Shown here: one piece after another, positions 1 to 64,000 of the stretch | Numbering within the stretch: the stretch's first letter is position 1 | Layout: each line of letters begins with the position of its first letter | Assembly (NCBI GenBank): GCA_003344405.1 | Contig: NOWV01000126.1 | Span: 124,001 to 188,000 of the forward strand | Direction of reading: 5' to 3' | Source: Trichoplax sp. H2 | Taxonomy: Eukaryota | DNA length: 64,000 nucleotides | Made by a program: the position numbers and the translations under genes | Notes under the pieces: generated by a model | The model's input: the letters and a program-made list of their open reading frames with translations, nothing else | Databases searched by the model: none | What the model was told of the DNA's origin: nothing

Positions 1-1584
1 TATATAATGAACAGCTAATGTCGAAACTAATTCAATAAAGGAGTTACTACATGATGAATACGTATACTGTATTAGAAATATATTTTGGATAGGCATTATA
101 TAAATCCAAAAAATATTCCAGATAATTCATGATATACTCGATACAAATACAAGTAAAAATTTCTTAAAGCTATCATTTTAGATTTTCTATCTTAAATTAA
201 TTTAGGAAATAAAATATCTTGTATACAGCTCATTAAATTTCAAAAACTTCTTAAAAACCCTTCAACGTATGTTGTAGTCTCAGCTAATTATAGTAGTTAT
301 TGAAGTACGCTAGCATTAAGAAGCAGAATAGTCTACTAATTAGGTAATTTCATGATTGCTGATGATGATACGGTGTACTTATACTATTCGTGCTATATGT
401 TTATAAGGCCGCAGTAGTCGACTATATAAGATGATGTTTTTATGTAATGTCTTAATATAGCTGTTAGATAATATGGAATTGTTATCGTGGAGACGAACCT
501 GATTATTCGGTTTATCATAACCATTTTCGACTGTTATTATGAGGTACGAAAAGGGGAGTCTTCTCTTGTCGAGCGTTCTATCTGTAAACGGTTACTTTTA
601 AGATTAAACGCGGCGTTTGCCTGATCTTGTATTAGGTTAGAGATTTGCTTACTTTTAGTAATTCAGATTTTAAGATAGACAATTGCAAACTTGAGGGGTT
701 ATAAAACCCAGCACTTCAGCTTGAAACTTTCTTATACTACAAGTTTACGTATGCATCAAATTGCACGCAGAAATATATCTTGAGCAGTAGGTGTAAATAC
801 GACAACACTTGTATGATAAGAACTACTATTGCCTTCGTTTTAAATTCTCCCATATTCTTTTACAAGCTTAAAGAACCGGTCGTTTATATTATAAGAATTC
901 ATAAATGAAAACTTTGATTCATGTTAAAAAATAGCTGTTAGATTTATGAAAATTTCTAGGTAATTCCATCTGCTCAGTAATACTCCAAAAAATTCTAAAA
1001 GCATTCAAGAATTTTAGGCTACTTTATGTAAGCTATAGAATTAATATAAAATATGTTACGGACTAAAATTTCACGAAGTATACTAAAGAAAATGAGAAGA
1101 CATACTTTCTCTTCTATCATTACCACTGCTATACCGCTACGCCGATAATAAATACAGGGACTAATCTAAAGTAAAGTCCCTGGGCAATGTACTATAAAAG
1201 AACTATGCTTCTTTTAGTATTCCCTAGCCAACTACAGTAGTCAGTGTACCACACGAAGAACTCGAAGAAATCGCTAAAAGCGCCTTACTCATCAATTGCA
1301 CGGTCTTAAATAGATTTTTAACATTATGATGGCTCCGACCGCAAGCAGAGTTATAATTTTAGTAAATTTTTCAATAAATGATGCTAATGCATCCAAAATG
1401 TATCCATTATTACTAGCAAAGACTAATAAAAGTCTTATATTAGTTATAATAATGCTAATGTTGAATCAATCGGAATAAAAATCTAATATTCCGATCTAGA
1501 AATGTCATTAAAAGGTTCTTATATTTTTATGAATGAATAACCGTGTTTATCTCAGATTTTGCTCGCTCCAACATTTTTGGTTGT

Positions 1585-2400
1585 TGTAGTGTATTTAGAA
1601 TATACTGTAACTATATTCTACTCGTAAATATAGACATGTTGTATTGCTCTTATATTTAGACAGATCTACAGTCCGCTTATTCTACATTCATATATAGACT
1701 ACTGTATTTAGTTATTACGGTACTCGCTGTTTTCTACAATCATCTGCTATTTTGTAACCTGTTATGGTATTTGTTGTATCTAATTCCACAATCCTATTCT
1801 CTGCATGTGCTCTATCTTTTAAACTATAAATACCGGCGATTTCTACCTCAGAGTTCGTTAGCCTCCCAGTTAGTCTTCTAGTTAGTCTCTCACAGTCTAA
1901 TACTTCTACTCGTTACTCACGACAGCTTGCACGCTGATCTACCGTAACTACCTCACTGTACTTCACATTACTAACCTACTATAAAGCATAACTTTTATAA
2001 ACCCTTTGGTGTAATAACTGTAAATGGCGACTAAATCTCAATCCTCTGAGATATTGAACCCTCCATCACAGTTTTAATTTTAAAAACAACTAAAAAATTG
2101 TCAATTTTAAAGGGGTAGAATCGATAAGTCCATCCAAAAGATGACAACAGAGTAAAAGTTAGATAATTATAATGAACAATGAGAACCTGCAATTACCTGA
2201 AGACTATAAGGATGGATAGCACTAAATTATACTCAAATGATTTAATTTGCAAAACTGAAAATAAATAAATTTAGCAGAATTCGTAGTTCAGAGATGAATT
2301 GAAGACTTTTAAAAATAGGTAAGAATTGATATAGAGTTATATACTTCAATCATTATTTGAGCAAATAATTACAAGAATTATACTGCAAGTCTTTATCAGG
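1585..2400 (+). mobile_element. Possible decayed 5' end of a Ty3/gypsy element (LTR, primer-binding site, gag remnant)
   Basis: TG start, TATAAATA at 1825, ATAAAG at 1981, TGGTGTAATAACTG at 2007 resembling a tRNA-Leu-type PBS (TGGTGTCAGAAGTG), ATG 2024 giving MATKSQSSEILNPPSQF followed by stops and frameshifts. Confidence 0.3.
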
Positions 2401-3323
2401 AGATACCTTACAGTAAAAATTACTAGTTTCCGTCAAATTCAATCCTTTTGTACTCCGTAGTTGAGAACACACGGTAATTCTCATAGAATTTAATCACGAT
2501 ATTTAGAGATAGCTAGCATGTGGGCATTATCAGTAATGAATACTCGTATGTATGTATGATTTAATAGTAAATTTATACAATTTTTGTTAACGAAGGTAGC
2601 GTAAAAATTAAATAATTCTTTTCTAGAATTTTTCCTTACTAGCAATTATATAGACTTATTTCTAAGGCTTACGATTATACTTTACATTTTATTCGTTGAT
2701 AGAACTACGTGCGTAATTTACCTTTACTTTACCCAAAGCCATATTGGCTGATTACATATTACCATATATGATAAAGGGAATTTTAATACTACTTGGGACT
2801 TTTAAGTTGACGTCAGCAATTATAATAAAGCATTCATGGTAACCTACCTTTACCTTATTTTTTATGATATATCATTTTTATAGAAGGCGATAAAAATCTA
2901 AACCTATTCAAAAGATTTTATTACAGTAAGTAACTATTTAATATTGCAATCTTAAGGAATAGAATAAATTATTATGGCGCATATTACGTATTATTACTTT
3001 AGTAATAAACAGTGAACATAAAGATCACTATACAGTAAATAATTAGAAGTTGAACTAGCCTATAGTTTTTTAACGATTTATCAATTGATTATAGTAATAT
3101 CAATCACAACTGAAGTATTGTTCAATTCTTTAATTTTTGTTATGCAATAAACGAAAACGTTTTATAGGATTTATATAATTGCACTAATTCGTAACTTAGG
3201 ATAATTATAGATAGATACGGTTACTGCTGATTTATAAGACGAAATATTTTCTAGCGATATGTAGACTTTATTACGAGTAATAGGCTATCAGGCAAACTAG
3301 ATTAGCAAGCTAATGTTGGTTGT

Positions 3324-3951
3324 TGTGATAATGTTATATACTGTATCAGAGTAGAAATATCTATGTTAGGATAATTCTGTTAGCCTATCCTTATTTAGTT
3401 AACTTCTAATTTGGCTATACTATGATTATCATATAGCACTGACTTTTTATGATAGTGACACATATTCACTTACTGAAAATAATAGTTACAATAGGGAATG
3501 CAAATCATTTACTTACAGTTCGAATCATTATGATTTTAACTTACTTATGGTAGATTGTAAATTATTGTGGAAATGTTTCGTGATAGGTATATCGTAATCT
3601 GACTATTCTGTATTAATCATCAGATGTCTATGTTCATAAATACTGTTGTCTGCGTTAGGGAGCAGTAACTAAAATTAATATTTAACTCAGTGAATGATTC
3701 CAAAGTTAATCGTACTAACTATAATTCATGAACTATTGAGAAAGAGTATATGAATACAGTATATCGTGTAATAAAGTCGATTCTCAAGCTTAGTGTTTAA
3801 CGTAAAATACGAGGCGTCTAAGTCTTTGTGTAGTCTGCTAGTAGGGCAAAAGTGTTTTTGATAGTGCAGATATCATTCCTTGATACGTGGTTTAAGGAAT
3901 TGACTTATTGATCGTACATTACGTTATCTTGTTGCAAGGCTGTTTTTGACA
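3324..3951 (+). mobile_element. Solo LTR, family A (628 bp)
   Basis: TG...CA ends, TSD GTTGT at 3319-3323 and 3952-3956, internal AATAAA; homologous to three other full copies. Confidence 0.88.
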
Positions 3952-4402
3952 GTTGTATAGTAATATTTAATCTACTGCAGTAGCTATCTACTGTATTGTT
4001 ATGTACTCTATAAGCTAGCATATGCAAAAGATTTTATTTCCTTTTGATCTATTAATTAAACGATGTGATTATTGCTAGTTAATAATCGATATTTCTGTAG
4101 CCATCTTTCAAATTTATAGTTACTGTGATGCTATCGCGTATCATAGGTTTTAGTTGCACCTTCACGTTCCATTATTAGTGGACGCCCTTAAATTCAATTT
4201 ACCCCATTACCTAGGTAAGATAATCGACGAAATTACTGAGATTCTGTTTTAATTCTGACTGATAACAGATTAATATTATAATATTAGTCATACTGCGAAA
4301 TATAATTTTAATGTAAATTTGTTTTATATAAATGGGTATATCCGACCACTATGAATTCTATTCTTACTTCATGATACCTTATNNNNNNNNNNNNNNNNNN
4401 NN

Positions 4403-4661
4403 TTACGTAGACATTATTCACACCAGCCAAAGTACGATGAATTAACCATATCCTAATATATGATTTACAGTTCTATTTTTACCTACAGCCATATTAGTAA
4501 CTCAACAGCTTACTGTATATAGTCATCTGTACTCTAGCATAGAGTCTCTACCACTGCAGTCTATAGTTACAGCTACCAAATATCTCTTAGGATAAATATC
4601 TACCGTACATTATACTACACATGGCTAATAGTCTACAATCACAATACTAAGTTACATTACA
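4403..4661 (-). mobile_element. LTR family C, partial (truncated by gap)
   Basis: Reverse complement of ~13525-13785; ends ...TTACATTACA exactly at the start of the duplicated flank. Confidence 0.8.
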
Positions 4662-5753
4662 CTAGGTAAGATAATCGACGAAATTACTGAGATTCTGTTT
4701 TAATTCTGGCTGATAACAGATTAATATTATAATATTAGTCATACTGTGAAATATAATTTTAATGTAAATTTGTTTTATATAAATGGGTATATCCGACCAC
4801 TATGAATTCTATTCTTACTTCATGATACCTTATTAATTTTTCTTCATAATTTTGCTAATTAATTCCATATTAAAGGGTTTATTTATTGAAACATATGAGT
4901 AGTAATATCAACAATATTTACGGTAAAATAAAGCACTCGGACATTTAAAGTTTGAAGACAACAGATGTTTTAATGCTAAATTTGACACAAACTACGATTA
5001 TTCAATCTTATTCCTTAAAATTGTTACATTAAATTAAACTGTAATTTATTATATAAAATTATAATTGATAGCATCATCGAGCACTTAAGCTGAGCTTTTG
5101 ATTGGATAACTCACTTAAGATTATAGCAACTACCGTAGCTATTCGTAAAAGTCTGTGGACAAAATTCAACGGTTACGTTAAGGTCATATTGGATATGATG
5201 TGAAAGGATTATTATCTCTACATCAAAAGCTGTAAGTTGTTCATAAGGCTGATCATATTTGATTCTTAATTGTTCTAATTTGGGTTTAATTGATGATAAT
5301 AAAAATTTTAACGTCAACATTTTATAATATTACTAGAAATGACAATGGCGATTTAGCCTACCTGCTAGTCTTATTAAAGTATGAATTATTCACTCAAATA
5401 TGTTAGCATACAGTATTGGTAGAAAAATTAATGTACGCCAATACATTTTTGGCCTACCAATAGAAACGAAGCTACATTATAAAAACTGTATTATATAATT
5501 CTAAATAAGGGATAAATTCATTATAATAAATAAATAAGGATTTCTTTATCTATATTCGGTCTCTATTTTAAATATTTAATCTTAGTGGTTATACTCCATT
5601 GAAATTGATTTAAAAAAGTTTTAAACAATGCACTAATCATTGAAAAAAGTTTATGTAATTAGCCTTATAGTCAGTCTACTAATCACCTATTTGTAAATTA
5701 AAACAGATTTAAACCGATATAGTCGAGAGATATCACTTTTCAACTTAGTAATC

Positions 5754-6719
5754 ATGGCAGAAAACCTAACCATTAATTCGACAAGTACTTCATCAAGCGA
5801 TGTTATTATGGCATCCATCGGTGTTATTGGAGTTTTAAGTAATATCTTTTTACTAGTAATCATTATTCGTTCCAAAAAATTTCAAGATGTTTCTTATATG
5901 TTTGTTATCAACGTAGCTCTCTCTGATTTTCTAACATCATTTGTCCTATGTTGCCTATTTTTACCCAAAATTTTAATTCCTGATTTCATGAGCTTTGTCG
6001 GCTATTCATTTTGTAAAATACTTTATTTCGTTTTTGCCTCTACATATGATGCTTCAGCTTTTAGTTTAATTATTATAAGTATATACAGATTTAAAATTAT
6101 AACTGATCCTTTACATTATCGATCTAATTCACTTATATGCAAACACTCGGCTAAAGTGATTTTGATCATGTGGATCATCAGTGGATTGATTTCAGCGCCA
6201 GCCGCTTTACTTACGACAACAACCTACATTGGGGAAGCACGCTGCGATGTCTATTACCCTTTCGGCTACACTCCCAATATTATTTATTTTACCTCTTTTT
6301 TCTTCATTACTTATGTTATACCTTTAACTATGATGTCACATAACTATATTCGAATCAGCAAGGATCTTTATTCTCGTACTTATCCAAAAAATTACGGCAA
6401 TTTATTGCGGGTTCGTCTACCAAGACATAATCGCAATAAAAGTGTTATTCAGTTTTTGATAGGTATTACATGCGCTTACATGATAACATCGGGGCCAATA
6501 TTTCTTGGACTTATGGTTTTATCTATAGCTGGTGGATCTTATACACAATTACGGGAAAGTAATTATTTGCTATCTAGATTGCTGGTAGCCTCTCTCGGAA
6601 TATCGGCATCTACTTGTTTTATTAATCCAACTTTATGTCTAATATTTGACAAAAATATAAGATCAGAAATTCGGAGAATATTATATAAAACACCGCCTGA
6701 ATCCGTCGTATCAACTTGA
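5754..6719 (+). CDS. Intronless rhodopsin-like (class A) orphan GPCR, paralogue 1, 321 aa
   Basis: Seven hydrophobic segments; TM1 GVLSN, TM2 ALSD, TM3 Cys (FCK) and SIYRF at the DRY position, TM4 W, ECL2 CDVYYPFG, TM5 YVIP, TM7 NPTLC, helix-8 FDKNI; N-terminal N-glycosylation sequons. Confidence 0.93.
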   Translation: MAENLTINSTSTSSSDVIMASIGVIGVLSNIFLLVIIIRSKKFQDVSYMFVINVALSDFLTSFVLCCLFLPKILIPDFMSFVGYSFCKILYFVFASTYDASAFSLIIISIYRFKIITDPLHYRSNSLICKHSAKVILIMWIISGLISAPAALLTTTTYIGEARCDVYYPFGYTPNIIYFTSFFFITYVIPLTMMSHNYIRISKDLYSRTYPKNYGNLLRVRLPRHNRNKSVIQFLIGITCAYMITSGPIFLGLMVLSIAGGSYTQLRESNYLLSRLLVASLGISASTCFINPTLCLIFDKNIRSEIRRILYKTPPESVVST

Positions 6720-9700
6720 AGAGATAAAATTTTAGGCAGTTTTTTAAAGGGGAAGCATAAATGTTCGTCTTGTATGATTTTTCTTTCTCTTCCACGTTTT
6801 GTTATTTATTCATTTAGATTAAAGTAATCATAAAATTGTTACGCTAGATGATGAAAGTAGTTTGGTGCTACGTTGATATGATTCCTAGTAGTATAGTGCT
6901 ATGCAATATAATTTAAGTATTCTATTGGCGAAAAATTGATATAAAAGGCGACTATGATTATCAGCAGGTATTGAAAAAGACCAATTAAACTATCTATTTA
7001 TGCTCATTATGTACGCTCTACTCATGTGCGTGATTTACGTGAAATTAAAATTTTTTAAATTAAATTATATCAAGATGTTTTCTGTAGATCATTTTTTAGC
7101 TTATTCGTAATAGAGTATCGTAGATATGAGTATAGAACGTGTACTAGAAAAAATTACTTTTTAGAACGTAAATTAAAAATTTTTTTATATAAACATGTAA
7201 AGATGTTTTCTTGGATATAAGAAAGCTCATGAGAGAAAAGGAAAGGCTTCCATGATATGAATGATAGTTTTATTAGAATATTGCATTGTATACAATTTTG
7301 GCACGTTAGCTGGTGTCTTAAGCCCAGTAATCGACAGCGTCTATATTACAAAAAACGTTAAGGCTACAAAAATAACAAAAGTAGGCTTGCAGATATTTCT
7401 ACTGCCTAAATAGTTATTACTTTCGTAGATTAGCGTAAGGTGTTAGTTGCACGAAATCATTCATCAAAAAAAGGATGTAAGGCATGAAAATCGTTACGCT
7501 TTATTTTTTAGCAGATCTTACTCATAATGACAATAAATGTTGCTAAGTTACTCTATCTAGTTTCAGCTACGTCAATATGATCAAGACTTCCTTTTAGGTA
7601 TAAAAATACTTTGTCTCTAATGTATGTTACTAATAAATAATTACGCAATTGTGTAGATGTTGTGGCAAATTATTTTGATGCTACGACGTGATTGAAATAT
7701 TTAGATCATCTATTATACAATTATTAATTAGGTGGCCAATATCTCTAGCTCTTTAAGGAATTTTGCAATTGTCAGTTTCCTAGTCCTTTTGTTTAAATTT
7801 CTAAACTACTATTAATAACAGTCATCTACTATGAAATGCGTCGATGATTCTAGCGAGACATAACACAGATTAGTACTGCTACTAGTCATACCATCCACCC
7901 CTTATTGTAAATCCATTATTCCTCCTAATCGTAAAGACTTATTAGCGTAGGTAAATTCTGCGTTGTAAAGGGCTAGAAATGTTCGTTTTTAATCTATCTA
8001 TTTTAAAAGCGGTATGTTTGTAGTATTTCAATGCTAAAGTAATAAAATATTTAAGCAGTGAGGTAATAGCTATTAATTAAGCTCTGGTATTGTTCTAATA
8101 AAGATAATAGAAGTATCATTGCTAGTAATTAGTTATTGTCTATATTTCTTACCTGTATATTATTACTAACAATAAGATCAATTTATCCGAAATTAAAGTA
8201 TCGTTAAAATTGCAAATTTTACTATCATCAAAGTATTTACTGGACGGACTACGTACGGTAGTGATTTTCTGATGCACTCTTCTTGCTTGCAGTTGGATTA
8301 TTGAATAAACTAGCCACAATTGCAATATCAGTGCTTCATATTACGAATTCTTTAACTTTTATATGGCTATAAAGGAAGCTGTTCGTACGCTACAGTCAAA
8401 TAACTCAAAAATTTCAACATATTGGGCTTGATGCAAATCAAGAGTTTTACTGCCTGGTTAAAATTTATCGGCCACATTTATATTTATCAAATAGAAGGAT
8501 TTGCAGCCTGACCTTTCGGAATTCTAACTTCTTTAATTTATCAGGAAGCTATGAAGGTTAACTGCGGTTTACCAAATGACCAAGACTTACTGCAGATTTT
8601 GATTAACCTGAATCAACTTAAACCACTACTGTATGTCTTTTCCGTGATCTCCGTTCTTAGATCATACTTACTCATTTTTGAGACAATCAGATAACCTGTA
8701 TTCATTTGAGAAGGGTTATTATTTAAACCACAATTTGTAGCTTAGATTTTTAGAGCCAAGGTTAGAAGAGCTATCGCTTGATCTTACCAGTGCTTTATTC
8801 GATTCTAAGTTAGCAACATTTTACCAAAATTACTTCCAATGTTATTGAAACATTAAAATATCATATAATTATAAAGGTAGTAGACATTTTACGTGCTTCA
8901 GAGCAGTAATCAAGCTTCAGTATCTCAGCACATAAGGAAGTAAAAATTGATCCCTAATAAATGTATCTATTAAGTATAGAGAGTGATTAAAAATTAAATA
9001 TAACTTTAGTTTCATTGATGGATGGGATATTTATCAAAGTAATTTTAAGGATGTCCTTCACCGGAATTGTCTTTTTTCGGACACGCACATAAGATTAAAG
9101 TCCTGTAATGGTAGTCTGCTGATGATAATGTAAATATCTCTGCTGCAAATAAGTTACTCATAATAAGAAACATTTAGACATTACTATTGAGTTGTATATG
9201 AGTAGCCAATCATAAATTTTTACTTGAAATCAAGTTCATATTTTTATTATGCGTATCTGAAATTAATTTAAAAACATAATGTACACCAAACTTTCATGAT
9301 CCTGATATTATAGCAAGAGCGCGTATCCATTTTAAATCTTTTCAAAAGACTAATTTTATTTATTGAGAAAGTATAGAGCTTTTTTTACTTTTAAAAACAA
9401 TATAAGTGATTGCTAATTGTAATATCCTTCGTTCTATAAGTACTTGTAAATATAACTAGGTGAATTTTATGATAATACACATTCGCTATCGGTTGTTGAC
9501 ACGTAACATGTTATATGCTGGGCCTGCCATGGCAATAGATCTGCAAAGACACTACAAATTTTCTTACTATTAGTTCGGAGTAATGGTTGCACTGGTTTAA
9601 GGGAGTTTTACCGAGTTATAAAATTTTTTTTACCATATTATCAGAATAGCAGTTTTCGTTCGTTAAAATTTTGGTTGGAGTTTTATTGAAATGAAATTAT

Positions 9701-11120
9701 CTACCATATATTCATTTAGGTATCTGTATAGATTTCTGCTTGTTTTGTTGCTCATCTTAGCAGGATTAATGCATTACTTGTCTTATATCATCGCTAAATA
9801 GCTGATCAAAATAATCGTAATCACCTTGATAAATTGCAGTATCTACCTTAATATTACCGTTACATCACTAGAATCTGAGAGCGGGCCAATGAATGAATCA
9901 TATACATAGAAAACTGAAGCAGGTTTGTTTATAATAGAGATATCTTTGCGATATTGTCAAAAATTTCTTTATATAAATATACTATAGCAGCAAATTAATA
10001 ATGTGTTAGTCAATACGATGCTTACACTATCATGCTGCTTGCTTACAAACGTAGAATGTAAATTAACAATTTGATCATACAGTTTCTAAAGTATCGCAAT
10101 TTGTTACGCTAATGCAGCGCTTCGATCTTTACTTGGCTATTTTATTTCTTACCCAATTTCCTATATAAAATAGCACTAAGGCTGTAGCCTCTTTGCAATT
10201 TGTATTAGTCATTGAAATTTTTATTATTATGTTATCATGATTTCACACTGTATCAAAAGTTTGAATTTTTTTGGAATATAATAGCATCGATTATAATTCA
10301 GCGATACAATTGGAGTCCTGTTCTATATAATATACATAGGATATTAATGCCAAATAATGCCAATGACGATTCTTTCTGTCATTATAATAATTAAAGTATT
10401 GTCATTGCAGTTGATTTATATTATCAAATTATTACTAATAATGAAATAAATGTTCAATACACTAACAATAAGATGACTATCTGAATACCCTATAGCTATT
10501 ACTATACACCTCAGAGGTCACGAATGGTTCAAAACGTCGATAAGCCTATTTTCTCAAATAGCGTATTTAAAATTACTGATTAAAGTTTTTCGATTCCCCT
10601 TCCTCTTTATATGAGCTTAAGAATTTACATACTGGCCTGATTTATTGATTTCGCTATGCTGCATTACGAAACGCAGCTGCTTGTACTGTTTAAAAGAAAT
10701 TCTACTTGACTAGCTATGGTTACTGCTATAAAGTGCTATTTCTATCCCTACCCTTAAACAATCCCTTAATACGTTATCTTCTACATGCAGCGGTTAAATA
10801 AATAAATTATTACTTGCTGTTACTGTGCTCGATATTTCTTGAATATTACTAAATATGAGAGGCTGGTATCCGTGTATTCGTGTAATATAGAATTTAACTA
10901 TATGTAAACTTGATAATTAATTTTTAATCCAAGTTCCACTGAGACTAATGTAGAGTACGCTGTCATGAACATACAATAATTAGAAGAAACAAAATCAATT
11001 TAACCTAAATCCGTGTCGCCTGATTCAACTCTATAGTATTGGAATAGCTTAGTTTCCTTATACAGATTCTCATGAAGTTAGTCGGAGATTAAGAAGAGTA
11101 GATAAATTAGATTATGTCCG

Positions 11121-12247
11121 TGTCACGGTACGCCGTTACTAATTAAGTAACTGTAAATTAATGAATGCTTATGAATAGATAAGATAAGGTTATGTGCTAT
11201 GTTTTAATGCGCTTGTAGCTGATAATAGGATGGTAGAAATAAGATAAAAATAGAAGTTGTTAGCAGTTAATTTACTGTAGGTTTATAAGTTGTGTTAATC
11301 TCTAAAAATTGAGCTGTATATNNNNNNNNNNNNNNNNNNNNTATTTCTTGAATATTACTAAATATGAGAGGCTGGCATCCGAGTATTCGTGTAATATGGA
11401 ATTTAACTATATGTAAACTTGATAATTAATTTTAAATCCAAGTTCCACTGAGACTAATGTAGAGTACGCTGTCATGAACATACAATAATTAGAAGTAACA
11501 AAATCAATTTAACCTAAATCCGTGTCTCCTGACTCAACTCTATAGTATTGGAATAGCTTAGTTTCCTTATACAGATTCTCCTGAAGTTAGTCGGAGATTA
11601 AGAAGAGTAGATAAATTAGATTATGTCCGATGACGAAAACTATTTTGTGACACTTGCTTAAAGTTGTTGTTGAATACTAGCACAAGTGCCGTTCAAGTGA
11701 ACCGCTAGAGAAAATGCTCGCTATTCCAGTGCTATTATCTACATATTTATGTTATATATATATTTTTATTTGAAAATTGAATATTCTGGCATATTTATTG
11801 TAATTATGAATAAATNNNNNNNNNNNNNNNNNNNNAATCTCTAAAAATTGAGCTGTATATGGACGAAGGTTAAGCGTCTTAACACCTGATAGCTTGTAGC
11901 TATCTAAGTCTGAGGATATCGACATGTATATTTAGTAATGGTATTATACTAATTAATGTAACTTGCAAAGCATGAATTCTCACTCGTTAATATTGGAATT
12001 CACTGTAGAAACCTATTTAAGCGCGTGTGTTTGTAGAATAAAAAAAGTAATTGCTCAAGAAACGGCAAGACTCATATCGCGAAGAATAGTGTAATAATTA
12101 GTCAGTTGCCTGTGGAGATCAGCCGAGAAATCGAGTTCTCAAATACTTCTCTCATAGAAACTGAAAGTACTGGGAGAAATAGCCCAAGTTTTAAGTAACT
12201 ACACTATAGTTCTTTACTTTCCTTTGCCACAAGTGAGGGTTGTGACA
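11121..12247 (+). mobile_element. Solo LTR, family E (~588 bp once rejoined), interrupted in the assembly by the empty-allele contig 11342-11815
   Basis: TGTCAC...GTGACA termini; TSD GTCCG at 11116-11120 and 12248-12252; halves 11121-11321 and 11836-12247 overlap by 25 bp; AATAAA inside. Confidence 0.85.
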
Positions 12248-13524
12248 GTCCGATGACGAAAACTATTTTGTGACACTTGCTTAAAGTTGTTGTTGAATAC
12301 TAGCACAAGTGCCGTTTAAGTGAACCGCTAGAGAAAATGCTCGCTATTCCAGTGCTATTATCTACATATTTATGTTATATATATATTTTTATTTGAAAAT
12401 TGAATATTCTGGCATATTTATTGTAATTATGAATAAATGAACTTTAGAAGTGATCTGTTTATAATATAGATAATTAGTGTTCTGCGGCAAATTATTCTCT
12501 GCGAATGAGATGCTGTATTTTATTTACAGCAAGATATCACAATGAAGCCCCTTTTAAATTACCCAGTATTTTATATTCATTATTACACAACATATGGACA
12601 AATATGTTAGCCAAATTCTTCTTCTTAATGAAATGATCTCATAAACTAATCTACTTTATCGCATAGATTCATCATCCAGCTCTATACTTACTATGGCTCA
12701 TTGAAAAAATTCTACAATTGTGTATTGATGTCAAGCTATACGACTAATACCATACATCATTATTGAGGAAATAAATTAAGAAATAAATTCAATTAAAACA
12801 ATTAATAACTTTACATTGAGGTGAAAGTAGTTTATCATTATAAAATTCAAAGCGGAATACTGCCCAAAACCGATGTGCGTCGTGAGCTTTAGTATTCTCA
12901 GTCACATAAGCATTGATCATTAGCTATAACACTGAAGTTAACCTTTCGCAGAGAGTTACGTCAAGTGGCTCTTACAGGGTAGAAACCCCAACTCGGCATG
13001 ATTGTCAACTCTCAAATCGGTGATTTTAATAGTAGACTAAATATGTAGTATATAAATCCAGATGGTAGAGAAGCTGTCAGTCGTCATTTGGCACTGTAGT
13101 CAAACGTTTTCGTCCTTTAATCTGTAAAACTCCTGGCTTTTATACTCTCTCTTCAAAGGATTGTGCGGTAGAGTATCTGTACGCAGTAATCGAACTCTTA
13201 GAAAGATATTATCTTTTTTATAAGAGAAATCAAAGATCAGATCGTGTTTTCTGATTATGACTGCTTCGGGTTAAATGTGTGTTCTGACACATATAAAATA
13301 GAGCATAAAGCGATACAAATTTAGGTCTTAGAATATACGATAGCCATATCTTTTATTAGTATCAATTTACATGTATAAGCGAGTATATTGGTAACAATAT
13401 CACACTCTAGTAGTGTGGCCAATTAAAGTATTTGTTATAGTTTAAAAAGACTCTTATGCTATTTTAGTGAGTTGTAAGAGTTATTTCTTAATCGCAGATC
13501 AAGATGATTAGTTATTTTACCTAC

Positions 13525-14075
13525 TGTAATGTAACTAGTATTGTGATTGTAGACTGACAGCCATGTTTAGTGTAATGTACGGTAGATATTTATCCTAAGA
13601 GATATTTGGTAGCTATAACTATAGACTGTAGTGGTATAGACTCTGTGCTAGAGTACAGATGACTATATACAGTAAGGTGTTGAGTTACTAATAAGGCTAT
13701 AGGTAATAATAGAACTGTAAATCATATATTAGGATATGGTTAATTCATCGTACTTTAGCTGGTGTGAATAATGTCTATGTAAGTACTGTAGTCGTATGTA
13801 TATTGGATTAATGATGGTTCGCAGTAGAATAGTGTTACTAAGAATAATTTTACTATGTGTAAAATAAGGTAAAAGGTTGCCATGCGGATTGTAGCTGTGA
13901 ATGCTACGAAAAGTATAAAACCATGCAACTTTATATTATTGTGTTAGTTCGTTGTAGAAGTCTTTAGCAGTAGTATTCGGCTAGAGTAGAGCTGTGTGTA
14001 GTTAATCTTTGTATAAGATTCAATAAAGTCCTTATTTTATTAAAATTTGGAATTTCGTGATCAGCATATATCACT
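13525..14075 (+). mobile_element. Solo LTR, family C (551 bp)
   Basis: Starts TGTAATG; AATAAA at 14022; TSD CCTAC at 13520-13524 and 14076-14080 (terminal CA appears mutated to CT); three homologous copies elsewhere. Confidence 0.82.
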
Positions 14076-15810
14076 CCTACCCAATAAGTTTGCATGTTTA
14101 TTATGTCTACTTTACAACTGCGAATAGGATATATCACATTATTTTCATATCATAATCTAACGTGGTTCTTTCTTAACGCTGAATACATCAATAAGCTTTA
14201 TTTCTTTTACAAAATCCTGCCTAATTCTTTGACGTAATGAGGAATTTACGATATTTAGAAAAACTACACGAAATCCTGGTGTTATGAAATGAAATTTCCG
14301 CTAGTTAAGTTGATATAGTTTCTATATTATACGCTTACTACAACTATAAATTATTCTGTTGACTATAGCAGCATTTTCACTTACGCATAAGATTTGCACT
14401 ATGTAAGTCCATTGAAGAGACTTTAGATAAAATAGTTACCGAAATGTATTTCTAATAAGTTATCATTTGTTATGAATTGATTATCGACTACTATCTTAGT
14501 TGCAAAAATATTATCGCATTCCTTGGTATTTGCATTATCCTATTAGCAAACCATTGGTTATGTTAAACTATGTAATGGTATACTATGAGCAATCAAGTTT
14601 TGTTCGGTGCTCTAGCTTTACTGAATTCGTCTGGAAATTTCCGGCAAATAGTCCTTGTTACATAATAGAACAGTTTCGAAAAAGTAACTTAAGGTAATGC
14701 TTATTTTTTAATGGAAATATAAACAGCCTGCTCAATAATTGTTAAAGAAATTACGACTTACATCTGCGTATTTTGCTAATATTTGCAAGTACTATAAATT
14801 AGCCCAGCATTTTCTAATTAGGTTTGTCTAACTATCAATGTGAGCGAATTAACATCTAATTGATGCTTACTAATCGATTGATGAATAATCTTTATAGCGT
14901 GAGGTAGTGATAAGATATAGAATATAGATCATTTTATATAATATTATCACGTATGGATCGTTAATAATGATTTCATGATATGCTATTTATTCGTATTTAA
15001 CTATTCAAATGGTTACCTGAAGATGTAAGATCATTCCTATATTGAATATTATTAAAATCAGAAGAAAAATACCAATATGACAAGAACACCAATAATTAAT
15101 GAAGATACAAATGTACTGCTAAATGTGCTAGAATTTCTATCACATTATTAGAAATGATATCAAAACTTTAGTTTCAGTTGTAAAATACTTTATAAATTTA
15201 CCGGGGCGTAGTTGAAATCCTAATAAACCTAATTATATTTAGTTAAATGAAAAATTCACGCAAATCAATTACTGCAGCTATTAATGCAAATTAATTGTCA
15301 ACATCGCTATATACCTTTTGAGTAATAAATTGAATTAATTATTTGTTTACCGCCTTAAACTTCCCGAATTTCGGTCAATTGAAGAAACATTTTGGGTTAA
15401 ATTATACGAATTATTATATGAAGCTTGATTGCTCTGACAGAACTGTTTGTAGGAGTGTTAATGGAAGAATAGGTGATTGTATAATAATTATGTGCAGATT
15501 AGTAAATAATTATCACTTAATGATAAGAAATGTCGATGAAATAATTTAAAATAAGAAGGAAGTGGTATCAGCATAAATTTATTACGCTGATTTAGTTACT
15601 GAACTATTTATTAATAGCATGCAACTACTAAACCTGCAATAGCTAGAAAATCGATGTTGCTACGTGTCACAAAACAGCTTTGCAACAAGATAACGTAATG
15701 TATGATTAATAAATCAATTCCTTGATCCACGTATCAAGGAACGATATCTGCACTACCACAAACACTTTTGCTCTACTAGCAGACTACACANNNNNNNNNN
15801 NNNNNNNNNN

Positions 15811-16146
15811 AGAAGAAGATTTTATTTGAAGAACTTGTTGAATTTAAAAGGCCTTCGGGGTCGAATTGTCGTAAGTTAAAACGTTCTTCTTTTTGAAAGG
15901 TTGTTTGGTCGTTGACAGTTTTTAAGTCTGTCATTTATTTTAATAATACTTAAAGCTAAGTATTTGTAAGGTTGTTCGGCTTATACTTCTCCATTTTTTT
16001 TTTGAAATAAATTGTTGTTCGGTTATTTCCCCAAATTTTATTTGGTGTCAAAGTATTAGCGTTAAGTCGACCGGAGTGCAACGAAAGTAGAATCAAAGTT
16101 TGTTAAAGTTTCGTAGCTTGATCTCTACGCATTTTATTTCATTACA
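15811..16146 (+). mobile_element. Probable LTR 3' end, family F (truncated by gap)
   Basis: Ends ...CATTACA precisely where the duplicated flank begins; contains AATAAA; absent from the other copy of the flank. Confidence 0.55.
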
Positions 16147-16332
16147 GTACAATAATTATGTGCAGATTAGCAAATAATTATCACTTAATGATAAGAATTG
16201 TCGATGAAATTATTTAAAATAAGAAGGAAGTGGTATCAGCATAAATTTATTACGCTGATTTAGTTACTGAACTATTTATTAATAGCATGCAACTACTAAA
16301 CCTGCAATAGCTAGAAAATCGATGTTGCTACG

Positions 16333-16961
16333 TGTCACAAAACAGCTTTGCAACAAGTTAACGTAATGTATGATTAATAAATCAATTCCTTGATCCACGT
16401 ATCAAGGAACGATATCTGCACTACCACAAACACTTTTGCTCTACTAGCAGACTACACAAAGACTTAGACGCCTCATATTTTACGTTAAACACCAACTATA
16501 AAAATCGACTTTATTACACGATATACTGTATTTATATACTATTCCTCGATAGTTCATGAGTCATACTTAGTATGATTGACTTTGGAATCATTCACTGAAT
16601 TAGATATTAATTTTAGCTACTGCTCTCTTAATGCAGACAGCAGTATTTACGAACATAAACATGTAATGACTAATACAGAACAGTCAGATTACGATATGTC
16701 CTATCACGGAACATTTCCATGATAACTTACGATCTACATCAGTAAATTACAATCACAATGGTTCGAACTGTAAATAGATGATTTGCATTCCCTTATATTA
16801 CTGTTAATTTGAGTATGTGTATATGTGTCACTGTCATAAAAAGTCAGAACTATATTAAAACACAGCATATCCAAATAAGAAGTTAACTAAATAAGGATTG
16901 GCAAACAGAATTATCCTAACATAGATATTTCTAGTCTGATACAGTATATAACACTGTCACA
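16333..16961 (-). mobile_element. Solo LTR, family A (629 bp)
   Basis: TGTCACA at both ends on the + strand; TSD CTACG at 16328-16332 and 16962-16966. Confidence 0.9.
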
Positions 16962-18153
16962 CTACGAAACCAGTATTACTTAAAAATAAATTAAAAGAAA
17001 TCATGCTTGCGGATAATACTGTCTACTAAAATAACACATGCCGTACTGTACATGAATTATTTAAATAACAACTTTGAATTACACTTTTACCTTCAAGATA
17101 AAGTCAACCGATGTAATACCGGAGCACTCATATGGTAAATTAACTCGAAAGGTACCAGTTTGGAGGAGCTACCCAAGTATTCGATGATTTAAAGATAACC
17201 CTATTGTTAAGCTATTGTTCCTAAGTACAATATACTGTTTAATATTTTTGTGTTTCTGTTAAATTTACCTAAATTAAAACAATACTAAGAACTGATTTTC
17301 ATATCGGATTGCTTTCATAATACAACTAGAGGCAATAACGACAGACAAAAGAAATAATTGACATGGTTTACGCTACGCGCCCAATTATTATATATGTTAT
17401 ATAGTAGAAAGTTAGTCATTTTTTGTAAATTCTAACAAAATCAAATTTTTAATATCTTATTATGGAGATACCATGCAAATAAACAATGTATAAATATTAG
17501 AATATCTTTCTATAACTTGACAACTCTAAAACTGCCCACGCTTCAAGAATTTCTGAAGTTACCTGTTTACTAATAAAATTAACATGAATACCAGCAATAA
17601 CCACTTATCAACTATCAATTACATATAACAATGCTAGACCTTATTATCTTTGTCCCTCTTCAGGTTTATAATAGGGTATATTAGTCAGAAATTGGCTGCA
17701 ACTATCGAGCTAGCCATCGGGTTTTTCTTTCTTATTGAGCAAATAGAATTAAGAAATTTTTAGTTTGGAAATAAAAGATCTTGCATACTCAAACATTTAT
17801 TGTTCAGATTATTAGCTACTAATTAATTTAAAACATCTTGCACCGTATCAATTGCCCATTAGTTCTTAAGTTTGCATAATAAACTAATTAAGATATTGAA
17901 TTAAATTAAAAAATTTCAATTCAATTAGTGCGATATTATCCTTTTACCAGGTACCTGCTCATGTCGATTCTGTTAATTCTGAATTAGTACGTGATCTCGA
18001 TTTAGATTTATAAGCATGATTTATTCAACTAGTTAATACTTTCCTAGGTAGTATTTATTGCTATTATTTGTAACTTGCACAGAAGCAGTCATTACTAGGG
18101 TCAATCTAACTTTTGGTAACTACCGAATTAAGTGAAAATTGGTGCGGAAAGCG

Positions 18154-19104
18154 ATGGCAAACTTTAATATTTCTGCGCCAAGTACTAATTCTAATGCAAC
18201 AGCCAGCCCATTGGCTTCTGTTTTGACCTTTACCGTGTCCTTGCTTGGAGTCTTGGGAAATTTTATTTTACTTTCAGTAATATTAACAGCTAAGAAATTG
18301 AAAGATCCTTCATATACTTTTATTACAAACGTTACTGTTTCAGATCTACTAATGGCTCTTCAAGTTTGCTTTTTGTTTTTACCAAATAATCTCACTAAGC
18401 ACTTCTTCTTTTATAATGGTATACTTGCCTGTCGGTTACTTTATTCCGTCTTCTACGCTTCCTATAATGCTTCTGTCTTCAGCCTAACTATGATTAGTAT
18501 TTATCGTTATAAAATCGTAATAAAACCTTTAAGATATCGGTTATCACCGTCTAGTTTTAAATATACTAAGATAATTATTATCTCTATATGGATCGTTAGT
18601 ATTTTAAATTGTATCCCAACATTTCTATTAACAAATTATTCTGTAAAGTATAAAGTCTGCGACGTATCTTATCCTTATGGAACAGCTTTCAACATTTTCT
18701 ATTACGTTTCTGTTTTTACAGTAACTTACATACTGCCAGTTCTGATAATGTTGGTTAATTATCTTAAAATTGGTTGTAAATTATCATCTCAAACTAGTCC
18801 TCTGACCCATACTTTCACTGATGCGAGGCAAATATCGATGAGATCAAAAGCTGTTATAAAATTTTTAGTTGGGGTTACAGCAGTTTACATGCTGTTGTCA
18901 TGGCCTTTTGTATTTGGTATCATGGCAATGTCTATTGCAAAGACAACTATTAGCCAACTAATTCAAGATTTCTCTGTTGCACCTCAATTGCTAACGTATT
19001 CGTTTGCAACATCGATGTTGGTTAGTATTATTAATCCAATACTATATTTGATGTTTGATAAGAATATCAAGTCCGAAATTCGTCGGAAAATTTATAAAAT
19101 TTAA
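18154..19104 (+). CDS. Intronless class A orphan GPCR, paralogue 2, 316 aa from ATG 18154 (ORF track starts at an upstream TTG)
   Basis: GVLGN, VSD, CR...SIYRY, ECL2 CDVSYPYG, YILP, SWP, NPILY, FDKNI; clear homology to the other three. Confidence 0.93.
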   Translation: MANFNISAPSTNSNATASPLASVLTFTVSLLGVLGNFILLSVILTAKKLKDPSYTFITNVTVSDLLMALQVCFLFLPNNLTKHFFFYNGILACRLLYSVFYASYNASVFSLTMISIYRYKIVIKPLRYRLSPSSFKYTKIIIISIWIVSILNCIPTFLLTNYSVKYKVCDVSYPYGTAFNIFYYVSVFTVTYILPVLIMLVNYLKIGCKLSSQTSPLTHTFTDARQISMRSKAVIKFLVGVTAVYMLLSWPFVFGIMAMSIAKTTISQLIQDFSVAPQLLTYSFATSMLVSIINPILYLMFDKNIKSEIRRKIYKI

Positions 19105-22100
19105 TTAGTTTAAAGCAAAATGAATCATCTATCGCGGTGAAATAACTTAAAACTATTGCAATTAGTTTCTTTTCTTCATTTATCTATTCTATATGACTTT
19201 AACAATTGTTAAATTCAAGTTTCTACATACGCTGATGTTGGTTAGTACATTGCAATACATCAAGGATAGTGACGTTCAATGTAATTGCTGATACATTGTT
19301 TGCTTTATTATTTATGTACATAGATTAATAGCGAATAAAGCTTGACAAATATGAAAACAAGTAACGTGATTTATTTTTTAAAATGAAAATACCAACAGTT
19401 CATTGTCTAGTTAACATCATATAATGTACACTGGCGCTAATATATCGATGAATTAATGAGAAATGATTATTAAATGCTGGTTTTAATTCAAAATAGACCT
19501 TAATTTACATCAGAAGATGGGTTAAATTTCTGTAATTATTCGCATAAAGCGGCTAAAAACGACAACAAACTCTAAATCTAAAATGTAGGTAGGGAGGTTT
19601 TTGAGTTCTATTTATGAGGGTCTGCGAAATCATACTGACTAATTTCAAAACGAACCTAATTACGTCAAATATTCAAGTAATCCTTCATAAGTTGCATAAA
19701 TTTGCAAAGATGCGTAAATACTGACGCTTGTCTTTGCAATAAAGCGCATATCACAATAATCTCAGTAGTGCATACTTCTAAATATGGTATAGTCTACAAT
19801 CTACATTAATTTTTACCTAGACTGTAACATAAGTCCTTATTTTTATAATCTACATTTAACTATTCATACCTTGGACGTCTCCTATACTCTTGCTTGATTG
19901 TATTGTAGAAATATCGTAATATAGAAAGAACCTATTCTTAATAGTCACTTTTATTTTACGAATAATTTCCTCCTGTTGCGTTTCTTACATTATAAGAGCG
20001 CTAATCTTGTATCTATCTTGTTAGTTAGTTCTGCTAGTTATACGGTAAGCTTATGCACTTTACCTATTCTACATCACTGTAGCTATTCGACTAGTCACGT
20101 CGTTGCATACGCTACAACATTATACGGATTTTCTCTTGTACTAATAGTAATAAACTCTACTTCTCTGCTAATTTAACTCTGGTAATTTAATTGCAATTGT
20201 GACGGACTCTAAACCTTCCGAAAAATCTTAATTTCAATTATACGCATGTAATCTATAAGTTAATGCTTACAAGCAAGAAGCTAAGTAAAAATTACGAGTA
20301 ATCGTAAATTTCTCTTTGGCTTTAGAACATGTTGAATAAGACATATAAGCATTCGTTATAATGTTTATCACTGAGGAGATTAGATTAGTGAAGCCTGCTG
20401 TATGCATACATATGTACTGAAATAACATTAATAGGTTAGTCTTATATAGACCGCTTCTAGCTTAGACGTATTGAATATTCAAATAGCCTTGACTTATTAT
20501 CAGACAGTGGAATTGAAATTAATTATCAAATATGTTAGTTGAAATTGTCCAGCTCATAATTCAAATCGTTGGGAGCTTAAATATTGTGCCTTATAGTATA
20601 GAAGAATACCTAAATTGGAATGTTCCATGAATGGGCATGCTGTAATCTGAATATCTAATGTTAGTCGTTGGATAGCTCTACCCTTAGGTATTGCTGCCTT
20701 TTTCAAGGCTTAATTTCAGATTGTTAAGTTAGCTATCTCATGGATGATTGATTAACATTGCTAACAGAAAAAAATTTTCATATATTAAATCATTAATAAA
20801 TAGTTTAAGAACTGATACTGCCATTTATTGCCAATGGCTATAATGGTAAGTTTTATTAGGCAGACCCTTGTCTTCGAAACCGATCGAAAAATCGATACCA
20901 ATGCAATTCTAGACTAACAGATCTTATCAAACTATTTATTTCTTACATTTCCCAATAAATCTATAAATGATGAAAAATCAATAATTTATTGAATGCATTG
21001 CATAATTTCGTATGTGAAATGGCTATAGGAGTCATTAATGTTAATAAAAATTCTGACAGTGAAGATTTAGTTCCTGGTTCTTTAGCTTCTTTACGACTAA
21101 ATAATCATTAGTAAGAATTTCTAATCATAAACTATAAAGTCACGCAATACAGTTGACAGCGGTATTTATAATCAATATCATATCATGATTACATCATAAA
21201 ATGGGAATGTTAAAGATTTAAGATTTTACTTTAAATTTTACATAACAGGCAAGCACATTAATTAAGGATTGAAGTCTGGTCAGTGCCTCTACGTTGATAT
21301 TTAACCAGTAGGAAATGATCATTTACCGTTCTATTAAGGAGTGCGTTATAGCTCATTAAGCTATAAATAATTACAGTGTGAATTGGATATATTAACGCCA
21401 ATACTAAATTTCTATAATAAATCTTCTGTAATTCATCCCTATCATTTAACTTAACAATGCGCCTAAAGAATGCAAAAAGTTATGATAATTAATAACTTTT
21501 TACTTTAACCTTTAAATGTCAATATTTTTCAAAATACATGCATTTATATAGTTGGTTGTAATTTCTATATTTAGAAGTTAACATATTATATCGTAGTTAC
21601 ATTTATATAATAACAACAGCTATTGTTGTTAAATAATTGTTACTGATGATAGCAATCTAGTAGACTCATTTTACATATGAGATAATTAACGCAGGATATT
21701 TAACAAATTATATGAAAAGCAAATATATTTATACTTATCAGAAGGTGTACGAATTAGCAAAATTTAACAAACATAATTTCTCCAATTGTAAATACTCTAT
21801 GTTGTGAATGTGTTATCGTACCACCCTGCCACAATATAGTCATTGCGCGGTAAAAAGATGTTACACTTTCATATACTGAGAGAATGCATGGGCCAGTAAG
21901 TACCTAGATCTGAAGATCTATTTATAGTAATTGCTGTTTGCTAAAGATACTCCAACTAAAGTTGTAAGATACACTGACGATTTTATTTCTTTATTCAGTT
22001 GTTGCAACTAATTGCTAGGGGAATCCTTCATAATTACAGCGATTGCAATCTTACACTTATCCTGTCTCTGCTACTTTATTTTCCCGTAACTTACTAACAT

Positions 22101-25100
22101 GCGTATCCTTATATACGTAAACTGTGCATTAAATACGGTTGCAATACCGTACCAAACCGATATCTATATAACTTATACAGCATTGAGTTGGGTGATTTGC
22201 TTCAAACTACACCGACGGTAACAGCCGTAGTTTCGGTGATATAGTATATCAAATACAAAATCATAATAAAGATAGAAATATAGTGTTTACAGAATGGGTA
22301 ATTTTTCTTATATAATAACTCGGATATACATATTTTAGCAGTATCTACAAATGCTTGCTATTCTATTTCACGAAAGATTGAAATTTTATTATAAATTATC
22401 CGCGTCAAATAAACTATTATTGTGATTAGTAATCATAAATTAGGTTTCGTAGTATTAATAAATATGCAGACAGGTTCTCTTATATTCTTCAATTACATTA
22501 TTCTCAATTTCATACTTCTAATACTTGAATTAACTTTTTAGGGTCATAATATCTTGCAGGTAGTTACATCGTTATCGTTAAAACTAGTAATGGTCTCTAC
22601 TAATCTTGATATCAAAAACTTTAAACGCGAAATATATCTAGACTTTCTAAGTACGGTATAGAGTTCATAGTTAGACTACAAAATGACGTTATAACTATCT
22701 TATCAAATTTTTATTACTCGCAATTACATACATGAACTAAGATGCACTGAAAAAGTAACCCGTATTGAGACCTTTAAGACAAACTTTATAAAATGCGAGC
22801 TAGCTCGTCCTATTCATAGCTAATTTCAGCAATTTTGAAGTGACTCTTTCCGATGTATAAGGCTAGAGTTAAACCAAGCGGTCATAATTAGCAATAATTG
22901 CATATACATAATTTGATTTCTATAAAATTTTAGTAGATTTCATTAAATCATTAGATATCAAAATCAATTTTATAAGCTAATGATGTCACTGTTATTATCG
23001 ATCCATTTACTGGAATTATTATTTTGCTTTAATACTGTTATAGTTAAATGACGAAAGAGTATAGTTTATTGTCGATACAGCCATCTTTGCATTTTAAAAC
23101 ATTTTTATTTACATCTGCTGTATATAAATTTGGAATAAGTTAGCAGCTAAATCCTCAATTACTTAATAGCAAAATTTACTAATAATATCAGAGTACAGAC
23201 CTCTAGCGAAGGTTTTAAGAGTAGATTTGGCTCTAAGTTGGGGGTGGACGAAAACGGTTTCACGTTAATTATCTCTAGTCAACATTAGAAAATAACTGCA
23301 CCACACTAAGTTACGAATATCAAATCTTTACATAGGTCAATATTTTCATCATATCAATCAATATAGTAAATAAACAGATGTCTTTGATTAACGATTATTT
23401 AAATTGCATTGTACTGGCTTTCCTTCACATGCTATTTTCGGAATTAGCATTATAAGAAATTTCAAATCATAAAATTTAAGATAATACTAGATGATAAGTT
23501 TAAAATTTTTAATATTATTAATGGCTCTAACGTATCACCTCCATTATAAAGCACAACTTCAGTTAATAACGTATTTTTATTAACTACACCAAATGAAGAA
23601 TAAACGTGGCATTCAAATTGACAAAATTACTTCATAAATAACATTATAAGCATTGTAAATATTATCTTTCGGTTCTAGAAGTGTTATTTAATTGTCAATA
23701 TCCGCGGTTTACATCATCATTACACATTTCATTTTGAAGTAGTATATAAGCTAGACTCATATGCTATATACAAGTTGGAAGTCGATTTAGCTACTGATTT
23801 GACTTTAATTTCAGAGATTACTGTAGCTAAATTTTTCCCAAGTTAGAGATTTTTAACAACTTTTGTTATTTATCTGAAATCAAATATCTGACTGTATACA
23901 TTTCCTCTAAGGAGAAATAGTATAAGTCTTATACTAACCGGTGAAACTAAACTCAATTCACACAATAACAATTTATGAAGTCTCATTGTTTGCTATACTG
24001 ACCTTGGTAAACATATGGTACTATACCAAAATTTCACATTGTAAAAATAATATGTTGCATCAAAGCATTCGCTATGAAAATAGTGAGTATTTGTTTTATT
24101 ACTGAAAAATTTATAGCTAATTACTTCTTACATTAAACGCTAAGATAATGAATGCGATCAATACCGCAATTTTTAAGCTAAACCCGCTTTGGTGTTGTTA
24201 TCAGTTGCGGTTACTTTAACATCAATACCAATGATGAACGGCTAGCTTAGTCACCCTTAATATTACTGTTGCGAGATTACTACACGAGCGTATCATAGAG
24301 TAATTACTATAATTGAAATTAATTTTGCTTTTTAAAAAAATAATTTATAAAATGCTAGATATATAAATCTATCTGACTGATACTTCTGGTTTTATTGTTC
24401 CATTCGTCGAGAAATATCTGTGCATGCACGAGTATATCTTCTGTTTTATTCCTATCAATTCAGGTATTAATCCGTACTCTTTATTAATTCTGCACGTTAA
24501 TAACTTACAGGTCTACAATCTTAGAATTTACATAATATTTGAAAATTGATTTAAGACATTTTTATTTTCACATCTATAAAGAAAATTTAATTATCAAGTC
24601 AAAAAATTAATACTTGAAAGAATTTCTCTTTGATTTAAACTACTATAATTTCTATACTATCTCTTTAAAGATATTTCGCTAAAGACAAAAGTAGCTGTAA
24701 CAATAATTTTTTCTGGGAATATAATCTACTTAATCAAATTTAAAATAACAGTACGTGTTTGTTATTCAATTATTAGTAAACCAAGCTTTAGCGTATAAAA
24801 TTTGACTGATTCCATTAACAAGCCGTAAGCCATATTTTGCTTTATTTTATGAATCTGATGAATACTAAAAATGCAATATTATCCTTTTGCAGTTGAAAAA
24901 TTGACTTCGTTTTATTCAACTTCTAGTTAACCTAAGATGATGCCACTCTCGAGTAATTTTCTTAAATCGATCGGTAACTATATTGAATTTACTTTATGTA
25001 AAGTTTAACCTCCGACATGGCATTGACAGTTTTAATTACTGTTTACGCTTGAAATTTGTTACAAATGGTTTATCATCCTTGATTAAGTAGGAAAGTGTCA

Positions 25101-25342
25101 TGCTGTAATAAACCTGCTGCTACAATAGCAAGAGAACTAAAGAAATAAATTTCATTCTTCTGATAAGAATTAATCAAGCAAAGAACTAGACAGAATGAAC
25201 TGTTAGTCTTAATTGTCTAGATAACACATTGTAACTATTCATCCGTATATTATTTCTAAGAAATAAAGATAAAAATCCGCTTACTGGTAGTCAATAAATA
25301 CCCGTTCTTTGTGGATATAAGTTTAATTATATCATTTTTAAT

Positions 25343-26305
25343 ATGATTAATAACAGCATAGCGAATGAAACCGTCCAAGCCAAAGGTACTGGGGTTTCTG
25401 TGATTCCCCTAGGTATTATTGGATCAATTCTAAATTTGATACTAGTCGGAATTATTTTACTTTCGAAAAAATTGAGAAGCCCATCCTATATTTTTGTTCT
25501 TAACCTGGCCGTTTCAGATTTGTTAATGTCAGTCCAAGTAAGTTTTATTTATGTGATAGATAAAGCTTCATTCGAGTTGACAACATTAATCAGCGACGTT
25601 TTATGCAAGTTGCGCTACTTTGTTATCCTTACTTGTTATAGTGCATCAGTATTAAGCTTGGCTGTAATAAGCCTATATAGACTTGAAGTTGTTCTACAGC
25701 CGCTTCGTCAAAGTTCCATTAAATTCATATTCAATCGCCCTAAAATTACTGTTATATTCATCTGGCTTACTTGCATAATCCTTAATATTCCAGTTATTCT
25801 AACAATAAGATACGATGACCAAATCGGCGTTTGTGACTTATATTTCCCATTGGGTCAGCTATACAGTAGTATATGCTTCGGAATTTTATTGACACTCACT
25901 TACTTCATCCCTCTTGTGATAATGGTACTAACTTATCACCGCATTGGTATCAGATTACGGGCAACAAATAGTGCGATATTTGTCAGTAGCAGTCGTAATA
26001 ATCATGGCCTTAATCATCGTACTAAAATCGCTATCAAATTTTTATCTATAGCAACTGCCATTTATATGCTTTTATCTTGGCCACTACTGGTCTCATTTCT
26101 AATACAAGCAATACTGGGACTAACTTATTCAGCTATGTATCATAAGTCAAGCGCTGCTGCAGCATTTCACATCATAGCAAATTCTGTAACTTTTATGGTT
26201 AGTTTAATCAATCCAATTTTATATTTGATCTATGATAAGAATATTAAATTAGAGATTCGAAGATTAAACCGTATAATTATTGCATATTTATTTCGAGACC
26301 AATAA
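25343..26305 (+). CDS. Intronless class A orphan GPCR, paralogue 3, 320 aa
   Basis: GSILN, LAVSD, CK...SLYRL, CDLYFPLG, YFIP, SWP, NPILY, YDKNI. Confidence 0.93.
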   Translation: MINNSIANETVQAKGTGVSVIPLGIIGSILNLILVGIILLSKKLRSPSYIFVLNLAVSDLLMSVQVSFIYVIDKASFELTTLISDVLCKLRYFVILTCYSASVLSLAVISLYRLEVVLQPLRQSSIKFIFNRPKITVIFIWLTCIILNIPVILTIRYDDQIGVCDLYFPLGQLYSSICFGILLTLTYFIPLVIMVLTYHRIGIRLRATNSAIFVSSSRNNHGLNHRTKIAIKFLSIATAIYMLLSWPLLVSFLIQAILGLTYSAMYHKSSAAAAFHIIANSVTFMVSLINPILYLIYDKNIKLEIRRLNRIIIAYLFRDQ

Positions 26306-29179
26306 AATTGATAATTTTAAATTTGCGACCTACCAGTAAGTTCCAGAATAATGTTAAACATCTTAGTTCGCCAAAGTGTAGGTTTTCAAATCAACTCCGC
26401 CTATGTATCACCATATCGGAAATATTTTATAGATATTTTCAAGATATTGCCAATTTAAACATACTCAATCGAATAGATACTCACTCATAATCGAAAACAT
26501 GTCTTAAAGTCAATAATACTTAAATTTCTGGCACAGTACCTTTGAAACCAGCTCATATAGTCCTATAGCAAACTGGAGTATCGCAGTTTGTTCGATGTTT
26601 CTTCTTGTTTTATCATTTAATCGCAGAATCATATATGTATGCAATTGTTTCTTCGTCGTCATATCAAGGGGTGACCAACTTAAATCTTATGCTTCTTATG
26701 AAATATCGTTAAAGATGTTAGTAAAATACAGTAAATAAATACTGAATTCAATGGCCGTCATATCACTGAATGAAAGTGAAAAACTTTTCTTATTATATTA
26801 TTGTTGTTGCTATTTGTTCAGGGTATCGATCATTGAAAAATTGGTTTACAAAGTTAGCAAGTGTTAGCTCCAATAAGTTAGGATGTTATTTTCTTTTCCT
26901 AAATATTAGCATTTGATATTTTGAATATTAAGTAAGCTTGACTATAGCTTCCGTCTTGAGATTATCCGTGCAGATCGATCAACTTCTGCAGTCTTAAATA
27001 ATCTGCTAATTTTTTACGGCTATTCTACAGTTTCTGGAATTGCTGATAACTGGTGCCATTAGATTTCATTTAGTAAATCGTACGTATCAATTATTTATGA
27101 TGAAATGAGACTTAGATATGTGATAAAGCCTATTTATTCTAGAAAATACTACGATGATATAAAAAGTTCATAATTGTTAAAGTAACATTAATTAGTTTAT
27201 ATAAAGAAGTCTCGAAGTATTAGTTAGGAATATTTAAGGGAAAAGTTTTTGTGTTAGGAAACTGTTAGATTGATAGCAAGATCGATGCGTAAAAACGATT
27301 TTTATTGTTCCTCTATTTACGTGCATCTGGTTGCTTAGGATCACTTTTAAAGTTTTATTAGAGAAATGTATCATTATCTTCCCCGCTATACTCACAATTT
27401 AAATATATTCATGACCGAAATGCTTACTCATCTATGAAAAATCGATATATTACAGCACGCTTTTAAAAAATCAATACGGTAATTTTCATTATTGTCATAA
27501 CGAAACGTAGATGATCGAATAAATGTTTACAAATTTTATTTCCATTGAACTTGTTAATGCATACTATCTTGTAAAAATGATGTATTGTGCTGAAGTTTTT
27601 GAGGCGTTTTTGTTCGGGAACTTAATTTAAATGTATTTATACAAAAATGTAACTTCATTTTGTATGTTTTCAGCGCTCTTTCTATTTTAGCAGTGGAGCT
27701 AGTACGTTTTTGAAATTATCTGTCTTAGCAAAATCTGTTTTTGCATAGCCAAGTAATGAGATATCTTAAGTTTCAATAGGTTAAAAATGAAAAGACGTAC
27801 ATTTGCAAGGATCTGAAGACGATAAGACGGATAGATAATATTTGAGAGAGAAAGCACTTGAATCATAACGATAAACAAGCATAAACTTTCTTGAATCGTT
27901 TTATACCTATTCTTTTGGCATTTAGTAAATTAATAGGGCTGCATTTATATACCATTACAGCTCGATTAGTTACGGATTACTACGTAGAAGTTTAATGTCA
28001 ATGTCTATGGAATTTACCGATATAAATAAAATGAAAATGAGACGCTATCTAAATATGAATAATAATTGGAGACACAAAACTTTGATTTAATATTTTATCT
28101 TTGCAAGTGTTTTCGCTTTATCGAATTTTCTACAGCAACCTGCAGTTTGCTGATCAAAGCGTCTTTTGAGTAGGAAAGATTTAAATGCACTTTTAATATA
28201 TATAAAAATTATTTTTTTTATATACAAGTATATTCTTATAATTTACATGATTTTAGATATAATTACGCTATTAACGATTATCTATAATTTAGAATTTATT
28301 TTTGCAGTAATTGTTATCAATTAGCATTTAAGCATTCGAGATAGTTGTTGCAACTCTATAAGCATTCATTTAATTAGCAGTATGTTATAGTTATTGACGG
28401 ACTGTGGAACATAATCCTACCATACTGAAGGTGATTGTCTTATTCAGTATTGCCATACAATGTCATTAGGCTGTTATTGTAAAGAAATGTGCATTGTATA
28501 GTAATGTATGTATTTTGCTTATTATGCATAATATGAACATTATTATGCTCTTAGAATAGCTCTGTACTATGCATTAGTATCTAAAGAACTTGCTATGCTA
28601 GAAATAAAGGATTAGGTTAGTAACTGCCTTTGCGACTCTTGGATTATTCTTTTGAATATAACAATTGGTAGATAACATGAGAGCAATGACAGCGCCTAGA
28701 ATAATACTTTCGGTGATGGCTTTCTAACCTGGAGAATGTACCCTCACATGCTCAGATAAAGCTTTTGTAGACCATCCCCTTTCCAAACCAACAATAAAAA
28801 GAGAAAATTTTGAATAGAACCTCGAATTAAATTAATTTAAGCATATGGCTAGCTCAGAAAACGAGTGAATACTATTTTGAGTCGTTACGGTACTACGTTA
28901 CCTAAATTATAGAGTTTAAGAAAGTATTGTTACTGATAGTATTTCAGTGTTATAGTATAAGAAATGCTAGGATTTATTGTACTGGCAACTGTAGGAATTA
29001 ATATCCTATAGTAAATCAATATTTCTCTTGCTTTATTCGAAAAATGAAAGTTATGAACGTTATTGTGTTTTTGTAATGTGATACGGCTATTAGCCAATAA
29101 GGCCTTTTGTGATTACGCACGTAATTTAGATAAGATTATTCTTTATAAATAAGTTTATCTTTTCATCTAATCATATCAT

Positions 29180-29356
29180 TGTCACAAACCAACTTCGTGA
29201 CAAGTATAACGTAAAAACAAATCTCTAAATTACTATAGTCTCCGGGATTCAGTATCCCTACTTACTAGAATTTAGACGCCTTTGATTCTACGTTAAAACA
29301 ACTATACAATTGAGAACTGCTTTATTCAACTATCTGACGGGTTTATATACCCTTCT
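29180..29356 (-). mobile_element. LTR family B (distantly related to A), partial, nested in repeat D
   Basis: Begins TGTCACAAA on the + strand like family A and shares the TTAGACGCCT...TACGTTAAA block; TATATAAA and AATAAA on the minus strand; absent in the second copy of the flank. Confidence 0.7.
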
Positions 29357-29421
29357 NNNNNNNNNNNNNNNNNNNNTAAATTATAGAGTTTAAGAAAGTA
29401 TTGTTACTGATAGTATTTCAG

Positions 29422-29954
29422 TGTTATAGTATAAGAAATGCTAGGATTTATTGTACTGGCAACTGTAGGAATTAATATCCTATAGTAAATCAATATTTCT
29501 CTTGCTTTATTCGAAAAATGAAAGTTATGAACGTTATTGTATTTTTGTAATGTGATACGGCTATTAGCCAATAAGGCCTTTTGTGATTACGCACGTAATT
29601 TAGATAAGATTATTCTTTATAAATAAGTTTATCTTTTTATCTAATCATATCATTAAGATGTATCTGGTTTTCTTTATTAAGATAAACGGTTATTTATAAG
29701 TGTATTTATTGGTTTAAATCAGTTCATTTTCAGGGAGAACAGTCAGTAGTGAGTTACTAAATAAAGCTGCTTTGTAGATTATAGTGCAGCGTGTCTACTG
29801 GTTGCGAGCCTCTTAGAAGGGTAGTTCTTATGCGTTCTAGTAGTCGTACTATATTCTTACTAGATCTTTCAAGAGGCTAGGGTAGTAATCTGTAGAAGCA
29901 ACTCAAAGTAAGGGCTTTACGACTAGTAAACTAGTCAGGAAGTAGTAAGTGACA
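29422..29954 (+). repeat. Dispersed repeat D (LTR-like, no TSD confirmed); allelic partial copy 28948-29179
   Basis: Homologous in reverse orientation to ~37645-38170; starts TG and ends GTGACA. Confidence 0.55.
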
Positions 29955-30442
29955 CGAGCATACTTATCTCAAGAGAAAACTAGTAAGTAACCTTTCTCAC
30001 ATGCGATTTAAATGTTTATCAAGTTTTTGTCACTGCCAAAGCCATATACGTGCGTTGACAATTTTACTGACTAATCTTTGCTGCTATCGCTTAAATACTG
30101 ACAACAGTAGATAATAGTTTTGCATTAAAGAGTAAAATGAACCAGAGATACTGTAGAATCATGCTTGTTTTAGGTTAAAATAGGATCTCAGTCAAGTACA
30201 AAAAGGTTAAAATAAGGGATAATTTTTTACTTAAATAAAACCGAGGCCTTAATAGCTTCGAAATGGCATATACAGTAGTAAACATTTCAATTACAAACTA
30301 CGAAACGAAAATAAAAAAATGATAGGCGATTTAAAACAATATAAGAGATTCAAGTATATAATGCACTGTAGCAATAAAAGAATAATCTAATTATACTTTA
30401 CACTTTCATTTTTGATAATTATCATTAATAATTAAATGCATA

Positions 30443-31071
30443 TGTCACAAAATAGCTTTGCAACAAGATAAAGTTATGTACGATCAATAAGTCAATTCCT
30501 TGAACCACGTATCAAGGAACGATATCTGCTTTATCAGAAACACTTTTTCTCTACTAGCAGACTACACAAAGACTTAGACGCCTCTTATTTTACATTAAAC
30601 ACTAAGTTTAAGGATTAACTTTATTACTCGATATATTGCGTTTATATACTCTTCAGTAGTCCATGAGTCATAGTTAGTAAGATAGACTTTGGAATCATTC
30701 ACTGAACTAGATATTTTAGCTACTGCTCCCTAATGCAGACAGCAGTATTTACGAACATAGACATCCGATGACCAATACAAAATTGTCAGATTACGATATG
30801 TCCTATCACGGAACATCTTCACGATAATTTACAATCTACCATAAGTTACAATCACAATGATTCGAACTGTAAGTAGATAATCCGCTTTCCCTAATATAAC
30901 TATTAATTTCAGTATATGTATATACGAAACATATATATCACAGCCGCATAAAGCCAGTGCTTTATTAAAACACAGTATATTCAAATTAGAAGTTAACTAA
31001 ATAAGGATAGGCTAACAAAATTATCCTAAAATAGATATTTCTACTCTAATACAATATATAACACTGTCATA
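30443..31071 (-). mobile_element. Solo LTR, family A (629 bp)
   Basis: TSD GCATA at 30438-30442 and 31072-31076; full-length homology to other copies. Confidence 0.9.
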
Positions 31072-32180
31072 GCATACATTATAAGCGCAAATATCGCAAA
31101 TGAAATTAAATGTATGAAACGAAGCATCTTGTATTGGATTGATCACATAGCCAAGACACTAAAGTAAACCATTCAGTACCTTTTCAATATAAAGCACGTT
31201 TTTGACTATATAATATCCTTGTTAGTGGTGAATATAGAAGCAGTAAGTACAGTAAACATAAAATGGAATTATTTAAAATGTGTAGTATCAGCTGATTTAT
31301 AATCAGTAATTCAATAAATTTAGGATAGAATTATTCAAAGTTCCGAAGTGTAAGGATACATTTTCAAAAATTACTTTACTTCCTGGTTAAGAAATCAGTA
31401 TCTATAATATTGATAGAGTTATAATTTTTGCATAATTACGTTGTAGAAATATATATTAACAGTTGCGTTTTTAGCTTAGTAAAATAATTGTCTTCAGATT
31501 TCCATTTATATTTGACTACCATGAACTATCATTGCTAAGATTCTGCGTGCAAACTTTTCAATAGCGTACCAAAACTAAAAGACAAAAGATATCTACGCTT
31601 TGAATGTTAACTATAGAATTCCATGTTAATTAAGTACGTTATTGAATCACAGGACTCTGATAAAAGACAGAAATTAAAAAGCGCTGGATGAATAACTCGT
31701 TCACTTCAATATAATTACCTATTTTGTATCAAAGAAAAGAGGTCATAAATCTTATATTAAGACATTTTTCGATCGTTTGTGGAGGAAATTTATGCAACTT
31801 AAGAAAACTGAAAATAGCTACTCCTCATCTTGCTCATACGCAGCAACTTAAACGGCTACGCTTTCGATTAAACAATAACTTGAGAATTAACTTATAATTT
31901 TTATTTTATACTTATATAAGTTGTATGCATTGCTTTACAAGATCTGTTCAAGCGATTTAGAAATGAATGACTTATCTGATTAATATTCACGAAATGTGTT
32001 ATTCGGTGGTGCTTCAATATCTAGCTCGAATTGGGTAAATGACGATATGACTCTATAATAGACTAAAGCTACGGTCCCTTTTAGATATACTGAGATGAAA
32101 TTGCCATTAATTAAAATTGGCACGATTTTCCAATCTAAATTTCATGATATTTGGATGTAGCCTATAGCCCGATATCGAAG

Positions 32181-32636
32181 TGTGATAAAATCCGATCACG
32201 AAAATTTATATTGGTAGAAAATTAGAAATTTACTAGATCTAATATGAAAATTAGCTACACACAGCTCTACTCTAGCCGAATACAAATACTGAAACACTTC
32301 TAGAAAGAAAACACTATTTTACTGTGGACTATCATTAATCCAATATGGGCCGATTACAGTATTTGCGCAGACATTATTCCTACCATTCCTAGTACAATGA
32401 ACGAAGCATATCCTAATATTTGATTTGCAGTTCTATTTTTACCTCTAATTTTATTTGTAGCTCTACATCTTAATGTATATAGTCATCTGTGCTCTAGCGT
32501 AGAGTCTATCACCACAGTCTATAATTAGAGACTACTAAAAACCGGTATGTCATAAGATAAATATAGAAACGACACTACCGTGCATCATACTAAACACGGC
32601 TAATAGTCTACAATCACAATACTAAGTTACTTTATA
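32181..32636 (-). mobile_element. LTR family C, diverged copy with internal deletion
   Basis: Both termini align to 13525-14075; flanks CGAAG/TAAAG are a possible decayed TSD. Confidence 0.72.
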
Positions 32637-32709
32637 TAAAGTAAAGGTTTTCAGAGAAGAATAATTGTAATTTAATGCAGTGATATTTTTCAGTCCCAAA
32701 ACCAGCTTT

Positions 32710-33560
32710 GCTCAAGTATATTATGATTAACTTCTAGGTATATGTATATAATAGCCATAAATATTAAAATGTGTCGAAAAATTTATTCAAAATTTCTTAT
32801 GTAAGGAGGTCATTATCTGAATATTAAATGATAACTTTCATATCAAGACATTTTTTATAATTACAATATAATTGAGAGGTATTTGAGTGCTTCAAGGCTT
32901 GTTTTAACTGAGGTAATTCGGAAGTGGACTGATGTGACAGTGTTATGTACTGTATTAGAGTAGAAATATCTATGTTAGGATAATTTTGTTAGCCTATCCT
33001 TATTTTGTTAACTTCTAATTTGGATATACTGTGTTTTAATNNNNNNNNNNNNNNNNNNNNTGCTCAAGTATATTATGATTAACTTCTAGGTATACGTATA
33101 TAATAGCTATAAAAATTAAAATGTGTCGAAAAATTTATTCAAAATTTCTTATGTAAGGAGGTCATTATCTGAATATTAAATGATAACTTTCATATCAAGA
33201 CATTTTTTAAAGGTTGTGTCTAAAATTACAAAAGCTAATTTTGCTCAATAGAGTCCTCATCTTAAATCTAGATTATAGCGTAGTTTTTTTAGGTTTCAAA
33301 TACATAGGGATCCTGTGTGTGCTGAACGATGGCTTTCCAAATTTATATCGTGATACACTTACTTTTTCCGTTATCTAATTACAATATAATTGAGAGGTAT
33401 TTGAGTGCTTCAAGGCTTGTTTTAACTGAGGTAATTCGGAAGTAGACTGATGTGACAGTGTTACGTACTGTATTAGAGTAGAAATATCTATGTTAGGATA
33501 ATTTTGTTAGCCTATCCTTATTTTGTTAACTTCTAATTTGGATATACTGTGTTTTAATAC
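32710..33560. other. Gap-flanking near-identical duplication (probable two haplotypes) differing by a ~170-bp indel
   Basis: 32710-33040 recurs at 33061-33560 with extra sequence at ~33210-33377; gap at 33041-33060. Confidence 0.8.
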
Positions 33561-34080
33561 AGTACTGACTTTTTATGACAGTGACACATATACACATACT
33601 GAAATTAATAGTTATAATAGGGAATGCAAATAATCTACTTACAGTTCGAATCATTGTGATTGCAATTTACTTATGGTAGAGCGTAAATTATCATGGAAAT
33701 GTTCCGTGATAGGACATATCGTAATCTGACTATTCTGTATTAGTCATTACATGTCTATGTTCGTAAATACTGTTGTCTGCATTATGGGAGCAGTAGCTAC
33801 AATTAATATCTAATTCAGTAAATGATTCCAATGTTAATTATATTAACTATGACTCATGAACTATTGAAGAATAGTATATAAATGTAGCATATCGTGAAAT
33901 AAAGTAAATTCTCAAACTTAGTGTTTAACGTAAAATACGAGGCGTCTAAGTCTTTGTGTAGTCTGTTAGTAGAGCAAAAGTGTTTGTGATAGTGCAGATA
34001 TCTTTCCTTGATACGTGGTTCAAGGAATTGACTTATTGATCGTATATTGCGTTATCTTGTTGCAAAGTTGTTTTGTGACA
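33451..34080 (+). mobile_element. Solo LTR, family A (630 bp)
   Basis: TGTGACAG...TTTTGTGACA; TSD ACTGA at 33446-33450 and 34081-34085. Confidence 0.9.
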
Positions 34081-36007
34081 ACTGATAAAATATTATAGTA
34101 TTCTTAGAAATTTGCATGAGTTTATAGCTGTAAGCACAATTGCATCTAAAAATACGAACTCTTGAGTTAAAGTAAATTCAGAATAATACTATCTATTATA
34201 GCTATAATAAAGTATTTATTTGAGCAGCATGCGTGTGTTGAAGCATACAAGCAATACCTACAGCAAATCATTTTAACTTATGAGCTTGGATGGTTGCACT
34301 GCTCACGCTCTCCTAGCCATTTACTTAATTTAATTTTGGCATTGAGAACTTATAAATATCAGACTAAATAGTAAATTTTTGTTCCATACATATCCGCATA
34401 TACCTTAGATACAGGTAGTAAATAAAATAAAAAAGATTAAAAGGATGTCAAGGACTTAGAAAAGAATATTAAGGTATTATAGTATGACTCCATAGCCGTG
34501 CAATGTGTTGGGGGCACTTCAATGAAAAGTATACTGTGATTGTTCAAAAAATCTATGAAGTGTTCCATTTCTTACAATTGAATTAATTCAGTGTACGGGT
34601 TCGCAATGGAAATTAATACTAAACGGAGGCTTTTATGTATAACCGTATTCATAACGAATTCACTATAATTGCCCATATTTTACTTAGATTTCATATAAAA
34701 CGAATAGCGTAGGTAAATGAAATAAGTGGATAGAGTGTCGATAGCATGATATATAATTAATATCTGTAAATTATAAAACTTTCTTTCTTGGCCTTGTTCA
34801 TATTGGTAACGTTGAGCAGCCGTACTGGTCCTGGAAAGTAAATTGAATGTAAGAAAATTAAAATACAGTAAACTGGTTACCTTGCATTAAGCTCCAAGTT
34901 ACGACGTATGTTGAATAAAGGAAAAATAATAAATTCCATCGAATACAAGATCTCCAGTATTGATGATGCCCAACGGATATTCACAACATAATAGTTACCA
35001 TGACAAATATTTTTAATAATTAATCAAGGTATAAATAAAGTAAAGAACACCACTCACTTCTAAATTAAATTCTGACCAAAAAAGATTATGACATCAAATT
35101 TGTTGACAGTTGCGTTTTACAATGCGTGAGCAAGTTCTCTTAGTATTTTATAGAAAGCATCAACTCATTGAAAGTGGAAGAACACGGATAAGAGTTTGGG
35201 ATTACTAGCTCTTTTGAATTTCGTCACTGATAAAAAAATAATCCATCATCTGTTTTCAATGTTGTATTTAATCAATACTTTCAGGATAATATTGTATTAA
35301 TCCATTAATTAAAGCAATGAATTTACATTCTATTGGCTACTCTTAATCTTACGGTACCTCTATATCAGCTACAATTCAATATGATGTTTAATAAGTAAAG
35401 TCTAAATAGATTTATTTGAATATCATTATATTATTTGATAAATTTAAGATGGTTTATTTACAGTATGTTGGTTCTTGTTGAATCAAATGAAAAACTATAC
35501 TTCAACTATAAGATTCCTAGTTCGCAATCTTATACAGCTACGAGAAACTAATATAGAAAGAGTGAATACGATATACTAAAATCAATTCAGCAGGGTGATT
35601 ACGAAGTGATTAAAAGAACAAAGAAGGATGCAGCTAACTTACGTATAATCAAGGCGTTATAACAATACATTTTACATCTACATAGTGAACCTATATTTTT
35701 AATATTTATCATTAGACAAAGAAAATTAAAGTATTCTGTGCTAATGCATGCGTATAACACAAATAAATCAAAAGTTGACAGAAAGGAACAGCGTCACGAT
35801 CACATTTATTTACCAGCACATTTAGTATGCTAGTCTTACTTAATATTCTGCTCCATAGAATATTCTCTAAAAATTCTGAAAATAATATAGAATCGAATCT
35901 GAAAATTGGTTATTGTCGCAATCTGTTGCCTAATAGATCGGAAACCATCTTGTTACGAAGTATTATTAACTGGTACATTTATTATAGAAACATTTTATAC
36001 CTGTAAG

Positions 36008-36955
36008 ATGGACGTAAATTCGACTGCCAACGATTCCGTGACAAATAAAAGTGGTAATGCTGTAATTCTTCCATTAGGTGTGATTGGGGTTTTATTAAAC
36101 ATCGTTTTATCCATCGTTATCGTAACAGCTAAGCAACTGAAGGCTCCTGCATATATCTTTCTTACTAATTTAGCCATAGCTGACTGTATAATTTCAATTC
36201 TAGTTAGCGTGATGTATTTCCATGATAATTCGATGGTTCATCTCTCAGTATCAACGAATAATATCATTTGCAAAATTTTACATTATATCCTTACTTCTTG
36301 CTATATAGTGTCTGTCTTCAGCTTAGCACTGATAAGCTTGTATAGACTAAGATTGATTTTAGTATCATTTAGGAATTACTTACCGTCAGGACCGTTTAAG
36401 TGGCCGAAATTAACTAGCTTGTCAATATGGTTGATTGGATTCCTCTTGTGTATTCCCATTTCATCTATTGTTCAATACGCCAAAAAGAGACTTCTTTGCG
36501 ATATATCATACCCTTACGGTCAATTATTCAATGTAATATTCTACATTTCTCTTTTTATGCTCGTCTACACTATTCCAGCAATAATTATGCTATTAGCTTA
36601 TATTCGAATAGGTAAAAGACTACGAATGACTGAAGATGCAGTCATGATTTTTAGATCCAATCAGACCGTTCACGGTCATAGAGCCAATACGGCCGTCAGG
36701 TTTCTCTCTATTGCTACTACTATCTACATGCTTTTTTCTTGGCCCTTCTTAACTTCTTCTATAGCGGTCTCCATTATGAATACAACGTTAAGTCATGTTT
36801 ACGAAATGTCAGCTGTTGGACCAGTCTTACTTACGACTTCGTATACAATGACATTCCTAGTCAGCATCATCAATCCAATTTTGTATATAGTGTATGATAA
36901 AAACATTAGATATCAACTTCAAAGAGTACTGTCTAAATACATTTACTTAAAGTAA
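36008..36955 (+). CDS. Intronless class A orphan GPCR, paralogue 4, 315 aa from ATG 36008 (ORF track starts at an upstream TTG)
   Basis: MDVNST start matches paralogue length; GVLLN, LAIAD, CK...SLYRL, CDISYPYG, YTIP, SWP, NPILY, YDKNI. Confidence 0.93.
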   Translation: MDVNSTANDSVTNKSGNAVILPLGVIGVLLNIVLSIVIVTAKQLKAPAYIFLTNLAIADCIISILVSVMYFHDNSMVHLSVSTNNIICKILHYILTSCYIVSVFSLALISLYRLRLILVSFRNYLPSGPFKWPKLTSLSIWLIGFLLCIPISSIVQYAKKRLLCDISYPYGQLFNVIFYISLFMLVYTIPAIIMLLAYIRIGKRLRMTEDAVMIFRSNQTVHGHRANTAVRFLSIATTIYMLFSWPFLTSSIAVSIMNTTLSHVYEMSAVGPVLLTTSYTMTFLVSIINPILYIVYDKNIRYQLQRVLSKYIYLK

Positions 36956-37644
36956 TATAGATAAATAAATTTCTAATATGGTTATGGTATTTGATGGAAT
37001 AGTATTAGAAAATTCTCTGAGCTAATCATGTATGATGAAGAATTAAGAAACAACTTTAGATTAATCGTAGTATTTGATACGATTATTTAAAAAATTGATT
37101 AGGTTTATCTCATTTCGGTCATAATTTGTTTAGTTTTGGAATTTATCTCTGTCAATATTATTGAAAATGGAATCATAAGTAACTTTCCATAGACAGCAAA
37201 TCTAACAACGAATTCCAAGTTTGAACTTTAACCACCGTATGAGCCTTTCGAATCTCTAAGCTGTGAATCTTTCTGAAAACCGTAACGCTACCGTGATTTT
37301 AAAACTTTCGAACCCCAAAATTTCAATCTATACCTGTCCTATAATTAATTATTAATAATTTTTTAAATTTATTTATATCATGCAAACTATTAGAAATTAA
37401 AATATTATTATCGGCTATTGATTTAAGAAGTATCATAATAAAATTTTCGTTTGATCGTTTAAGTCACTAACTTTAGATGCTTCGTGAGGTTTTAATTCCG
37501 ATAGCGATATTTTTAATGGTAAGTTTAGGTCAGTAATATCTATACATTTATTTATATTAACTAACATGTATAGGACATCACCGTAGGCTAATAACTTGAG
37601 TACAATGAATGCTGTCCATGTTGATTATTATACGCGCACTTCTA

Positions 37645-38170
37645 TTACGGATTACTTCTTGGGAAGCTTACTAGTCTAAGGTATCACACTAACTTTGAGT
37701 TGCTTCTAAGAATTACTATCTTAATCTGTTGTAAGGTTTAGTAAGATTATAGTAATATAGCAAGATCAATTAAAAGCCATCTTTTTAAAAATGCTCACAA
37801 TCAGTAAATACACTGTACTGTAATCTGTAAATCAGCTTCATTTAGTGAACCCACTATTCACTATTTTCTCACAAAATTAAATGGTATGAGCCAACAAATA
37901 TACCTACAAATAAATAAATTTCTTAAGAAATAAATATCAGATACACTTTAATGAGGTAATTAGATAAAAGGATGCAATTATTTATGAAAAATTGTCTTAT
38001 CTAAATTATGGGCGCCATCGCAAAGCCTTATTGGCCAGTAGTACAATCACATTATAAATGACGTTCTTAATTTTCATTTTTAAATAAAGCGCTAGTGATA
38101 TTGCAGTGCTATAGCCTATTAATTTGTGTACTCGTAAGTACAATAAATCGTAGCATTTCCTATATTACTG
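37645..38170 (-). repeat. Dispersed repeat D, diverged copy
   Basis: Reverse-complement similarity to 29422-29954 (e.g. gccttattggc, tcttatctaaatta, gagttgcttcta); boundaries approximate. Confidence 0.55.
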
Positions 38171-38189
38171 TAGAACCTACATACTTTAA

Positions 38190-38480
38190 GTATTATTCTC
38201 AGCTATAATCAGCATTGCAACATTCTATCATTTTCTATACGTATTTAGATTATTATATATATATGATTTACAACTGTAGTTCTATTCTTAACTGTAACTT
38301 TAATAGTAAGCCCATACACTACTGTATACTGTTATCTGTGATCTAGTATAGAATCTTCCAGTACAGTGCATAGTTGCGAACTTCTAATTATGTCTTAAGA
38401 TAAATATAGTAAGCTACGCCACCATACATCATAATAAACACGGCTAATTGTCCACAATCCCAATACTAAGTTATGTTACA
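38190..38480 (-). mobile_element. LTR family C, old partial copy
   Basis: Shares aaacacggctaat...caatactaagttatgttaca terminus; left boundary approximate. Confidence 0.65.
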
Positions 38481-41400
38481 AGTAATTAATATACTAGACC
38501 TGTATCACAGCATTTTAATAGAGTAACCAAGTTTTCTAAAGTGTATTTAATAATCCCGAGTGATTTCATAAGTACTTATGGTGCTGTCGGTATCGATATG
38601 CTGGAATCCCCAAAAACTCAATTTAATCCTTTTTCAAGCTATAGATAATCCAAACTAAAGTTTTTATATATTAACAATTTAGAATTATTGGTAAAATTAA
38701 AAGAAATTGAAGTAACATTTCCAATCAAACAATAATAGAATTTAAATAACTTTTTGACTTTAAGTAACTAAGAATGAAAATGTGGAAAGAGTTAATAATT
38801 GATAATTATGAGAAAAACACAAACACAGACATTACATTTCCGTTCTAGTTAATTTAAGTAAAATTTTTCAAATAATGACGAAAATATGTTATATACAATT
38901 CTGAAATCTTTATGAAATCGCATATTTTAAAGTACGTTCTATAAACTATCGTCGTTCTTCAATACAGTATTATAGAATTATTGATAGCTTTTATATATCA
39001 CAGCACAGCAATGATGAAATAACCATAATTTATTGAATTAGCAACTACAGCATTTCATTTTTTAACTGCAGTTCGCCTAAAGGCAATTTCTATGGAATTG
39101 TTTTACAGCTATCAAATTCCAATAAATATTTCATTTCTCAGAATATCAAAATAAAATTGATCATAAGAGTTTTCTATCGATCTAATGTAACGGCAAGCTG
39201 GTTTTCAAGTTTAAAATTTCTAGTATTAGCGATTTAAGAAAGAATACCATATCAAGAGTATCCTGGAATGTTATTTATGACAAACAATAGGTCACTATAT
39301 AGTTTACAGGACTAAAGTACACGACGCAGCCGTTTGCAGATATAGAATTTACAAATAAAACAGTGCTCTTAGCTATTTTTAACTATAAATGAAGGTATAT
39401 TTTCGATTGGTTACTCCAGTATTTTAGAAAATGTGCTTAAATATGCTTAAATATAAGGCATTGTTACTGAGTAACTTTTGTAAAGTTGTCGTAATTTGGT
39501 TCCTATATAACATAACTCACCTGGAGAGGTGTTTATATTAAATTATCTATGGCATTTTACGCATTTAATAAGATAATCGTATGGTTTTGTAATATTATCT
39601 AAGTACTAATAACTAATGATAACGCTTTAAAGTTTGAGTTCAGTTACGTCTGAAGAGAGATTATTTATTAATTAATGATGTTACTTTTCCTTCTGACAAC
39701 AGAAGATTGCCAGTATTCAGAGTCGCTGCAGGTAAATGTCAGGTAGGACAAGCCTTACAGTAAGTTCTTAGTATTGAATTTCTGTATTAGCCCAATTTTG
39801 TCACGTTACAAATTTCTATTTATAGCGATTGTATAATTATTTACCATGGATTTTACCTTTTAAAAGTTGTATTTTTGTTAAGATCTTTTATTCGTATGAT
39901 TATTAATAAAGATGAAGGAAATAGCCATAACGTTTAGAAATGTGAAATCATTTTGTTTTTATTAACTGAGTCGTATGCCTTAATTAAACAAAGCACATTT
40001 ATTAAGTTCCTCATAATGTTATAATTAAAAGCTTTCATTTACTGATTTTGCTAAAGATAAGATTAAAACTTCAAGAAGGTTAAGGTCTTATTCTTAGCAA
40101 AAATTGACGTAAACTATAAACTAGTTCTTTAGGATATAAAGTATTTCCGGTTTACTCGAAGCTGCAAAAAATTTGTTCTTAAGTCATCATTTTGTCTGAA
40201 AGTAATGCACTTTAATTTAAATTCATGAAAATGCTATATAACAGTATATAGAACGCGATTGCTAAACATATTTTCTGTATTGTTTGAATAACAAGCTTCC
40301 TATCACATCTGATACAAGCCGAATTAAATTGTTTAGTTAATTTTTAAACTATGTTTGCAGCTATTCACTATTGATTCACGAGCAAGCAAATGAATATCGT
40401 TAGTCATATCCAATCCAATGATATAGATATCCATTTGTAATGAAGCGTCTTCTCAAAAATATAACAAAAACTACAGTTTCTTGCAAACTTCACTTTATGA
40501 CATAAGATTATGTTCCACTTACTACTAACAAGGACTATCTAATTACAATCAGGCTATCTCTGAACTATATGAATTATCACAGCAATATTCACTGTTGATA
40601 CAAAATTAATTACACAACGATTTTCTTTCAAGCACAATCATATCTTAACAATTAAGCAGCAAGTTCATGTTTGAATTTGCTATCACGCTATCAATTCATA
40701 ATTTGTGCTTCTAATTAAAACATCACAATACAAATCGCACAGCACTAACATAAGTGGAACAATCTATTATTATCTCAAAATTTTAATATAAGCATCTCAA
40801 TACAATTACTACAATACCTGCTATAAACGTCTTACACAATTAGATACTTGTGCAGTCTTGTAACCTAGCTTACAATTCAGCTTATTCTCGTACAATCTTG
40901 AATCGTAATCTAAGCTGTATTTGGGGCTCCACTACATCATTAATAAAATGCTTAAAAGTAATATATTATAATTATAAATGAAATATACGGAGCCTCCATT
41001 TGATCTATGGTAATTCAATGGATAATCAACAATATAAGCAGCAACCAAATTAATTACAGCTTTAAGAAATTTGTAAGCTTAAAGAATATTTCTTTCATTT
41101 AATAATCGCAATATAAAAACGTAAGATCTCGGGCGAAATTCAGTTAAATTACCATTTCTGCTTAGAGATTAGGTCCTAATTAATACTATATACATGCACT
41201 GGTAACTGTTACTAACGATTAGAGAATAGAATAGTAGAATTAAGTGGCTGGATTTAGTTTATCGTTGAGACACTCACAAACAGGAAAAAATTTTGCATTG
41301 ATGAACTAAAATGTTTATTTAAATTATGCTGTACCACAAATGTGATCCTTGCCTAATCTATATTACAAGTATTCCTTCATCGTCTAGCCCTTATGCAACG

Positions 41401-42495
41401 TACTTACCTCTTTAAACCACACTAATACATTGGAATCCTATTCTATTGATGCCCTATTTTCTACTTCAGTTCCGCAAGTATAAATGGAAATACGAAATAT
41501 TGATAATATCGTGATAAAAGCCATCGGCGACAATCAGTCATAAGACAGAGAATACTATTTCTATCTGTATGGCCACAGTAAATACCGCAAGAGACGAAAA
41601 ATACTATTGCATAAGGAAGCATTTTAGACTAGGTATATTATAAATGAATTGATTAATCTAAAAGATGTAGAAAATGCAATTTCGAAGTATGTCACTTTGA
41701 GGTATTTATGTAACTTGTAATAAGACAAAACTCAATCCTTATTACTGAAATTGTTTGAAAGAGTTGTAGATTTCGATTTACCTAGGGTTTGTGGTTGTAT
41801 ATGATTTAATTACGAAATAAAATCCATAATTAATGCATACCGATTGTTAAGGCTATGCCGTACTGCATATTGTATTTATAGTATTCTGCATACCTACATA
41901 ATGAATTATCATTACTATCGTTAATTTCAGTGTAGTATGCGTAGAGCATATATTAGAGTAAGAGAGTTACAGTGAGCTCATACAATTTATGTAACGTATC
42001 GAGTTCGTAATGCACTACCGTTTCAACAACCATAGTGATTAGATATAGATATTCAGGAAAACATCGAATCTAATCACATGCTATGACATTAACACAATAA
42101 GTAACTGGAATTTATCTAGTGACTGCTGCTGTAGAGAGGAAAGGTAAAGTAGACTACTACTAGGACAATTTTAATCATCAAGGATGCTGTTAAGTAACGC
42201 TGCACATTGCATGCTGTACAGTACAGTATACGAGACAGTACGTATTTACTTAGTATAGCACTATAGAAAAAGTAGATTAAGTTAGTGAACATAGTTTGTA
42301 AATATTGTAAATATCAATTTTATTAATAGAGAACTTGTAGCTATATTATTAATATTTTATCTATTCATACAGGTTACAGCTTATATTTCAGCGCATAATA
42401 CGAAATCTTAGCGTAAAAGCAATCTGAAATATTCATTAATTAGTCAGAATAAAATTGCTTCTACTGTAAGAGTACTAGTTTATAATTAATTATAA

Positions 42496-45400
42496 TTATA
42501 AATTACAATTCCATCCGCAAAGCATATCGGCTACAATATTTAAGCGATCCTGACCAAATATTAGAGTACCGTCGTTGACTTGAAAAGCGGGTACACCGAA
42601 CGCTCCAGCTTTTAAGGCGCTAGTTAATAAATTAATTATTAATGATAGATGAGTTAATACGACATAGTCAGATACGCGTAAATACTGATATTGATAAATT
42701 TGAGTTCATAAAGTTGTTATCCTACCGAGACATATTTTGTGCAAACTGATCTTTGATATTATCTTCTTCAGCTTTTGATAGAATGTCTTTAGCGTCATAC
42801 CCAGCTTCTTCTATAACCTCAGCAACTACCTATTTGACACGAATTGAAACTGAATTTTGTTTACAGTTGCATAGATAACTTCTATACGAGATAGCATTTC
42901 TAATTTAATAACCTTATCATCACTTAGATCACGATCTGCTGTCCAAAGCTCTTGAACTAGTTTCCAAGTCGATAATAACAATAAGATTTACAGCGGTATA
43001 CGTATTAAATGGATTGGTAAGATAAAATATGGCAAAACAGGATATATGCTAGTGTATGAGTAATTCATGATTTGCCAGCTTACATATTTTTCTACGTAAA
43101 TCTGCAGCATCGTTAACGAGAATCGCACGAAGCGTAGTGGTAGATATGTATGGAAACTTTGAGTTAAACTTGAATGGCATACCACCGCGGAGCGCTATTT
43201 GCATTTGCATGTCTCTACCGGTGGCTTTTAAAAAAGCTGGATTAGCAGCATCCAGAGCTGCCTCCTTTTTATAAGCATATCAATAACTTTCAGATTTAAT
43301 TTGATATCAAAATTGCAAAGCTATTTTGCAATATTCTTCGGTATCAACTTACAACTGGTGCTTTGTTTGCTTGGATTAAACCTGGTAGCGACACAGGTAC
43401 CCATTCTACATCTACAGTTACAGGCTTTAATTGTTCTACCAAACGTTCGATCTAAGTTTTTAGAACCATTTATATTGCAAATTTATTTATTCGTTTAAAA
43501 ACGAAAAAAATTTAAGCAAAACTAATTTACCGCAACGGCTGCTATATAACTCCATGGACTCACGAAATCGTAATAAAATGTAAGTTTAGCTCTATGACCA
43601 GGAGTCGCTGAACTTGGTAATCTTAGTCTCAATTCTGAGGCTTGATTATTGCCCAGCTCTCTTTCTACAAAATATAATCGATCGGGTCCAAAATATATTT
43701 TGCGGGAGACACGAAAGCTAAGTAAAGTACATTATAATGGCATTAATAACAACAAATATAAATACGTATATGTGCGTTGCAGTGATGAATGCAATAGAAA
43801 GATGAACTTTTATCAAGATATTACCATGGTACACGAAATATACCAAGTTTATTTGCTTCTTCATTAAGTTTTTTCAACGGTTCTTCGCCTCTAGCTATCT
43901 GTTGCTGTACATTTAAGCTCAATCCTGCTTCCTTAGCAATATTCTCCAGTACCTAACATAATAATGGCATCAAAATATCAACGCCTTATCATCTAATGAT
44001 ATTATGATGGTTTGTAACAATGTTAAATTAAGTCTTTAATTTCAAAGCCAGGTACCGATAGCTACAATTCATGTTGAAGGGCATATTTGTTACTAACACT
44101 AAATCTCTTTAGAAGATAGACAGTTCGCATCGTAAATCCTGTAATTCTACCTTACTATCTTGAATATCACAATCTTTTAGCCAATAGTGAGAGAATAAAG
44201 CCAACGATAGCTTTTCTCTGTCCCCGTTATTATCAATAGAAGCTAATAGCTTCTGCGGTGTACCATCTTGATCTTCATATCGAGGAGAGCGATTGATTGG
44301 AACATTATATCGTTCACACATCATTTTTAGATCTTTAAATTTTTAGATAATACGAGGTTTATTAGTAACAGTATGCGGTAATCTTTAGATGGTAAGATTT
44401 CAAGTTGATCTATTATAGCAAAGTTTAGGGAAGGAACAATTAACTGTATATATGAGTATGGATATTATATTGTGTTATTGATTGATAACCTGAACGAACA
44501 ACATCATTGCTAAGTTCGGTAAACCGGAAACACAATTTTAATGATTTGCATTATACAATTAACTAAAATCTATATTTTCATAAATACTACGCAAACGTGA
44601 TGTTAAAGATTGCAGCATGCTTGCGCGTAAGTTATGTTTTAATCATTCTACCTCTTTCCATCCAAACTTTCTTTGCGGAACAATCACCTTTAACTATAGG
44701 TGATCCAACACCGGCGCGATCCTTAATAGAGTCTGGAATCAAAGAAATTTACAATTTGTTTTAGTTCTGTGTCATTACGATTTTATTCGTAAATATTTAG
44801 GCGGATGTTGAATAAGTATATTCATGACCGTACGAGTGCAGTAGTTATTACATTTTCAGTAGGACTACTAAAGTGATTATAATTATTGCCAACTATATTC
44901 AACTTGTTATAAAGCAAAATTGATTCTGTAGCAAGCAGGATAATTTCGAAGTGATACCGTAAAAGTGAGGTTTTACATAGTAGCAAGAATCGATCGTACT
45001 GTAATGGGGGTTACATCGTGCATGAAATTATTTTAAAAGAGTAAAAATGATAGGTATTAAAAATTTAGCTTTCAGCTACAACCTCATCGTAGATATTATA
45101 CTTTACTGTATATTCCTGATTATCAAAGCATAAGAAGCACAGTTTTTCTTCAAAATTTTAGACGTAGTACGTTCTAAGTAATACTAATAATTCTCATTAC
45201 TGCATTTCATTCGGCATACAGTATTGCTGTGACCACCAAAACGATTCTATTTATAATTCGATTTACCGTAACTAAGAGAAGTTATAATATGCCACTACCA
45301 GGGACTACTGAAGAGAGAAGACATACGGTTATGAAGCCATCTTATATGTACTATTTTACGATCATTTATCATTACGTTATCAATCCAAGCTAATAGAGAT

Positions 45401-46112
45401 AAATCTATTACTGTACGTGAAAATAAAATCTTGGCAGCAACTATTTTGCGGTATGAACTGCATGAGTATTCCTTTGCAAGATCATTGCTATTCAGATCAG
45501 TAGCAGATTAAATTACTGAAGATGTTGCCATAATTTTAGGATATAAATATTTCCGTGATGTATCGTAACACCGTATTACAAGGACACTCGAATAGATTAT
45601 TTGCTTTATTTTATTGCTGTAGATGTTACATAGAAGTTGTGATGTAATCGCAGAGAGAGCAACGAAAATAAAGTAGGGCTAAGTAGTTTATTAATTTAGC
45701 ACTACTCAGACAATATCTTAGCGCTATAGTAGCATACCGAAGAAGCATATTAATTATATTATCAACTACAGTGCCGTACACTATAGAAATAAATCTGATC
45801 GGGGACTACTTGAGAAATAAGTAATCTCTGGCTCTACTCGATGTAGTCATGATCGCAGTTCAGATGTTGTCCATCGTATTTAAACTGTTTACTAGCAGGA
45901 GAAAATAAAAATTTTGTGATGTGGAGAGGAATATCAAGCACATCGATTCTATCAAATTAGAAGATATGTGGCTCGCACTTTGCATTACCTAAATAAATTG
46001 GCATCCATTGAATTTTTATCGGATTTTCTCGGGGTATGGAACGGAAAGCAGAAACTGCTAAATAGGAAAATGGGCAAGCAATATCATAATAAAACTCGAC
46101 CTCGCTAGCCAT
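42496..46112 (-). CDS. Tandem two-domain DsbA-family / glutathione S-transferase kappa / 2-hydroxychromene-2-carboxylate isomerase-like protein, paralogue A (10 exons, 417 aa)
   Basis: Exons 46112-45989, 44732-44652, 44332-44151, 43952-43825, 43717-43531, 43451-43353, 43264-43084, 42956-42913, 42829-42726, 42619-42496; all introns GT-AG; total 1254 nt in frame. Motifs FYYDIACPFSY...GIFRVPCF...FGPDRL, then FYYDFVSPWSY...GAFGVPAF...FGQDRL; ends WNCNL. Confidence 0.9.
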
Positions 46113-47631
46113 CTTTGCTTTCAGTCCTGCATCTGCATACGGATTCTCAAATTGTAACAATAATACGATGACACAGTCGATGCTTAATTTATTGCAGACG
46201 TAGTCATGTTTACTGTTAAGTGTTTACACTTATTTCCTGTAGTCTAAAGTATAGTATTGTGAATACAGTTAGTACTTTATCTATTGTTACTCGTATAATC
46301 GAACTTTAAAAATAATATCATATGATTATGATTCTTTTTGGACTTTGGACATCTTTGACCTTCTACTAAGATGTCGAGGACATGTGATACAATCACATGA
46401 GTAGTATAACACCATGACTGAACTGTAAACATGGTTCTTCTAGTACTGTATACGCGTCTATCTGTATGCAATATGCACATTTGTCAAAGTACAAATACAC
46501 CATAAATAATGACATACAGTAGATTAAGTATTTATGTCGTAATAGGTTTCTGCCTATATAAGTTCGGTTGACTAAACTTTTTATCATTGAGGTTTAATTT
46601 TACCTGTTGCTCGTTAATAACTGATTTTGTAGTTTTTACGAGTAAAATAGCGTTGATCGTATTAGTTAGAATAAAGTAAAAGTAGCTCAATATTCTGAAG
46701 TTTGCCTGTGTGACTGCAGTGCAGGAGGGTAGTTTTATGCTAAAACTAAAATAGTAGTTGATAGTAGTAAATTAGAAGAGCAGAATACTTTGCTTTATCC
46801 TTGTCAGGAGAGTAGTCCGTGACAACAGTAGACAGTATAACATTTACAATATAGCACAGTCAGGAACTTCTAAGCGGAAACATGCATGCAAAATAAAAAG
46901 TACGAGTACAGTAAGCAAAATACAGTTTAACGAGCGATGCATCGACTAGTCGAAATTAATGCACATTATACAGTACTGATTCTAAACCTATTCTATATCA
47001 GTAGCAGCATCAACACAACAGATATCAATCAAAATCAGTACGGGAACCTTGAAAATGCATATCAGAGCATCTATGCTGCAGACTACCCGCTCGGCAATTT
47101 TAACCTTAAAGATGTTGTAGAACCTTATGTTAAGATCTTTTCGTTTAGTTCCTAGTTCGCCACTGTTTCATTCGTATATTTATCCTACATCTACAATCTA
47201 CAATGTCAAGAAAGATTGTAGACCTTCCTTGTTAAATATATGTCTGATTTTCTTGCAATAAGATTAAAAGAATTCGCTCCAGTATACAGATCATAACTAC
47301 TGGTACAACCATGAACTACTACAGTATATCTACATTGTACAGAGAAATAATGGTGCACTGTACGGGACGGTATAGTCCAGTTCCAGTATTATAGCATGTC
47401 ATAACTTTGCACATTTTTATATTATGGTACCTTAAGTCAACGATTATTGTCTGTAAATATCAATTTTATTAATAGAGAATTTTAATCTTCGGCTATAGTA
47501 TTGTATCTATTGATACTGGCTACAGCTTATATTCGAGTGCATGATATGAAATCTGAGCGTAAAAGCTACCTGAAATATTCATTGATTAGTCAGAATGAAA
47601 TTGCATCTACTGTAAGAATACTAGCTTATAA

Positions 47632-48196
47632 TTACAAATTACAATCCCATCCGCAAAGCATATTGGCTACAATATTTAAGCGATCCTGACCAAATATTAG
47701 AGAACCGTCGTTGACTTGAAAAGCGGTTACACCGAACACTCCAACTTTTATGGCTCTAGTTAATGAATTAATTATTAATGATAGATGTGCGTATACTGTA
47801 CGCAGATAGATGAGTTAATACGACATAGTCAGATAGGCGTAATTACTGATAATAATAAATTTGAGTTCATAAAGTTGCCATCTTACCGAGACATATTTTG
47901 TGTAAACTGATCTTTGATATTATCTTCTTCAGCTTTTGATAGAATGTCTTTAGCGTCATACCCAGCTTCTTCTATAACCTCAGCAACTACCTCTGTGACA
48001 CGAATTGAAACTGAATTTGTTTATAGTTACGCAGATATGATAAAGTGTCTTCTCAAAAATACAAAAGAACTACAGCTTCTTGTAAACTTCACTTTATTAC
48101 ATAAGATTACGTTTCATTGTTGTAACTCTTTCCATCCTGATGAGCAATCGCTTTTAACTAGCGGTGATCCGATACTAGTTCGATTTTTAACAGAGT
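47632..48196 (-). pseudogene. Truncated, rearranged duplicate of paralogue A (exon 2 remnant plus exons 9-10)
   Basis: Exon 10 copy 47755-47632 (GVPAF changed to GVTAF) and exon 9 copy 47990-47887 are near-identical to A, including intron 9 and 3' flank (to ~47450). Exon 2 copy 48196-48126 is 10 nt short (frameshift) with the donor lost; exons 3-8 absent; no exon 1 found. Confidence 0.85.
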
Positions 48197-49323
48197 CTGG
48201 AACGAAAATATCTGCTATCGGCTTTTGTTCTATACAACGGCGATATCACCGTAAATGGTTATACAGTCGGTGATAAGCAAGATAATGCTGAGCTGATATT
48301 GTAACATATGGGCTTTGCAAAATAGCAGTAAAGATTCTAGGCATGGTAATTTCAAGGTTATTCTAGAGATAAATTATAAATCAGGGACTTTTTAAAATCG
48401 TGAAAATCCATCAGAGAAGTTCTAAAATCACAAAGTGCTGCGTAGAATTACAGTAACGTTATTTGATGTAAGTTTATAGGAATTACTGTAATCGCTAACT
48501 GCGAATTCGTTTACTTTCTATACATCTCCCAAAAAGCAACGCTATTATTTATTTCCCGCAAGTTATCTCAAACGGGGTTAGACAGTAAAGTATACTGAGC
48601 GTAAATTGATACTTCATTTTAGAATTAAATCTGCTACGGAAATGCAGCATATCAAATGTTTATGTTTGTATGAGCATCTTGTAGTATACTGTACTGTACA
48701 TACTGTATAGTTCAGTATAGTCAGGTGTCTCAATTGCAAGTCCCTCATTAAGAACAGTAGTTGGACATTACAATTTGTTGTTGATTTTTAACCCCGCAAA
48801 ATGCAGTAGGCGTCACTGGTACTCCGTTATAGCATGTTGATGCTATGTAGGCGTGCATTTAAAGGTAGATGATTTAATTATGATATCCACGATTGCTTAT
48901 CTTCTTGTCGTATTCGTGTAGTGTCATTATCAATAATAGCTATTTATCCATGTGATATACTGTACTGCATAGCAATCGATAATGCATGCAAATGCAAACT
49001 GATGATGTTATTCTACTGTACTGTACTATATACTGTACAATCTGGCATATGCAGCAGGCTCTGTCGGCTAATGAAGAGCATAAGTTGTGTACACTGTAAG
49101 CAGTGAGTCAGCGAAAGTAAGCCCGTCGACGGCCTTGCTTAGTGGAATAATTAGGCCAGAAGAAATGGTCAGTAAACTAGTCCATTTTATGCTAACTTCT
49201 TCAAAGTCATTTGTCTATCGTACAGTATGCGGATCAAGATGTTCATTTGTATAGTGTTCAGTAGTCAGGAACCAACTGAATCACTCCACCAGCATTCTAC
49301 AGTACAATAAGTGTACAGTACTA

Positions 49324-49855
49324 GAGTTCATACTAACAAATGTATTGAAGGTTGGTACTACTCTCAATCAGCATGGAAGACAAGAGATTGTACACGTAGT
49401 TGAAATTAGTGTAAAATTAATCAACTACTAACTCCTATTCTCCCTTTCTTGTACAGTATTGAAAAAGCGACGGCTTCTATACGTACGCCGTTCACACTTA
49501 CAACGCATTATCTTAACAAAATCGAACAAATATAGCGAAGTATATCATAGGGTGGACCGTGCACACTGTACAGGAAGTGGTTGTACTATTTGGAGTTAAT
49601 ACGAACAACTGTGTTGAAGGTTCGTGCTGTACTACTCTCAATCAGCATGGAAAACAAGAGATTGTACACGTACTGTAGTTGAAATTAGTGTAAAATTAAT
49701 CAGCAACTAACTCCAATTCTCCCTTTCTTGTACAGTATTGAAAAAGCGACAGCTTCTATACGTACAGTACGCCGTTCACACTTCCAACGCATTATCCTTA
49801 CAGTATGTAATAGAGTGGACAGAGTACACAGTACTGTACAGTAAGTGATTGCATT
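49324..49855. repeat. Tandem duplication, 2 units of ~270 bp
   Basis: Copies start ~49324 and ~49593; both contain ctactctcaatcagcatgga...gccgttcacactt. Confidence 0.9.
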
Positions 49856-50419
49856 GCCATCAATTGACAATAACGCTCAGTCGCCTACAGACTACAACAA
49901 CACACCTATAGTAAGCACAACTTTGGACATCGGCGCATGACCAGAATTTGGACACCTTTGACCTTTTCAACTCACCAAGAAAACAGAATCGAGCACAGTA
50001 CTGAACTGTACTGTACAATGTGTTTCTTTTCGTTTCCAACTTTTGCATGGCCAATGATTACTATGTGCTTCGACTGTTCTCGCATCGCTATAAAATGGCA
50101 TAAAGTGAAGCAATTTTACCTTAGTTTCAGTAATACTAGTACAAACTCACGTCGCTTTGCTGACGGTTTACGATAATGTTAATAAATTTCTCTACTTCTG
50201 AGTCTGAAAGAAAATAAACACATTAGTACTAGACGTGTTCAGTACAATACTCACTTTTTACAGTACAAATACTGTACAATACACTGTACAGGACAGTACT
50301 GGATACTGTAATGATTGATTATATGGAACAGTATAGTTTATAATTATTTATTCCCCAGTACAGTACAGTAGTGGTGAGACACTTGCTGGTGCACATTGCA
50401 ACAACAATCCTGAGAAAAT

Positions 50420-53400
50420 ATGGCACGTCTGGTAGAATTCTATTATGATATTGCATGTCCATTTTCCTACGTTGCAACGTATTCATTGCGTTCACTTCTT
50501 AGTAGAAGTGATGTAAAGGTAATTTGGAAGCCTGTTCATTTTGGTAAGTTCTCCATTTTTACTGTTTCTTCTTTCTAAATGTACTGCTACACCGTATACA
50601 AAACCAAAACATCAGTCAATCGAATTGTAACCTCCCCATTTTGCGCACAGATCTGCCCATCTCTTTTTCCTCGTCTTATAGTAGTCTCGAGTTACACACT
50701 GTTCAATTGTAAAGTTGTACATCATTTCAATTTCAACAAGTGAATACTATCGGGTATAATGAATGAATTTCACAGCTTTATACCATTGCATTATTCGTAC
50801 TAAGCCTCCTAAAGTGGTCATATTTCAAACTCTGTCTGTCGACAATGTCCTATGCTTATTGCATACTCTCTACTTTTATAGAATAATCGGATCGTATTTC
50901 TACAGCATTTAATATCCAAGGATCTTGTACATGACATGCTAGACTAATAGTAATTGCGTGTGTATGTCGATTCATTTTCAAGTTGCTGTATCAGTGCTAG
51001 CTTGTTGCGAGTCTTTAACATTATAATTTACATTAGCTAAATAATGTACGATATTCCACTTACAGTGACTACCCTGCATTGATCAACGTTATAGTTAGAT
51101 GAATTTTGCTATGCACTTATTCTATTTTATGTGGATGTAGGAAGCATAGACCCCGGCACCGTTATTGGATCACCGATAGTAGATCGTCCTAGCTCGTCGA
51201 AGTCAAATTGGATCTATCAAGGTACTACTACCAAAATCAAATGGATATAGCTGAAACTTCTATAAGAAGCTGATGAAAGCCTACATATGCTCTTTGTGTT
51301 TAAAATATAAATCAGTTTAATGTTCAGATCAACACTGTCAGCTATCTTATCTTATATAAGCTTAAATAGAAAGAGCAAATGTTAGTTAAGTTTTGTGATG
51401 TATTAGCTTAAATGCAATGACTGCAACAGATCATGTTGAGTGAGATTTATTTACAATTGAAGTTACTCTGGGAATTGCAAATAGAACATTTCCCTTTACT
51501 TGTATACTCTTCTTCAAGTATGGCTAAATATTTGAAAGTTGAGAAACTTACCTCAGCATGCACTTATGTACCATATTTAGACGGCCAGACAGATACTAGT
51601 TTCAAATGTCGAAAACAGATTATTAATAGCTTCTGTTTATCTCAATGAATAGATTTACAGATGATGATTAGCAGACTGCAAGTTCCCATTAGGCGACAAG
51701 CGAAACATTTAGATCAAGGAGGAAGTGTACAGAGGCTGCTTGCTTCAATAGATGATAATAGTAACCGTCAAAAACTATCGCTGGCTTTATTTAGACACTA
51801 TTGGCAAAATGGAGGAGATATTCAGAGCATACAGGTTATTACTATTTCAATACAAAACGATTATATTTGTATGTTATATTATATTAGTTATAGGCAACAA
51901 TTCCATCGTACGTAATAAAATTAGACATAATGTGGTTAATTGTATGTTAGATTACGCACACTAAAATAACGTAGCAGCTTTAAGTAAAAGAGATTCATCT
52001 TAAATCAGTTTTAGAATTTACATTAACAATCAAGGGCTATTCGAGCAGTTTTAGAGGATACTATCGATATTAAAAAGCGTAAAAAGTGATTTCTTTCTAA
52101 AGGAAAAAGTAGGATCTGGTTTGACCAACTGCATGCTAAATGGACTTGCCTAAAAATTGAATAACTAATTTTCTATTCCGAGCTCGAACCATATAATACT
52201 TCTTAGCAATACGGTTATATTCTTCAAAATTATTCTAAGATTTTCTATATTTTCGTTACTATTGAAGAATTTGAAAGAAGTAGCCCTCGATGTGGGACTA
52301 TCCATGGATGTTAATAAACAGATTGAAATCGGTGCTGATAATTTAAACAATTTCAATACTGAATCAACCAATAAAGGTGTCTACCGTCTACCAGGGTAAG
52401 CTCGGGATAATGGATTCTCTATCTCAAATACTACCGTTGCTTGCTTTGCAAACCAATAGAATTGCATAAAATCTTAACATCTGTACGCGTACGTACGAAT
52501 ATGTTATTTATAGCTTCTTTGTTGACGGCAAACTTTATCATGGAATGGATCGATTGCATTTTGTAGAGAAGATTCTTGGTAATCCATCGGCTAGAGAGTT
52601 AAGATTAGCACTACCGAATAATGTAGCTGCCGACCATAAGGCTAAACTTACCTTCTACTTTGATTTTGCCAGCCCATGGAGTCACATTGCTAATACTTAT
52701 GTATATGATTAAGAATTAGATGCTTTCAGCTAGCCTATCTGATACAGAGCATACCATAGAATGATGATATAACATTGCACTATCTTTGCCCTTAGATGTC
52801 CTCTTTCTTGAAAGAATTACATCCAGTAAATGTTGAGGTTGAATATGTGCCAGTAATTTTAGGCGCTATTATGCAAGCACTAGGCACTTCAATTGTAAGT
52901 AACATTGGCTATGTTCAAATCGCAACCACAAAATCTAGTTTGTGTCCAATACCAGCAGAATTGAAATGATCATTAAGTAGTGGTGCGTAATACTGTTGCT
53001 AGATTCCGGTACAGAAGATACAGCGATCGAAAGTTCGTGCAAGCAGAGCAGATATGCATGAATACCTTCACCACTTTGGAAATATAACTCTTAAAATGAA
53101 TTCTCATTTTCCTATACAAACGTTGATGTCTCTTCGAGTTGCTATAGCTAATGATAGCGCAGATCTTCGAAGAAGAATATGTATGTGGTTATTACTGTTA
53201 GTGCCGTTATTACAAGAAAAAATTTTTTATGTAACAGCTTTACTATGATAATTTTACTAATAGTTGAAGCAGCTTGGATCAATAATCAGAACATTTCTAA
53301 GACTGAGGTGAATTATCACTATAGGGTTATTCTTTTTAGATTAATTATCGTTTATTTTAGTTTATTTTTTATTGGCTTTGATTCGTAGGTACTAGCCGGA

Positions 53401-53716
53401 ATTATTGAAGAGGCCGGCTTAAATTCGACAACACTTCTTAAGCAGGCACAAGAAGCGAGTGTGAAGTCACAGCTTAAAAATAATGTTATGCGGTATGCTA
53501 GTAAAGGCCTATGTAAAGTGTTGATATCATGATTGGCTGCAGAATAGATTATAAATTTTGATCTAAATTTATAGCGCAATCAAAGCTGGAGTTTTTGGCG
53601 TGCCGAGCTTTCAAGTTAACTCAGGACCTACAATCTTTGGTGCGGACAGAATGAATATCGTTGCTGATATGATTTGCGGTTGGGAATACGTACCAGGAAA
53701 TAATTCTAAACTATAA
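50420..53716 (+). CDS. Tandem two-domain DsbA/GST-kappa/HCCA-isomerase-like protein, paralogue B (10 exons, 422 aa, C-terminal SKL)
   Basis: Exons 50420-50543, 51141-51221, 51653-51834, 52268-52395, 52514-52700, 52796-52894, 53003-53180, 53264-53307, 53389-53492, 53575-53716; GT-AG; 1269 nt in frame; same intron phases as A. Motifs YYDIACPFSY, GVYRLPGF, HGMDRL, YFDFASPWSH, GVFGVPSF, FGADRM; ends GNNSKL*. Confidence 0.9.
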
Positions 53717-54970
53717 AAAGACGCGAAGTAACTATTCGTCTCAAAAGACGTAAGATATCGTATCTCATTAATAAGTTGTTAATCGCTATTAAGTGATATG
53801 ATAATTGCTAGCGTATCGCCATCGCTATATTTCATGCTATAACGACCGATTAATGGTTATGCTTTTATTAAAATTAGGTATGAACTCTAGAAAGGAATGT
53901 AGTTTATTGTTCTAAAAATGTGAATGGTATCGGAAGAAAAAGAATATGTTCATCTTGATAATTGAAACTCTATGGCTACCATTATTTCTGAAGGAACACA
54001 ACTTCGTAAATTTTTATGATACATCGGTGGAGTCTTAACAACTCTAAAGTATGACTGTCTACCTACGGAGCTGCATGTTTTTAAAGAGAATGCAAATGGA
54101 ACTTATTTTTATCTAGCTGAATGCCAATCACGTATTAGTTGCCTTTCGCATTATAATGTCAGATTTACCTTAAGGTTTATAGACTACTGTAAAATCTAAT
54201 GTTATAATGGATGAAATATCTCAAGCACTGGTAGGCTAAAATCGCATTCGTAATCTCAGCAATTAAGATACTATACCTGTGTTAATAAATTTTTGGTGAT
54301 GATGTAGTTATATTGTAAACCCCTTAATCGCTGAAAAGGGATTCTGAATTCTGTGTTAAAATATCAGTAGAATAGGATGTATTGCTGCTATGTTAATTGG
54401 TAAGTAAATAAATACAATTGCAATATCTTTGATAATAAATTAAATTTTATCAAATAAGTTTATCGACAGGATTATTATAGCTTCTGGAAGGGAATACTGA
54501 TTGGGAATTTAGTCACTTATGCAATAACTTAAGGCAGTTATGTAAGTCTGCTTCGATTTTTATTGTCTCCATTGTTCTAAATGAAAAAATATTCATATGA
54601 CGGGTTCGCATGCTCAAGCAGTGCATTATGGTGACCATACAAATATTGCTTTATTGCATTTATAAGCAATGTAGAAGCAATATACTAACAAAGTAAAATT
54701 AAATCTTTCGTACGTATACATACTATCAGCCCCTACATAGGAAGTGCAAACCGTGTTTCTGAAATTTATTCTATCAACCTGGAAAGATATAGTAGCCAAC
54801 AAACGTAACGTATACTGGTATTTAAAGGCTAAGCATCAGGAATTTAAATAGCGGTAGCTTCCTGCAAGACTTAACACTTTGATAATTAGAAATTTATATT
54901 AATTCGTAACTAATTGTTACAGTATCATTATAATAGTAAACAAAAATCAAAACTATGAAAGACATCTACA

Positions 54971-57900
54971 TTAACTATAATTCCAGCCACATATCATATC
55001 CGCTAAGACGTTCAATCGATCCTGCCCAAAGATTATAGGTCCGTCGTTAAGTTGGAAGGTGGGAACACCGAATGCTCCATTTTCGAGAGCCCTATTCGTA
55101 TTTTAATAAAAAAGACATGATAAAATCAATATTAAAAAGTGAAAATTTATAAATATCTGAAAGATGTAATCAATCTGTATTATACGAGACCGTAACCTGG
55201 TGGTATTGTGCCTTAGTTGGTTTCTGACTTGGTCACTTTTAACTTCTGTTAAAATTTTTGAAGAACTTAAGCCACTCTCTTCAATTATTTCGGCTACAAC
55301 CTGTAATCGTTGTTATAATAAATTTTAAAAGTATCAGCTATTTAATGAACTACTCTCAGCGTAATATAGATATCGAAAATTAAATGTAAAGTAACTTACT
55401 TTATCATCACCAATGTTCCGATTTTCTTCCCAGGCAGCTTTAACTGGTTGAGATTAGAGAAAATATTGCTTACTAATATTCTTTATTATGGTTGTATCTA
55501 TAGAACTATGTTATCTTCATCTTCCTTAATAAAACAATTAGAAGTATTAAATTCTAGTTATCATATCTAACTACATGTACATAATAGTCTTACATATTCT
55601 ACTGCGAAGCTCGGAGCTGTTGTTAACAATTGTCGCACGTAATGGCGTGATTGTTGGCATGGGAAAGCTAACATTAAATTTAAAGCTGCCATTTCCTAGA
55701 TAATCTAGATGATCATATATATCGGCCATGGTTGCTTTCACTATGGCAGGCTTTATTGCTTGTATTGGTACCTGTAACATCAAGCAACAGCCAGGTATTA
55801 TTTAAACTCAGATAACATGAAAAGCTATGAAAGACTATGGCTAGCTAATACATCCAAATTATGTTCAACTTACGATCGGGTTTCCTAGAGTTTTGAAGAT
55901 TCCTCCAATAACAACAGGCACATACTCAACTTCTACGTTAATAGGACTCAGCTCTTTCACAAAGTTGGGTAGCTGCAGCGAATTAGTAAATATTTTACAT
56001 TAGTGAAATTTGGTTTAACGATCATATAATCTTCAGATTAGAATATCATCAATATTATTTCATCTACTAACGCGAATAGATGCTATATAGCTCCAGTAAC
56101 TGCTAAAATCAAAATAAAATGTCAACTTAGCATCACGACTAGCGGCAGCAGAATCCGGTGTTGCTAATCTCAACTCTCTTGCAGATTTGTTGCCAATGGC
56201 TCTTTCCACAAAATGTAATCTATCAACTCCACGAAATAGCTTTCCCGAGACGTAGAAACTATATTCAAAGTTGAATCAAAATTAAGCTGCGACAAAAATA
56301 GCACTTTATCATTACCATATTGACGGAATTACGTGCCTGGGCAATCGATATACACCTCTTTCAGATGCTTCCTCGTTGAATGACTGTAATTGGCTTTCCC
56401 CTTTGTCTATTTGCTCCTTAACATTCACTGATAGCCCAAGCTCTTTTACCACAGACTCTAATGACTTTCAATAGCAAGTTTAGTTAATACTTATTCATAT
56501 GAACATTGAAGCTAATATATGGGCATAAAGGCATATAATTACAATTGAATCTGCACTAAAGTAAATTATCAAAAAATTTCTCTCTTTAGTACCACATTTG
56601 TAGTAATTATAACGAAATAGGCGTTTATCATTTCCTTGTTATGGCAATCTTTCAATCTCGTTGGAATTGACTACTTTAAGGGCACTATACTAACTTCGCT
56701 TTCTAGAATATCAGAATTCCTCTCCCAGTACTGTTGATATAAAGCTACAGACAACCGTTGCCTGATGGTATTGTCATCAATTGATGCTAATAATCTTTGA
56801 GCGTTGTGACTGCGCTCGAGATTGTTGTTCTTAGCTTCCAAATGAGCTGGTATTTGCAGCCTTTTTGCTATTATTTGAAGGTCTATAGTTGATATAAGAG
56901 GAGAGAATAAGTAGAGTCAGGATAAGTGCAAACCGTATAGCAGTATTAAGTTAATGCCTTGAGATATTTAGATGGCATTTATATGGTACAAATACTGTAC
57001 ACGTTAACTTTAGTTCATTAACGTCACTAATTTGAAAATTACTATGCGCCTACTGTACACGATACGAAAAGTGACGACCTCTCTGCATCCATTTCAACTT
57101 GGAAGAATTACGAATTCCATCGTCGGTGCTTGTATTTCCTAAAATTGAACCTACGATACGAGATAAAACCAACATAGGATTGCATTAAGCTCCATATTTA
57201 CAAAGAGGCCAAAGTCTGCTATGGCTATAAGATAGTCCGGCAGATGCATGAACGACATAACAAACAACACTTTCCAGCTGGCGACTAAGTACATTTGTCA
57301 GATTTAATCTTTAACTTTTATAATGACGAAATTGTGGTCTATTTAGTATCTAAAAAATAATATTGGCGAATATTACTAAATAGCAATGAGAGAGCACTGG
57401 TGAGATGCAGCGAGATCTTATTTATTATTTGTTACGCGAACGTGTAAGGGCGGTTAAGGTTAGCAGTTATAGTATTGATGTTGATGTACCCGTTTAGTAT
57501 CATAAGGATCACCAATTTACTTGAAAATAATAAATTTTAGCCACTTGGCAAGCGAAGTTTTGCAATATGTTATTCTATTATGTGCAAGGTATGCAAAACC
57601 ACATTGTTACGCAACATTTACAATCCAACATTAATATATAATTCATGATTGAAATGCATTTGGATATATTTTTCTAGATTGTTACCTTCCAAAGTAGAAC
57701 TATAATATTCACTATCATCTGGAACTATTTTATATACTCGCATTATCATGAAAAGCCCTTGCATTACGAGTATGAACTATGATATTATTTAAGTAGCTGC
57801 AGCAATTATTTAATTAAGAGTGAAAAGAATTCATCCACTTTGACTTTCATCAAATTACATCCATCAATGATCATTGTTGTGATTTTTCGAATTCATCAAC

Positions 57901-58801
57901 CAGTACCTATCAACATGTGAATATTAGGACTCCCCTTGGCCTCACGTAGGGCTAGAAATAAAAATAGTAGTATCAACAACACTAGAAACGAGCAGTAGGG
58001 TAGGGTCGGGCAGCTCCCAGCTTGTAATGTCGCTCGATCCAGCAAGCGGTGCCCAGCAAAACATTGCTTCGCTTAATAGTACGATTGCAGCTGGTTTTAT
58101 CTTACCGTCAAATAGATCGTAATCGTTGCACTGAAATGATTCTGTGATTGAACATACTGAAGCCCAATTACGTTAAATTAGTCAATAGATGTTTCTATCG
58201 ATAAGTATTGCTATAAGATGATTCATTAATACAGCTGGATTTATCTTACTGTCAAATGGATCGTAGTCGTGATTCTGTGATTGAACATACTGAAGCCCAA
58301 CTACGTTAAATTAGTCAATAGATGTTTCTATCGATAAATATTATTACAAGGTGATTCATTAATACAGCTGGATTTATCTTACTGTCAAATAGATCTTAGT
58401 CGTAGCGCTGAAATGATTCTGTGATTGAACATACTGCAGCCCAATTACGTTAAATCAGTCAATAGATGTTTCTATCGATAAGTATTGTTACAAGATGATT
58501 CATTAATACTAGCTCGGCAGACAGTTCAATAAAATCAGTTCCTCGTTGAGTGACTTCGGAGCAAAGGTATCTAAGCTGATGTGAGTAGATAAGCGATACT
58601 GAATCCCTGAGACTCCTAAAAATTTACAAATTCGTTTTCAAGTAAACCTTGTCACAACGCTGCTTCGTAATACTTACCAATAGTAATCGGTTTCCATAGT
58701 ACTTTTACCTCTTTATTTCTTAGCAATGGCCGAATAGCATAAGAAGAGAGGTAGGAGAAGGGACAAGCAACATCATAATAGAACTCAATCAGCCGCGACA
58801 T
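54971..58801 (-). CDS. Tandem two-domain DsbA/GST-kappa/HCCA-isomerase-like protein, paralogue C (10 exons, 414 aa)
   Basis: Exons 58801-58678, 57150-57079, 56882-56695, 56464-56337, 56258-56072, 55972-55874, 55771-55594, 55443-55400, 55300-55197, 55091-54971; 1245 nt in frame if intron 4 uses a GC donor. Motifs YYDVACPFSY, GVYRLPSF, RGVDRL, YFDFSSYWSY, GAFGVPTF, FGQDRL; ends WNYS. Confidence 0.88.
58088..58508. repeat. Tandem repeat, 3 units of 144/133/144 bp, in intron 1 of paralogue C
   Basis: Units start CAGCTGG at 58088, 58232 and 58365 and are highly similar. Confidence 0.92.
58510..58672 (+). mobile_element. LTR family B-like 3' segment in intron 1 of paralogue C
   Basis: Aligns with reverse complement of 29180-29345 (cagacagttcaataaa, gatactgaatccc.gagact, cttgtcac). 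Confidence 0.6.
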
Positions 58802-58999
58802 TGAACGTTTTTGGTTGACAAACTATAAACGATTAATTAATACAACAAGATGTGCAACGGCGGCGATCGCCTATACGGTAGCTCTTACCGGCTTATCCGC
58901 TATACAGGTCTACAGTGCTGTATCTTATTTGGCCCATTGTGCACTATACTCTACAGTAACAGACATTGCACGTTCGTGTACAATGCCAATCAAGAAATG

Positions 59000-59448
59000 G
59001 AATGAATTAATTAAGACTAAACTTCCTGCACTACGCTGTAAATTGAGAGCTTCTATATGTTTCAATGGACTTCGAGCCTGTAATTTTACAAATATTGGTA
59101 CCACTGAGAATGAAAACATTTTTACTGTTGTTCAGTGTACCGAATAATTCATACTGATAGCTTATCCACCACTGTTGATCGCTAAAAGCAATGTTGTGCA
59201 ATGGAGCAAAAAGGCAACCCCAACTTAATCAAATTGTTGATTTTCTAACCCGAAATGAATGCAATCGCTATACAAACACTGTATCTGTACAGTGTAGAGT
59301 GCCAATAATGGATTAATACTACACTTCTTCCACTTCGTTGCAAATTGAGATTTTCTATATGATTCAATATACATTGCTGTAGACTTCTACAGCTAGTAAT
59401 TTTACAAATGATTGGTATCACTGAGAATGGAAACATTTTTACTGTTGT
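59000..59448. repeat. Direct repeat pair of ~130-145 bp upstream of paralogue C
   Basis: ~59000-59130 versus ~59308-59448; both end cactgagaatg.aaacatttttactgttgt. Confidence 0.8.
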
Positions 59449-60365
59449 GCATCCCTTTTTAGTTAGTTGGTCGGTTAGATAGTCAACTAGTTTATCAATT
59501 GCTATTGAATTGTAAAGACTATAATCTTGGGTGCCAAGATTTCTTCAGTAATAAATAGTAGTAAATCTCTGACTACCTCGTCTACACTATCAGTGACGCT
59601 ATAATTATACTATAGTATTCGGTCGTTGGGACTGAATTATTTAGTAATATAGCTAATTTCGCCTCTTTAAGTCAGTAAGTGGCGTTCTCCGCAAGGATTG
59701 GCGTGTGTAGACTACTTTGTCACTAGTGGTGTGTGACAGTGCTTGTTATGGTTTAAGATATTATTAATTAACAATGTGATAATGTTATTGAAGTAGAAGT
59801 AGACGGTTACGTTTAGATAATCGTAAATATTATGATCTGTTGAAAAATTGTGAGATTCAATCGTTAAAGGACTTCCATTAACGAATGTGTAGAAGTAAGG
59901 TACTTAATATGCCAATGACGTGTAATAACCGAAATGGCGGTTGTCACACTTGTAGGGAATCTGTTAAATCTTAAACAGGATTTAAGTTGTTAATTGGGGC
60001 TATAATATTATTAGCGCATAATATCAATTAACACATATTTGTCCGATAGTAATTAATAGGATTACAAAGTTATAGAAAAGACTAAGTTATGTATAAGAAT
60101 AACTAACAGATTGCAAAGGTGTAGAATTGATATAAGTATATAAGAGGTGGTAATTTACCTCGCTGGAGAGGAGGAAAATAAGGAGACCTAATAAAGTTAG
60201 TTTAGTAAATTTATCCAGACGCTTCTAGTCCGCCTTTTACTGTTGACTGAGGTCCTTCGCTGAAGTAGAGTGAATAGTGACGCTTGGTGGCAGTTTTACT
60301 GTATGACAGAATGGAGTAGGGATAAATGTGGAAAGGGAACTCGATTGTTGCAAACGACGTTGTGG

Positions 60366-60572
60366 CAGTGCTATACTTCTACAGCTCGTAATTTTACCAA
60401 TATTGCTACAAATGCCTCGCTCGAGTTGGGTTTCGGCTTGACTTTGCTGCAAGAGGGCAACTTCTGTATGTTTCAATATGCAGTGCTGTACAGTGCTGTA
60501 CTTTTACAGCTAATAATTTTACAAATATGGCTACAAATTTCCTCCCCGAGTTGGCTTTCAGATTGACTTTGC
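60366..60572. repeat. Direct repeat pair of ~80 bp sharing a core with the 59.0-59.4 kb repeats
   Basis: ~60366-60448 versus ~60492-60572; core actt.tacagct..taattttac.aatat. Confidence 0.75.
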
Positions 60573-60851
60573 ACATCCCTAGCTAAAAGTCCAAGGATAG
60601 TAAGAGTAATCCTACCAGCAGAGCTTCAATATTAACTGATTAATTAATTAATTATCAAGGCATACATTATAGCACAACACAGTAGATAGTACAGTATGAG
60701 GGCTGGAACGCACAGGAAAGAAGTTTATTGTCACATAGTTGAGATGAGTAATAAACAGATATTTGCAATAGGAGAAGTGCACGTTAGAGAAACATGTGTT
60801 AAGTAATATTGAGAATAGAGAGAAACCAAAATACTCACCGTACAATAGACA

Positions 60852-61155
60852 CAACCATCTGAATTAATGTTTTTTATACGCTTTTAGTAGACTCGAAACT
60901 GTCCAACTGGTGCAGTATGTACTGTACTTAAGAGCACGTCTTGGAAAAAAAAAAATTGTAAATACCGCCATTTTCTGTATTGACTATAAAAATGATAATA
61001 TTAACTCTTTTTAGACGACGAAAAATAAAATAAGTTTGCGCAACCCAAAAATCATCGTATTGACAAATATTTTTAATCGACATGTTCTTAAGGGCATAAT
61101 ACACCAGTAGGACAGTTTCAACTAAGTGTCCAAAAAATATTAATTCAGATGGTTG
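60852..61155. mobile_element. MITE-like element with ~90-bp imperfect terminal inverted repeats
   Basis: caaccatctgaattaat...gaaactgtcc.actggtg...cttaaga.ca.gtc at ~60852-60940 is mirrored at ~61078-61155; non-coding core. Confidence 0.7.
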
Positions 61156-62815
61156 GGTGCAGCGTTGTTCATAATTAAATGTTTAATGTACTATAGAACA
61201 ACAAGAAGATTGAAAGGGCATACATTACATACTAATTAAACTGTTACGATGAACTTATAAAATTCTTTGGTAATTTCTTGTAACTAGTAGAATCGTACTT
61301 GTACCTATTAGTAATTTATGACGACCTCAACGTTCGAAAAAATCATAGTTACATCAAATCAATCTATCCATTTTTAGGAACGTACGAGTACAGTATATGG
61401 TCTATCCTTTTATCGAGAATTAGTCTGCAAATAATCGTTACGGATAAAACTTTTATCACATGCTACAAACCTTTTATGTAGCTCGAATATCTACCTAATC
61501 ATCATTCATTGAAGGATAAAAATTCAATTCAACGACGGTTATTACACCATTATTGATATCATGTCTTGATATCAGTAAATATGCGATAGTTGAAAACAGT
61601 ATGAATTTATTATTACAGGCTTTATTCAAATGTTGCATTTTCAATAAATAAAATATGGCTACATTTGGTATCATTTCGCTACACAGCTTCTTCACTCTTG
61701 AGGTTAAAAGTAGGCTTTTTGTGTCAAGGGTCTTGAAAATCTGTTTCCTAATATATTTACAAATAAAGATGAGATATGGTTGAGATATTTAATTACAAAC
61801 GTACTGTCGTTCAAAGAATTGAAGCAGTTATACTTCCGATACAAGCTTGTAAGTTTTTCTATTAGTTGTACAGCCATTTTACTAGACAGTAATGCGATAG
61901 TTGTGATATTGTAAAATAGACCTACTTCCCGACCATCCATCCTAGTAGACAGTAAACTCGGATAAGTACGTGATAGACGTTACAGAAATGGAGGCTGCAA
62001 TTTTATTATGATGAGCTAGACCCCTTATTGTATCAAGTATTAAGTGCTATTTTCCATAGTAAGTAAAAAAATAAAAAAATAATAATAAAATCTCGTCTCT
62101 TTTATACTTTTTATCAAAAGAAATAGAAGACCGCATTTCATTTAATTCTGTCTATCGGAAGGAGACAAAAACTTCAGACTTGACTTAAGCATGGTTACTT
62201 TGAGCTAGCAATGCCATAATTTAATACCTGGAAATTATGAATAATCAAAGTTCTCGTTTTAAACAATTAGTGGGTTAATACAATATGACAATAGACGTAC
62301 AGACTCAATTAAGTTCTAATTAATTTTTGAATGGTTGAAGAACCTTCGTAAACAATCATTGTTAGATTTTTTTTATCGTTAATTAATGATGAATAGATCA
62401 GGGTGCTGCACTCAGTCTTTGACGAGCCTACACCGTATCACGTTAACTGATCAAGGTTAAAACATTACTCATCTCAATGATTAGTTATTGATGTACAACA
62501 AGTTTTCCGCTTATAAAAATAATTACGCGACAAAACCGTTAGTTATTTTAAATTTTATGAAAATCTTGCATATATAAACTCTTGGAATAAAATTATGATG
62601 TTAATTTACGAGCATTTGGGGTTAGAGTAAGGGTTAGGAATAGTGTAAGGTCATATCTAAGTCTATTAAAATACCAAGGGATGACCAAGGCTGTTCTTAA
62701 ATATTGAAATTAAGCTTAAATTCTATGGTCCTTCCATCAATTAGATTTACATGAAATAAAAAGATAATTTTCATATTCAGAGCTTTTATATTTAAAATAT
62801 TTTAGTTTGCATACG

Positions 62816-63174
62816 TGTCACGATGTTAAAAACTACCATTAAGTATTGGTACATTATATTGATCATTATAAACACTTGACAGCTTGTCGTTAGGTTATAG
62901 ATTGTAAAACTAATCCATTTTCCAGTATGGGCGAATGAATTAGTGAGATACCTAATTTGTTAAAAGAGCTCAAAGGTCAGGTCGTGTTCTAATCATGATG
63001 GCTTCGTGTTAGATGCATGCTCTAACGTATTTTAAAATAAGGTATGAAACTTAAGGAAACGGTTCAATTATCAAGGACAATTAATCTTGATAAGTATATC
63101 GAGAAAAAAGAAGACCAGAAATATCTACGGTGTATTTTTGTCATTAAAAAATAAGATATCTATTTTCGGTGACA
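62816..63174. mobile_element. Candidate short solo LTR (359 bp)
   Basis: TGTCAC...GTGACA termini flanked by ATACG/ATAAG (4 of 5 match); single copy in this window. Confidence 0.4.
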
Positions 63175-64000
63175 ATAAGTCAGACAGTGTGTCAGATAGT
63201 GCGATGGGGTTTATTTTAAGTTGAATTCAATCGATTAATCATAAAATTTTTACTAAGAAATTTAGAAATTCCAACGCCATATAGTTTGTCATTATGCATC
63301 AGTAATTGCTTCAACCGTGAGAAAGCGAATTATCTTTCTTGTCCCATTTGATTTAAGGTCATCTGTATCTGTGCATGTTATAGTACGTTGAATCTATCTT
63401 TTGTTCTTCTGTAGTTAATTGATTTAGAGTTTGACTCTATCGGTTTGATTTGACAATAAAATTTCCAATTAGGTTTCATAAGTTAGATCGTGAATTTTTC
63501 CTTATATCGAAATTTTATATAACCGAATTTCAAGAAAATCAATTTAATAATAGTTCTGGTCAGTCTAATCTTGATTTCGATAGCAAACCTACGTTTGTTA
63601 TCAAATTAGACAATATTAAGATATGGCAACATTAATCGTAAAAAAAACAATCTTATTTACGGTTAATATTTCCATCGCTTGTGCGTAGTTACGATCTAGA
63701 CAATCCTCTATTAGCAGATCTAGCTTCTAAAGTTTTCTCATAGTCTTTGTTATTCCTAATTATCTAACTATGAATAAGATGACAAAGCTAAAAGCGATAT
63801 TTTGACGAAACATTGTGACAAAATTTCGTGAACGGTTATACTATCTTGCTAACGCAAGGAATAACTTACAAATAGAAATAGAAAATACCTGCACGTAATC
63901 TTAGACTGAGATTCCTACATTTTCTAACTATTACAGTAGGCGTTGCAATCTACACTGCAGTGAAACAATAATCTATCATTATAGGCTGGCATAATATCTG

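What the first reader, a model, noticed from the sequence alone, without database searches (positions are those of the whole stretch)
42496..58801. Cluster of fused two-domain DsbA/kappa-GST enzymes carrying one Cys site and one Ser site per chain
Seen: three intact genes, each encoding two homologous domains in tandem. Domain 1 has YYD(I/V)A-C-P-F-S-Y in all three; domain 2 has DF(V/A/S)-S-(P/Y)-W-S. Established: animal GSTK1 and bacterial HCCA isomerase (NahD) are single-domain ~200-225-aa homodimers with a catalytic Ser at the position of the first DsbA Cys, and CxxS is the monothiol glutaredoxin-type motif. Inference: a covalent pseudo-dimer pairing a thiol-redox or deglutathionylating half with a GSH-transferase/isomerase half. 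Domain 1 also consistently replaces GxFGVP with Gx(F/Y)R(V/L)P, suggesting a changed GSH pocket. This locally expanded family is almost invisible in the ORF track.
Basis: partly seen in the sequence, partly recalled or inferred. Interest (0 to 1): 0.85.

Follow-up and report, generated by a model that had tools for sequence, protein, structure and literature searches.

The report
Tandem two-domain kappa-GST-like genes, Trichoplax
Three neighbouring placozoan genes each encode two fused kappa-glutathione-transferase-like domains, the first with a catalytic-position cysteine and the second with a serine; this belongs to a widespread but unstudied protein family that may give peroxisomes a glutathione-dependent thiol-repair enzyme.

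Summary
Window 42496-58801 holds three intron-rich paralogues, A (-), B (+) and C (-), with 10 exons each, plus one decayed partial copy. Genes A and B translate exactly to Trichoplax sp. H2 models P0001 (417 aa) and P0003 (422 aa). Each protein has two DSBA (PF01323) domains. Domain 1 carries C-P-F-S and domain 2 carries S-P-W-S (S-Y-W-S in gene C). One exon spans the domain junction. Spliced contigs cover A and B, with 9 of 9 introns of B shown.

The architecture is not peculiar to this locus. Cys in domain 1 with Ser in domain 2 occurs in 99 of 113 two-domain cluster representatives and in 79 of 80 bacterial loci, mostly Myxococcota. Named eukaryotic members come from cnidarians, a sponge, fungi, Corallochytrium and an amoeba, and most end in PTS1-like tripeptides. 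Gene B ends in -SKL.

Both domains fold like GSTK1 and HCCA isomerase (Z about 21). The family-wide motif is CP[YF]A, which matches the Cys-GST motif rather than a CxxS glutaredoxin motif.

I found no paper on this family. My best reading is a GSH-dependent Cys/Ser hetero-functional pseudo-dimer, peroxisomal for gene B. The function is inferred, not shown.

The parts
42496..46112 (-). Gene A, 10 exons, 417 aa. Exons: 46112-45989, 44732-44652, 44332-44151, 43952-43825, 43717-43531, 43451-43353, 43264-43084, 42956-42913, 42829-42726, 42619-42496. Ends in -CNL.
   Evidence: The spliced translation is 100% identical to P0001. All 9 introns are GT..AG. Six introns are shown as joints in contigs of X15, X6 and X10. 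Pfam DSBA matches twice.
46065..46076 (-). Gene A, domain 1 motif C13-P-F-S.
   Evidence: Cys13 aligns with Ser16 of human GSTK1 in the phmmer alignment.
43531..43717 (-). Gene A exon 5. A single exon that encodes the end of domain 1 (GPDR), the linker, and the start of domain 2 (S225-P-W-S at 43560-43549).
   Evidence: Joints on both sides lie in one contig.
47635..48245 (-). Decayed partial copy of a gene A-like paralogue. Exon 10-like piece at 47769-47635 (76% identity, cis-Pro changed to Thr), exon 9-like piece at 47993-47886 (94%), weak exon 2-like piece at 48245-48126 (40%).
   Evidence: tblastn and ORF translations. No equivalents of exons 1 and 3-8 were found.
50420..53716 (+). Gene B, 10 exons, 422 aa. 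Exons: 50420-50543, 51141-51221, 51653-51834, 52268-52395, 52514-52700, 52796-52894, 53003-53180, 53264-53307, 53389-53492, 53575-53716. CPFS at 50456-50467, SPWS at 52671-52682. Ends in -SKL.
   Evidence: 100% identical to P0003. Nine of 9 introns are shown as joints in X15, X6 and X10; X15 record 8 (1703 nt) runs from 50350 to 54208.
54971..58801 (-). Gene C, best model 414 aa. Exons: 58801-58678, 57150-57079, 56882-56695, 56464-56337 (GC donor), 56258-56072, 55972-55874, 55771-55594, 55443-55400, 55300-55197, 55091-54971. CPFS at 58765-58754, SYWS at 56101-56090. Ends in -NYS.
   Evidence: Exons 2-10 are as in P0010, apart from the exon 4 donor. Exon 1 is as in the T. adhaerens model P0166. 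The choice of exon 1, exon 2 and the short exon 4 rests on depth arithmetic on one X10 contig. The joints themselves were not displayed.
57686..57764 (-). Alternative first exon used by the database model of gene C (P0010, 406 aa). That model lacks the CPFS motif.
   Evidence: The bin 57277-57827 has zero contig depth in X15, X6 and X10. This is only a hint.

Best explanation
The region is a placozoan-specific tandem expansion of an ancient gene: three expressed paralogues and one relic. The protein is a single chain made of two kappa-class-GST / HCCA-isomerase-like (DsbA-fold) domains.

Shown here: the gene structures, splicing, the two-domain fold, the Cys/Ser asymmetry and its conservation across the family, and the -SKL end of gene B.

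Inferred mechanism:
- Both domains keep the cis-Pro loop and the G-x-D-R motif, which correspond by alignment to GSTK1's FGLP and FGSDR. I therefore expect both to bind glutathione; the role of these motifs in GSH binding is recalled, not read.
- Domain 2 (Ser225) would act like GSTK1 Ser16. It would stabilise the GSH thiolate for conjugation, peroxide reduction or isomerisation.
- Domain 1 (Cys13, in a CP[FY][AS] motif identical to that of Omega, Lambda, DHAR and CLIC Cys-GSTs) would act as a thiol transferase or reductase. The Cys13 thiolate attacks a glutathionylated or oxidised substrate, forms a Cys13-SG mixed disulfide, and is regenerated by a second GSH, giving GSSG.
- The two domains pack in a fixed way, as a covalent pseudo-dimer.
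- Gene B (-SKL), like most eukaryotic homologues, is probably peroxisomal. Genes A (-CNL) and C (-NYS) have probably left that compartment.
- The placozoan Arg two residues before the cis-Pro of domain 1 probably reshapes that pocket.
For: Gene models and expression:
- Exact matches to P0001 and P0003.
- Spliced contigs in X15 (RNA by record) and in X6 and X10.
- Exon length patterns are nearly identical in all three genes: 124/81/182/128/187/99/181/44/104 in A, against 124/72/188/128/187/99/178/44/104 in C.

Fold:
- AlphaFold2 model with pLDDT 91.4 and pTM 0.91.
- VIA-align: residues 211-413 match rat GSTK1 1r4w at Z 21.6; residues 215-417 match HCCA isomerase 2imd at Z 21.6; residues 1-205 match human GSTK1 3rpp at Z 21.3.
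- Best Foldseek hit is 3rpn_A at E 4e-9.
- Cys13 aligns with GSTK1 Ser16.

Conservation:
- Cys/Ser pairing in 99 of 113 representatives and 79 of 80 bacterial loci.
- D10, C13, P14, P171, G182, D184 and P226 are invariant in the 101-sequence alignment A2.

Fixed domain packing:
- pTM 0.91.
- The Atlas model matches bacterial two-domain models over residues 1-414 at TM 0.88.

Cys-GST motif and mechanism: Table 2 and mechanism passage of PMC4138524.

Peroxisome link:
- Of eight named eukaryotic homologues, four end in -SKL, one in -ARL, one in -AKM and two in -ASL.
- GSTK1 is the only known human peroxisomal GSH-consuming enzyme, and it shows Ser16-dependent disulfide-reducing activity (abstract and passages of PMC10295636).

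Lineage-specific expansion: A+B+C clade with SH-aLRT 100 inside an animal clade.
Against: - No activity, ligand or localisation was measured. The function is inferred from motifs and homology only.
- Gene neighbourhoods in 80 bacterial loci give no metabolic clue. The commonest neighbour is a hybrid histidine kinase in 14 of 80 loci.
- Whether the domain 1:domain 2 interface equals the GSTK1 dimer interface was not tested.
- The Trichoplax proteins depart from the family at several positions that are conserved in at least 85% of the others. In all three: G43S, P88 changed, T159N, G169R and W398F. Gene C has also lost the near-invariant Pro of the S-P motif. GSH binding in domain 1, or in domain 2 of gene C, could therefore be altered or lost.
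- -CNL and -NYS are not canonical PTS1 signals, and the PTS1 consensus I applied is recalled, not tested.
- X6 and X10 are only guessed to be RNA.
Confidence: 0.55

Rival explanations
1. The proteins are what the databases call them: GSH-dependent isomerases of the HCCA-isomerase (NahD) type. They would act on an unknown endogenous chromene-, quinone- or lipid-like substrate, with no net redox chemistry, and the Cys would serve only as a variant GSH-activating residue.
For: The source names are '2-hydroxychromene-2-carboxylate isomerase'. The structural match to 2imd at Z 21.6 equals the match to GSTK1. phmmer hits 2imd with domain 1 and 3fz5 with domain 2.
Against: The names are automatic transfers from homology. 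None of the 80 bacterial loci shows a conserved aromatic-catabolism neighbour. The strict Cys-in-one, Ser-in-the-other pattern and the Cys-GST-type CP[FY]A motif are not explained by a single isomerase chemistry.
Confidence: 0.2
2. Only one domain is catalytic. The other is a structural pseudo-subunit retained because kappa enzymes need a dimer partner, or it is a redox-sensing regulatory half whose Cys switches the Ser site on or off by glutathionylation.
For: Fused pseudo-dimers often keep only one active site (general knowledge). The Trichoplax domain 1 has changes in all three paralogues at 4 of 21 conserved columns, against 2 of 25 in domain 2. Domain 2 of gene C has lost the conserved Pro.
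Against: Both domains keep the active-site residue, the adjacent Pro, the cis-Pro and the G-x-D-R motif across bacteria and eukaryotes. That is hard to reconcile with a dead domain. The 4 against 2 difference is small.
Confidence: 0.15
3. The proteins are protein-folding or disulfide chaperones, in the way mammalian GSTK1/DsbA-L is reported to assist adiponectin multimerisation, rather than small-molecule enzymes.
For: They have a DsbA-like fold. GSTK1 is also described as DsbA-L in PMC10295636 (introduction passage).
Against: Neither domain has a CxxC dithiol. There is no signal peptide; the motif starts at residue 10 of the chain. The bacterial members would therefore be cytoplasmic.
Confidence: 0.1

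Closest known systems
Kappa-class glutathione transferase GSTK1 / DsbA-L (PDB 1r4w, 1yzx, 3rpn, 3rpp)
   Same: Same DsbA-like fold for each domain (Z 21.1-21.6). Domain 2 has Ser in an S-P-x-S motif at the position of Ser16. The cis-Pro loop (GxFGVP) and G-x-D-R motifs are shared. Gene B carries a C-terminal peroxisomal-type signal.
   Different: GSTK1 chains are single-domain, 226-234 residues long, and the enzyme is described as dimeric (PMC10295636). Here two diverged copies (26% identity) sit in one chain, and the first has Cys where GSTK1 has Ser16. Sequence similarity to GSTK1 is only E about 5e-10.
2-hydroxychromene-2-carboxylate isomerase NahD (PDB 2imd) and the putative HCCA isomerase 3fz5
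   Same: Same fold (Z 21.6 and 19.3). It is the name under which these genes are annotated.
   Different: Those chains are single-domain, 202-203 residues long. No naphthalene-pathway context was found here or in the bacterial relatives. Catalytic equivalence was not tested.
Cys-GSTs: Omega (CPFA), Lambda (CP[F/Y]A), DHAR (CPFC/S), CLIC (CPFS), GHR/Xi (CPWA)
   Same: The active-site tetrapeptide of domain 1 is CPFS here and CP[YFW]A in most relatives. It matches their catalytic motif (PMC4138524 Table 2). This suggests the same single-Cys mixed-disulfide chemistry.
   Different: Different domain topology. Cys-GSTs have an N-terminal Trx domain followed by a C-terminal helical domain (PMC4138524). 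Here the fold is DsbA/kappa-like. The resemblance is convergent, not membership.
Uncharacterised two-domain 'HCCA isomerase family proteins' of Myxococcota and of cnidarians, a sponge, fungi, Corallochytrium and an amoeba
   Same: Same length (about 400-470 aa), the same two DSBA domains, the same Cys/Ser pairing and whole-length structural similarity at TM 0.88. The Trichoplax genes are members.
   Different: The Trichoplax copies are triplicated. They carry Arg in place of the Gly before the cis-Pro of domain 1, and Ser rather than Ala at motif position 4. Two of the three lack a PTS1-like end.

Membership tests
Pfam DSBA (PF01323), DsbA-like thioredoxin-fold domain | HMM match above the gathering score | tested here: met
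   P0001 scores 179.1 bits against a cut-off of 25.6, with two stretches. P0002 scores 163 bits, with two stretches.
Classical DsbA-type dithiol oxidoreductases | CxxC active-site dithiol | tested here: not met
   Domain 1 has CPFS and domain 2 has SPWS or SYWS. Neither motif has a second Cys.
Kappa-class GST (GSTK1) | Kappa/DsbA-like fold: thioredoxin fold with inserted helical domain | tested here: met
   Z 21.6 (1r4w, model 211-413) and Z 21.3 (3rpp, model 1-205), on a model with pLDDT 91.4.
Kappa-class GST (GSTK1) | Catalytic Ser at the first position of the S-x-x-S motif (Ser16) | tested here: inconclusive
   Met in domain 2 (S225 in A and B, S224 in C). Not met in domain 1, where Cys13 aligns with Ser16.
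Kappa-class GST (GSTK1) | Homodimer of single-domain subunits of about 226 aa | tested here: not met
   Two domains lie in one chain of 414-422 aa. Exon 5 bridges them and single contigs span both.
Kappa-class GST (GSTK1) | GSH binding and GSH-conjugating or peroxidase activity | not testable with these tools
   Only motif conservation was seen (cis-Pro, G-x-D-R).
HCCA isomerase (NahD) | Isomerase activity within a naphthalene or aromatic catabolic pathway | tested here: inconclusive
   The fold matches (2imd, Z 21.6). No conserved catabolic neighbours were found in 80 bacterial loci. Activity is not testable here.
Cys-GSTs (Omega, Lambda, DHAR, CLIC, GHR) | Catalytic motif CP[FYW][ACS] | tested here: met
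   CPFS in all three genes. In the relatives, the first motif position is Cys in 102 of 113 and position 4 is Ala in 95 of 113. Motif list taken from PMC4138524 Table 2.
Cys-GSTs (Omega, Lambda, DHAR, CLIC, GHR) | Canonical GST fold: N-terminal Trx domain plus C-terminal all-helical domain | tested here: not met
   The best structural matches are kappa/DsbA-type chains. The definition of the fold comes from PMC4138524.
Two-domain Cys/Ser 'HCCA isomerase family' proteins (uncharacterised) | Two DSBA domains in about 400-470 aa, with Cys-Pro in domain 1 and Ser-Pro in domain 2 | tested here: met
   Genes A and B meet it fully. Gene C has Ser-Tyr in domain 2. The pairing is seen in 99 of 113 representatives and 79 of 80 bacterial loci. 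Whole-length TM is 0.88.
PTS1-targeted peroxisomal matrix proteins | C-terminal (S/A/C)-(K/R/H)-(L/M) tripeptide (consensus recalled) | tested here: inconclusive
   Gene B ends in -SKL, which meets it. Gene A (-CNL) and gene C (-NYS) do not. Actual import is not testable here.

The most novel reading that the evidence does not exclude
This family would be an ancient hetero-functional kappa-GST pseudo-dimer. Its Cys half would be the long-sought GSH-dependent thiol-disulfide oxidoreductase (deglutathionylase) of the peroxisomal matrix in non-bilaterian animals, fungi and protists. That half would be coupled in one chain to a Ser-type GSH-activating half. The gene is shared with Myxococcota. Placozoans have triplicated it and sent two copies out of the peroxisome with a remodelled, Arg-bearing Cys pocket.
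Probability: 0.3. Interest if true: 0.7.

Novelty: new variant of a known kind. Interest (0 to 1): 0.5.

Why it matters
How peroxisomes keep protein thiols reduced is an open question. [quoted passage not shown] GSTK1 is the only glutathione-consuming enzyme known in human peroxisomes, and it has no active-site Cys (PMC10295636).

The family described here is conserved and widespread, and most of its named eukaryotic members carry PTS1-like ends. It joins a Cys-type and a Ser-type kappa domain in one chain, which makes it a concrete and testable candidate for that role in early-branching eukaryotes. It would also be the first Cys-class counterpart within the kappa/DsbA-fold GSTs.

Its presence in both Myxococcota and eukaryotes is worth a proper phylogenetic study. 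For genome annotation, the name 'HCCA isomerase' is probably misleading, and the database models of gene C appear mis-spliced.

Tried and rejected
- Bacterial gene context. ORFs were called on 80 loci, filtered on GC3 and clustered. The most frequent neighbour was present in only 14 of 80 loci and is a hybrid histidine kinase. The others occurred in 7 loci or fewer (Ser/Thr kinase, RNase R-like, D-Ala-D-Ala ligase, sigma factor, FAD protein). This gave no functional clue.
- The whole genome of the window is not held, so other paralogues or a single-domain GSTK in this organism could not be sought.
- Complex prediction on domain 1 against domain 2 was not folded, so nothing was learned about the interface.
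- NCBIfam gave only sub-threshold thioredoxin-like hits.
- A search with exon 1 of gene C found nothing at E <= 0.001. The T. adhaerens model P0166 nevertheless carries that exon, so the blank was a sensitivity limit.
- A 45-nt exon at 57951-57907 first looked like exon 2 of gene C and is used by P0166. I rejected it in favour of 57150-57079, which is homologous to exon 2 of genes A and B and fits the contig depth. The zero contig depth over 57277-58378 in X15, X6 and X10 is only a hint.
- The joint 47754 to 42726 in one X15 contig is probably a mis-placement of another strain's last exon on the partial copy. The tool skipped the repeat at 42400-42514.
- Earlier findings of the scan: none.
- Literature searches for a described two-domain or Cys-type kappa enzyme found nothing relevant. 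Robinson et al. 2004 (PMC1224102) is not held. Supplements were not consulted.


Full report
**What the region is**

The window is AT-rich (about 30-37% G+C) and intron-rich. A stop-to-stop ORF list over 42000-59500 shows short coding blocks with clear similarity to one another on both strands.

A search with the exon that spans the domain boundary (43525-43731, minus strand) returned two proteins at 97-98% identity. One is '2-hydroxychromene-2-carboxylate isomerase [Trichoplax sp. H2]' (P0001, 417 aa). The other is TRIADDRAFT_63921 of T. adhaerens (P0002).

Splicing the window at GT..AG sites reproduces P0001 exactly for gene A (minus strand, 46112-42496, 10 exons). It reproduces P0003 exactly for gene B (plus strand, 50420-53716, 10 exons, 422 aa). 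The window therefore corresponds to Trichoplax sp. H2 DNA.

**Gene C**

Three models of gene C exist.
- The H2 database model P0010 (RDD39677.1, 406 aa) matches the window exactly. It starts at an exon at 57764-57686 and so lacks the first strand and the CPFS motif.
- My model joins exon 1 (58801-58678; 124 nt as in A and B; donor GTAAGT) to exon 2 (57150-57079, homologous to exon 2 of A and B). It uses a GC donor after 56337, which makes exon 4 128 nt long as in A and B and gives GVYRLPSFYVSG instead of a 7-residue insert.

In the laid contigs, depth is flat per contig. One X10 contig (1644 nt, depth 30.9) predicts bin depths of 11.05, 19.63, 13.63, 12.84, 0, 0 and at least 7.34 under my model. 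The observed values are 11.1, 19.7, 13.6, 12.7, 0, 0 and 8.95. The H2 annotation predicts 14.81 in the fourth of these bins, 4.43 where 0 is seen, and 0 where 8.95 is seen.

The gene C joints were among the '20 more not shown' rows. This is therefore an inference and not a displayed junction. Under every model the protein has two domains.

**Transcripts**

Four runs were laid on 42400-58900. X15 is RNA by record. X6, X10 and X4 are guesses, and all four are kept as contigs, not raw reads.

- X15, X6 and X10 carry intron-less joined forms. All nine introns of gene B are shown in each of the three. Six of the nine introns of gene A are shown.
- X15 record 8 (1703 nt) spans 50350-54208.
- X4 shows no joints and covers introns, so it looks like DNA or unspliced material.
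- In all three genes exon 5 (187 nt) encodes the end of domain 1, the linker and the start of domain 2.

**A fourth copy**

At 47635-48245 (minus strand) lie exon 10-like (76% identity), exon 9-like (94%) and weak exon 2-like (40%) pieces of a gene A-like copy. The cis-Pro of the exon 10-like piece reads Thr (GVFGVT). I regard it as a relic.

**Domains, motifs and fold**

- Pfam DSBA hits P0001 at 179.1 bits with two stretches.
- Domain 1 against domain 2 of gene A gives 26% identity at E 1.4e-15.
- The phmmer search against PDB sequences returns only GSTK1 (1yzx, 3rpn, 1r4w; E about 5e-10), 3fz5 and 2imd. Its alignment puts Cys13 on Ser16 of human GSTK1.
- An AlphaFold2 model built on a 101-sequence alignment has pLDDT 91.4 and pTM 0.91.
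- Foldseek and VIA-align rank GSTK1 and HCCA isomerase first for both domains (Z 21.1-21.6). FrnE and other DsbA-like proteins follow.
- No listed match among solved structures spans both domains.

**How common the architecture is**

An exhaustive phmmer scan of 1.84 billion cluster representatives gave 2464 hits at E <= 0.001 and 106 at E <= 1e-30. Most of the 150 listed are 370-480 aa and match residues about 4-414 in one stretch.

Named members come from these organisms:
- Cnidarians: Nematostella, Desmophyllum and Xenia.
- A sponge: Oopsacas.
- Corallochytrium.
- An amoebozoan: Stenamoeba.
- Fungi: Paraglomus (two species), Calcarisporiella and Polyrhizophydium (a 1038-aa model with four stretches).
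- Bacteria: a Deltaproteobacteria MAG.

In the species-representative genome collection, at least 569 stretches encode a relative. The search pattern targets the domain 2 motif, so single-domain relatives may be included in that count. The best 80 all cover both domains, and most are Myxococcota by title (Nannocystaceae, Kofleriaceae, Polyangiaceae, Enhygromyxa salina).

The ESM Atlas lists clusters of 63-135 members named 'HCCA isomerase family protein', mostly Myxococcota. One matches the Atlas model of P0001 over residues 1-414 at TM 0.88.

I saw no named bilaterian member, but I cannot claim that none exists.

**The asymmetry is the family signature**

I aligned the 113 other representatives of 370-480 aa.
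- The domain 1 position is Cys in 102, a gap in 7 (truncated N-termini), Asp in 3 and Ser in 1.
- The domain 2 position is Ser in 110 and Cys in 3.
- The Cys/Ser pair occurs in 99 of 113.
- In the 80 bacterial loci it occurs in 79, and one locus is Ser/Ser.
- Position 4 of the domain 1 motif is Ala in 95 and Ser in 8.

CxxS is therefore the minority form. CP[YF]A, CPFS and CPWA are the catalytic motifs of the Omega, Lambda, CLIC/DHAR and GHR Cys-GSTs. These enzymes work through a Cys-SG mixed disulfide that GSH resolves (PMC4138524, Table 2 and mechanism passage).

Both domains keep the cis-Pro and the G-x-D-R motif.

**Placozoan peculiarities**

- A, B and C form a clade (SH-aLRT 100) on a long stem (0.73). 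The clade sits within an animal group that includes the sponge and the cnidarians (support 98), inside a clade of 19 rows (support 95) that holds all the named eukaryotes. The tree has 35 rows and was built by the quick IQ-TREE method. Pairwise identities are 46-52%.
- Arg replaces the Gly two residues before the cis-Pro of domain 1 in all three genes and in none of the 113 others.
- Of 46 columns conserved in at least 85% of the others, six are changed in all three paralogues: G43S, P88, T159N and G169R in domain 1, and L255 and W398F in domain 2. Gene C alone has Tyr for the near-invariant Pro of the S-P motif.

**Targeting**

Gene B ends in -SKL. Eight named eukaryotic homologues end in -SKL (four), -ARL, -AKM and -ASL (two). 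The bacterial ones do not. Genes A and C end in -CNL and -NYS. The PTS1 consensus I applied is recalled.

GSTK1 is peroxisomal and mitochondrial, and it has Ser16-dependent disulfide-reducing activity (PMC10295636, abstract and passages).

**Mechanism and its limits**

I commit to a GSH-dependent Cys/Ser hetero-functional pseudo-dimer, as set out under Best explanation.
- Shown: gene structure, expression, fold, motif conservation and the -SKL end.
- Inferred: GSH binding, the chemistry of each site, peroxisomal import and the equivalence of the interface to the GSTK1 dimer.

Bacterial neighbourhoods gave no clue.

I found no paper describing a two-domain or Cys-type kappa enzyme. The library lacks most subscription journals, Robinson et al. 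2004 was not held, and supplements were not seen.

**Verdict**

The fusion is a widespread family that is already catalogued but has not been studied, rather than a local oddity. I score interest at 0.5 and rate it a new variant of a known kind.

Noticed in passing
window 50135-50179: A 45-nt piece lying about 240 nt upstream of the gene B ATG. Contig depth over it is very high (141-488) in all four laid runs. Many contigs carry different long loose ends (up to 255 nt) just before 50130-50135 and short ones after 50179. It looks like one short sequence joined to many different RNAs, either a spliced-leader-like element or a repeat end. It is single-copy in the window, with no Rfam or tRNA match. 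No GT lies exactly at the boundary on the minus strand. A search for 'Trichoplax' with 'spliced leader' and 'trans-splicing' listed 8 papers. I read one of them and it did not bear on the point.
   Followed up: partly
window 5697-6719, 18136-19104, 25298-26305, 35903-36955 (+): Four intron-less ORFs of 322-350 aa, all matching rhodopsin-family 7tm_1 receptors (E 2.5e-26 to 3.2e-36). They form a tandem GPCR array upstream of the cluster.
   Followed up: partly
gene C, window 54971-58801; also P0002 and P0004: The public gene models disagree. The H2 model P0010 uses another first exon. The T. adhaerens model P0166 uses a 45-nt exon at 57951-57907. Both use a donor 21 nt further downstream in exon 4. 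The T. adhaerens models of genes A and B (384 and 348 aa) are shorter than the H2 models.
   Followed up: partly
window 47452-47754 and 42726: One X15 contig joins 42726 to 47754, with 33 mismatches and 12 gap letters on the 47-kb side. It is probably another strain's last exon and 3' UTR placed on the partial copy, because the tool skipped the repeat at 42400-42514.
   Followed up: no
family alignment, domain 2 cis-Pro loop (gene A residues 382-387): Many homologues have G-[VLAI]-C-G-[VA]-P, that is, a Cys two residues before the cis-Pro of the Ser domain. The three Trichoplax genes have Phe at that position. A second, differently placed thiol may matter for the family's chemistry.
   Followed up: no
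window 4383, 11322, 11816, 15791, 29357, 33041: Six runs of 20 N, which are assembly gaps. All lie outside the finding.
   Followed up: no
P0012 (Polyrhizophydium stewartii, 1038 aa): A chytrid model with four matched stretches. It is either two tandem genes merged by annotation or a four-domain protein.
   Followed up: no

What the first reader, a model, noticed from the sequence alone, without database searches (positions are those of the whole stretch)
48680..50375. Dense field of TACAGTA/TACTGTA Tc1/mariner-type excision footprints upstream of paralogue B
Seen: about 23 exact TAC(A/T)GTA heptamers by manual count in ~1.7 kb, often chained (TACTGTACTGTA), against a rough compositional expectation below 1. 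The ~270-bp tandem duplication gives an internal control: TA at 49397 in copy 1 is TACTGTA at 49671 in copy 2; TA at 49484 is TACAGTA at 49763; TA at 49356 is TGCTGTA at 49625. Established: Sleeping Beauty-type Tc1 excision leaves TA-C(A/T)G-TA. Inference: repeated insertion and excision at an accessible promoter region has rewritten it in 5-bp increments, although no transposase is visible in the window.
Basis: partly seen in the sequence, partly recalled or inferred. Interest (0 to 1): 0.8.

Follow-up and report, generated by a model that had tools for sequence, protein, structure and literature searches.

The report
Trichoplax ACAGT repeats as transposon scars
This patch in front of a gene is a dense cluster of the already published five-base ACAGT repeat of the tiny sea animal Trichoplax, and its units appear as exact five-base insertions at bare TA sites that look like scars left by a cut-and-paste jumping gene, although no such jumping gene was found.

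Summary
Observation confirmed: 23 TACAGTA/TACTGTA at 48680-50375 (shuffles 1.15), ending 45 bases before the ATG of paralogue B. The motif is genome-wide (2.2 per kb) and is the published ACAGT microsatellite of Trichoplax (PMC2871265), whose origin is unexplained there. Across 42 copies, 5 bp is the commonest insertion size, 16 single insertions read TA to TA-CAG/CTG-TA (13 exact), none is an exact copy of a neighbouring unit, and one site gained CAG in one copy and CTG in another. A minor class, TA-CA(G/C)TG-TA, is polarised as joined CAG/CTG overhangs would give. Slippage alone fails. Best reading: Tc1-type footprints plus secondary slippage (about 0.6); rival: element-free break repair or template switching (about 0.25). 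This scan noted the same idea before on other DNA of this genome (8 notes seen).

The parts
48680..50375 (.). Field of 23 TA-C(A/T)G-TA heptamers (12 CTG, 11 CAG), 27 one-mismatch copies and two TA-CACTG-TA nonamers, in the intergenic stretch between divergent DSBA-domain paralogues A and B
49322..49549 (+). Copy 1 of the short form of a dispersed element (full form about 480 bp, TG..TA ends, 5-bp target duplication; LTR- or Ginger-like, not decided). Bare TA at 49356, 49397, 49484; derived TACAGTA at 49452. The 3' end near 49549 is read by eye
49584..49802 (+). Copy 2 of the same element, local duplicate of copy 1 (shares the derived TACAGTA, here at 49731), with three further derived 5-bp insertions
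49625..49631 (.). Derived insertion, TGCTGTA (one mismatch from TACTGTA); empty in copy 1 and in most family copies
49671..49677 (.). Derived insertion TA to TACTGTA; the same site reads TACAGTA in copy L025, so two independent events of opposite orientation
49763..49769 (.). Derived insertion TA to TACAGTA; the same site is also filled in copy L024
50135..50179 (-). 3'-end fragment (short hairpin, CTAG followed by T) of a very high-copy Helitron-like repeat inside the field; Helitron end rule recalled
50420..53689 (+). Paralogue B, spliced DSBA-like thioredoxin-domain gene; first exon starts MARLVEFYYDIACPF at 50420; no heptamer in the gene body

Best explanation
The heptamers are the genome-wide Trichoplax ACAGT repeat, and each unit is born by insertion of CAG+TA or CTG+TA at a TA. 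Shown: the insertions, their polarity (gain, not loss), both orientations, no adjacent template, higher rate in motif-rich surroundings. Inferred: a TA-targeting DDE transposon with CAG...CTG ends (Tc1/Sleeping Beauty type) inserted, duplicated the TA, excised with 3-nt 3' overhangs, and end-joining left C(A/T)G, or less often CA(G/C)TG. Repeated hits near gene starts built mixed chains, and slippage later lengthened some (same-orientation neighbours 75 of 118, implying roughly a quarter of junctions from duplication). The element would be rare, gone, or missing from the assembly.
For: Sequence identity with the canonical Sleeping Beauty footprints (10.1101/659086, passages). Family A, 42 copies, 13,287 bp: distinct insertions of 3/4/5/6/7 bp = 5/11/18/1/3, against 2 distinct 5-bp deletions. 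After pairwise realignment to the nearest empty copy (hand-curated): 13 exact and 3 one-mismatch single events, 2 multi-unit events, 1 TA-CAGTG-TA event; 5 other 5-bp insertions do not fit. 6 of 11 5-bp indels in 70 local duplicate pairs are exact, 4 of the 6 outside the window, one of them in an N-gap allelic pair. The motif makes up only 1.8% of TA-N(0-8)-TA donors (11% in motif-rich kb), so random templating would not give this purity. TACA(C/G)TGTA is first of 32 TAC-NNN-GTA nonamers at 43 (next 14; mirror TACT(C/G)AGTA 9; the other dinucleotide-slippage product TACACAGTA 9). Tc1 DD34E and related relics exist in the genome. Gain rate 15 units in 3.0 kb of copies with motif-rich flanks against 10 in 10.3 kb, p = 6e-5.
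Against: No TA|CAG...CTG|TA inverted-repeat element in 951 kb held (one hit, internal to a longer inverted repeat; also 49, 51). The Tc1 gene at L029 has a stop and no inverted repeats; the pogo-like and L030 frames have altered catalytic motifs by eye and no inverted repeats. A Tc1-end pattern gave 2 hits, neither with a partner arm. Other Sleeping Beauty footprints are not enriched: TACATA 0.77, TACTA 0.91, TACGTA 0.82 of expectation. No filled/empty pair (element in one copy, scar in another) was seen. Allelic pairs 97-99% identical differ by many units plus an apparent micro-inversion and an inverted duplication (L103, L136), a rate hard to reach by ordinary hopping. Family D (32 copies, motif-poor flanks) has 5 distinct 5-bp insertions, none exact; families B and C (top hits only, biased to indel-free copies) have 1 and 0.
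Confidence: 0.6

Rival explanations
1. No mobile element is involved. Breaks or stalled forks at TA near the quasi-palindromic arrays are repaired by short template switches or templated insertion from nearby arrays (or cut by a resident nuclease that lacks inverted repeats), so the motif propagates itself.
For: No element found. Gain rate rises about fivefold with flanking motif density. 11 of 14 target sites have G before or C after TA against 0.436 in the element, p = 0.009, giving 3-nt microhomology. Short inverted duplications of unique sequence sit between motif units in L136 and L159; 3 of 4 such hairpins lie in motif-dense places against 5.4% background (small n). TACASTGTA is also the more palindromic product.
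Against: Even among GTA-N(0-8)-GTA donors the motif is 16% (38% in rich kb), yet inserts are almost always exactly CAG or CTG with no donor flank. Exact events occur in copies with 0 motifs per kb in their flanks (L022, L027). Genome-wide solitary sites show only a mild G/C context bias, 0.386 against 0.329 (the filter for solitary sites was rough).
Confidence: 0.25
2. An ordinary slippage microsatellite kept near promoters by selection as a protein-binding or insulator site, as Wang et al. suggested.
For: Published: 54% within 1 kb upstream of genes (PMC2871265, text parts 1-2); ACAGT repeats came out of a motif search tied to chromatin patterns in T. adhaerens (PMC12817080, passages). Same-orientation neighbours exceed chance, 75 of 118, p = 0.004. 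One (CAGTA)3 gain in L025.
Against: 0 of 16 single insertions are exact tandem copies (3 are one letter away; by eye); 43 of 118 junctions flip; 676 of 756 runs are single units; units arise inside repeat copies in motif-poor regions. Selection may still act on units once born.
Confidence: 0.1
3. A telomerase-like or other terminal addition of a fixed five-base unit at breaks.
For: Multi-unit gains at one site between close copies (L025, L004, L148, L136).
Against: Both kinds of orientation switch are equally common, CAG-to-CTG 23 and CTG-to-CAG 20, strict TA anchoring, and mostly single units.
Confidence: 0.05

Closest known systems
(ACAGT)n microsatellite of Trichoplax adhaerens (Wang, Zhang, Meyer, Bao 2010, Biol Direct 5:18, PMC2871265)
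   Same: Same unit (CAGTA is a rotation), same animal group, same position upstream of genes, genome-wide abundance.
   Different: The two parts read (of four) treat it as a microsatellite and possible binding site and give no origin. Here most units are solitary or of mixed orientation and arise as TA-anchored insertions.
Canonical excision footprint of Sleeping Beauty (TA + CAG or CTG + TA; 10.1101/659086, PMC4378557, passages read)
   Same: Identical 7-bp products, both forms about equally often, net +5 bp at TA.
   Different: Here natural and genome-wide (about 170,000 excess sites by extrapolation), stacked in chains, without the shorter footprints that made up over half of events in that cell-culture assay, with a TA-CA(G/C)TG-TA class not in its list of eight, and with no element found.
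Mutator elements at placozoan loop-anchor promoters (Kim et al. 2025, PMC12221973, passages read)
   Same: A transposon-derived motif concentrated at placozoan promoters, with domestication or targeted insertion as the two readings.
   Different: A different motif (ACGG-type according to PMC12817080) lying inside terminal repeats of resident elements; Mutators do not duplicate TA (recalled).

Membership tests
Trichoplax ACAGT microsatellite (Wang 2010) | Unit ACAGT, perfect runs over 12 bp | tested here: met
   CAGTACAGTACAGTA at 50357-50371 and 13-14-base ACTGT runs at 48687 and 49014; most units in the field are shorter.
Trichoplax ACAGT microsatellite (Wang 2010) | Genome is Trichoplax | tested here: met
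   Three Mariner/Tc1 rows of the paper's supplement 2 translate, by eye, to the starts of L213, L214 and a stretch of L215, with one residue different in the first 25 of L213; genome size 94.9 Mb.
Trichoplax ACAGT microsatellite (Wang 2010) | Lies upstream of a gene | tested here: met
   25 motifs in the 2 kb before the ATG of gene B, 0 in its 3.2-kb body; only 7 and 3 before paralogues A and C and 1-4 before four GPCR genes.
Slippage microsatellite | New units copy an adjacent unit; arrays are uniform | tested here: not met
   0 of 16 single insertions are exact tandem copies (by eye); 43 of 118 junctions flip.
Tc1/Sleeping Beauty excision footprint | Net +5 bp, TA to TA-CAG-TA or TA-CTG-TA, at a formerly bare TA | tested here: met
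   13 exact and 3 one-mismatch events polarised against 42 copies; 6 of 11 5-bp indels in local duplicates.
Tc1/Sleeping Beauty excision footprint | Both forms from the same kind of site | tested here: met
   Site 49397/49671 is CTG in window copy 2 and CAG in L025; 12 against 11 in the field.
Tc1/Sleeping Beauty excision footprint | A TA-flanked element with CAG...CTG inverted ends exists in the genome | tested here: inconclusive
   None in 951 kb, about 1% of the genome, mostly 3-kb loci; a family of 100 intact short copies would be missed about 37% of the time, one of 300 about 5% (arithmetic).
Tc1/Sleeping Beauty excision footprint | An intact catalytic ITm transposase | tested here: not met
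   DDE_3 2 matches, HTH_Tnp_Tc3_2 4, DDE_1 3, DUF4817 0 with no control ringing. L029 keeps D,D34E but has a stop; its best relative is 53% identical among 912 candidates. Counts are lower bounds.
Tc1/Sleeping Beauty excision footprint | Shorter non-canonical footprints accompany the canonical ones | tested here: not met
   TACATA/TATGTA 0.77, TACTA/TAGTA 0.91, TACGTA 0.82 of order-2 expectation.
Tc1/Sleeping Beauty excision footprint | Filled allele and scarred allele at one site; excision seen directly | not testable with these tools
   None among 70 duplicate pairs; only contigs of four runs could be laid, on 20 kb.

The most novel reading that the evidence does not exclude
The commonest promoter-linked repeat of placozoans is written, still today, by a Tc1-type cutting activity that has almost no resident elements: each scar makes new G|TA and TA|C sites that are hit again, so promoters become self-feeding break-and-scar hot spots that also invert, duplicate and delete nearby DNA, and the scars have been taken over as a chromatin-insulation or promoter signal.
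Probability: 0.2. Interest if true: 0.85.

Novelty: new variant of a known kind. Interest (0 to 1): 0.58.

Why it matters
The 2010 paper left the abundance of ACAGT as an open puzzle, and a 2026 Hi-C model recovered the same repeat among motifs tied to chromatin patterns in Trichoplax. If the units are excision scars, a genome described as nearly free of active transposons carries on the order of 170,000 records of past transposition, concentrated at gene starts, and a regulatory-looking motif was made by mutation rather than by selection for binding. The claim is directly testable with existing phased genomes and reads: indel spectrum, filled/empty alleles, minor end-joining classes. I found no paper proposing this origin (searches; open-licence library only).

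Tried and rejected
Tandem Repeats Finder shows no array in the field. Hunting the element: inverted-repeat scans of window and loci found MITE-like elements with TGTTGTAG-like or GGG-like ends, a long inverted repeat in L086 and an old one in L156, none CAG-ended; a recalled Tc1-end pattern gave 2 unpaired hits; the DUF4817 search is uninformative because no control rang. Laying contigs of four runs at 82% likeness was swamped by repeats: 12 of 77 indel rows were shown, none of 5 bp; from piece lengths, 6 of 32 listed pieces differ from the window by 5 gap letters with net plus or minus 5, including all 3 inside the field, but the letters were not shown, so this is only a hint. Families B and C were sampled by best hits and say little. 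The Helitron-like family did not align beyond one copy with my query. An all-against-all insertion script timed out. The blunt-joined product TACAGCTGTA is not in excess over TACTGCAGTA (6 against 10 double-strand counts). CAG/CTG swaps at the same site between duplicates: 5 of 72, all inside misalignable arrays, so not used. The genome sample could not be widened beyond about 1%. Supplements of the bioRxiv paper are closed, and of the 2010 paper's six files only file 2 was searched; file 1 (methods) or 5 could bear on MITE ends and gene association.

Full report
Observation. The window holds 23 exact TAC(A/T)GTA at 48680-50375 against 1.15 (maximum 6) in 1000 dinucleotide shuffles, and 88 in all against 16. 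The field has 12 CTG and 11 CAG forms, four two-unit chains, two TACACTGTA and 27 one-mismatch copies.

Setting. The window is G000:C160:124001-188000 of a 94.9-Mb genome. It carries single-exon GPCR genes and spliced DSBA-domain paralogues. Gene B starts at 50420 on plus and gene A at 46112 on minus, so the field lies between divergent genes: 25 motifs in the 2 kb before B, none in its body, 7 and 3 before A and C, 1-4 before the GPCRs. Three transposase-like rows in supplement 2 of PMC2871265 match loci L213-L215 by eye, which places the genome in Trichoplax. That paper (parts 1 and 2 of 4 read) reports ACAGT as 78% of pentanucleotide repeats, 54% of them within 1 kb upstream of genes, finds no active transposon and offers no origin. 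PMC12817080 (passages) recovered repeating ACAGT in a motif search for chromatin patterns; PMC12221973 (passages) ties a different, Mutator-borne motif to promoter loops. In 36 blind-picked 10-kb stretches the heptamer occurs 786 times against 150 expected (order-2 Markov), 2.2 per kb, and 2 of 180 field-sized tiles reach 23. The field is therefore a dense instance of a known genome-wide motif.

The duplicated unit is a dispersed element (40 scored matches of 53 candidates) of about 480 bp with TG..TA ends and 5-bp target duplications (by eye); the window has two short copies that share a derived TACAGTA (49452, 49731), so a local duplication of about 200 alignable bases stands. With 42 copies (13,287 bp; 39 loci plus the window) insertions were polarised by column occupancy: distinct insertions of 1-7 bp number 13, 9, 5, 11, 18, 1, 3, while 5-bp deletions number 2. 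The script scored 9 distinct exact TA-to-TACWGTA events and one with one mismatch. Pairwise realignment to the nearest empty copy, curated by hand, gives 13 exact and 3 one-mismatch single events, a (CAGTA)3 gain, a 20-bp gain of four mixed units, and one TA-to-TACAGTGTA gain (L005/L006, one event). Five other 5-bp insertions do not fit (one CT repeat, two at a ragged junction in L024, two that are two letters off). Some events at the same site may be shared by descent. None of the 16 is an exact tandem copy of a neighbour; three are one letter away. The TA at 49397 gained CTG in window copy 2 and CAG in L025. All three differences between the window copies are gains in copy 2.

Other data sets. 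In 70 local duplicate pairs (18.8 kb), 6 of 11 5-bp indels are exact, 4 of them outside the window, including an allelic pair across an assembly gap. Family D (32 copies, motif-poor flanks) has 5 distinct 5-bp insertions, none exact. Families B and C, sampled by best hits, have 1 and 0. Within family A the gain is 15 units in 3.0 kb of copies with at least 10 motifs per kb in their flanks against 10 in 10.3 kb (p = 6e-5; Spearman 0.41, p = 0.006), at equal divergence (0.806, 0.805). The process is thus clustered but also works in motif-poor DNA.

Fine structure. Adjacent units keep orientation 75 times and flip 43 times (CAG-to-CTG 23, CTG-to-CAG 20); 676 of 756 runs are single. That fits random orientation per event with about a quarter of junctions from slippage (inference). 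TACA(C/G)TGTA is the commonest of 32 TAC-NNN-GTA nonamers (43; next 14), against 9 for its mirror TACT(C/G)AGTA and 9 for the other dinucleotide-slippage product. Joining a CAG and a CTG overhang with one base of overlap predicts exactly this class (inference from the staggered-cut model in 10.1101/659086, passages), though a short template switch in a quasi-palindrome predicts it too. The shorter Sleeping Beauty footprints are not enriched, nor is the blunt product.

The missing element. Profile searches found 2 DDE_3, 4 Tc3-HTH and 3 DDE_1 matches. L029 is a true Tc1 DD34E gene with an apparent intron and a stop codon, no inverted repeats within its 10-kb surroundings, and no close relative among 912 candidates (best 53%). 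The others have altered catalytic motifs by eye and no inverted repeats. No TA|CAG...CTG|TA element appeared in 951 kb. That is about 1% of the genome, so only large families are excluded. A few hopping copies could in principle sustain the scars (inference), but allelic pairs such as L136 (99% identical, gains of 14, 92 and 16 bases, one with an inverted duplication) and L103 (an array that reads as inverted) show rates and rearrangements that ordinary hopping explains poorly and that support an element-free rival.

Verdict. Its birth as a TA-anchored 5-bp insertion is shown; that it is an excision footprint is inferred (about 0.6) and works like one, but membership is not established because no element or intact transposase was found. 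I found no paper with this origin. Eight earlier notes of this scan on other DNA of this genome state the same idea and also lack the element; they are not independent support.

Noticed in passing
window 3321-3951, 16333-16961, 30443-31069, 33448-34080: Four copies of a 630-bp repeat with TG..CA ends and 5-bp target duplications (solo-LTR- or Ginger-like); 689 first-look candidates in the genome.
   Followed up: partly
window 50135-50179 (minus): 3' end of a very high-copy Helitron-like repeat, 439 first-look candidates; suggests far more mobile DNA than the 0.13% of the 2010 paper.
   Followed up: partly
window 60849-61158; L121, L122, L124: Low-copy MITE-like element with about 70-bp inverted arms, ends not CAG.
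   Followed up: partly
L086 4-1812 (family C; window 4403-4674, 13512-13836, 32310-32645, 38259-38493): Family C forms 553-bp, 98% identical inverted arms in L086, so it may be the long terminal repeat of a larger element.
   Followed up: no
L136 3545-3620 and L159 1486-1547: Short inverted duplications of unique sequence with motif units at the centre and both edges; in L136 the neighbouring allelic copy lacks it.
   Followed up: partly
family A copies: All 14 copies with motif-rich flanks align over 261 bp or less, while 18 of 28 with motif-poor flanks exceed 300 bp: either a short subfamily that favours promoters or deletions in hot spots.
   Followed up: no
L029 1375-2541 (minus), G000:C323: Single Tc1 DD34E transposase gene with an apparent intron and one in-frame stop, without inverted repeats; best relative 53%.
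   Followed up: partly
L034 / L156 6300-7100 (minus): Tc1-type HTH frame that ends early and is followed by a His/Cys-rich frame, with a MITE holding ACTGT arrays upstream; possibly a domesticated fusion.
   Followed up: no
blind sample, 360 kb: TACGCGTA is 6.3-fold over expectation and mostly away from motif-rich places (19 of 22); TACGAGTA 2.3-fold. A binding motif or a second scar type; unexplained.
   Followed up: no
window 47452-48037 and 42306-42877: 85% identical direct copy of the 3' end of paralogue A, a truncated fourth paralogue fragment upstream of the field.
   Followed up: no
window 4383, 11322, 11816, 15791, 29357, 33041: Six 20-N gaps, each flanked by 97-99% identical direct repeats, probably uncollapsed alleles.
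   Followed up: partly
window 5697-6719, 18136-19104, 25298-26305, 35903-36955: Cluster of four single-exon rhodopsin-like GPCR frames (only the first scanned against Pfam).
   Followed up: no
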